Made by a program: the position numbers and the translations under genes. Source: Promethearchaeota archaeon (GTDB taxonomy: Archaea > Asgardarchaeota > Lokiarchaeia > Sigyniarchaeales > SOKP01). Taken from it: 41,240 nt of DNA. Positions 1 to 41,240 of the stretch are shown one piece after another. The stretch lies in the NCBI GenBank assembly GCA_048938445.1, contig JBHLME010000026.1, forward strand, positions 1-41,240, in the 5' to 3' direction. Numbering within the stretch: the stretch's first letter is position 1; each line of letters opens with the position of its first letter. A model generated the notes under the pieces. It had not been told where the DNA came from. It did not search any database and saw only the letters and a program-made list of their open reading frames with translations.

Positions 1-162
1 GACTTTCGAGATACATCAAATTTACCCGGGAATTGCAGTTCTTGCTCTAATAATTCATTTTGTTTCGGGTGCCGAAGTAGTGCATACTATTATAATGGTG
101 ATATCCTCGCAGCTGATCCCAAATGTTTCCAATATACTCCTAACTTACAGAAAAAAGAATAA
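1..162 (+). CDS. 3' end of radical SAM/SPASM-domain protein (partial, starts before window; not in ORF track)
   Basis: Frame 1 reads DFRDTSNLPGNCSSCSNNSFCFGCRSSAYYYNGDILAADPKCFQYTPNLQKKE*. This matches the SPASM CxxC-x5-CxGCR-xx-A...DPxC signature. Confidence 0.85.
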   Translation, partial: DFRDTSNLPGNCSSCSNNSFCFGCRSSAYYYNGDILAADPKCFQYTPNLQKKE

Positions 163-264
163 GTATAGAAATCTGTTCTTATGAATTATCATTTAAAGAT
201 TTATAAATAATCAATCTAATTCTTAATGGAATCCATTTTTTTATAAAATGAAATATGAATAAAA

Positions 265-1074
265 ATGAATGCACATAAAAAATATGATTTTAGTGTAAAT
301 GATGTAAGCGAAGTGTATGCTGGGCCTGGTGGAAAATTATGGGAACTATTAATGGGGGAGCAAATTCATGTAGGAGGTCCCGATCAGACAGATGTTCTTG
401 CTAAGAAGGTGGGACTTGATAAAGGTGGTGAAAATCTTTATCTCCTAGATATTTGCTCTGCCTTGGGAGGACCTGCACGCCATTTAGCTGAAAAATATGG
501 TACAAGAGTAGTGGGATTAGATATTACACTTGAAATGGTAGAGGAGGCTATAAAAAGAACTGATGGCAAATCATACGCGGATAAAATAGAATATCGTCTT
601 GGTTCAGGATTAGATATTCCCGCCCATGTAGAGACTTTTGATGTTGTATGGGGTCAGGATGCATGGTGTTACATTAGAGATAAAAATAGACTCATCCAAG
701 AGGTAAACAGAGTCATGAAAATTGGAGGATCTCTTGGATTTACAGATTGGATTTGGGGACCTATTGATCCTCCTGAAGTAGAAGCAGATTTTCTCATGGA
801 ATTTATGGTATTTCCTGATTTACAAACCTTGAATGGATATGTGGAATTAATTAAAGGTGTAGGAATGAATCTTCAAGAAAAAGAAGATTTAGGTGAAGAT
901 TTTGCAAATCATATCGATAAATATGTGGAGATATTACAAAGAGCAAAAAATGACATAATAGATGGATTTGGAGAAGAACTTTACAATGAAGCTGAAAAAG
1001 GAGTAAAAGCTTGGCAAAAAGCTGCTCATAAAAAGTGGGTAAGTAGAGGTTTATGGATTGCTAAAAAAGAATAA
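265..1074 (+). CDS. Class I SAM-dependent methyltransferase (sarcosine/dimethylglycine N-methyltransferase-like)
   Basis: LLDICSALGGPARHLA (motif I), VVGLDIT, FDVVWGQDAW, and N-terminal GEQIHVG. Confidence 0.85.
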   Translation: MNAHKKYDFSVNDVSEVYAGPGGKLWELLMGEQIHVGGPDQTDVLAKKVGLDKGGENLYLLDICSALGGPARHLAEKYGTRVVGLDITLEMVEEAIKRTDGKSYADKIEYRLGSGLDIPAHVETFDVVWGQDAWCYIRDKNRLIQEVNRVMKIGGSLGFTDWIWGPIDPPEVEADFLMEFMVFPDLQTLNGYVELIKGVGMNLQEKEDLGEDFANHIDKYVEILQRAKNDIIDGFGEELYNEAEKGVKAWQKAAHKKWVSRGLWIAKKE

Positions 1075-1114
1075 GTTTCTTCAATATTTAAATATTTATA
1101 TCTTATATTAATAT

Positions 1115-1900
1115 ATGAAATCTGCAATTATCATCTTTTCAAAAGTTCCAATTCCCGGATTAGTAAAGACACGATTAGTTCAAGACACATGTCTTACTGA
1201 ATCAGAAGGTGCTCTAATTGCTAAGGCCATGCTAAAGGACACAATCATTTTAGCTTCTGAGACTAAGGCAGATAGAATTCAAATAGGTTTTTTTCCTGAA
1301 GAATGCTATGACATCATGAGTAGTATTGTAAATACAATTAGAGTTGAAGGTAATTTTGATAAGAAAGTAGAATTGTATCACCAGAATGGTTTAAATTTTG
1401 ATCAAAGGTTTGCTTCAGTTGTAAAACAATCTCTTGATACGAATGTTGATTATTTAGTAGTATTAGGTGCTGATTTACCTTTTTTGGATCCTCAAATAAT
1501 AAACAGAGCTTTAGATGACTTAGTAGCCAATATTGACAATAAACCACTAATAATAGGTCCATCAAATGGAGGTGGTATATATCTTGTCGGTATCACTAAG
1601 AGTTTCAATCCTAATTGGTTTGTTGAACATCAATTATTTAATAATGGAATTGAATTATCTCAATTTACCTTATTTTGCAAAAAAAATGAATTCAAACTAA
1701 TTGTCCTCCCTCCTTATGGAGATATAGATATTGAAGAAGATTTAGTTACTTTAATTTCATATATTAACGTCCTTTCTATTGCTAAAGAGACTGATGGTTT
1801 CCATTTTCCTTATTACACGGCCAAAATCATTGATAAATTGGGAATATATATTGTTGAGGAGCAGGATCAAACACGTAAGAGAAAAATTGCTAAAAAGTAG
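1115..1900 (+). CDS. DUF2064/TIGR04282-like (CofC-related) glycosyl/nucleotidyl transferase
   Basis: IIFSKVPIPGLVKTRL, VLGADLP, IGPSNGGGIYLVG and DIDIEEDL motifs. Confidence 0.85.
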   Translation: MKSAIIIFSKVPIPGLVKTRLVQDTCLTESEGALIAKAMLKDTIILASETKADRIQIGFFPEECYDIMSSIVNTIRVEGNFDKKVELYHQNGLNFDQRFASVVKQSLDTNVDYLVVLGADLPFLDPQIINRALDDLVANIDNKPLIIGPSNGGGIYLVGITKSFNPNWFVEHQLFNNGIELSQFTLFCKKNEFKLIVLPPYGDIDIEEDLVTLISYINVLSIAKETDGFHFPYYTAKIIDKLGIYIVEEQDQTRKRKIAKK

Positions 1901-1905
1901 GTCTC

Positions 1906-2688
1906 TTGAATATCATGCTTGTTAGTATTATTATAATTACTTTAAATGAAGAAGAAAATTTAAAAAAAACAATTGAGTCAGTTAAGAAAGCAGCAAAATT
2001 AAACAATGGAAGTTTGTTGCCTATTGAGATTATTGTGAGTGATGGGGGTTCAGAAGATAAAACTGTTGAAATTGCTAATGTTTTAGCGGATAAAGTAATA
2101 ATAGGTCCAAGAGGAAGATATAAACAGCTAAATACTGGTGCTAAAGTTTCAAATGGAGATATTCTTTTATTTTTACATGCAGATACTTTACTACCTCCAG
2201 ACGCGATTTTAATGATTATTAATCAGATGAGTGATTTTAATGTATTTGGTGGGGGATTTAAAAAAAAATGGAATTGGAATCCAAATGTTCAATTAACATC
2301 ATTTCTCAAATTCATGAGTTACATGTGGCAAGGATTTGGAATTTGGTTGGTTAGGCTCTTAAAAACATTTCCTGGAGATAACGCGATATTTGTTCGGAAA
2401 TCGATTTTCCAAAAATTAAATGGATTCTCCGCTTTATGGATTTGTGAAGATTTTGATTTTATTAAACGTTTAAAAAAACTTGGAAGAAAACATGTGATAT
2501 TTATTAATTCTGCAGTATTAACCTCAACTAGACGTTACGAAAAATATGGCTTTTTTAAGATTAATATAATTTGGTTTTTTATTTATTTTACATGGCGATT
2601 TGGAATGCCATCAAATCGACTCAGGAATCGTTTTAAGAAGTATTCAATCATTCCAAAACGAGTAAATCGTTTAATTATAAGATTTTAA
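1906..2688 (+). CDS. GT2 family glycosyltransferase, TIGR04283-like (start TTG 1906 or ATG 1915)
   Basis: SIIIITLNEE, VSDGGSED, GRYKQLNTGA, FLHADT, GDNAIFVRK, EDFDF and TSTRRY motifs. Confidence 0.88.
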   Translation: MNIMLVSIIIITLNEEENLKKTIESVKKAAKLNNGSLLPIEIIVSDGGSEDKTVEIANVLADKVIIGPRGRYKQLNTGAKVSNGDILLFLHADTLLPPDAILMIINQMSDFNVFGGGFKKKWNWNPNVQLTSFLKFMSYMWQGFGIWLVRLLKTFPGDNAIFVRKSIFQKLNGFSALWICEDFDFIKRLKKLGRKHVIFINSAVLTSTRRYEKYGFFKINIIWFFIYFTWRFGMPSNRLRNRFKKYSIIPKRVNRLIIRF

Positions 2689-2719
2689 TAAATTCTAATA
2701 AAATTAATTATGCTTTACA

Positions 2720-2775
2720 ATTCACATAAAAAAAAGAATAAGAGAAAATAGAAAAAAAAAAAAAATTAAAATTTA
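2720..2775. terminator. Poly-A tract (poly-T on minus strand) between convergent genes; likely archaeal terminator of the PKD operon
   Basis: Long A runs immediately downstream of the stop codon of the minus-strand gene ending at 2781. Confidence 0.45.
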
Positions 2776-2780
2776 TTTAG

Positions 2781-5700
2781 TTATCGTCTTCGCCTATTTA
2801 TTACGACACCAGTAACACCAATCCCAATAACTAAAGCAGCACCACATCCAAAGACTAAACTCAAAATATAGATGAAATCATTGATATAATCTGCTAGTGT
2901 TGGATCCGTTGGGGTATATGGTACTGTTGCTGGATCTGATTTGGGTCCTTCAACACCATATTCATTGACAGCGGCTACTTGATAAGTTCCTAATAATGGA
3001 TCAATATCCCCTTCCAATGGCATGTAATAAAGTTCAGTATCCGTAGTACTATCAATGAATTCACCATTACAATATACATTGTAATATGAAACTGCTTCAA
3101 CATTTGGAACCCATTCTATATATACTCCAGTTCCTATAGTCATCTGTCGAACAGATACATTCTGAACCTTTACTGGAGTGGGTGGCGCTGTGGCAATGAT
3201 GTAGCCCGACTTGGTCTCGGTGTCGCTATCGGAATTCCTGTCCGTTACCGTCAAGGACACCGTGTAAGTGCCAGGCGTTGAGTACACGTGCGTTGGATTG
3301 GCCAAGTCACTGTCTATTATGCCGTCGCTATCAAAATCCCAGGCATAAGTGACGGGACTGTTGCCCAAGGTACCTGTAGAAGTGAACGTCACGGTCTGAC
3401 CGGTTACTGGATTCAAGATGTCAGCAATAAAATCGATGTCTGGCTGCGTGTCTAAATCCACCGTGATGTAGCCCGTCTTAGTCTCGGTATCGGTATCAAG
3501 ATCACTATCCGTTACCGTCAACGAGACCGTGTAAGTACCCGGTGTTGAGTAGACGTGCGTTGGATTGGCAACGACATAGTCCGTGATGCCATCGCCGTCA
3601 ACATCCCAGGCATAAGTCGAAGGTTCATCACCTAAGTAACCTGAGGAAGTGAACGACACGGTCTGGCCGGTTACTGGATTCAAGATGTCGGCAATGAAAT
3701 CTATATCTGGTACGGTAGTTAATACTACCGTGATGTAGCCCGTCTTGGTCTCGGTGTCGCTGTCGGAATTCCTGTCCGTTACCGTCAAGGACACCGTGTA
3801 AGTGCCAGGCGTTGAGTAGACGTGTGTTGGATTGGCAGTGGTATAGTCCGTGATGCCATCGCCATCAACATCCCAAGCATAAGTGACGGGACTGTTGCCC
3901 AAGGTGCCTGAAGAAGTGAACGACACGGTCTGGCCGGTTACTGGATTCAAGATGTCTGCAATAAAATCGATATCTGGTTGCGTGTCTAAATCCACTGTGA
4001 TATAGCCCGACTTGGTCTCGGTGTCGCTGTCGGAATCCCTATCCGTTACCGTCAAGGACACCGTGTAAGTGCCAGGCGATGAGTAGACGTGTGTTGGATT
4101 GGCAGTGGTATAGTCCGTGATGCCATCGCCGTCAACATCCCAGGCATAAGTCGCGGGACTGTTGCCCAAGGTGCCTGAAGAAGTGAACGACACGGTCTGG
4201 CCGGTTACTGGATTCAAGATGTCTGCAATAAAATCGATATCTGGTTGCGTGTCTAAATCCACTGTGATATAGCCCGACTTGGTCTCGGTGTCGCTGTCGG
4301 AATCCCTATCCGTTACCGTCAAGGACACCGTGTAAGTGCCAGGCGATGAGTAGACGTGTGTTGGATTGGCAGTGGTATAGTCCGTGATGCCATCGCCGTC
4401 AACATCCCAGGCATAAGTCGCGGGACTGTTGCCCAAGGTGCCTGAAGAAGTGAACGACACGGTCTGGCCGGTTACTGGATTCAAGATGTCTGCAATAAAA
4501 TCGATGTCTGGCTGCGTGTCTAAATCCACCGTGATGTAGCCTGTCTTGGTCTCGGTATCGGTATCGAGATCACTATCCGTTACCGTCAAGGACACCGTGT
4601 AAGTACCCGGTGTTGAGTAGACGTGTGTTGGATTGGCAATGTCATAATCCGTGATACCATCACCGTCAACATCCCAGGCATAAGTGGATGGTGTATCTCC
4701 CAAGCTACCTGATGATGTGAACGACACGGTTTGTCCTGTTACTGGATTCAGATTGTCAGCAATAAAATCAATATTTGGAACAAGATTACTGCCAACTACG
4801 ATGTAATCTATTTTTATTTCGGTGTCGCTGTCAGAATCTCTATCTGTTACAGTCAATGAAACTGTATAATTACCTTCTATATTGTAAGTATGTGTTGGAT
4901 TGGCAGTGACATAGTCCGTGATGCCATCACCGTCAACATCCCAAGCATAAGTGATAGGACCGTTGCCCAAGGTGCCTAAAACACTAAAACTCACACTCTC
5001 ACCTATAAGAATGCTCGTTTCATCTGCACTGAAATCGATATCTGGTTGGGTATCTAAATCCACCGTGATGTAGCTCGACTTGGTCTCGATATCGCTGTCG
5101 GAATCCCTGTCCGTTACCGTCAACGAGACCGTGTAAGTTCCTGATGAGGAGTAAATATGCGTTGGATTGGCCAAGTCGCTGTCTATTATACCGTCGTTAT
5201 CAAAATCCCAAGCATAAGCGACAGGACCGTTGCCCAAGATGCCTGAAGAAGTGAACGACACGGTTTGGTCAGTTACTGGATTCAAGATGTCGGCAATAAA
5301 ATCGATGTCTGGCTGTGTGTCCAGATCCACCGTGATATAGCCCGACTTGGTCTCGGTGTCGCTGTCGGAATCCCTGTCCGTTACCGTCAACGAGACCGTA
5401 TAAGTACCTGATGAGGAGTAAGCGTGCGTTGGATTAGCAGTGGCATAATCCGTGATGCCATCGCCATCAACATCCCAAGCATAAGTGACGGGGATATTAC
5501 CTAAAGTACCTGAAGAAGTGAACGACACGGTCTGGTCGGTTACTGGATTTAAAATGTCGGCAATAAAATCGATGTCTGGTTGGGTGTCCAATTCCACTGT
5601 GATATAGCCCGACTTGGTCTCGACATCACTATCGCCATCATCATCAGTGACGGTCAATGAAACCGTGTAAGTGCCCGAAGTAGAATAGGTGTGTGTTGGA

Positions 5701-8336
5701 TTGGCAGTGGTATAATCCGTGATGCCATCGCCGTCAACATCCCAGGCATAGGTCGAAGGTACATTACCCAAGGTGCCTGATGAAGTAAAGCTCACACTCT
5801 CACCTTCAAGAATGAGAGTTACATCGGCACTGAAATCGATTTCTGGTTGGGTGTCCAATTCCACCGTGATGTAATTTGTCTTGGTTTCAGTATCGGTATC
5901 GAGATCACTATCCGTTACCGTCAAGGAAACAGTATAAGTGCCAGGCGTTGAGTAGACGTGCGTTGGATTGGCAGTGGTATAGTCCGTGATACCATCACCA
6001 TCAACATCCCAAGCATAAGTCGAAGGTTCATCACCTAGATCTCCAGATGAGGTGAACGAGACAATTTGACCAGTAACAGGTGTTAAATCATCAGCACTGA
6101 AATCGATATTTGGAACCAAATCTGGTTTTATTTGGTATGTACAAGTTATTCCAAATCCTTCTTTAGTAAAGACATATTGTTCCTTACATTCAGCATCAGT
6201 CATGATACCACTATCAAAATAGGTTCTTTGACAATCTAATGGGTCTGATATAGCATTTACAGTTCCATCATTTCCATAAAACGACATTTCGGAAAAACCT
6301 GCTACATCTTGCCAATACCAATGAACACTACTGTAAGTATCACCTGAAAATATTGCAGACATTTCTTGTACGGGCATGTATGACCACGCACCAGCCGTAT
6401 CAGTTTTTACATACCTCCAATCACTCAATGGATTATCGGTTGCAGCCACGATAGGATTACTCTCATCATAACGTCCAATTACTGGACCAGCATCATTAAC
6501 AAGATAATCTTCTCCACCATTGCTACCATCTGGAACACATACTCGAGTTGTGGCATAAGCAGAATCACATTGAATGTATCCATATCCACTTGGAGCTTGT
6601 CCAAGCCAGACTTCAGGATTATCACTTCTAATATCCGTATGAAGTCTAGTACCTTGATTAAACATGTAATAAGCATGCATGTATACATCTAAGTTTGGAT
6701 CAGTTGCTCCTCGTGGTGAGTAATCCAAATTAATATCAACATTAATATCTTTGAATTCGTTTGCATAGAATAGAGTTGTTTTTCTATAAAAAGCTAAACC
6801 CTCTTCATATTCCATTATATTTACCCCAGCTTCATCTTGATAAGGGAATTGTACTTGTCTTAATGAGAACAAGTCTACAACAACCCTAACTGGGCCATCT
6901 ATAGCACATTCATGATTATTACCAAGTGTAATTAACCCTCTTACAAAAGGACAATACTCGCTAGAACTACCGTAATCTCCATCATGATCCATGTAATCAT
7001 CATATGCGCAAGTTACATATACAAATAGCATACCAAGTTCCCTATATTGATCCCTTGCTGTGCCATGATTTTGTCCGTCTGGTAAAGGTTGATTATATCG
7101 TCGATGTCCATTATTATAGTCAAAATCTTGACCTGGAAATGTAGTATCACCTGGACCCACTCCAAGATTCATTAGATCAAAATCCATTGTCACTGCATAA
7201 CCTATATCGGAATCTATTTCGTCATAAAAGACGCCATTCCACGTTCCCATCCTTGCCGTATCCTGATGAGATTGAGAATTAATAGCTCCTGCGCCAAAGC
7301 TTGCTCCTGCTCTTTGAACATCTAACATGAGTTCTTGCCATTCTTTATTCCATTCGGAAAACATGTTTTGACCCTCAACAGTAATATCAGCAAGATAAGC
7401 TTGATCACCCGTAGAATCATAAGCAAATTCATAATTCTGCCCTATTACGGTTTGTGTAGCAATATCCCAATTGACAAGGTCTGCTCCACCAGTAGGTATG
7501 AAATAATTTTCTGCTGGAGGAGAGGTTCCTGTATCGTCGTTATAATATAGATACATGTAACCTATCTCAGTTGGATTGGCAGGATCGGTAATTGCGATCT
7601 CATATCGATAAGGATATGATGCTGCGTTCCACCAAATAGAAGAACTGACTTGATCACCGTTAAATGAGTAAAAACATAATTCATCATCCCAATCGATCCT
7701 GTCTGGTAATTGCTCCTTAGCATTCCCTGGTTGTTCCTCTAACCATGGCGACTTTGTAGGATCGGGTTGAACGGGTTGTGGATCTTTTTGCGCTGCCCCA
7801 TCACCTACAGGGGAATTCCACGTATCATATACTTCTGCTTCTCTTGCAGCCCAGTATTCCATCACGCAGGTATAATTCGAGAGTTCCTTTTCACTTCCGA
7901 TAGCACCATCAACATGTTTACCCACATATCGGTGATCAGGTATGAAATGACCCCAGTTGCATTGTTCTGTAGTTTGGGAACCACCCGAAAAATCAACAGT
8001 ACCAGAAACAGTTTTCCCTGTCTCATAGGTATAGGATCTAAAATATCCCATTTCATCTAATTGAAAAGGTACTAAGTTCCAAGATCCATCATAATACGCG
8101 ATTCGAATATTGTCTAAATGATGATTTTTTAAAGCGATCCATAATGCTCCTCCATCCGTGTTTTGGTCAAGAATTACGGGATACCCTACTAAGTTAAGAG
8201 TCCCAGAAGTCAAAACTTTTTCAGGATTTTTTTGTATTTTTCCTATATTTACAGCAGTGAATAAAATAGGCAGTAAAAATAGGCTTAATAACATGAAGTA
8301 TTTTAAAATTTTATTCATCTTAGATTTTTTATTCAT
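2781..8336 (-). CDS. Large cell-surface protein: signal/TM segment, ~730-aa unknown N-domain, 11 tandem PKD domains, FN3-like domain, C-terminal TM anchor plus RRRR
   Basis: Start is probably ATG 8336 (GGAGG upstream, overlaps the upstream stop). Repeats read YAWDVDGDG..NPTHVYSTPGTYTVSLTVTD. A hydrophobic C-terminal segment is followed by a basic tail. Confidence 0.9.
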   Translation of the reverse strand: MNKKSKMNKILKYFMLLSLFLLPILFTAVNIGKIQKNPEKVLTSGTLNLVGYPVILDQNTDGGALWIALKNHHLDNIRIAYYDGSWNLVPFQLDEMGYFRSYTYETGKTVSGTVDFSGGSQTTEQCNWGHFIPDHRYVGKHVDGAIGSEKELSNYTCVMEYWAAREAEVYDTWNSPVGDGAAQKDPQPVQPDPTKSPWLEEQPGNAKEQLPDRIDWDDELCFYSFNGDQVSSSIWWNAASYPYRYEIAITDPANPTEIGYMYLYYNDDTGTSPPAENYFIPTGGADLVNWDIATQTVIGQNYEFAYDSTGDQAYLADITVEGQNMFSEWNKEWQELMLDVQRAGASFGAGAINSQSHQDTARMGTWNGVFYDEIDSDIGYAVTMDFDLMNLGVGPGDTTFPGQDFDYNNGHRRYNQPLPDGQNHGTARDQYRELGMLFVYVTCAYDDYMDHDGDYGSSSEYCPFVRGLITLGNNHECAIDGPVRVVVDLFSLRQVQFPYQDEAGVNIMEYEEGLAFYRKTTLFYANEFKDINVDINLDYSPRGATDPNLDVYMHAYYMFNQGTRLHTDIRSDNPEVWLGQAPSGYGYIQCDSAYATTRVCVPDGSNGGEDYLVNDAGPVIGRYDESNPIVAATDNPLSDWRYVKTDTAGAWSYMPVQEMSAIFSGDTYSSVHWYWQDVAGFSEMSFYGNDGTVNAISDPLDCQRTYFDSGIMTDAECKEQYVFTKEGFGITCTYQIKPDLVPNIDFSADDLTPVTGQIVSFTSSGDLGDEPSTYAWDVDGDGITDYTTANPTHVYSTPGTYTVSLTVTDSDLDTDTETKTNYITVELDTQPEIDFSADVTLILEGESVSFTSSGTLGNVPSTYAWDVDGDGITDYTTANPTHTYSTSGTYTVSLTVTDDDGDSDVETKSGYITVELDTQPDIDFIADILNPVTDQTVSFTSSGTLGNIPVTYAWDVDGDGITDYATANPTHAYSSSGTYTVSLTVTDRDSDSDTETKSGYITVDLDTQPDIDFIADILNPVTDQTVSFTSSGILGNGPVAYAWDFDNDGIIDSDLANPTHIYSSSGTYTVSLTVTDRDSDSDIETKSSYITVDLDTQPDIDFSADETSILIGESVSFSVLGTLGNGPITYAWDVDGDGITDYVTANPTHTYNIEGNYTVSLTVTDRDSDSDTEIKIDYIVVGSNLVPNIDFIADNLNPVTGQTVSFTSSGSLGDTPSTYAWDVDGDGITDYDIANPTHVYSTPGTYTVSLTVTDSDLDTDTETKTGYITVDLDTQPDIDFIADILNPVTGQTVSFTSSGTLGNSPATYAWDVDGDGITDYTTANPTHVYSSPGTYTVSLTVTDRDSDSDTETKSGYITVDLDTQPDIDFIADILNPVTGQTVSFTSSGTLGNSPATYAWDVDGDGITDYTTANPTHVYSSPGTYTVSLTVTDRDSDSDTETKSGYITVDLDTQPDIDFIADILNPVTGQTVSFTSSGTLGNSPVTYAWDVDGDGITDYTTANPTHVYSTPGTYTVSLTVTDRNSDSDTETKTGYITVVLTTVPDIDFIADILNPVTGQTVSFTSSGYLGDEPSTYAWDVDGDGITDYVVANPTHVYSTPGTYTVSLTVTDSDLDTDTETKTGYITVDLDTQPDIDFIADILNPVTGQTVTFTSTGTLGNSPVTYAWDFDSDGIIDSDLANPTHVYSTPGTYTVSLTVTDRNSDSDTETKSGYIIATAPPTPVKVQNVSVRQMTIGTGVYIEWVPNVEAVSYYNVYCNGEFIDSTTDTELYYMPLEGDIDPLLGTYQVAAVNEYGVEGPKSDPATVPYTPTDPTLADYINDFIYILSLVFGCGAALVIGIGVTGVVINRRRR
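3193..6116 (-). repeat. Intragenic tandem array of 11 x 267-bp (89-aa) PKD units
   Basis: Units were counted in the translation. The 267-bp period was checked by eye; 3887-4505 is a perfect 267-bp-periodic stretch. Confidence 0.92.
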
Positions 8337-9630
8337 AGTTATCATCCTCCTTCTCTTCATATAATCCATTACCTTGATCATAGTTATTCTCTGTATAATC
8401 ATCTTTTTCTTGCAATCCGCTCAAAAATACATGCTGACTTACTCTTTGTGATACTAACGTTTTTGATTTTGGTTTTTTTTTAGACACTGTACTTCCAAGT
8501 ATTGCAATAGTTGATAGACCAATCATTGCTACTCCTAATATTATTCCTCCCATTCCTAATGTATTTGCTAACGCATTAGTATCCGCTGGTAAACCATAAA
8601 GATATTGGGCTAGAAATGGCATTAATTCATATTCAAAGTCCTGCAACCAATTGAGAATAATTTTCATTTGCTCTGCTGTCAATCCAAACTCAGACATTAA
8701 GTAGCTTGCAATACTTGAATCAGGATTATCTCTTGCTGCTTTCCATCTCTCAATTCCTAGGGGATTGGTTAAAGCATATTCATTTGTTTCATTCCAAAGA
8801 GCCTCAGCTTCATTATATGTTAGATTTAAAGGATTTGGAATTCCTGCCTCTAATCCATAAGCTTCCATAAATCCTAAAGGAAGTGGAAATCCTGGAGCGC
8901 TAACTAGTTCACCATTCGCCCATTGAATTAAGAAATAATAATAAGCTATTGCCTGAATTGTATCATCCACAACAGATAATTCAGGTCTTAAAACTAAATG
9001 CTTACCATCCTCAAGTACTTTAGGAATTCTATTATAAAATACATATATACGAGTATAATTAACAAGAGCAGTTAGTTGATCCCAAGTACATTGGTAATTT
9101 GTTTCCATTTCAGCTATTAACAATGGATTTGTGCTTGCAATAGCATAATTTTCAAAAAATTCAATTGCATCCCAGGCATTTGATTCAAGATTCAACGTAT
9201 CATTTATTAAACCAGGAATATAACCTGATTGTCCTTTAATCCCACTACCAAATAATAATAAACTTTGCGCTTCTGGAGTAAAACTCAAGTTTTTACCATA
9301 ATAATATGAAGGACATAAGAGTTCAACGGTATCAGTTGATTCTGTATATGTGATATTTGCATCTTCACTAATATCATTGAAAAATGTTTCTGATCCATCA
9401 TAATTAGCGTCACAAATTCCATTTGCTAGGTAAAACATTGTAGAACTAAATGTTACATTGACCATATTCTCTACAATAGGTCCAGCTTCATCTCTAATTC
9501 CAATAAGTCCGGTATCAAGATTAGCAGATACTAAATCACCAATATATTGATCAGCAATTACTCCGACGGGAAGTATCACGCTTCCAAATAGTAATAATAT
9601 GACCGCAGTAAATGTTAATTTTTTTGACAT
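8329..9630 (-). CDS. Secreted/membrane-anchored hypothetical protein, translationally coupled to the PKD protein
   Basis: N-terminal signal peptide, many NxS/T sequons, C-terminal TM followed by a KKKPK and acidic cytoplasmic tail. Its stop overlaps the next ATG (ATGAATAA). Confidence 0.75.
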   Translation of the reverse strand: MSKKLTFTAVILLLFGSVILPVGVIADQYIGDLVSANLDTGLIGIRDEAGPIVENMVNVTFSSTMFYLANGICDANYDGSETFFNDISEDANITYTESTDTVELLCPSYYYGKNLSFTPEAQSLLLFGSGIKGQSGYIPGLINDTLNLESNAWDAIEFFENYAIASTNPLLIAEMETNYQCTWDQLTALVNYTRIYVFYNRIPKVLEDGKHLVLRPELSVVDDTIQAIAYYYFLIQWANGELVSAPGFPLPLGFMEAYGLEAGIPNPLNLTYNEAEALWNETNEYALTNPLGIERWKAARDNPDSSIASYLMSEFGLTAEQMKIILNWLQDFEYELMPFLAQYLYGLPADTNALANTLGMGGIILGVAMIGLSTIAILGSTVSKKKPKSKTLVSQRVSQHVFLSGLQEKDDYTENNYDQGNGLYEEKEDDNYE

Positions 9631-10374
9631 TTTTTTTAAACCTTTTTTTTTGTTTTTTTTTTAAATTGTATATCATTGAAAGTTCATTTTTTTGAATGAA
9701 AATCAATCATTTACAAATTTCTTTGTTTTAATTTTAAATTCTATAGTTTTACTATAGATTAAACCCTAATTTGTTGTTAAATTTCATCATTTTCATGTTG
9801 TATTCTTGATCAAATGGGTTTAACATTTTTGATCATTCCTCTAAATGAAATATTCTTCATTGTATGACCATTGGTCAATGAAGATTTATTCAACGATTGA
9901 ATATTTCTTCAACTTTATATATAAAGATTTCACATTTCTTATGTGAAAAAAAAGAAAATCTAAAATCTCTAATGAAAATTAATATACGAAATATAAATTT
10001 ACTTACGTATATACCAACATTTTAACAGTGTTAAATATATTAAAATAAGCGTATAAACTTAGTGCAATCGATATTTCTATTTTTTTTATTAATATTGAGC
10101 TCAAAAAAAACATAGAAATAATAGATTATCTAAGGAAAAATTAACTCCTTATTATTTATCTATTCTAGAAGTGCCTTTGATTATCTAGAATTTTCCTTAA
10201 ATATTGTTATAAGTTTCTACCTTAGAGTATTTAAATATGATATATTTTTTCACTGGATTTTGAACAACTTGAAAAAATAGGTTTTATAAATTATTAATCT
10301 AATATTTTTAATATATTAGATATTTAACTCCTTAATAAAAACGCTCATTATTAGAAGATAAATTGGTGAAAATT

Positions 10375-10509
10375 ATGGCAAAATGGGTATGTGATGCTTG
10401 CGGGTATGTCTACGACGAAGAAGCTGAGGGAACGAAATTCGAGGATCTACCCGACGATTGGACCTGTCCTGTTTGCGGGGTAGGTAAAGATATGTTTACA
10501 AAACAATAA
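10375..10509 (+). CDS. rub: Rubredoxin (44 aa; not in ORF track)
   Basis: [44 protein letters not shown], with a GGTGA SD at 10365-10369 and a T-rich tract downstream. Confidence 0.95.
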
Positions 10510-10683
10510 TACTTTCTATTCATTTTTTTATTTTTATATTATACATATAAAAATTTTTTAAAAATTAATCCAATTGAAATTAAAATATATATGAGAATTT
10601 AAAAGCTTCAATTCCTCCAAATTCATTTAATTCTAAATTAGTAGTAAATCATAAACAAATTTATATACAAGAAAGAAGAATAT

Positions 10684-11394
10684 ATGATTTATATTATGAT
10701 TACTCCTTACAGTTTTGAATATTATTTATATTTAGTAGTTACAATATTAATTTTAATCATAACCATATCAATAGCACTAATTTTATTTAGAAAGATTTTC
10801 CTAAAAAAAAAAGACTCGGGAAGGTTTTCCTTTGATTTCATTTTTGCAATGTTTATGCTATATATTAGTTACTTCTTCTCAAGATTGTTTTATCTGATAT
10901 TTGATTTTATCCTAACCCAGTTTAATCCTACTGTATATCATTATATGCCTAATATTATTTTTTATAAATTGGGAGATTTTTCAATATCAATAGGATTTTT
11001 TATAGTCCTATATTTTATTGATAAGGAGCTTTTGAGTTATAAAATGAAGAGAATTCCTGCAATTTTAATATTAATTATAGGTTTAGTTCAGTTATTTTAT
11101 CCTGTTGTCTCACGCTTGGATTTTGAAGTTGTTGTTCTCTTAGGATATGTTGGATTTTCAGTAGTATTATTAATTTTTTCATTATTCTTATATGTTGGGA
11201 AAAAAAATCAAAGTCTAAGAAAATATGCGTATATGATCGCTATAGGTATATTATTAATTCCAATTGGTACAGTATTTGCCTCTATTGCAGCAGATATCGT
11301 TGAATTGGCATCAATACTCTATATGATATTTTTTATCCTTTTGACAATAGGAATAGTTATTATGGGATATGGCGTGTTAAAATTTAATATTTAA
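10684..11394 (+). CDS. Multi-pass (~7 TM) membrane hypothetical protein
   Basis: About seven hydrophobic segments separated by short basic loops; no recognised motif. Confidence 0.7.
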   Translation: MIYIMITPYSFEYYLYLVVTILILIITISIALILFRKIFLKKKDSGRFSFDFIFAMFMLYISYFFSRLFYLIFDFILTQFNPTVYHYMPNIIFYKLGDFSISIGFFIVLYFIDKELLSYKMKRIPAILILIIGLVQLFYPVVSRLDFEVVVLLGYVGFSVVLLIFSLFLYVGKKNQSLRKYAYMIAIGILLIPIGTVFASIAADIVELASILYMIFFILLTIGIVIMGYGVLKFNI

Positions 11395-12245
11395 AGAAGT
11401 AATTTTGATGTGATCTTTAAACTTAATGGTATCTTAACATTAAAATAATTTCCAACGATTTCAAATAAAAAATTGAGATAATCTGGATAAATTTTTAATA
11501 TATTATACTTTTGCTTTAAATGTTCCATTAAATGTTTAATATCTAATCCAACTTTTGAATTTTCAATATATTCCTTAATTAAGATAGATAAAAGATAAGC
11601 CTTTAAATTTTCATTTGAAAGTAAAATTTGAGATGATTTTTCATCAATTTCTCCAAAAAACTTCTGAATAATCATTTGTTCAATTGTATTTTTCTTTGAA
11701 TTGATAATTTTATCTTTATCTTTAATTATATCATTTCCATAAAAGACTAAATCATTTTTGTATACTTTCTTATTACTATTATATTCAGATTGGTTCATTA
11801 TTTTTAATTTAACATCAAATGTATTTTTAAAAATTGAATGAAAAAAATTTAAAAAATGTTCATTTAAGAAATCATCATTGGAGATTAATATAATTTCTTT
11901 ACCAAAATACACACCTCTTAATATTTTTACTAAGGTTGAGGGTAATAAATTCAATTTTATTAAGTTTACATTAAATTGGTTTTCTAATACCATTTTGGGA
12001 GGATTAAAATTCAAGTCTAATTCTGGAATTTTAATTTTAAAATCACATATAAAAGAGTCTCTTACAGTTAAGTTTGTATCAACGTATACCACGAATGAAT
12101 GTTTACATATCATATTTTCTAGGATATTGATAGATGAGATACCTCTCTTGCTATTTTTAATTATAGTTCCATCAATATCTAATTTACCCTTATTTTTACA
12201 AACTGGACAGGTTATATTTATTTTTACATTTAAATATTCTGTCAT
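11391..12245 (-). CDS. Hypothetical protein with N-terminal Zn-ribbon-like motif
   Basis: CPVC...CKH motif in a 284-aa ORF. Confidence 0.65.
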   Translation of the reverse strand: MTEYLNVKINITCPVCKNKGKLDIDGTIIKNSKRGISSINILENMICKHSFVVYVDTNLTVRDSFICDFKIKIPELDLNFNPPKMVLENQFNVNLIKLNLLPSTLVKILRGVYFGKEIILISNDDFLNEHFLNFFHSIFKNTFDVKLKIMNQSEYNSNKKVYKNDLVFYGNDIIKDKDKIINSKKNTIEQMIIQKFFGEIDEKSSQILLSNENLKAYLLSILIKEYIENSKVGLDIKHLMEHLKQKYNILKIYPDYLNFLFEIVGNYFNVKIPLSLKITSKLLL

Positions 12246-12370
12246 GAATTATGTGCGTTTTGATTTTATATATTTTTATATATATATAGAAACTTCAAAT
12301 ATTTATTTATACCGATATACTAATTAAATAAAATTAATACAGTAATAGGTAATAAAAAAAAATTAATAAT

Positions 12371-13159
12371 TTAGCCCCTAAATCTTCTTTCTAACGTTTT
12401 CCCGTGCAATTTGAATGCTAAGAAAAGAGAGACAAATCCAAAAAATAGCAAGAATCCGATATCAATCAAGACTCCAAATAGACCAAATGCACTTGAATTA
12501 CCTAAACCAACATCGACTAAATCAACAAAATAAGTCAATGGAGAAATGAAGATTATAGGAGATACCATGATTTCCATGAATAAAGGACTAATGAATATTA
12601 TAGGAAATTTTATGAGAATCGTCAAGACCATTGTATTTCCAGGAGTGTCTGTAGAAGGAACTGAAAGTATGAGACTAAAGCAGGAAAACGCAAATCCTGC
12701 CAATATTATACCAACAATTAGAAGGATGAAATTAATCGAGAGAGGTATTGATAAGAATAACATTCCTAAAATCAGGGGAATGGAAGAAAATGACGCTCCA
12801 TAAATGAAAGAACTCCATGCACTACCTAATAATATTGTTTTTATAGATACTGGACAAGTTACTAGTCTTTCAAATGTTTTCCTCATCGTTTCCCATGGGA
12901 ACACGATAGGTCCAATTGAAGTCGATGATAAGAAGATGATCATTGCCATCAAACCAGAAATTAGATAAATTGGTTGGACACTTCTTCCTACTGTTAAAGC
13001 TATAAAGAGGATTATTGGAAAAAGAATTCCTTGAATTAATACCGGTGGTTTATTATAATATATTCTCAGGTCCTTTTTAGTAACTGTAAAAGAACGTCTT
13101 AGTTGTGTTGTAAAAGTTTTAAATTTTGATGTTTTAACTATTAGAGTACCCTCAGTCAT
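12371..13159 (-). CDS. ABC-2 type exporter permease
   Basis: About 6 TM segments, ETMRKTFERLVTCPVS and SPLTYFVD motifs. Likely start is ATG 13159 after GGAGGT. Confidence 0.88.
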   Translation of the reverse strand: MTEGTLIVKTSKFKTFTTQLRRSFTVTKKDLRIYYNKPPVLIQGILFPIILFIALTVGRSVQPIYLISGLMAMIIFLSSTSIGPIVFPWETMRKTFERLVTCPVSIKTILLGSAWSSFIYGASFSSIPLILGMLFLSIPLSINFILLIVGIILAGFAFSCFSLILSVPSTDTPGNTMVLTILIKFPIIFISPLFMEIMVSPIIFISPLTYFVDLVDVGLGNSSAFGLFGVLIDIGFLLFFGFVSLFLAFKLHGKTLERRFRG

Positions 13160-13160
13160 G

Positions 13161-14144
13161 TTAAATACCTCCTTCAATTATTTTAAGAAAAGCTTCTTCT
13201 AGTTTTGGTTGGTGAGTGCTCAAGTGCTTAATAGTAATGCCCCTTTCCCTAATATAATCTGTTAGCTCACAGATAGATTCATGGATATCTTCAACAATTA
13301 TATGAAAACCATCGCTTGTATTTTGAACGTTTTTTACAGAATGTAGTTTTTCAAGCTCTTGCTTATTTAATCCGTTTATAAAATGTAGATCTATAGCTTT
13401 AAATTCTTGAGTCAACTTTCTTAAGTTATAGGGAGTGTCTAAACTGATCAACTTGCCATGATTGACAATTGCAATTCTATCGCATAACTCGTTAGCGACT
13501 TCCATATCATGAGTAGTTAAAAAAATAGTTACTCCCTTCTCATTATATTCTCGTATTAATTGTTTTATAATCTTTGCTGATTGAACATCAAGACCCGATG
13601 TCGGTTCATCAAGGAATAATATCTTCGGGTCATTCATGAGCGCCATACATACAAGTAATCGCTGTTTCATTCCTTTAGAGTATTTTCCTGCCTTAATATC
13701 TCGTTTTTCAAATAAATCAAACTTTTTTAACAAGGTTTCCGCTTGTTTTATTCTTTTAACTCTTGGGATTCCATTAATTTCTCCAATAAACATCAAATTT
13801 TGCCATCCAGAATAATCTAAATATACATTCGCCATTTCTGGAACGTTTCCAATGACTTGTTTTACGGTTAGTTGATTTTTCCATGCATCTAATCCAAAGA
13901 TCTCTATTTTTCCTTTTGTAGGTTTTAACACCCCTGTCAACATCCTGATGGTGGTAGTCTTTCCTGCTCCATTTGGTCCTAAAAATCCAAAAATCTCCCC
14001 CTTTTTCACCTCAAATCCAATATCATCAACGGCCTTAACAGTATTTTGTTTTCCATTAGAATTATTTATTCCAATAAACCTTTTTTTCCCTCTTTTAGGA
14101 AATTTAAAATATTTAGATAAATTTTTTACAACAATTGCATTCAC
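13161..14144 (-). CDS. ABC exporter ATP-binding subunit (DrrA-like)
   Basis: GPNGAGKTT, YSKGMKQR, LFLDEPTSGLD, TTH. Likely start is GTG 14144 after GGTGA (ORF track starts at 14153). Confidence 0.93.
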   Translation of the reverse strand: MNAIVVKNLSKYFKFPKRGKKRFIGINNSNGKQNTVKAVDDIGFEVKKGEIFGFLGPNGAGKTTTIRMLTGVLKPTKGKIEIFGLDAWKNQLTVKQVIGNVPEMANVYLDYSGWQNLMFIGEINGIPRVKRIKQAETLLKKFDLFEKRDIKAGKYSKGMKQRLLVCMALMNDPKILFLDEPTSGLDVQSAKIIKQLIREYNEKGVTIFLTTHDMEVANELCDRIAIVNHGKLISLDTPYNLRKLTQEFKAIDLHFINGLNKQELEKLHSVKNVQNTSDGFHIIVEDIHESICELTDYIRERGITIKHLSTHQPKLEEAFLKIIEGGI

Positions 14145-14186
14145 TTTAATCACCTTTTTATATTAAAAAAAAATTTAGTAAAAGGT

Positions 14187-14342
14187 TCATTTTTCGGTAT
14201 TGAGTTTTATATGCTTTAGAATTTCCTCAAATGGTAGATCTCCATGACACTTAATGATTTGATTTAATGTACATCCATTGGGATGCTTTTCTTTTATATC
14301 AAGATGATCACATTCACAATCTTCTACCTGTTCTATTTTCAT
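14187..14342 (-). CDS. Small Cys/His-rich protein (51 aa; not in ORF track)
   Basis: MKIEQVEDCECDHLDIKEKHPNGCTLNQIIKCHGDLPFEEILKHIKLNTEK*, with a GGTGA SD upstream. It is the first gene of the ABC operon. Confidence 0.75.
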   Translation of the reverse strand: MKIEQVEDCECDHLDIKEKHPNGCTLNQIIKCHGDLPFEEILKHIKLNTEK

Positions 14343-14466
14343 TTTTAAGTTTTCACCTTTTAATTACTCTTTTTTTTTTTAAAATTTTTATTTAAAATTT
14401 AATCAGTTAAATATTAGATCAAACTAATCAAACTTCAAATTTAAATATTTTCAATTTTTATTAATA

Positions 14467-14480
14467 TTATAGTACTATAA
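14467..14480. promoter_or_regulatory. Perfect 14-bp palindrome TTATAGTACTATAA, candidate operator
   Basis: Lies between the divergent ArsR gene and the peptide/ABC operon, 16 bp before the ArsR start. Confidence 0.5.
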
Positions 14481-14496
14481 ATATGGAGTAAGAATA

Positions 14497-14850
14497 GTGA
14501 CAAAAGAAATTGACGTCTCAGAAATGATGATTTACGCAAGAGCATTGCACTGTGGTATAAGATGGAGGATAATTGAAGTCTTAAGAGATGGTTCAAAGAG
14601 TTCTGATGAAATTTTTAATCTTTTAAATGAAACTAAAGAAATAATGCCTGAAAATCCTAAAGAATGTCATGGACAATGCCAAAATGATATTACAAAAGAT
14701 TTGAAAAAACCTTCTCTTTATTATCATTTAAGAGAGCTAGAAAAGGTTGGAATCATAGAACTTGATGAGTATAAACCAAGTAAAGAAGGAAGGGCTCCAG
14801 AAAAAGTATGGAAGCTAAATATCGAAAAATTAACAATTAACTTTAAATAA
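14497..14850 (+). CDS. ArsR/SmtB-type winged-HTH regulator with Cys-containing insertion
   Basis: ARALHCGIRWRIIEVL...SLYYHLRELEKVGII; insertion NPKECHGQC; GTG start after GGAG. Confidence 0.85.
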   Translation: MTKEIDVSEMMIYARALHCGIRWRIIEVLRDGSKSSDEIFNLLNETKEIMPENPKECHGQCQNDITKDLKKPSLYYHLRELEKVGIIELDEYKPSKEGRAPEKVWKLNIEKLTINFK

Positions 14851-14865
14851 TTTTTTATTTGAAAT

Positions 14866-17800
14866 CTAGTTTTTTGGAATAAGAACAATAAAATTGCTTC
14901 CTTTAGAGTGATCTCCTTGAATTTTATCTTGAACATTAATTTCTCCACCATAACTTTCGATAGTTTTTTTAACCAAGGATAGTCCAATTCCCATTCCTTT
15001 ACCACCCTTATATTCCCTATTTCCTACTTCAAAAATCTTGTCTTTTCGTGAATCTTCTACTCCTATTCCATTATCAATAAATTCTATCTTTACATATTCA
15101 TTTATAACCTTTTTAACGAAAGAAATTTTTATTAAAATCTCTATAATTTTCTGATTATTATAACTAACAGCATTTATCAATAAATTCTCAAATGCGTCTA
15201 ATAATAACTCGTTAGCATTGACATTAATGTCATTTGTATTCGTCTCAATATGAATTAAAATTTCTTTATCATGATATTTTTTTCTTAAAAAATTAATTGC
15301 CTCATTTAAGAAATAACACAAATTTATTTTCTGTAGTTCAATGTTTAAATCATCCACTCTAGATAACTTCTGGACGTTTGAAATTAATTGAGCTCCTCTA
15401 TTAGCACTCTCTTTGATAATTTCTAAAATTTCATTAATATCTACAGTATTGTCCTGATTTTTATTAAAAAGGGAATAAAGCTCAACTGATGATAATACTC
15501 CTTGAAGGATATTATTCATATCGTGCGCAAAAAGGTCTTTATAGAAATTGGCACGGTCAAAAGCTTTTCGATAATTTGCTTCAGATGCTTTTAATTCATC
15601 TTCTGCAGTCTTGCGTTCACTTATATCATTTATTATTGCTTGAATAAATCTCATTTCCCCTATTTGGACGAATGACAATTGAGAAGAAATCCAAATTTTT
15701 TTTCCATTTTTATTATATATGAGAAGTTCTCTTGGTTTGGGAAGTTCTCCATTGTGAATTTTATTTTGCCTCGCCTTAAAATTTAAGTATTCCATTTCAG
15801 GATATAAATGGAATTCTTTGTAATGTTTCCCTATTACATCTTCTAGAGACAATCCTATTAATTGTAAAAGAGCGTTATTGATATCTATTATGATTCCTTT
15901 AAAATTGAAAAGTGCGATTCCAAAGGGCGCAGTATTGAATAAATTCCTGTACTTCTCTTCGGATTCTTCTAATTTTTTTTGGAGGTTAATATCCCTCGAA
16001 ATTCCATAAAATCCAATCCTTTCTCCATTGGAATCCGTTTTTAAGTATGCAGCAATTTCAATATATTTTTCTTCTCCAAGTTTGGTTATAATTTCATATT
16101 CTAGTATAATTTGTTGCTTCTTATAATTGTAAAGTTCGTTATATTGTTTTTTTATCCAAGGAATATATTTGTCTATAACATATAAACTAAAGTTTGTTCC
16201 TATTAACTCTTCCTCAGAATAACCCATAAAATCGCAGATTTCTTTACTAGCAACAATATAATCACCTCTAAGATTGACTTCATAATATCCATCATAGTTC
16301 TTTTCTATAATACCTCTAAATTTTTCCTCAGATCTTTTTAAATTTTCTTCCGCTCTCTTTCGTTCAGTTATATCTCGAACAAAAATTAGAACTTGATCAT
16401 CAGAGAGATATAAAAGCCGCGCTTCAAATGATTTTAGATCTTTTATCAATTCAAGATCATATTCCAATACTTGAGGTTCTCGTGTTTCTATAGTTTTTTT
16501 TACAGCAATGAGACTTTCTCTCGCGATTTTTACAGGCATTATATCTGTCAATTTTTTTCCCATAAATGATTCTGGTGTGAGGTAAAAATCATTTAAATTA
16601 CCTTTATAATCTAATATTGTGGTATCTCCGGTAACCAGGAAATAAATGTCGGGGATTGCTTCAAAAATGCTTCTAAATTTTAATTCAGATTCCTTTAATT
16701 TCAATTCGGAATCCTTTCTATCTGTAACATCTTGAATTATAGCATGAAAAAATATTTCGTGATTAATAGTAAATGCTGATAAGTTGGAATTAATCCATCT
16801 TTTACGACCATCTTTTAAGGTTACTTGAAATTCTACAGGATCAACCTGTTTCCCGTTTATAAGTGAATCCTGCCTTTTTTGGAGTAATTTAAAAGTTTCT
16901 GGAGGAAAGTTCAGAATATTTAATGATAGTTTTCCAACTAAATCACCTTTTTCTATACTAAATAATTCTTCTGTAGTATCATTTACATCAAGGATGATTC
17001 CATTAGAATTCATTATGAAAACGGCAAATGGAGATATGTTGAATAGATGACGGTATCTCTCCTCAGATTCCCTTAATTGGAGTTCAGTTTCTTTAATGTC
17101 AGTAATATCAATATGAGAGATAAAATCTGCTGGTCTACCATTATATAATATAGTTTTTGAGATAGTCCGGGTCCATCGAATATCTCCATTTTTATGAATA
17201 AATCGGTATTCATACTCATTGACAACATCTTTCTCTCCTTTTTGTTTTTTAATCGCCTGCTCTCTTACAAAGTCCCTATCATCAGGATGCACGAGGTTTT
17301 CTAAAAGCGTGGTTAAATCCCAATCCTTTATTTCATCTCTTAAATATCCTGCTTGTTCGGCTAATCTTCCATTAAAAAACTTCATTTCATTATCTTGTAA
17401 AATTGTAATACCTATTGATGATTCTTCAGCTAAACTTCTGAATTTTTCTTCTGATTCTTTTAATTTTTCCTCGGTTCTTTTCATATCTGTAATATAAACT
17501 TGAGATATAAAATCCGCGGGTCTTCCATTATAAGTTATTGTTTTCGATAAATTTTTTACCCATATTATATCACCATTCTTATTAAATAATCGATACTCAT
17601 ATTCAACAACTACATCCTTTTCACCCACTTGCTTTTTAATAGCTTGTTCTCTAATAAAATCTCTATCCTCTGGATGTACTGTTTTTACAAGATCAGCTAA
17701 TTTCCAATTTTTTATTTCTTCATGAGGATAACCAAGCTCTTCAGAAACTTTATGATTAATAAATTTAATCTCATTATCCTGCAAAATTGTAATACCTATT

Positions 17801-19389
17801 GAAGACTGTTCTGCAATTGTTCTAAATTTTTCTTCAGATTCTTTTAATTTTTGTTCTGCTTCTCGTTTCTCTGTTATATCAATAATGGTTACTAAATCCG
17901 CGGGACGCCCATTATATCTAATAGTCGTAGAGATATTATCAACCCAGAACTTTTCACCTGAACTCTTGATACAATGTATGGGATATTGAAGTATTATATT
18001 AGAATCTCCCATTTGTTTCTTCCGTGCTTGTTCCATGACAAATTCTTTTGAATCCTCGGCTACCGTTTTAGCATACTCTTTTGGTGACCATGTAAGCATT
18101 TCCTCTCTATCATAACCAAATAAATCTGCCATTTTCTGATTTGTATAAACAACACGATCATCTTGTAAAATAGTAATAGCTAAATGAGAGTCCTCTGCTA
18201 TAGTTCTGAAATTTTCTTCAGATTCTTTTAATTTTTGCTCGGCATTTTTTTGTTCGGTTATATCTTGAATAATTGCTTGAAAAAAATCTTGTTCTCCAAT
18301 TTTTACGAAAGCTATTTCGTTTTTTATAATTGCGATAGAGCCATCCTTCTTTTTTATTTCCAATTCCTGTGGTTCTATAACACCTTTTTTTGTTATTGCT
18401 TGAAACCTCTCTTTTAACGTGTTAATTATGCGTTCTGAATAAAAGGGCAATTCCAAATAATTTTTACCAATTAATTCCTCAATAGAATATCCAAATATTT
18501 TCTCAGTAGCAGAATTGCATTCTATAATCTTTCCAGTAAAATCAATTAATACGATCGCATTTGGAGACTTTTCAAATAAATTTCGATATTTTTCTTCAGA
18601 TTCTAGTATTTTTTTTTCCGCTATTTTGCGGTCAGATATATTCCTCCCTATTGCAACTATATATTTAAGACTTTTTTTTTCATCGAATATTCCAGATGCG
18701 ATATATTCAAATGGAATAAAATATCCATCTTTAGTTTTGAGATGTGCTTCTGCAACTGCATTTTCTCCTTTTTCTATTAACTTTATTGCCTTAGATAATT
18801 TTAAAAGATCATCCTCACTGTAATAACTCTGAGGAGCTTTTAAATTTCTTATTTCTTCATCACTATATCCACTTATCTCATTAAATGCTTTATTCCATCT
18901 TATTGGTTTTCCGGTAGAAGGATCAAAAACGAAAAAAGTATCCATTTGAGTATTTAATGCAGTTTCTGTGAATTTTTTTTCTCTTAGAAGGGCCTCTTCA
19001 CTCTTTATTCTTTCCGTGATATCTCGAGAGATTCCAATTAAAATATCCTTATCATGTACTTTACCTTTAGTTATCTTTGTTTCGACGGGAATCAAGTTTC
19101 CCTCCTTGCCCCTGATGGGAAGATTATAAGAATCGGTTTCCCCTTTCAATAATTTAGAAAGGCTCTTAGATCCCTCATCTTGTATTTCTTGCGGATGCAA
19201 TATTACAAATGGTTTATTAAATAAATCTTCTATAGAATACCCTAATCTCTCAGTTACTGCTTTATTTATTTTTAAGATCTTCCCTTTTGAATCTAATATG
19301 AATAAAAAATCATGAATCAAGTCATAAAAATGAGCGTGTTTTTCATCAAAATCCAATTCATTTAACGCATCATTTGGATCGGGGGTCAT
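14866..19389 (-). CDS. Cytoplasmic sensor histidine kinase with 10 PAS domains
   Basis: Ten PAS/PAC units joined by ESEEK(F/Y)R linkers. H-box FAHDMNNILQ, N-box ENLLINAV, G1 DNGIG, G2 GMGIGL. Confidence 0.93.
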   Translation of the reverse strand: MTPDPNDALNELDFDEKHAHFYDLIHDFLFILDSKGKILKINKAVTERLGYSIEDLFNKPFVILHPQEIQDEGSKSLSKLLKGETDSYNLPIRGKEGNLIPVETKITKGKVHDKDILIGISRDITERIKSEEALLREKKFTETALNTQMDTFFVFDPSTGKPIRWNKAFNEISGYSDEEIRNLKAPQSYYSEDDLLKLSKAIKLIEKGENAVAEAHLKTKDGYFIPFEYIASGIFDEKKSLKYIVAIGRNISDRKIAEKKILESEEKYRNLFEKSPNAIVLIDFTGKIIECNSATEKIFGYSIEELIGKNYLELPFYSERIINTLKERFQAITKKGVIEPQELEIKKKDGSIAIIKNEIAFVKIGEQDFFQAIIQDITEQKNAEQKLKESEENFRTIAEDSHLAITILQDDRVVYTNQKMADLFGYDREEMLTWSPKEYAKTVAEDSKEFVMEQARKKQMGDSNIILQYPIHCIKSSGEKFWVDNISTTIRYNGRPADLVTIIDITEKREAEQKLKESEEKFRTIAEQSSIGITILQDNEIKFINHKVSEELGYPHEEIKNWKLADLVKTVHPEDRDFIREQAIKKQVGEKDVVVEYEYRLFNKNGDIIWVKNLSKTITYNGRPADFISQVYITDMKRTEEKLKESEEKFRSLAEESSIGITILQDNEMKFFNGRLAEQAGYLRDEIKDWDLTTLLENLVHPDDRDFVREQAIKKQKGEKDVVNEYEYRFIHKNGDIRWTRTISKTILYNGRPADFISHIDITDIKETELQLRESEERYRHLFNISPFAVFIMNSNGIILDVNDTTEELFSIEKGDLVGKLSLNILNFPPETFKLLQKRQDSLINGKQVDPVEFQVTLKDGRKRWINSNLSAFTINHEIFFHAIIQDVTDRKDSELKLKESELKFRSIFEAIPDIYFLVTGDTTILDYKGNLNDFYLTPESFMGKKLTDIMPVKIARESLIAVKKTIETREPQVLEYDLELIKDLKSFEARLLYLSDDQVLIFVRDITERKRAEENLKRSEEKFRGIIEKNYDGYYEVNLRGDYIVASKEICDFMGYSEEELIGTNFSLYVIDKYIPWIKKQYNELYNYKKQQIILEYEIITKLGEEKYIEIAAYLKTDSNGERIGFYGISRDINLQKKLEESEEKYRNLFNTAPFGIALFNFKGIIIDINNALLQLIGLSLEDVIGKHYKEFHLYPEMEYLNFKARQNKIHNGELPKPRELLIYNKNGKKIWISSQLSFVQIGEMRFIQAIINDISERKTAEDELKASEANYRKAFDRANFYKDLFAHDMNNILQGVLSSVELYSLFNKNQDNTVDINEILEIIKESANRGAQLISNVQKLSRVDDLNIELQKINLCYFLNEAINFLRKKYHDKEILIHIETNTNDINVNANELLLDAFENLLINAVSYNNQKIIEILIKISFVKKVINEYVKIEFIDNGIGVEDSRKDKIFEVGNREYKGGKGMGIGLSLVKKTIESYGGEINVQDKIQGDHSKGSNFIVLIPKN

Positions 19390-19687
19390 GATTCTTTCTA
19401 ATCCATGTTTTCGAATGTTTTAAATTGAATTTATAAATAAAAATCTTATTCTTTATTTTATTAGTTTGAACTCTATCTATCAAATATAAGGGGTTTGGAA
19501 GTAATATTAATTAGAATAATTTCACTATATATCCTTATCTAAAGAATAGAAGATAAAAGTTATATTTAATTTCTCGCTTTTTTGAATTTATGAGATAATT
19601 TTATATTTTATAGGAATTAAACTTAATATTTTTCTAAAGATCCTTTATATCAAATTATATTCATAATAATAAAAGGTGAAATAAATC

Positions 19688-20905
19688 ATTAAGAATTTAG
19701 AAATCTTAAAAGATGTGTTTTTTGTTGGATATGTTGATTGGGAAGTTAGAAATTTTCATGGATATTCTACTCATAAAGGAAGTTCCTACAACGCTTACAT
19801 AGTCAAGAGTGGTGATAAAACCATTTTAATCGATACTGTCAAACGTCCTTATTTTAATTACTTTTTGAAAAACATAAAAGATGTATGTGATCCCGGCGAA
19901 ATTGATTATTTTATAGTTAATCATATTGAACCTGATCACTCCGGTTCATTTCCTTTAATTATATCACACCTCCCAAATGCTGAGATCATAGCATCTGTGA
20001 AAGGTGTTGAAATCTTGGAGCAACATTATCATGAAGAAGTAGATGTAGAAGTTTTCAAGAAAATACGAGCGGTTGGAGAAGGAGATACATTAGATGTTGG
20101 AAATGGTAAAGTTTTTACTTTTGTACCTATCCCAATGATTCATTGGCCAGATTCAATGGTATCTTTCATGTCTGATGAAAATGGAAAAAATGTGTTATTT
20201 TCTAACGATGCTTTTGGTCAACATTTAGCAACATCAAAATATTGGGATGATGAAAATCCAATTTCTGAGATATTTGAACAAGCAGCGAAATATTATGCAA
20301 ACATCTTATTGCACTTGTCTAAATTAATTGCCAAAACACTCCCTGCAGTAGGAGCACTCCCAATTGATATTATCTGTCCTTCACACGGTGTTGGATGGAG
20401 ATCTCACATACCAAAAATTATTGAAGCTTATACTAAATGGTCAAGTGGGGAAATTGAAGAAAATAGTGTCCTTATAGTATATGATACGATGTGGGAAAGT
20501 ACTGCAAAAATCGCGAAAGCCTTATACCAAGAAATATTTAAAAGGGGGATTCCAGTTAAGAGGTATAGGCTAACAAATGCAGATTATAGTGATGTGATCA
20601 CTGAGTCAATGAAAGCAAAAGCAATTTTAGTAGGAAGTCCAACTTTAAATATGGGATTGTACCCAACTATAGCAGAATACCTCTCTTATCAAAAGGGATT
20701 GAAACCAATGAATAAAATAGGATTAGCATTTGGTTCATATGGTTGGAGCAAGGGTGCTGTTAAGGCAATAATTGAGGAATTAAAAGCTACGAAAATCGAT
20801 GTTATGGATGAATCAATCGAAATTAAATTCGTTCCTCGCAGTGAAGACCTTAATTTTAAGGAAATAGTTGATAAGTTAGTTGAAAAAATGGAAAAGGGGG
20901 CTTAA
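19688..20905 (+). CDS. fprA: Flavodiiron protein (FprA/A-type flavoprotein); probable ATT start at 19688 (track: GTG 19715)
   Basis: GSSYNAY, NHIEPDHSG, HWPDSM, SNDAFGQH, PSHG, and flavodoxin domain YDTMWESTAK / AFGSYGW. Confidence 0.93.
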   Translation: MKNLEILKDVFFVGYVDWEVRNFHGYSTHKGSSYNAYIVKSGDKTILIDTVKRPYFNYFLKNIKDVCDPGEIDYFIVNHIEPDHSGSFPLIISHLPNAEIIASVKGVEILEQHYHEEVDVEVFKKIRAVGEGDTLDVGNGKVFTFVPIPMIHWPDSMVSFMSDENGKNVLFSNDAFGQHLATSKYWDDENPISEIFEQAAKYYANILLHLSKLIAKTLPAVGALPIDIICPSHGVGWRSHIPKIIEAYTKWSSGEIEENSVLIVYDTMWESTAKIAKALYQEIFKRGIPVKRYRLTNADYSDVITESMKAKAILVGSPTLNMGLYPTIAEYLSYQKGLKPMNKIGLAFGSYGWSKGAVKAIIEELKATKIDVMDESIEIKFVPRSEDLNFKEIVDKLVEKMEKGA

Positions 20906-20906
20906 A

Positions 20907-22268
20907 TTGGATTTTTCCTTAACTGATGAACAAATAAAGCTTCAAATGAAAGCAAGAGAGTTTGCGCTAAATCATATCCTTCCCGTTGTTCATAAATATG
21001 ATGATATTGGAATAACTCCATTGCACGTTATTGAAGAAGCATGGAAAGCAGGACTGATGAATTTAGACATCCCTAAAAAATATGGTGGGAATGAGTATGG
21101 TTTACTGGATTCCTCATTAGTTGTTGAGGAACTTGCTGCCTCGGGACCTGGAATGGCAACTAGTATCTTCGCTAATGGTCTGGGAGAAGAGCCGCTATTA
21201 ATGTCTGAGAATGAAGCTTTAAAAGAGGAAATATGTAAAGATCTATTAAATAGTTTTGGTTTAATCTCATTTGCAACTTCTGAACCAGTTATGGGTTCTG
21301 ATGTTGGAGGGATGATATGTAAGGCTGATAAAGATGGAGACGAATGGATCCTTAATGGAAAAAAATATTGGATCACAAATGCGGGTCTCGCGAAATATAT
21401 CTCTCTTTTTGCGAATGCCGATCCTAAGTCAAGACATAAGGGTATCTGTGGATTTATAATAAGAACTGATAAAGAAGGCGTAAAAACAGGAAGTCACATT
21501 GAAAAAATGGGTCATAGGTGTTCCAATACAACAGTTGTAGATTTAAAAGATTATAGGGTGCCTCCAGGTGATGTATTAGCGGAACCTGGTAAAGGTTTTC
21601 CGTTAGCGATGAAAACATTCGCGAGAACTCGACCAATTATTGGTGCGATGGCTACTGGGTTAGCTCGTTCGGCTATGGAATGGGCAATTCATTATGTTAA
21701 AAAACGCAAAGCATTTGGTCAACCGCTTGCTGAATTTCAAGCACTCCAGTTTAAAATAGCTGAAATGTATCAAAAAGTGGAAACTGCTCGATTGATGACA
21801 TGGAGGGCTAGCTGGGATGCAGATACAGGGAAAGATCCGCTGATATGGGCTTCAATGACCAAGTTTTATGCAACTGAGATTGCGTTAGAAGTTGCGAATG
21901 ATGCCTTACAATGTTATGGTGGTTATGGCTATACAAAAATGATGCCAATAGAAAAATTATTTCGAGATGCGAAGCTATATCAGATTTATGAAGGAACCAC
22001 ACAAATTCAGAAATTAATCATATCGAGACATGCTTTGGGATCATATCAACCAATAATGCCTGCAATAGAAGATGTACCTTACGCTCCTGTCGATGAGGAT
22101 TGGAAACAAAAAACGGAATATTGGGATGATATTAATAAATCAAAAGGAGCTAAAAAAGCGTGGAGATGCCGTATTTGCGGCCATATTCATTATGGAGATG
22201 AGCCACCAGAAGAGTGCCCGGTCTGTAAATATCCTAAAGGTGTCTTCAAGGAAGTTTGGTCAATATAA
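20907..22268 (+). CDS. Acyl-CoA dehydrogenase with C-terminal rubredoxin-like domain
   Basis: TTG start gives MDFSLTDEQ. FATSEP..GSD, LNGKKYWITN, RKAFGQ, GGYGY, IYEGTTQIQ; C-terminal WRCRICGHIH...PEECPVC. Confidence 0.92.
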   Translation: MDFSLTDEQIKLQMKAREFALNHILPVVHKYDDIGITPLHVIEEAWKAGLMNLDIPKKYGGNEYGLLDSSLVVEELAASGPGMATSIFANGLGEEPLLMSENEALKEEICKDLLNSFGLISFATSEPVMGSDVGGMICKADKDGDEWILNGKKYWITNAGLAKYISLFANADPKSRHKGICGFIIRTDKEGVKTGSHIEKMGHRCSNTTVVDLKDYRVPPGDVLAEPGKGFPLAMKTFARTRPIIGAMATGLARSAMEWAIHYVKKRKAFGQPLAEFQALQFKIAEMYQKVETARLMTWRASWDADTGKDPLIWASMTKFYATEIALEVANDALQCYGGYGYTKMMPIEKLFRDAKLYQIYEGTTQIQKLIISRHALGSYQPIMPAIEDVPYAPVDEDWKQKTEYWDDINKSKGAKKAWRCRICGHIHYGDEPPEECPVCKYPKGVFKEVWSI

Positions 22269-22524
22269 TCAAAGAAATTTTTCTTTTTTATTTTTTTAAG
22301 TTTAACTTTTCAATAAGGAAAGTCTGAGGATTTAAACTCACTTTTCATGTTCATGATCTACACTTAATGTTAATTGAAAACTTATACAGTTAAAATAATA
22401 GTAATATTTTAGCTTTTATATTCCAATTTAAATTATATGATATAAATTCAAATTCAATAAAGTTAAATCATTGATAATTATTTCAAATTTCAATGATTAA
22501 TTAAAAAAAAATGGTGAATTCTAA

Positions 22525-24216
22525 TTGAAATTAAGATTCAATAAAAAATTTAAGCGAATTGCTCTGATATGCGCTCTTTTTTCACTCTTTATTATAGGTA
22601 CAATATTAATATATATAATACCTATTAGTGTGAAAATAATTCCGGGACAGACTGTTATAACCGATGATGGAGTGACTATTTACTTCAATGTTTATGAACC
22701 AGTTAATGGTGATGACGTAAAGAACGCGATTATATTGGGGCATGGGGGATCTGCAAATAAAGAATTTATGAAAGGATATGCAATCGAAATGGCAGCAGCA
22801 GGTTTTGTCGCTGTGACATTAGACTTTCGAGGACACGGTCAAAGCATGGGAGAAATTGATTTTTCCTTATTAGCTAATGATGTTCGAGCAGTAAAAGATA
22901 AATACCTAGCCGAACGTGGAGATATAAATATGAGTAATCTGGGATATCTTGGATATAGCATGGGGGGATGGCCTGGAAATGAAATTGTTAAAGAAGATGA
23001 GGCTTTCAAGTGTTTTATTTTAGTAGGATCTAGTTTACTTATCAAAAAAAATGAAATTGACAATCGAAGTCTAAATATACTTATGATTCAAGCTCGTTAT
23101 GATGAAGCTCATACCTTAGAAAAAACTAAGGGAGAAATGGGAGCTTGGTTAGGTATGAATGGAGAGGCTATAGATGCAAATAAATTATATGGTGATTTTA
23201 ATGCAAATGCTTCAAAAATTTATCTTGATGATAATAGCGATCACTTAACTCTTTCATGGGATACAGATTTTATTAGAGAAGCAAGAAATTGGGTTATTAA
23301 CACATTTGATGAGGTGAGAGCTCCTGAAGAGAATTTCTTCGCACATTTTAGAATTTTAATACTCATAATGCAGACATTTGGGGGTCTTGGAGTTTTCTTT
23401 TTAATTATAAAACCTCTTTCTCAGTTAATCATAAATCCAAGGGAGGGAGAAGTTGTAAAGATTGAAGAACCAAATGAGAGCATAAGTAGCTTATCAAAAA
23501 ATATAATGTTATATTCATTAGTTTTTGGAATTCCAGGAATGTTACTTATGATATGGGTTTTATTTGTTCTACCACTAGTTACAGCAGGATTATTTACGAT
23601 GCTTTTATTCGGGCAAGCATTTGGAATACTTTTATTACTCAGAAAGATTGCTAAAAATGCAAAATCTTCACTAAAAGAATATTTAATGAAACCATTTAAA
23701 ATATCAAGAAATTCATTGCTTAAACATGTTGTTTTAGGACTTATTTTAGGAGGAATTTTGTATTTGATTCTAATACTTACATTCGGATTAAATTATATAG
23801 GAATGATCCCTTCCATTATCAAAATTCCATGGATTCTAATATACTTTGCATTTATTTTATTCGTAGTACTGATACAAGGAATATTTCTACAGTTAATTTA
23901 TCAAACAAAACTGAAAAGTAAGTCCAAAGGTTTAACTAAGACAGCTCTTTTCGGATTCATGAGTCAAATCATATACTTATACGTGTTTATATTAGCTTTC
24001 TCAATGATAACCAATAATTATTTTACATTAATATTCTTAACAATCGCAACTCCAGTTACTCTTTTAAGTAGCTTCGTTTTAGTGTTTCTATATAAAAATT
24101 CTGGGAATATTATAGCTGGAGCAATTATAGTCGCGTTTATCATAATTTGTTTATTGTGTACATTAGCTCCATTTTCGTTTTCAATAGGCAGTTCAGCACC
24201 ATACCTATCCATATAA
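22525..24216 (+). CDS. Membrane-bound alpha/beta hydrolase with C-terminal multi-TM domain
   Basis: HGGS, DFRGHGQS, nucleophile elbow GYSMGG, N-terminal anchor and ~8 C-terminal TMs; GGTGA SD before TTG. Confidence 0.85.
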   Translation: MKLRFNKKFKRIALICALFSLFIIGTILIYIIPISVKIIPGQTVITDDGVTIYFNVYEPVNGDDVKNAIILGHGGSANKEFMKGYAIEMAAAGFVAVTLDFRGHGQSMGEIDFSLLANDVRAVKDKYLAERGDINMSNLGYLGYSMGGWPGNEIVKEDEAFKCFILVGSSLLIKKNEIDNRSLNILMIQARYDEAHTLEKTKGEMGAWLGMNGEAIDANKLYGDFNANASKIYLDDNSDHLTLSWDTDFIREARNWVINTFDEVRAPEENFFAHFRILILIMQTFGGLGVFFLIIKPLSQLIINPREGEVVKIEEPNESISSLSKNIMLYSLVFGIPGMLLMIWVLFVLPLVTAGLFTMLLFGQAFGILLLLRKIAKNAKSSLKEYLMKPFKISRNSLLKHVVLGLILGGILYLILILTFGLNYIGMIPSIIKIPWILIYFAFILFVVLIQGIFLQLIYQTKLKSKSKGLTKTALFGFMSQIIYLYVFILAFSMITNNYFTLIFLTIATPVTLLSSFVLVFLYKNSGNIIAGAIIVAFIIICLLCTLAPFSFSIGSSAPYLSI

Positions 24217-24288
24217 AGAATAATCAAGTTTAAGCAAAATTTTTTTTTATAATACTTTACCTTTTATTAAAAAGAAGAATAATCCAAT

Positions 24289-24915
24289 TTATTGAATTAT
24301 GTATCCTTCCTTTTTCCAAGCTTTTCCCATAACATCATTCTGTTTAAGATATTCCTTTTTTACATTTTCAGGAACTCGGTTAAATGGACATGAAAAATTA
24401 ATACAACTTTTACAGCTTCTTGTCAAAATGATGAATATCCATACAATTATCCCCACAATCGATAATAAAAATAAAAAATATTGCTTTCCAAGAATTAAAA
24501 AGATTAAAGGATAAATGAACGATATAACTATTCCACTTAACCACTGTATTTTTTCTGATTGATTCATGGATTCTGGATGGTATTGCCATAATTTATAAAA
24601 ACCATAATGTGTATGACATCTAAGAAATTTACCTTCTTGATTATAATAAGGGCAATGACTGCATAAAATCCGGTTTTCCCAAATAAAATAAAAAATACTC
24701 ATAAAAATCAAGTAAATTGCAATCCAGATTATAAAACCACTTATAAACATTCCATACAATGAAAGGACGAAAATAAAAATAAGGGGTATGAAAAATAGTA
24801 GCGTATCTTTAATCCTAAACTCACATCTGATTTTTTTATTAAGAGAACAATCTCTACAATCATATCCCGACTTATTACAGAGGTTTTTCTTATCTATATT
24901 ATTATTAGATTTCAT
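24289..24915 (-). CDS. Cys-rich 4-TM membrane protein
   Basis: CRDC, LCSHCPYY..RC and CKSCINFSCPFN motifs flanking TM pairs. Confidence 0.7.
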   Translation of the reverse strand: MKSNNNIDKKNLCNKSGYDCRDCSLNKKIRCEFRIKDTLLFFIPLIFIFVLSLYGMFISGFIIWIAIYLIFMSIFYFIWENRILCSHCPYYNQEGKFLRCHTHYGFYKLWQYHPESMNQSEKIQWLSGIVISFIYPLIFLILGKQYFLFLLSIVGIIVWIFIILTRSCKSCINFSCPFNRVPENVKKEYLKQNDVMGKAWKKEGYIIQ

Positions 24916-24925
24916 TGGATTTTTT

Positions 24926-25990
24926 TTAAAACCATTTTTTTTTCTTAAAATAAATAATCATTATAATTCCCATAGACAACATTATCGTAATAAGGATTAT
25001 TGGCGCCCATATTTCATTTATCCAAGGAAGAAATGTTAGATTCATGCCAAAAAACCCTGTAATAAAAGTGATTGGTATAAATATTGTTGAAATGATTGTA
25101 AGAACTTTCATGACTTCATTTAACTTATTATTTACACTCGATAGATAAACATTCAGCATTTCAAATAACATGTTTTGAAAAGTTTCAACCGTTTCAATAA
25201 TATAGAGTACATGATCCTGAATATCATTTATGTATAAAATAGTGTTTTCTTGAATGTATTCCGATTTAGAGATGATTAATCTATTTAAAATTTCCTTTAA
25301 TGGTAGAGCATTTTTTAATATTATATTAATATTCCTTTTTAACCTAAGGATTTTATGAAGAGTTATTTCTGTTGGATTTGAAATCAGTTCTTTTTCAGTT
25401 TTTTCAATTTTTTCAGCAATTTCTTCAAGAATCATCAAATAATTATCTACAATTATATCTAATAAGGAATATAGCAAATAATCTGATTTTGAGGTTCTTA
25501 ATAAACCAATATTTTCTTGAATTCTAAGTTCGATTGCATTAAAAATGTCATTTTCGCGCTCTTTAAAGCAAATTATATGATTTTTACCCAAGATTAAGCC
25601 TATTTGTTCCCTTGTTAATTTATCATCATCACTAGAATAGTTTAAGTTTTTTAGAATTAAAAAAATACCACTATCCATTATGACAATTTTAGGTCTCTGT
25701 TCTGTATTCATTATATCTTCTAAAAGAAGTTGATGTAAATTAATTATGGATCCAATTTTTTCGATTACATCCGCATCAGATATTCCCATAATATTAATCC
25801 ATTTTATATCGGAATCATTTAATAATAATTTAACCTCATCCAAATTTATATTAACTTCATGTAAAAATTTCTCTTTTGTATACGATGTAGCTGAAATTTT
25901 TGTTTTTTTATGAATTTCGTCTCCTATGTACAACAGAGTACCTGGAGGAAGTCCTTTTTTCTTTGAGATATTTTTAATTAATTCTGGCAT
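24926..25990 (-). CDS. corA: Magnesium/cobalt transporter CorA
   Basis: GLPPGTL, LEDIMNTEQRPK, NEVMKVLTI, the GMN motif and two C-terminal TMs. Confidence 0.95.
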   Translation of the reverse strand: MPELIKNISKKKGLPPGTLLYIGDEIHKKTKISATSYTKEKFLHEVNINLDEVKLLLNDSDIKWINIMGISDADVIEKIGSIINLHQLLLEDIMNTEQRPKIVIMDSGIFLILKNLNYSSDDDKLTREQIGLILGKNHIICFKERENDIFNAIELRIQENIGLLRTSKSDYLLYSLLDIIVDNYLMILEEIAEKIEKTEKELISNPTEITLHKILRLKRNINIILKNALPLKEILNRLIISKSEYIQENTILYINDIQDHVLYIIETVETFQNMLFEMLNVYLSSVNNKLNEVMKVLTIISTIFIPITFITGFFGMNLTFLPWINEIWAPIILITIMLSMGIIMIIYFKKKKWF

Positions 25991-26050
25991 GATATATCAA
26001 AAATAACTATAAAATAATATGAAAAAAAATAAAAAATTTGAAAAAATTCA

Positions 26051-28495
26051 TTAATGATCCTCTGAAATGTTTTTGTCTTTACGCCTTATATATCTGACTG
26101 TAGCTACTTTAATAAAATTTGCAATTACGAAAGCAATAATAGCGTATAACCATACGAAAAGTGCTAACCAACCAATTGGGTCCATTAAGAATCCAAACGC
26201 AGCGAATAGAGTTGCAACAACTTGAGTGGATTCACATGCAATAAATAGTATTTTTGCAGGAAAAGGACGTTGCCAAAAATGATTTTCCTCTGTTCTAGTT
26301 AAATATATCGTCATATGGCCTCCTACAGCTAATTTCAAGAATATTAAAGTTTGCAACGCACCTCCGGTTAGTCCGAATATATTCCTTCCGATCAAATAGA
26401 GCGAGAAGCTAAAAAACACACCTGTGATTCCTAATACCGTTGAAATAAGTAAAACTCGTCTCATTTTCCAACGAACTGGAACTTGTGAAGGTTTAGCGTT
26501 GTCAAAGGCGATTGTCATGATCGGTAAATCGTTTAAAAGAGCTAAAAGCACAATCATTATAGCAGAAATTGGATATGAACTAAATATCAAAATTGCTAGA
26601 ACTAAAAAAATTAAAACCCTTACGGTCTCTGCAATACGGTATGTTGCGTAGCTTTTCATTCGTTCGAAGATTATCCGGCTTTCTTCTGTCGCTCCGATTA
26701 TAACTGAAAGACCTGGCTCTGTGAGGACAATATCGGCTGCGGATTTTGCAGCATCGGTTGCGTTTGATACTGCTATTCCTACATCTGCTTTTTTTAATGC
26801 TGGCGCATCATTCACACCATCACCGGTCATTCCTACGACATGGCCTTTATTTTGAAGTTCATTTACAATATTATATTTATGTTCTGGATAAACTTCTGCA
26901 AATCCATTTGCTTCTTCAGCTAATTTCACAGCATCGGCACCTTTTTTATCTAAAAGTGTAGATGCTGAAACAAAATTATCTCCCATACCTAACTTCGATG
27001 CTATTTGTTTTGCTATCGCAGCGTGATCGCCCGTTACCATCTTAACATCTATACCCATGGATACTGCTGTTTTGATAGTTTCAGCTGAATCTTCTCTTGG
27101 AGGATCAAATAGGGCTACTATTCCAATATAATGCCAAACTCCATCTGAATCTGTTTTTGCAATACCTAAGGCACGAAATCCTTGAGATGCGAATTGGTTT
27201 CCATTTTTTTCAACTAAAGGTTCAAGTTCTGATTTGTTAGATACTAACGATAAAATTACTTGTATTGCACCTTTCGATACTTTCATTTTTTGACCATTTT
27301 TTTCTACTAGTGCTTCAGTTCTTTTTATAACAGGATCAAAGGGCTTGAATTTAAGGATATGATATTCACTTATTTTTCCCTCAAATTCATTAAATTTATT
27401 AAAAAATGCATCATCAATAGGATCCTTATCTTCCTCCCTTGATGCTAACACTCCATATAAAACTACATCATTGGAAGTAAATTCATCAAAAGGGATTATT
27501 TCACCAATTGATATTTCATTTTTAGTTATGGTACCCGTTTTATCGGAACATAGTATATCAATTCCTGCTAATTCCTCAATTGATAACAATCTTTTAGCAA
27601 TCGCTTTTTTCTTTGCTAGATCCGCCGCTCCAATTGCCATTGAAACCATTAACACGGCAGGAAGAGCAACAGGAATAGCTGCAATTATTAATACTAGGGC
27701 GAATTGTAAAACTTCAAAAAAACTTTCACGTCTTAATAATTGTATAATAAACATCATTAGAACTAAACACACTGCTAAAATGATCAAATAATTTCCGATT
27801 CTAATAATAGCTTTTTGAAAATGGCTTTTTGTCCTTGCTTCAGCAACTAATGATGTAGTTTTGCCAAAAAATGTATTTAAGCCCGTATCAACAACAATAC
27901 CATTCATTTCTCCCTTTCTTACTATTGCACCTTCATATGCTATATCAGATGGCCCTTTATCTACAGGTAAAGATTCACCCGTTAATACAGATTCATCTAA
28001 AGTAAGGTAATCACCCTCAAAAAGCTTTATATCTGCAGGTATTATGTCTCCTAACCGAACTCGAATTACATCTCCGGGTATAAGTTCACTTGCTGCTAAT
28101 ACTAACCACTTTCCATCACGTAATACCCGCGCTTGAAGCGCTAATTTCTGTTTTAACATTTCAACGGCATCATCTGCTTTTTTTTCTTCCCAAAACCTCA
28201 CAATAGCATTTATTAACAACATAGCAATTATAATGGAAAAATCATCCCAATGCTGAATTACTACCGATAAAATCGCTGCAATTTCTATCATCCATGGAAT
28301 AGGTCCCCAGAAATTATCTAAAAACTTCCTTAAAGGACTTACCTTTTTTTCAATAATTTCATTTGGACCATATATCTCAAGACGCTTTTTAGCTTCAGAG
28401 GTGGTGAGTCCTTTTTCATTTGTTTGTAATATATTAAAGATTTGGCTTATATTTGCGTCTTTTGCTTCTTCTGTTTTGATTATTTGTTGAGTCAT
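26051..28495 (-). CDS. P-type IIIA plasma-membrane proton-efflux ATPase
   Basis: LTGESLPV, IPVALPAV, CSDKTGT, KGA, DPPR, TGDGVNDAPALK; TM6 LLNDLPIMTIAFD carries the proton-acceptor Asp. Confidence 0.92.
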   Translation of the reverse strand: MTQQIIKTEEAKDANISQIFNILQTNEKGLTTSEAKKRLEIYGPNEIIEKKVSPLRKFLDNFWGPIPWMIEIAAILSVVIQHWDDFSIIIAMLLINAIVRFWEEKKADDAVEMLKQKLALQARVLRDGKWLVLAASELIPGDVIRVRLGDIIPADIKLFEGDYLTLDESVLTGESLPVDKGPSDIAYEGAIVRKGEMNGIVVDTGLNTFFGKTTSLVAEARTKSHFQKAIIRIGNYLIILAVCLVLMMFIIQLLRRESFFEVLQFALVLIIAAIPVALPAVLMVSMAIGAADLAKKKAIAKRLLSIEELAGIDILCSDKTGTITKNEISIGEIIPFDEFTSNDVVLYGVLASREEDKDPIDDAFFNKFNEFEGKISEYHILKFKPFDPVIKRTEALVEKNGQKMKVSKGAIQVILSLVSNKSELEPLVEKNGNQFASQGFRALGIAKTDSDGVWHYIGIVALFDPPREDSAETIKTAVSMGIDVKMVTGDHAAIAKQIASKLGMGDNFVSASTLLDKKGADAVKLAEEANGFAEVYPEHKYNIVNELQNKGHVVGMTGDGVNDAPALKKADVGIAVSNATDAAKSAADIVLTEPGLSVIIGATEESRIIFERMKSYATYRIAETVRVLIFLVLAILIFSSYPISAIMIVLLALLNDLPIMTIAFDNAKPSQVPVRWKMRRVLLISTVLGITGVFFSFSLYLIGRNIFGLTGGALQTLIFLKLAVGGHMTIYLTRTEENHFWQRPFPAKILFIACESTQVVATLFAAFGFLMDPIGWLALFVWLYAIIAFVIANFIKVATVRYIRRKDKNISEDH

Positions 28496-28599
28496 TATTT
28501 TTTGTTCCTTTTTTATTAGATTTAATTAATTGAATTTATTATTCGTTGTTATGATCCAACTTTTAAACCTTTAGCTAATAAATTAAAACTAAAAAATAA

Positions 28600-30303
28600 T
28601 CATTTTTTTGTTTTCCAAAGAGGTTGTCTTTCTAATAAATATGCCTTATCTGCATATTCCTCAATCATTCGATTTGTATTAAAATAAGAACCCAATTTAA
28701 TAGAATGCTTCATTTTTTCTTGCCATTCATTTTTATTATCATAATAGGTAGGGATAATTTGATTTTCTAATATTTGGTATATATCTTCAGCATCAGAAGA
28801 ATCTTTTAAAATTTCAGCATTAGGATCACTTGATGGGGGTCCTATTGCCCAACCAGCCATTTTATCCGACATGGTATATCCTTCAATCCACCACCCATCT
28901 AAAACTGAAAAATTTAAAACACCATTAATCGCAGCTTTCATTCCACTTGTTCCACTTGCTTCCATATATCTTCTTGGTGTATTCAACCATACATCTACAC
29001 CACTAGTTAAAAGTTTTGCTAACTCTATATCATAATTTTCTAAAAATACGAGACCAATTTCATAAGAATTCCATAAATAATCACTATTGTCGTTAATCGC
29101 TTTAATAAATGATTTGGATTGAACATCTGCGGGATGAGCCTTTCCTGCGAATATGAATTGCACTTTATTTTTTACTATCTTGGCCAATCGTTCGAGATCC
29201 GTAAAAAGAAGCAAAGGTCTTTTATATTCCGCCATCCTTCGTGCAAAACCAATTGTTAATAAATTATTATCAAATAACACCCAAGAATGCGAACGTTCAT
29301 AATTAAGGAGATCATGCTTTGCCTTGAGATGTACTCGCCAGAGCTCATAATTATCTAATTCAAGTGCTCGTTGTAAAATACTAAGATCATGATGCCAATT
29401 GCGACCTAATTCATCATTCAAGAACTGTCTCATGTATTTCGAAAGCCAATAACCAACATGAATTCCATTAGTTATAGAATTAATGGTATGTCTTGGAAAC
29501 ATTTTCTTAGAAACTTCTGAATGTTTCTTTGATACAGCATTTACATATCTACTTCCATTCAGGGCAAGAATAGTCATGTTGAGGTCATTTTTTCCAGCGA
29601 ATTCCTTTATATTCTTAGGTATTCTGTTTCTAAAGACATCATTGACTAAATCATAATTAAATTCCTCAAGTCCTGCTCTGACAGGAGTATGGGTTGAAAA
29701 TACACAATGTTTCTTGACCTCATCAAGGGTTTCATATTTTTTTAACAATTCAAAGATTAAAAAAGCAGCATGACCTTCATTTAAATGATATGTTTCAATG
29801 TGATTATATCCTAATTTATCTAACATCCTATAACCACATATTCCTAAAATCATTTCTTGTACTATTCTTTGAAATCGGTTCGCATCATACAAAACATGGG
29901 TTAATTTTCGTTGCCATGGCTCATTATCAGGAATATCGGTATCAAGAAGGATCACGGGTACAATATGACCTGTTCTCCCTAAAATATTATACTTCCAAGC
30001 TTCAACGTTCAAGGTTTTATCTTGTAATTCAAATACGATTTTCTCTTTTAGTTTGATGAATTCTGTTTTAAAGGCCCATTCCATGTCTCTTTCGAATTGT
30101 TCTCCGCTTGGAGTAATCATTTGATAAAAGTATCCTGCATTGTAAGTTAAGGTTACACCCACCATTGGAATTTGTAAATCTGCTGCTGAACGAAGCGTAT
30201 CTCCTGCTAAAATCCCTAATCCTCCCGAATAAATAGGTAATCCACTTTCTAAAGCAATTTCCATTGAAAAATAGGCAATTTTTTGATTTATTTTTGATAT
30301 CAT
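28600..30303 (-). CDS. glgP: Alpha-glucan (glycogen/maltodextrin) phosphorylase
   Basis: YFSMEI, YSGGLGILAGD, HLNEGH, FARRMAEYKR, and the PLP site EASGTSGMK. Confidence 0.95.
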   Translation of the reverse strand: MISKINQKIAYFSMEIALESGLPIYSGGLGILAGDTLRSAADLQIPMVGVTLTYNAGYFYQMITPSGEQFERDMEWAFKTEFIKLKEKIVFELQDKTLNVEAWKYNILGRTGHIVPVILLDTDIPDNEPWQRKLTHVLYDANRFQRIVQEMILGICGYRMLDKLGYNHIETYHLNEGHAAFLIFELLKKYETLDEVKKHCVFSTHTPVRAGLEEFNYDLVNDVFRNRIPKNIKEFAGKNDLNMTILALNGSRYVNAVSKKHSEVSKKMFPRHTINSITNGIHVGYWLSKYMRQFLNDELGRNWHHDLSILQRALELDNYELWRVHLKAKHDLLNYERSHSWVLFDNNLLTIGFARRMAEYKRPLLLFTDLERLAKIVKNKVQFIFAGKAHPADVQSKSFIKAINDNSDYLWNSYEIGLVFLENYDIELAKLLTSGVDVWLNTPRRYMEASGTSGMKAAINGVLNFSVLDGWWIEGYTMSDKMAGWAIGPPSSDPNAEILKDSSDAEDIYQILENQIIPTYYDNKNEWQEKMKHSIKLGSYFNTNRMIEEYADKAYLLERQPLWKTKK

Positions 30304-30524
30304 TTTATTTTCACTAATTCAAGGAATTTTTCCAATGAAAGTAATTTTCATTATAAAAGAAGGTTCTATCTCATCTTTGTTTAATTGTTTTATAAAGTTA
30401 CCTATAATAAATTTTAAAAGGATGGTAAAATCTCGATGAATTTATTTAAAAGTAAGCAATTAGTATTGATTTTATTTGTAATTAATAACCAAATACCATA
30501 ATTGAATGAAGGTTTGATTTTTAA

Positions 30525-30557
30525 ATTTTGAAAAAAATGTATATTTTTTTTCAAAAT
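30525..30557. promoter_or_regulatory. 13-bp inverted repeat ATTTTGAAAAAAA-n7-TTTTTTTCAAAAT between divergent glgP and hppA
   Basis: Arms at 30525-30537 and 30545-30557; low complexity. Confidence 0.3.
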
Positions 30558-30643
30558 ATATGTTCTTTTAAAATTTTATACAAAGGTTTAAATTTGGAAT
30601 GGTCTGAAAGAGAATCAAAAATATTTTTAAAATTTGATATAAA

Positions 30644-32740
30644 ATGTTGCAAGACTTTGATTTAAGTAAAACTAATTTGATATTCACGTCGTTATATTGG
30701 ACTTTCTTGGTATTGACGATTCTACTTTCTATTTTTGGACTTATTTATATTACATATTTAATGAAAAAGATCAAAAACTTAGAAAGTGGTTCTGAAGAAA
30801 TGGTTAAAATCCATGAACTTATAAAATCGGGTTCTAATGCGTATTTAAAAAGACAATTCAAAACAATTAGCATAGTCTTAATTGTTCTTTTTGTGATACT
30901 TTTGATAATCAATGTCCCACTTGCTGTTGCTTTTATAATCGGTTCTGTTTCATCATTAGTAGCTAGTTATATCAGTATGGTTGCTTCTACAACATCTAAT
31001 GTTAAAGTTACCCACGCTTGTAAAAGTGATTTAAATCATGCTTTAAAAATAGGATTTAATGCCGGAATGGTTATTGGAGTTGCCGTGATTTCAATCTCTT
31101 TATTAGGAATCTGTATCCTCTATATCTTTTTTAATTTTACTGTAGTAAATATTTTGGGTTTTGGTTTTGGGGCTTCATTCTCCGCCCTTTTTGCTCAGTT
31201 AGGTGGTGGGATTTTTACTAAAGGAGCAGATATAGGTGCAGATTTAGTTGGAAAACTAGAATATGGGTTACCTGAAGATGATATAAGAAATCCTGCGGCT
31301 ATAGCAGATAATGTAGGAGATAATGTAGGTGATTGCGCAGGAAGAGGTGCTGATTTATATGAATCATCATCAGCAAATAATATTGCTGCTATGATTATTG
31401 GAGTTACTTTAAGTATAATAACAAATAATCCCCTTTTCATTATATTTTCATTAATTACTAGAGCATTTGGTAATATTGCAGCAATGATTGGAGGTCATTT
31501 TGTAAAAATAAAAAGAAATGACAAATCACCAATAGCAGCATTCGCAAGAGGACTCATAGTTACCGCAGTACTTAATATCTTAATCTTTTTGATATTAATC
31601 CTGATATGTTTTGATATTGGTTGGGTGTATCTATTTTTATGTGCAATAATCGGTATCACCTTAGGACTTTCAACATATTTTATTGTAGATTATTATACTT
31701 CTTCACGATATAAACCTGTTAAAGAAGTAATAAAAAATTCAGAAACAGGTGCAGCCACCAACGTTATAAGTGGATTTTCATTAGGATTAGAATCTCCTGC
31801 TGTTCCAGTCTTTACATTTATTATAGCAATCATAATTACATTTTTTCTAGGAAAACTATATGGAGATTCAAATGGTTTTAATCCATATATAGGGGGAGTC
31901 TTTGGAATAACCATTGCTACGTTGGGATTGTTATCCATAACAACCATAATATTAGCCTTTGATGGATTTGGACCTGTATCGGATAATGCTGCGGGTATTG
32001 CTGAGATGTCACATCAAGGAGAAGATGTGAGGTATAATCTAGACCGTTTAGATGCTGTGGGAAATACAACGAAAGCTTTAGCTAAGGGATTTGGAATAAC
32101 TTGCGCGGCACTGTCTGCAATAATCTTATTTGAAGCTTATTTAGAAGAAATAAATACTACTGATGTAAACATATATTCTCCAGTAATTTTATGTTCATTA
32201 TTAATAGGTGCTGTGATACCTTTTCTATTTTCTGCGTTAGCTATTAGGTCAGCAGGAAAATCAGCGTATGGAATGATAAAGGAAATACAACGCCAATTGG
32301 AAGAGAATCCCGGTATTATAGAAAATACATCACTCCCAGACTATGATGAATGTATTGATATAGGTACAAAAGTTGCTCTAAAACAAATGATCATTCCAGC
32401 TTTACTTTGCACATTGACGCCTATACTCGTTGGATTTCTTTTTGGTCCAGTTGCATTAGCTGCGTTTTTAATCTCAGGAACTATATCTGGAATAATACTT
32501 GGTTTTGTGTTGAATACTGGTGGAGGAGCCTTGGATAATACAAAAAAAGCAATTGAAGGAGGACTTTTAGGAGGAAAGGGATCTATTGCTCATGCTGCAT
32601 CGGTTGTAGGAGATACATTCGGAGATCCTTTAAAAGATACTGCTGGTCCATCACTCCATATTCTCGTGAAAGTGATAAATACAGTATCAATAGCATTCGC
32701 CCCTCTTTTCATTTTATATGGAGGATTAATATTTTTATAA
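30644..32740 (+). CDS. hppA: Membrane-bound pyrophosphatase (H+-PPase, K+-independent type)
   Basis: GGGIFTKGADIGADLVGK, DNVGDNVGD, GPVSDNAAG, GNTTKA, GDTFGDPLKDTAGPSL. Confidence 0.93.
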   Translation: MLQDFDLSKTNLIFTSLYWTFLVLTILLSIFGLIYITYLMKKIKNLESGSEEMVKIHELIKSGSNAYLKRQFKTISIVLIVLFVILLIINVPLAVAFIIGSVSSLVASYISMVASTTSNVKVTHACKSDLNHALKIGFNAGMVIGVAVISISLLGICILYIFFNFTVVNILGFGFGASFSALFAQLGGGIFTKGADIGADLVGKLEYGLPEDDIRNPAAIADNVGDNVGDCAGRGADLYESSSANNIAAMIIGVTLSIITNNPLFIIFSLITRAFGNIAAMIGGHFVKIKRNDKSPIAAFARGLIVTAVLNILIFLILILICFDIGWVYLFLCAIIGITLGLSTYFIVDYYTSSRYKPVKEVIKNSETGAATNVISGFSLGLESPAVPVFTFIIAIIITFFLGKLYGDSNGFNPYIGGVFGITIATLGLLSITTIILAFDGFGPVSDNAAGIAEMSHQGEDVRYNLDRLDAVGNTTKALAKGFGITCAALSAIILFEAYLEEINTTDVNIYSPVILCSLLIGAVIPFLFSALAIRSAGKSAYGMIKEIQRQLEENPGIIENTSLPDYDECIDIGTKVALKQMIIPALLCTLTPILVGFLFGPVALAAFLISGTISGIILGFVLNTGGGALDNTKKAIEGGLLGGKGSIAHAASVVGDTFGDPLKDTAGPSLHILVKVINTVSIAFAPLFILYGGLIFL

Positions 32741-32773
32741 AGGGTAAACAAAAATCAAACATAAAAACACTTT

Positions 32774-32818
32774 TGTAGATGCTAAATGTTAGATGATTTG
32801 TATCTACATTTTTTTTTT
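32774..32818 (+). terminator. Hairpin plus poly-T downstream of hppA
   Basis: TGTAGATGC...GTATCTACA stem followed by T10. Confidence 0.5.
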
Positions 32819-32925
32819 ATACTTGTATAAACTTGGAATTTGGTTAAACTATAATCATATTTAATTTACATAATCTATTTTTCAAGATTAAATTGAGTTA
32901 TTTTTATATTAAATAAAAGTTAAAA

Positions 32926-34185
32926 TTGAAGAAACAAAACTTTCTTAATATGAGCGAAAATGGAACAAAAGAAAGGTTATATAATTTTGTTAAAAAATTT
33001 AGTTTTCCCCGTCTTGCAGGAACTTTCGGAGAAAAGGAAGCAGTTGATCTAACATTTGATACCTTTAAATCAATTGGCTATGATAAAGAAGAAATTATTA
33101 GACAATCTTTCAATTTCTCAACATTTTATTCAGAAGTTTTTATTAAGATTATCATAATTATGAATATCATATCAATAGCGATTTTATTATTAATAAAATA
33201 TATTTTACCATTTTTTACTATTATTTTCATTGGGATAATTCTTTTAATTTTTATATCAATGAACAAAGTCTTTAAGCATCCCGAACTTAAGGGATTTTGG
33301 GAGAATAATTTTGGAAAAACTTTTTCTGCCACTAATGTATTTACAAAGGTATGTGCTAGTGCTCTTCCTACTAAAATAGCTGGAGATATTATTGTATCAG
33401 CTCATTTAGATTCAAAATCTCAAACTTATGTAACATTTTGGAGAGTAAAATTTTTTAAAATATGGTTATATGGTGAGATATCATTAGTATTTTTTTATCT
33501 CATTTATCTAATTGACTATCATCAATTGGTTACAGTTTTTTGGCCGTTAATCTATTTTATAGAATTTGGGATCATTATAACAACTGGTTTAGTAATTACA
33601 TCAAATATTTTTCTTTTATTTTTAAAAATTGAAAATAAATCTCCTGGCGCACTAGATAATGCAACAGGCATGGCAATTGTTTTCGAATTAAGCTCTTTAT
33701 TTAGAGTTAATCCTTTAAAAAATTTTAATATCTGGTTTTGTCAATTTTCTGCAGAAGAAATAGGTACAATGGGCTCAAGGAATTTTATTGATACTTATAC
33801 AAAAAATTTTAACAAAAAAAAAAAATTCCTAATCAATTTTGACATGATCTCTGCTAAAAATGAGAAAAATAACTGTTTAGAATTTATAGAATCATATGGT
33901 ATGTTCCCAAGGAAAAAAATTTCACCTCTTCTAAGTAATTTTATTGAGAAAGCAGTTAATAAAATGAATTTAACAATAAAAAAAATTCATGTTTCCATAG
34001 GAGCTCATACAGACTCCATCCCCTTTCATTTAAAAGATTTTGATACAGTTGATTTTATAACAAAATCTGCAGCTAAATATGCTCATAGTAAAAAAGATAC
34101 CCCAGATAAGGTAGATTATCAAATTTTATATGAGACATGTAAAATAATTCATAGATTTATATTAATGCTCGATAAAAATTATTAA
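32926..34185 (+). CDS. M28 family Zn metallopeptidase with inserted TM hairpins (start TTG 32926 or ATG 32950)
   Basis: PRLAGT, SAHLDSK, GALDNATG, AEEIG, NFDM, TD, AH..DT. Confidence 0.85.
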   Translation: MKKQNFLNMSENGTKERLYNFVKKFSFPRLAGTFGEKEAVDLTFDTFKSIGYDKEEIIRQSFNFSTFYSEVFIKIIIIMNIISIAILLLIKYILPFFTIIFIGIILLIFISMNKVFKHPELKGFWENNFGKTFSATNVFTKVCASALPTKIAGDIIVSAHLDSKSQTYVTFWRVKFFKIWLYGEISLVFFYLIYLIDYHQLVTVFWPLIYFIEFGIIITTGLVITSNIFLLFLKIENKSPGALDNATGMAIVFELSSLFRVNPLKNFNIWFCQFSAEEIGTMGSRNFIDTYTKNFNKKKKFLINFDMISAKNEKNNCLEFIESYGMFPRKKISPLLSNFIEKAVNKMNLTIKKIHVSIGAHTDSIPFHLKDFDTVDFITKSAAKYAHSKKDTPDKVDYQILYETCKIIHRFILMLDKNY

Positions 34186-34243
34186 TGATGAAATAAAGAA
34201 ATTTTATCTTACTTTTTAATTCAAAAAAGTTATGTTATTTGTT

Positions 34244-34558
34244 TTAATAATTATATTTCTTTAAAATATAATCTAAAATGTTTTTTTCAATTTTTTTTTT
34301 AATTTCTGTAATTTCTTCGGGTTTTATCTCAAGCTCTTCGATTAAATTTGCCTTTTCGGCTTCTAATTCATACAATAATATTATTTCTTCTTCCAGTTCA
34401 AAACTTTCAAAGACTTGATCATATGCTTCAAATGGATTTAATCCATTTTCTATTTTATTTTGAATTTTATTTAATATTTTATTGTGACAAATTTCAACAA
34501 CTTTATTCTTTACATTTTCTCTTTTTTTTTTTTGAGTCAGTTCTGAAATAGGTATCAT
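34244..34558 (-). CDS. Small helical acidic hypothetical protein
   Basis: 104-aa ORF downstream of the GTPase in the same orientation; GAAGG upstream. Confidence 0.55.
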   Translation of the reverse strand: MIPISELTQKKKRENVKNKVVEICHNKILNKIQNKIENGLNPFEAYDQVFESFELEEEIILLYELEAEKANLIEELEIKPEEITEIKKKIEKNILDYILKKYNY

Positions 34559-34612
34559 CCTTCTCTATAGTTTATATGAATATTATACATTAAAGAAATT
34601 AAATAAATACCT

Positions 34613-35203
34613 CTAATATATATGGACTTTATCTAATACAGTATAAATTGTTGTTTTATAGATTTCATAATAATAATTTGTGGGAATTAATTCTTTAATT
34701 CTTGAGATAAGATTGTCAATTACTATTTTATTAATATCGGGAAATTTATCATAAAGATCATGATCATTTTTATGAAGAAAAACTGTAACCTCTACCTTAA
34801 TATTTAAAAGCTTTAAATTATCTATAATTTTTTTAAAATAACTTAATGCTTTATTATATTTATTCATATCTTGAATATCAATAACAAAAAATAATTCCTC
34901 AGTATCAGTAATGTAATTTTTAAAATTATCCAAATATTCTTTAATAGAATTATCTTGTCCGCCAAGATCCCAAAGGATAAAATTCAAATCTCCTTTTTTT
35001 AGCGATTTTATATCATATCCTTTTGTGGGATTAATCTTAATATATTCTAATAAATTGTCTTTTCCTAATATATTTAAAATTATGGATGTTTTTCCGCTAT
35101 TTTCTAATCCCATAACTAAGATTTTTTTTCCAATCTCTTCTACTTCTATTTTATCTGTTGGATCCATTTTAAGTTTAATTTCTTTTAAATTTAAAGTATT
35201 CAT
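34613..35203 (-). CDS. Ras-superfamily small GTPase (Arf/Rag-like)
   Basis: G1 GLENSGKTS, G2 PTKG, G3 WDLGGQ, G4 HKND, G5-like KTTIY. Confidence 0.88.
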   Translation of the reverse strand: MNTLNLKEIKLKMDPTDKIEVEEIGKKILVMGLENSGKTSIILNILGKDNLLEYIKINPTKGYDIKSLKKGDLNFILWDLGGQDNSIKEYLDNFKNYITDTEELFFVIDIQDMNKYNKALSYFKKIIDNLKLLNIKVEVTVFLHKNDHDLYDKFPDINKIVIDNLISRIKELIPTNYYYEIYKTTIYTVLDKVHIY

Positions 35204-35538
35204 TATTTCAAAATATCAATATTATTAGAATCTGTTAAATTATGGAATTTCTTACTGTGCTGTTCGATGACATATGAATTTACAGCAGATATGACTCTAA
35301 AAATATTTTGATTTTTTATTAAATAATATTTAAGCCCTTCAATTCTAGTATGGGAGATTATATCTGAACGCTCTAATTGTTTTAATTGTTGAGATGTGTA
35401 AGATTGACTAATATTTAAAGCATTTTTAATTTCCCTTGCTGTTTTCTTTTCTTTTTTCAGAAATTTTACTATATTTAATTTAATTGGATCACTTAAAATT
35501 TTTAAAAATTCTGAAGTCTCAATAGTTAATTCATCCAT
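35203..35538 (-). CDS. ArsR-family winged-HTH transcriptional regulator
   Basis: LKILSDPIKLNIVKFL...ISQSYTSQQLKQLERSDII; its stop overlaps the GTPase start (TAATG). Confidence 0.88.
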   Translation of the reverse strand: MDELTIETSEFLKILSDPIKLNIVKFLKKEKKTAREIKNALNISQSYTSQQLKQLERSDIISHTRIEGLKYYLIKNQNIFRVISAVNSYVIEQHSKKFHNLTDSNNIDILK

Positions 35539-35647
35539 ATTATACGCTTTTTTAGTAAAAATGTGAATCTAATAAATTTTTATATTCTCTACTAAAATCT
35601 TCGAGACATATAGTTTTTAAATATTAGTATTAAAATTTATAATTTAC

Positions 35648-35703
35648 TAATATCGCAATATTGTAATATTGTAAAACAGCAATATTTAAATATCTCAATA
35701 TTC
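35648..35703. repeat. Seven tandem 8-bp units (consensus YAATATTG), candidate operator array
   Basis: taatatcg caatattg taatattg taaaacag caatattt aaatatct caatattc. Confidence 0.65.
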
Positions 35704-35757
35704 TATAATTATAATAATAACATCCAATTAGTAATTATTTTAAAAATAGTCTGAATA

Positions 35758-35931
35758 ATGAAAAAATACTTAGAGTTTGATAAGATAGAGAAAATCTTTT
35801 ATACAAATTACTTTTTAGAGGATATTAGTTTAAATGTTAAGGTTCCAGCAGAACCATTAAAAAATCCTGATGTTGACATAAAAATTGAAAAATTTACAAT
35901 CAAAAATTCTGTTTACCTAACAGATTTTTAA
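35758..35931 (+). CDS. Putative small protein (57 aa; not in ORF track)
   Basis: MKKYLEFDKIEKIFYTNYFLEDISLNVKVPAEPLKNPDVDIKIEKFTIKNSVYLTDF*. It fills the gap between a TATA-like box and the Lrp gene. Confidence 0.5.
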   Translation: MKKYLEFDKIEKIFYTNYFLEDISLNVKVPAEPLKNPDVDIKIEKFTIKNSVYLTDF

Positions 35932-35972
35932 AATTTTTACTATATTGAGATAAAAAAAAGAGGTAAAGAAAA

Positions 35973-36455
35973 ATGCTAGCTAAAAATATGGGAATAGATG
36001 AAATAGATGAAAAAATTATTGAGATATTGCAAAAAGAACCCAACCTAACACATACCGTTATTGCTAAAAAAGTAAATAGAAGTCAACCTACGATTGGACA
36101 TAGAATTAAAAAGTTAGTGGATTCAGGACTCCTTTCGTACCATGCCGGTCTTAATTTAAAAAATATTGACTTATGCTCTGCGAAGGTTGAAATAAAAACA
36201 AATAATCCAGAACATGTTAATAATGTCATTAATCATTGCCCCCATATGATTCATGCTTTAGAAATAAGTGGTCAAAATAACTTCGAGATAATTATAATTT
36301 CTGAACAACTTAAAGATCTTGATAAAATTGTAAATTATCATTTTAGAAATAATCCGGAAATTAAAAAGGTAAAAATGGAAGTTATTCTTGATATTTACAA
36401 TGATTTAATTATTCCAATAAGTCCTTTTAAGGACAATTGTAGGTGTACCATGTAA
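35973..36455 (+). CDS. Lrp/AsnC family transcriptional regulator
   Basis: IDEIDEKIIEILQ..IAKKVNRSQPTIGHRIKKL HTH; C-terminal RAM-like domain; GAGGT SD. Confidence 0.9.
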   Translation: MLAKNMGIDEIDEKIIEILQKEPNLTHTVIAKKVNRSQPTIGHRIKKLVDSGLLSYHAGLNLKNIDLCSAKVEIKTNNPEHVNNVINHCPHMIHALEISGQNNFEIIIISEQLKDLDKIVNYHFRNNPEIKKVKMEVILDIYNDLIIPISPFKDNCRCTM

Positions 36456-36512
36456 TTAAATGAATCAATTTATATTAAATAAAATTAAAAATACAATTTA
36501 GGTATTAAAAAG

Positions 36513-37439
36513 ATGACATATTGTAAAGAAAAAATTGATAATTGGGCTTCAATCAGACCTCAAAAAGATAATATCTGTTGTTTCAACCCAAATATAATAC
36601 AGGATAATGGGTATTACGTATGTACAAATTGTGGGATTATTCATTCAAGAATTATTGAAGAAAGAACAAGGATAATATATAAAACAGCGGAAAAAAAAGC
36701 GAAGCAATCAAATGAACGAGTTTATCTTCCAATCGGATCTAGAACTGTAATTAAGGGCTATAGGGATGGAAAGGGAAATTTATTAACTCCAAAATCCAAA
36801 TCAGATTTTGAAAGATTAGCTAAAATTAATAGAGGTTTTACAAATGGTTTTGAACGTAATCTTTTGATTGCATTACCAATATTTAATAGATTAAAGTTTT
36901 TATTCAATATTCCTGACTATGTTGCAAAAGATGCATATAAAATTTATAGGTTTGCTGCAAAACGAAAAATGACAAGGGGACGTAGTATAGAGGCATTGAG
37001 TATAGCTTCAATTTATTGTTCACTTCGTATAAATAATATTCCCATATTGTTGGACAATATTATTAAAAATACCAACATAACGAAAAGAGAATTTTTTATT
37101 AGTTTTAAAGTGCTATTCAGAGAAGTTTTGCCTAATTTAAACTTAAGATTTAAAACTATTAGCCCAATAAAATATATAGATAAATTTATTAAAGAAATGA
37201 ATAAATCAATGGAATGTAGACAGATCGCAATCGATCTCATAGAAAATAGTAAGCAGCATGGATTTGTTACATCTGGAAAAGATCCAAAGGGGATAGCTGC
37301 TGCATCCTTGTATTTGTCTGCTAGAAAATGCGAAGAAACTTTAATTCAGAAAGATATTTGTAAGTTGGCTAATATTTCCGAGGTCACGATGAGAGCAAGA
37401 ATGTATGAATTAATAAAATTTAGTTCTCCTACAAAATAA
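36513..37439 (+). CDS. tfb: Transcription initiation factor IIB (TFB) paralog
   Basis: Zn ribbon CC...VCTNCG; cyclin repeats RGRSIEAL, SGKDPKGIAAASLY, ISEVTMRAR. Confidence 0.9.
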   Translation: MTYCKEKIDNWASIRPQKDNICCFNPNIIQDNGYYVCTNCGIIHSRIIEERTRIIYKTAEKKAKQSNERVYLPIGSRTVIKGYRDGKGNLLTPKSKSDFERLAKINRGFTNGFERNLLIALPIFNRLKFLFNIPDYVAKDAYKIYRFAAKRKMTRGRSIEALSIASIYCSLRINNIPILLDNIIKNTNITKREFFISFKVLFREVLPNLNLRFKTISPIKYIDKFIKEMNKSMECRQIAIDLIENSKQHGFVTSGKDPKGIAAASLYLSARKCEETLIQKDICKLANISEVTMRARMYELIKFSSPTK

Positions 37440-37478
37440 AAAGTATTAGACCAATTCAAATTCTTTAAAATATTTTGT

Positions 37479-37976
37479 TTATTCTTCATACAATTGAATC
37501 ATCAGGTTAAAAATTATATTACTTTCACTTTTATCAATCAAGAATTCGCGCCAATTGATATGTTCTTCAAGCCCCAACTCAAATCCAAGATCACTTTTGG
37601 TCTCACCAATATATTTATAATCACTCTCCTCAACCCATTTCCATATATTAGGCCATTCTTGAACCAATTCCTCAAATCCCTCACATTTAGTTATTGCATA
37701 AAGGCCTCCAGGAATGATCGTAATATTAATATCCTTTTCAATCTCTATGTCTGGAGTAACTGTTATATAATAACCATATCCATGTGGTTCAGGATTTTCA
37801 GTAGGGTAAATATTTCGTCCAAATACTCTAATATTTGATTTCTTTTTTAATAAATCTTTTTTTTCTAACCATTTTTCAGCTTTTTCCCACGCATCTTCTT
37901 CAGGGCTTTCTGAGAAGGAATAAAAAACAGCAGTTCTAATGGATTTTATATTTTTAACTTTAATATTATCACTCAT
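37479..37976 (-). CDS. GyrI-like small-molecule (effector) binding protein
   Basis: ESPEEDAWEK, RVFGRN, IPGGLYA, W..IWKWVEESDY, LEE. Confidence 0.8.
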   Translation of the reverse strand: MSDNIKVKNIKSIRTAVFYSFSESPEEDAWEKAEKWLEKKDLLKKKSNIRVFGRNIYPTENPEPHGYGYYITVTPDIEIEKDINITIIPGGLYAITKCEGFEELVQEWPNIWKWVEESDYKYIGETKSDLGFELGLEEHINWREFLIDKSESNIIFNLMIQLYEE

Positions 37977-38053
37977 TAGATTTCACCTAATATAATAATA
38001 ACTTTTTTATATTAATTATTTAAACAATTCTACTATTGATATAATAAATAGGT

Positions 38054-38506
38054 CTACTGATTTTTTAAATCATAATAGTATTTTTTTTGACAGAAGTTAT
38101 CACAAAAAATAGGATTGGATTGATTCAACCAAATCGATTTTAATTCATGTATCTTGAGATAATTATTGGTTTTGCCATATTTGTATAAATCGATTTGTGA
38201 ATTACATTTTTCACAATTTCTAAAAGGTAATAACTTTTCGATTTGTTTTAGTTCATGTATCTTTAAATATTTAAAACATTCGCAGCAGTGAAATTCCAAC
38301 ATCGGTGCTTGCCATAATTTTAAGATATATTCAGGTGAAAACTCAAGATTATCGCTCAAAAAATCATAAATATTTAACGATTTTCCACATCCAAAACAAG
38401 TACGTTTCTTGAAATTCTGTGTTTCTTGTATAAAACTCCTTAGTTTCTTGATTTTTTCCCAGAGCGTAGCATTATTAATTTTCCTAAAATACATAAGAGT
38501 ACCCAT
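38054..38506 (-). CDS. Cys-rich protein with duplicated Zn-finger-like unit
   Basis: CFGC..CCEC and CEKC..CDNFC; YLKIHELK occurs twice. Confidence 0.7.
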   Translation of the reverse strand: MGTLMYFRKINNATLWEKIKKLRSFIQETQNFKKRTCFGCGKSLNIYDFLSDNLEFSPEYILKLWQAPMLEFHCCECFKYLKIHELKQIEKLLPFRNCEKCNSQIDLYKYGKTNNYLKIHELKSIWLNQSNPIFCDNFCQKKYYYDLKNQ

Positions 38507-38699
38507 ACCCCGCTAAAATTATTTTTATTCAATTAAATAATATTAATGACCAGCTTTATAGTATTGCTTTTTTTCACATAAGAAGATAATTATGATTTAT
38601 AGCATTTTTATTATTAAAGGATATATAAAGAATTATAGATTTAATTACTAAGGTCAATTTAGTTATTCTAATTGTAAAATTATTTCAGAGTCTACAATA

Positions 38700-39266
38700 A
38701 TGTCGATAGTAATAGAAAATTTAAAGGAGGCAATAATTGGAGAAAGTAATGCTAAAAGGAAATATGAGCTCTTTGCAGAACAAGCAAAGAAAGAAAATCT
38801 TGGAGAAATTAGTCATCTATTTAATGCAGTGGCATTTGCAGAGAGTATTCATATAAAGAATCACGTAAAGGCACTTTCTACTATTTTAAGTAATCCTATT
38901 AATCCTGAAGATTTTGTTGTAATTAATGAAGACGAACTAAAAAGCAAGGTAAAAGATACACGCTCCAATCTTATTGATGCGATTAATGGAGAAACTTATG
39001 AATTTAAAAAAATGTATAAAAACTTTATAAAAAATGCTCGAAAGAATGGGGAAGATGTCGCAGAACTCTCCATTGATTTGGCAAGGAAAGCAGAAAACGT
39101 GCATCGAAAATTATATTCAAGATTCTTAAAAAAGCTCGAGAAAAATCAAAGTGTTGAACCTTTAGAAATTTACATTTGCTCGATTTGTGGCAATGTAGAG
39201 TTAAATAATATCCCGAATGTTTGTCCAATATGCGATCACTCACAAAAGTACTTTATAACAAAATAA
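38700..39266 (+). CDS. rbr: Rubrerythrin
   Basis: GESNA, AESIH, GETYE, AENVH and C-terminal CSICG..CPIC. Confidence 0.92.
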   Translation: MSIVIENLKEAIIGESNAKRKYELFAEQAKKENLGEISHLFNAVAFAESIHIKNHVKALSTILSNPINPEDFVVINEDELKSKVKDTRSNLIDAINGETYEFKKMYKNFIKNARKNGEDVAELSIDLARKAENVHRKLYSRFLKKLEKNQSVEPLEIYICSICGNVELNNIPNVCPICDHSQKYFITK

Positions 39267-39372
39267 TTTGTTTGAAATTCAATTATATAAGATTTATAAT
39301 CTATAAAAAGAATAATTAAATTGTTCTATAGATTAATTAATCCAATAAAATAATTCGAAATAATGATTTATA

Positions 39373-39876
39373 ATGACTAAAACAGAAGATAATTTAAAAG
39401 AAGCATTTGCGGGAGAGAGCCAGGCAAACAGAAAATATTTAGCCTTTGCAGAACAAGCTGAAAAAGATAGTTTGCCTCAGATCGCAAAATTATTCCGAGC
39501 AGCGGCTGCTGCAGAAACAGTTCATGCCCATAATCACTTAAGAGTGTTAGGTGGGATAAAATCCACGGTTGAAAATCTTAAGGCTGCTATCGGTGGGGAA
39601 CACTATGAATTTACTAGTATGTATCCTCAATTTATAGAAGATGCAAAATCTCAAGGAAATAAACAAGCTGAAAGAAGTTTTAATTTAGCAAATCAAGTGG
39701 AAAAAATACATCATGGTCTTTATGAGAAAGCTTTAGAAGCTGCTGAGAGTGGTAAAGATTTAAAAGCTCAAAAAATAAGTATTTGCTCTGTCTGTGGCTA
39801 TACTCATGAAGGAGAACCCCCAGAAAAATGTCCCGTGTGTGGAGCTCCCAAAGATAAATTTAAAAAAATTGAATGA
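39373..39876 (+). CDS. rbr: Rubrerythrin
   Basis: AFAGESQANRKY, AETVHA, GEHYE, VEKIH and CSVCGY..PEKCPVC. Confidence 0.95.
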   Translation: MTKTEDNLKEAFAGESQANRKYLAFAEQAEKDSLPQIAKLFRAAAAAETVHAHNHLRVLGGIKSTVENLKAAIGGEHYEFTSMYPQFIEDAKSQGNKQAERSFNLANQVEKIHHGLYEKALEAAESGKDLKAQKISICSVCGYTHEGEPPEKCPVCGAPKDKFKKIE

Positions 39877-39940
39877 AGATTTTTTTTATCTTTAATTTTT
39901 TTCTCTATTATCAAATAATCACATTTATCCATTAAAATCG

Positions 39941-40798
39941 ATGTTAATTTCACAATTTCATAAATTATATCAAGAGAATGGATTAGATTCTCAAGTAATT
40001 AGTAGTTTCCAAAAGATAATTTATTCCTATTTTAAACAAAACGGTCGAGACTTTCCCTTCAGGAATGACACGACACCCTATAACGTGTTAATCTCTGAAA
40101 TGATGCTCCAACAAACTCAAACGGGCCGGGTCTCTGAAAAATATCTTGAATTTAAAAAAAAATTTCCCGATTTCAAAACACTCGCAAGTGCACCACTAGA
40201 GGATGTTTTAAAAATATGGCAAGGATTGGGTTACAATAGAAGAGCTATAGCATTGAAGAAGATAGCAGAAATAATAATAGAAGACTATGATGGAAAATTA
40301 CCTGAGAAAGTTGAAATATTAAAAAAATTTCCTCAAATTGGGCATAACACGGCATCTTCGATAATTGCATTTGTATTTAATAAACCAGTTGTTTTTATTG
40401 AAACAAATATTAGAAGAGTTTACATCTACTTCTTTTTTCCTAAAAAGAAAACCATTGATGATAGAGAAATTCTTCCACTTGTAGAAAAAACACTTGATGT
40501 GAAAAATCCAAAAGAATGGTATTATGCATTAATGGATTATGGAGTCATGTTGAAAAAACAACATCCTGAACTGAATAAAAGGAGTGCCCATTATAGAAAA
40601 CAAGCATCCTTTAAGGGTTCAAACAGGCAAATAAGAGGAAAAATCCTTAAACTTCTTATAAAACAATCTGAAATAACTCAAATGGAGCTTTTAGAAAAAT
40701 TAAATATTGATAAAAAAAAATTAAACGCAATTCTAACTCAAATGGAAAAGGAAGGTTTTTTAAGATATAAGGATGAAATGATATTCATACGGGAGTAA
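39941..40798 (+). CDS. mutY: A/G-specific adenine glycosylase (MutY-like, lacking the Fe-S motif)
   Basis: RDFPFR, SEMMLQQTQ, WQGLGYNRRA, HhH PQIG, ETNIRR, ALMDYG; no Cys cluster. Confidence 0.85.
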   Translation: MLISQFHKLYQENGLDSQVISSFQKIIYSYFKQNGRDFPFRNDTTPYNVLISEMMLQQTQTGRVSEKYLEFKKKFPDFKTLASAPLEDVLKIWQGLGYNRRAIALKKIAEIIIEDYDGKLPEKVEILKKFPQIGHNTASSIIAFVFNKPVVFIETNIRRVYIYFFFPKKKTIDDREILPLVEKTLDVKNPKEWYYALMDYGVMLKKQHPELNKRSAHYRKQASFKGSNRQIRGKILKLLIKQSEITQMELLEKLNIDKKKLNAILTQMEKEGFLRYKDEMIFIRE

Positions 40799-41240
40799 GA
40801 AATATTATTAAAGCAAGATATCCAATACCTAAAACAATATGAAGTAGGGCAAAAAGACCTCCTACCTTTAGTAATCGTTTATAATTCATATCATCAACAC
40901 AATATTTAGTGGAGAGCTCAAGGGTCATCATGTCTGCGGCTGAACCTTGTGGTAAAATATTACCACCAAGATTTATTCCTAATATAAATGCAATTAACAA
41001 GGGTGCTCGAGCAAAACCAGAGTTACTAAGAACACCAATAATAGGAATGAACAAAACTGTCACGGGAACATTATCTAAAAATCCTGATAATAGTGAAGTC
41101 ATGATTAAAATTAGAATGGACATCAAAAAAAGGTTATTTGGGGCTATAATTTTAACAAAATCTTCAATTAGTTTAATAGTTCCATTAACTTCCATGCAAT
41201 AAAGTAAGATAAAAAGACAAATGAAAAAGAAAATTAATTT
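40785..41240 (-). CDS. SLC13/ArsB/NhaD (ion transporter superfamily) permease, 3' part (starts beyond window)
   Basis: The frame is open to the window edge (KLIFFFICLFILLYCME...); SGFLDNVP and GINLGGNILPQGSAA motifs. Confidence 0.8.
   Translation of the reverse strand, partial: KLIFFFICLFILLYCMEVNGTIKLIEDFVKIIAPNNLFLMSILILIMTSLLSGFLDNVPVTVLFIPIIGVLSNSGFARAPLLIAFILGINLGGNILPQGSAADMMTLELSTKYCVDDMNYKRLLKVGGLFALLHIVLGIGYLALIIFLTPV

Follow-up and report, generated by a model that had tools for sequence, protein, structure and literature searches.

Asgard archaea are the closest prokaryotic relatives of eukaryotes, and their oxygen handling bears on models of eukaryote origin. The DNA analysed here, a 41,240-nt stretch of a Promethearchaeota archaeon assembly (contig JBHLME010000026.1; hereafter the window), carries a flavodiiron protein (FDP) gene followed by a gene for an acyl-CoA dehydrogenase (ACAD), and this raises the question of whether the organism can pass acyl-CoA electrons to O2 without ETF. 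Because the FDP is followed by an ACAD with a built-in rubredoxin (Rd) domain, these electrons probably do reach O2 in this way, and we hold with moderate confidence that the operon would encode an ETF-free chain from acyl-CoA through Rd and FDP to O2, that is, a soluble acyl-CoA:oxygen oxidoreductase. The locus contains the following elements:

19639..19655, + strand: candidate archaeal promoter, AT-rich GATCCTTTATATCAAAT with a TATA-like core, about 35–50 nt 5' of the FDP start
19674..19680, + strand: Shine-Dalgarno-like AAGGTGA, 7 nt 5' of ATT 19688, read from the sequence
19688..20905, + strand: class A flavodiiron protein (FprA/FDP), 405 aa, Pfam ODP and Flavodoxin_1
20907..22040, + strand: ACAD core, aa 1–378, MCAD-like, Pfam N, M, and C domains
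22041..22160, + strand: linker, aa 379–418, with a conserved Y-x-P-x-M-P-x-x-E-D-x-P followed by a weakly conserved helix
22161..22250, + strand: rubrerythrin-type rubredoxin-like domain, aa 419–448, PF21349 (RUBY_RBDX), Cx2C-x12-Cx2C
22278..22297, + strand: candidate archaeal terminator, a T-rich run right 3' of the ACAD stop, read from the sequence

Re-reading of the sequence upheld all of the coordinates that the initial annotation had given for the FDP, the ACAD, and the C-terminal domain. The FDP gene (stop codon TAA, 20903–20905) and the ACAD gene (stop codon ending at 22268) are separated by a gap of 1 nt, and the corresponding gap in relatives is 1–20 nt. The ACAD start was placed at TTG 20907, which is preceded by a G-rich Shine-Dalgarno-like stretch and fits the orthologue N-termini, all of which read MDF(S/N)LT; an alternative start in the ORF list, TTG 20880, was disfavoured for the same reason. 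The FDP start codon at 19688 is ATT, not ATG, GTG, or TTG, in a frame that is open from 19685. In each of the three nearest orthologous loci, the codon at exactly this alignment position is an ATG start, and a start at the next canonical codon, GTG 19715, was rejected because it would cut off nine conserved residues. An ATT start where relatives have ATG may reduce expression of the window FDP. DNA alignment showed that the AT-rich GATCCTTTATATCAAAT element is kept in the window and two loci of the same genus (L009 and L010), and it may serve as an archaeal promoter; the T-rich run may likewise act as an archaeal terminator, and the next gene 3' of the ACAD begins only at 22525. A sigma-70 scan, whose model does not cover archaeal promoters, returned 14 sites against 16.5 expected from shuffles and thus no excess, and an intrinsic-terminator scan, which is ill-suited to archaea, gave counts not above shuffled controls.

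The FDP has the make-up of class A, with a metallo-beta-lactamase-like diiron domain (ODP, aa 34–234, 4.6e-22) and a flavodoxin domain (Flavodoxin_1, aa 263–388, 3.3e-14) and without extra modules. Residues H79-x-E81-x-D83-H84, H152, D174, and H233, which we take to be the diiron ligand set (HxExDH, H, D, H), were the same in all 19 family orthologues compared and line up with the corresponding motifs of 1ycf. Among solved structures, 1ycf and 1e5d were the best relatives, with 1ycf, the Moorella thermoacetica FDP, at the top (4.7e-99) and the methanogen F420H2 oxidases ranking behind it (5e-73 and 1.2e-70). The FDP thus looks rubredoxin-dependent, being nearer the Moorella/Desulfovibrio type than the F420H2 oxidases. 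In Desulfovibrio gigas and M. thermoacetica, electrons flow from NAD(P)H through a reductase or Hrb to rubredoxin and on to a class A FDP. The window pair resembles these rubredoxin:oxygen oxidoreductase chains in its class A FDP and its predicted rubredoxin-type donor, and rubredoxin, rubrerythrin, and superoxide reductase (SOR) genes cluster with the FDP among the window's relatives; it differs from them in that its electron source is an ACAD instead of a pyridine-nucleotide-dependent reductase, with Rd fused to that source.

The ACAD protein, of 453 aa, is MCAD-like and ends in the rubrerythrin-type rubredoxin domain. The three-domain ACAD fold is present (Acyl-CoA_dh_N 2.6e-19, Acyl-CoA_dh_M 5e-19, Acyl-CoA_dh_1 3.4e-50), and the catalytic Glu, E362 of the YEGT motif, aligns with the MCAD motif and was invariant in 23 of 23 sequences. 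The closest solved relatives were pig and human MCAD (3.1e-100), which are medium-chain enzymes and not Bcd; butyryl-CoA dehydrogenases scored lower (1buc 2.1e-64, 5ol2 9.2e-72), and Foldseek matched 3mdd at 44% identity with a TMt of 0.93. The protein shares the fold and the catalytic Glu with the MCAD/ETF beta-oxidation system (solved complex 1t9g; 42–44% identity, TMt 0.93), from which it differs in having no ETF partner at the window locus and in the added C-terminal linker and Rd domain. None of the solved ACAD chains listed has this addition: approximately 370–390 columns matched, and no target exceeded 393 residues. Within the linker, Y380 and P385 were invariant and M384, E388, D389, and P391 at least 90% conserved in the alignment of 23 sequences; AF2 pLDDT was 80 at aa 381–390 and fell to 57–66 over aa 391–420, with a helix placed at aa 399–411.

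The initial annotation had described a C-terminal CxxC...CxxC rubredoxin-like domain, and this was borne out by an end-to-end PF21349 match (positions 1–30 of 30, 4e-13, 49 bits against a cut-off of 26.5) and by four cysteines, C421, C424, C437, and C440 (Cx2C-x12-Cx2C), that are unchanged in all 23 homologues aligned. G425, Y429, P434, P438, and F447 were also invariant, and the AF2 pLDDT of the domain was 82–89. By its sequence, the domain is presumed to hold an Fe(SCys)4 one-electron centre. A search with the 75-aa linker and Rd portion gave 1650 matches, but the best 150 were mostly proteins in which two to five Rd-like stretches follow one another in tandem, and they are thus uninformative on ACAD architectures.

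Pfam scanning of the 29 window ORFs gave no ETF family match, in agreement with the earlier remark that the window holds no ETF genes; the genome as a whole does encode ETF. A whole-genome ETF_alpha search found it on two contigs only (C12 and C117), and both ETF-alpha genes adjoin other ACAD paralogues. ETF thus serves other ACADs of the genome, and none lies near the FDP-linked one. The window ACAD itself gave no ETF_alpha or ETF Pfam match, and only 40 residues lie between its core and the Rd domain.

This last feature bears on the closest known system, the butyryl-CoA:oxygen oxidoreductase (BOOR) of Fusobacterium nucleatum, which consists of BCR and a class A FDP. According to accounts of this system (Bystrom & Wolthers, Biochemistry 2024, as described in PMC12288474 and PMC12528894), the two proteins form an alpha4beta4 complex that oxidises butyryl-CoA with O2, and BCR carries an EtfA-type FAD domain between its dehydrogenase and rubredoxin parts. 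A similar Fusobacterium system had been named in the initial annotation; the system is real and the right comparator, but the window ACAD lacks the EtfA-type FAD domain and so is not simply "similar" to BCR. The window pair is like BOOR in joining two genes, one for a class A FDP and one for an ACAD ending in a rubredoxin-type domain, in the proposed flow from acyl-CoA through flavin, FeS4, FMN, and diiron to O2 (for the window, proposed from its genes), and in a proposed part in helping a strict anaerobe to tolerate O2. Unlike BOOR, it has a 40-aa linker in place of any EtfA-type FAD domain, a dehydrogenase nearer MCAD than Bcd, an Rd of the short rubrerythrin type, and an Asgard archaeon as its host; in the window, the FDP gene comes first and the ACAD gene second. 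Our literature search, which covered the 2024 BOOR work through PMC12288474 and PMC12528894, found no publication describing an Asgard FDP/ACAD-Rd operon.

In the ETF-free chain that we propose, the MCAD-like dehydrogenase would oxidise short- or medium-chain acyl-CoA to enoyl-CoA on its FAD, and single electrons would then move from the reduced FAD to the Fe(SCys)4 of the Rd domain on its 40-residue tether. The Rd domain would in turn reduce the FMN of the class A FDP, whose diiron site would convert O2 to water. Direct FAD-to-Rd transfer without a second FAD is an assumption of this scheme, and we infer the C-terminal iron, all of the electron-transfer steps, the substrate chain length, the choice of O2 over NO, and complex formation. 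An anaerobe would thereby clear O2 with a weak reductant instead of NAD(P)H and gain an outlet for acyl-CoA electrons. If true, this would be a concrete and testable oxygen-tolerance mechanism in which acyl-CoA oxidation is wired to O2 reduction without ETF, quinone, or a membrane chain. It would also be the 2024 BOOR system in its most reduced form and would test the direct feeding of a rubredoxin centre by an ACAD flavin, and it could ease the electron-disposal problem of Asgard syntrophs.

Comparison with related loci revealed that the pairing is nearly invariant in the window's own Asgard family (f1). An ACAD lay directly downstream of the FDP in 51 of the 53 rows with an FDP orthologue (identity of 73% or more, all from f1); 48 of these were matched by coordinate comparison and three loci at contig ends were confirmed separately, while the other two rows end at contig ends, so that the downstream gene is not visible. 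The downstream ACAD comes in three forms: with a rubrerythrin-type Rd (PF21349, 30 aa; the window and L009–L011), with a canonical rubredoxin (PF00301, 47 aa; L016–L025 and L036), or with no Rd. The canonical module occupies the same position as the window's Rd and scores 82 bits, and in the ACAD-core tree the two fusion types fell into different well-supported clades (100/99 each). Rubredoxin modules have thus been repeatedly recruited to the FDP-linked ACAD. The interchangeable layouts (free Rd, fused canonical Rd, fused rubrerythrin-type Rd) form a natural experiment in electron-wire design.

Loci in which the ACAD has no Rd carried a free rubredoxin gene, co-oriented with the FDP and 5' of it, in 18 of 20 cases (within 250 bp in 13 and at 0.95–2.8 kb in five); it was absent in one locus, and one was not judgeable. 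The window has a counterpart of this gene:

10375..10509, + strand: free-standing rubredoxin, 44 aa, Pfam PF00301, 2.7e-15

This rubredoxin, 91% identical to that of L037 by tblastn, is the orthologue of the gene immediately 5' of the FDP in relatives, and here it is 9 kb off. Loci with a canonical-Rd fusion also retain a free rubredoxin gene 5' of the FDP, which indicates that the fused Rd is not strictly needed. This agrees with a reading in which the Cys4 domain either binds zinc as a structural ribbon or serves as a docking tag with no redox activity, the FDP is fed by free rubredoxin, an NAD(P)H:Rd reductase, or F420H2, and the pairing reflects co-regulation. Cys4 knuckles bind Zn in many proteins, the metal is not readable from sequence, and methanogen FDPs are described as users of F420H2 in PMC8498797. 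We nevertheless regard this reading as improbable: the domain matches the rubrerythrin FeS4 domain over its full length and above the Pfam cut-off, sister proteins have an unrelated bona fide rubredoxin at the same position, and the FDP is nearer the Rd-dependent FDPs than the F420H2 oxidases. Rubredoxin potentials lie near 0 mV. A rubredoxin-dependent enoyl-CoA reductase working in the reverse direction, which we count within the same improbable group, would have little driving force, the couple being at –10 mV in PMC12288474.

SOR and/or rubrerythrin genes were found within 5 kb in 19 of the 20 Rd-less loci, and this neighbourhood of O2/ROS defence genes, as opposed to nitrogen-oxide genes, argues against the pair working chiefly in the acyl-CoA-driven reduction of nitric oxide (NO to N2O) instead of O2. 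Such a function would fit the best solved FDP relative, 1ycf, which was deposited as "nitric oxide reductase", and E. coli flavorubredoxin, which was next in rank; the FDP family is also described as reducing O2 and/or NO in PMC12288474. The same text, however, reports no NO reductase activity for BOOR, the only characterised ACAD-linked FDP, and we judge an NO-reducing role very improbable.

The ETF-free chain to O2 has a broader competitor, in which the ACAD-Rd is a general acyl-CoA:rubredoxin oxidoreductase feeding rubrerythrin peroxidase, SOR, and any FDP, with the operon as one local wiring. Fusions without an adjacent FDP are common. Family f1 includes five canonical-Rd fusions of this kind (L017, L018, L020, L022, and L036); the FDP is missing from the gene order rd-ACAD in L018, L036, and L200, and three genomes that kept the fusion (G135, G183, and G186) gave no FDP at E ≤ 1e-60 with the window FDP as query. 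Because some relatives keep the ACAD(-Rd) without an FDP, the rubredoxin module is not linked exclusively to the FDP. In f2, the sister Asgard family, the three evaluable fusions (L013–L015) had no orthologous FDP next door, and the upstream DNA of L012 was too short for FDP adjacency to be judged. No adjacent FDP was found at any of 33 bacterial fusion loci (0/30 within 1.5 kb and 0/3 within 6 kb). Conserved adjacency, the lack of which the initial annotation had named as evidence against its proposal, therefore held in f1 and was absent from f2 and these bacterial loci. In family f9 genomes, the FDP and a plain ACAD are convergent and 1.3–2.6 kb apart with no rubredoxin between them, a loose neighbourhood that was rejected as an operon. 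An FDP was present somewhere in 46 of 46 fusion-positive and 135 of 155 fusion-negative bacterial genomes, which might be taken to favour a general donor, although the comparison is uninformative because FDPs are nearly universal in that bacterial class and kin are not independent. Besides the SOR and rubrerythrin genes clustered with the cassette in relatives, the window has rubrerythrins of its own:

38700..39876, + strand: two tandem rubrerythrin genes, 188 and 167 aa, both with Pfam Rubrerythrin and RUBY_RBDX

These are possible further acceptors of rubredoxin electrons within the same oxidative-stress gene set. Against a general donor, the near-invariant f1 pairing suggests that the FDP is the preferred partner, a tethered Rd is less free than a free one to reach several partners, and BOOR forms a fixed alpha4beta4 complex according to PMC12288474; we consider a general donor rather unlikely.

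We therefore favour the ETF-free chain on the strength of the tight operon, the conserved adjacency, the two types of Rd module on the FDP-linked ACAD, the free rubredoxin at Rd-less loci, the placement of ETF beside other ACADs, the rubredoxin-dependent-looking FDP, the biochemical precedent of BOOR, and the intact catalytic and ligand residues. It is weakened by the missing FAD relay, the absence of the pairing elsewhere, the retention of the ACAD without an FDP, and the ATT start. The coupling of acyl-CoA oxidation to O2 reduction proposed in the initial annotation is thus supported in part, by the f1 adjacency and the choice of comparator, and qualified by a rubredoxin module that is not FDP-specific and by the lack of an EtfA-type domain.

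Among the matches listed in the related-locus search, there were at least three clear bacterial fusions in addition to L109, which matched query residues 1–445 at 36% identity. Phylogenetically, bacterial rubrerythrin-type fusions were sister to or nested in an otherwise Asgard clade. An AU test did not reject a single clade of all archaeal rubrerythrin-type fusions (p = 0.16), so that nesting of the bacteria inside the archaeal fusions is not established. A possible but doubtful scenario is that the ETF-free acyl-CoA:O2 oxidoreductase is home-grown in Loki-type Asgard archaea, as a soluble "terminal oxidase" of minimal make-up that serves beta-oxidation and acyl-CoAs derived from amino acids. 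The tethering of rubredoxin to the dehydrogenase would then have arisen in Asgard archaea, which would have acquired Rd modules on two or more occasions, and sulfate-reducing and spirochaete bacteria would have received the rubrerythrin-type form in a single transfer. Traces of O2 could in that case stand in for the hydrogen-consuming partner of these syntrophic anaerobes as an electron sink.

An Asgard origin of the DNA agrees with the closest homologues, which came from Promethearchaeia and Promethearchaeota archaeon entries at 74–77% identity. It also agrees with two other genes of the window, one encoding TFIIB and the other a GTPase of the Gtr1/RagA-Arf type.

Direct reading of the sequence placed two near-abutting plus-strand genes at the locus, the first encoding a flavodiiron protein (FDP) and the second an acyl-CoA dehydrogenase with a rubredoxin-type domain (ACAD-Rd):

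19688–20905, plus strand: FDP gene (frame open from 19685; TAA stop at 20903–20905)
20907–22268, plus strand: ACAD-Rd gene (TTG start)

The coordinates proposed in the initial annotation, including a start of the Rd domain near 22161, agreed with this reading and with Pfam. The FDP start codon (19688–19690) is ATT, with ATG at the aligned position in the three closest orthologous loci and an AAGGTGA motif 7 nt upstream; use of the next in-frame canonical start, GTG at 19715, would cost nine conserved residues. The ATT could reflect weak non-canonical initiation, a recent mutation of the start codon or an error in sequencing. The organism is archaeal and Asgard-like, as indicated by its closest database homologues, whose listed sources are Promethearchaeia or Promethearchaeota archaeon, and by the TFIIB and Gtr1/RagA-Arf GTPase genes of the window.

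The FDP contains an ODP domain (the metallo-beta-lactamase-like diiron domain of flavodiiron proteins) and Flavodoxin_1, and its HxExDH...H...D...H motifs were conserved without exception across the 19 family orthologues. Its top solved relative was the Moorella thermoacetica FDP (1ycf, 4.7e-99), followed by E. coli flavorubredoxin and Desulfovibrio gigas rubredoxin:oxygen oxidoreductase, with methanogen F420H2 oxidases scoring lower. In the ACAD-Rd protein, Pfam detected three acyl-CoA dehydrogenase domains and PF21349, the rubredoxin-like domain of rubrerythrin (residues 419–448; 49 bits against a cut-off of 26.5). The core was nearest to medium-chain ACAD (1udy, 3.1e-100, versus 2.1e-64 for butyryl-CoA dehydrogenase, 1buc; Foldseek against 3mdd, 44% identity, TMt 0.93), and the catalytic Glu of the YEGT motif (E362) was invariant among the aligned homologues, as were all four cysteines of the Cx2C-x12-Cx2C Rd domain (23 of 23 homologues). 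A 40-residue linker joins the core to the Rd domain; its first dozen residues are conserved, with Y380 and P385 invariant. The AF2 model (mean pLDDT 84.7, pTM 0.82) was of high confidence in the core and Rd domain (82–89) and poor in the linker.

Of the 301 genomes of the phylum, 183 had an orthologue of the ACAD-Rd (E ≤ 1e-80). FDP orthologues at 73% identity or more were confined to the window's own Asgard family (f1; 53 rows), the next best match having 51%. Comparison of coordinates by hand showed the FDP to be followed directly by the ACAD, in the same orientation, in 48 of these rows; a truncated ACAD at the contig end followed it in three more, and the other two, not judgeable, came from contigs that broke off within the FDP or immediately past it. 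The operon arrangement claimed by the initial annotation held in f1 (51 of 53 rows) but not in bacteria (0 of 33 loci) or in the sister Asgard family (f2), and the FDP/ACAD-Rd pair is a real, conserved feature. Three ACAD forms were read from the 29 best loci, four of which were f2 fusions (L012–L015).

ACAD forms and their adjacency to the FDP
Form A: rubrerythrin-type Rd, 453 aa; window and three loci; FDP adjacent in all
Form B: canonical PF00301 rubredoxin, 466–470 aa; 11 complete loci and one truncated; FDP adjacent in 7 of 12
Form C: no Rd, 391–393 aa; 10 loci; FDP adjacent in 10 of 10

In 18 of 20 form-C loci examined with 5-kb flanks, the FDP was preceded on its own strand by a free rubredoxin gene (71–100% identity to that of locus L037), at less than 250 bp in 13 loci and at 0.95–2.8 kb in five; of the remaining two, one had no free rubredoxin and one lay at a contig end. 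Genes for superoxide reductase and/or rubrerythrin lay within 5 kb in 19 of the 20. The upstream rubredoxin was kept in form-B loci and not in form-A loci, and the window's orthologous gene lies at 10375–10509, 9 kb from the operon. Because the free gene precedes the FDP in forms C and B, amid superoxide reductase and rubrerythrin genes, the ancestral cassette was rd-fdp-acad inside an oxidative-stress gene cluster, and the ACAD gained its tethered Rd in two different ways.

Phylogenetic trees were built on the ACAD core alone, with the Rd removed, and rooted on the genome's own paralogues; a quick tree (93 rows) and a careful tree (57 rows; ultrafast bootstrap/SH-aLRT) agreed on the clades. 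The rubrerythrin-type fusions formed one clade (100/99), f1 forms B and C formed its sister clade (100/99; both together 99/93), and plain ACADs from other Asgard families branched below. The bacterial fusions, a comparison proposed in the initial annotation, formed a single clade (100/100), which together with the other archaeal fusions made up the sister clade (100/99) of the window's group (100/100). An AU test rejected one clade for all FDP-linked f1 ACADs (delta lnL 40.3, p = 9e-5; group named after the tree was seen), and at equal FDP divergence (approximately 79%) the ACAD core showed 72% identity within form A and 57% to form C. Two distinct ACAD lineages thus occupy the position downstream of an FDP that was inherited vertically, which argues that function rather than mere inheritance retains the ACAD there. 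Nesting of the bacteria inside the archaeal fusions is only a possibility, because an AU test did not reject archaeal monophyly (p = 0.16), and bacterial plain ACADs were sparsely sampled; an Asgard origin of the rubrerythrin-type fusion, later passed to bacteria, is therefore a working lead. A search with the form-B linker and Rd returned 18 ACAD+PF00301 clusters, the named ones all from Promethearchaeota, Promethearchaeia or Thorarchaeota.

The Fusobacterium nucleatum system named in the initial annotation proved correct in substance. As described in PMC12288474 (section 8) and PMC12528894, the class A FDP FN1423 is bicistronic with BCR, a fusion of butyryl-CoA dehydrogenase, a C-terminal EtfA portion that carries a second FAD, and rubredoxin; the two form an alpha4beta4 complex (BOOR, butyryl-CoA:oxygen oxidoreductase; Bystrom & Wolthers 2024) that oxidises butyryl-CoA, reduces O2 to water and lacks NO reductase activity. 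PMC12288474 (section 8) puts the potential of the butyryl-CoA/crotonyl-CoA couple at -10 mV. Unlike BCR, the window's ACAD-Rd has no EtfA domain by Pfam and so fails one defining BCR feature; it may well work like BCR all the same. In the mechanism that we consider most likely, and somewhat favour overall, electrons from acyl-CoA would pass to the ACAD FAD, from there to the tethered Fe(SCys)4 centre, which would hand them to the FDP FMN, and finally through the Fe-Fe site to O2, each transfer step being one that we infer. Because FeS4 centres of the rubrerythrin type have unusually positive potentials, which would suit a weak donor, the tethered centre might explain how the EtfA flavin is dispensed with. 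As the initial annotation stated, no gene for ETF, the usual electron carrier of ACADs, was present among the 29 window ORFs scanned with Pfam; its phrase "without ETF" applies to the locus but not to the organism, since the genome has two ETF-alpha genes (contigs C12 and C117), each within approximately 2 kb of another ACAD paralogue. In the literature searched, which covered BOOR through PMC12288474 and PMC12528894, neither an FDP-ACAD operon in Asgard archaea nor an ACAD-Rd fusion lacking EtfA was described; the single paper that linked Asgard archaea and flavodiiron proteins concerned methanogen F420H2 oxidase (PMC8498797).

The rubrerythrin-type fusion is widespread: PF21349 was carried by all of the best 120 ACAD-Rd matches listed, and the fusion occurred in 46 of 201 genomes of one bacterial class. 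No FDP lay beside bacterial fusions in 30 loci with 1.5-kb flanks or in three with 6-kb flanks, where the neighbours were unrelated housekeeping genes; the fusion-bearing bacterial genomes examined encode FDPs elsewhere. FDP pairing was also missing from the f2 fusions, which a nitroreductase often adjoins instead, and several f1 genomes (loci L018, L036 and L200) have lost the FDP and kept rd-ACAD(-Rd). Another f1 genome (L201, G138:C39) has replaced the FDP: its gene order is rubredoxin, a divergent FDP-like gene (34% identity), which is a distant paralogue, and then ACAD. Because fusions lack the FDP in bacteria and f2 and outlast it within f1, the Rd-tethered ACAD may supply electrons more broadly to enzymes that depend on rubredoxin, this FDP being the partner it prefers in f1. 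Directly downstream of the FDP-less ACAD-Rd of L018 (genome G147) lies a Pfam-confirmed nitroreductase-family gene, and the ORF downstream of the fusions in L012–L014 resembles a nitroreductase by eye. Many database proteins of 180–760 aa (P0147–P0166) contain three to five tandem rubrerythrin-type Rd-like units.

Divergent from the FDP gene and 298 bp away, the minus strand at 14866–19389 encodes a histidine kinase of 1507 aa that contains many PAS domains. A homologous PAS kinase, 44% identical in the C-terminal 750 aa, occupies the same divergent position beside the FDP in same-genus genome G273 (L205); the kinase could serve the operon by sensing redox state or O2. Two tandem rubrerythrin genes and, after them, a gene for an HhH-GPD DNA glycosylase with a fused winged-helix domain (38700–40798, plus strand) lie 16 kb from the operon and may form an oxidative-damage module. 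The window also encodes TFIIB and, at 34613–35538 (minus strand), a Gtr1/RagA-Arf family small GTPase and then a same-strand ORF of 111 aa, with a one-base overlap between the stop codon of this ORF and the start of the GTPase; the GTPase and the ORF are an Asgard-type, eukaryote-like signature pair. A 1873-aa protein with 11 PKD repeats and FG-GAP traces is encoded at 2781–8402 (minus strand), in a stretch of raised G+C content (0.48 versus approximately 0.30 elsewhere).
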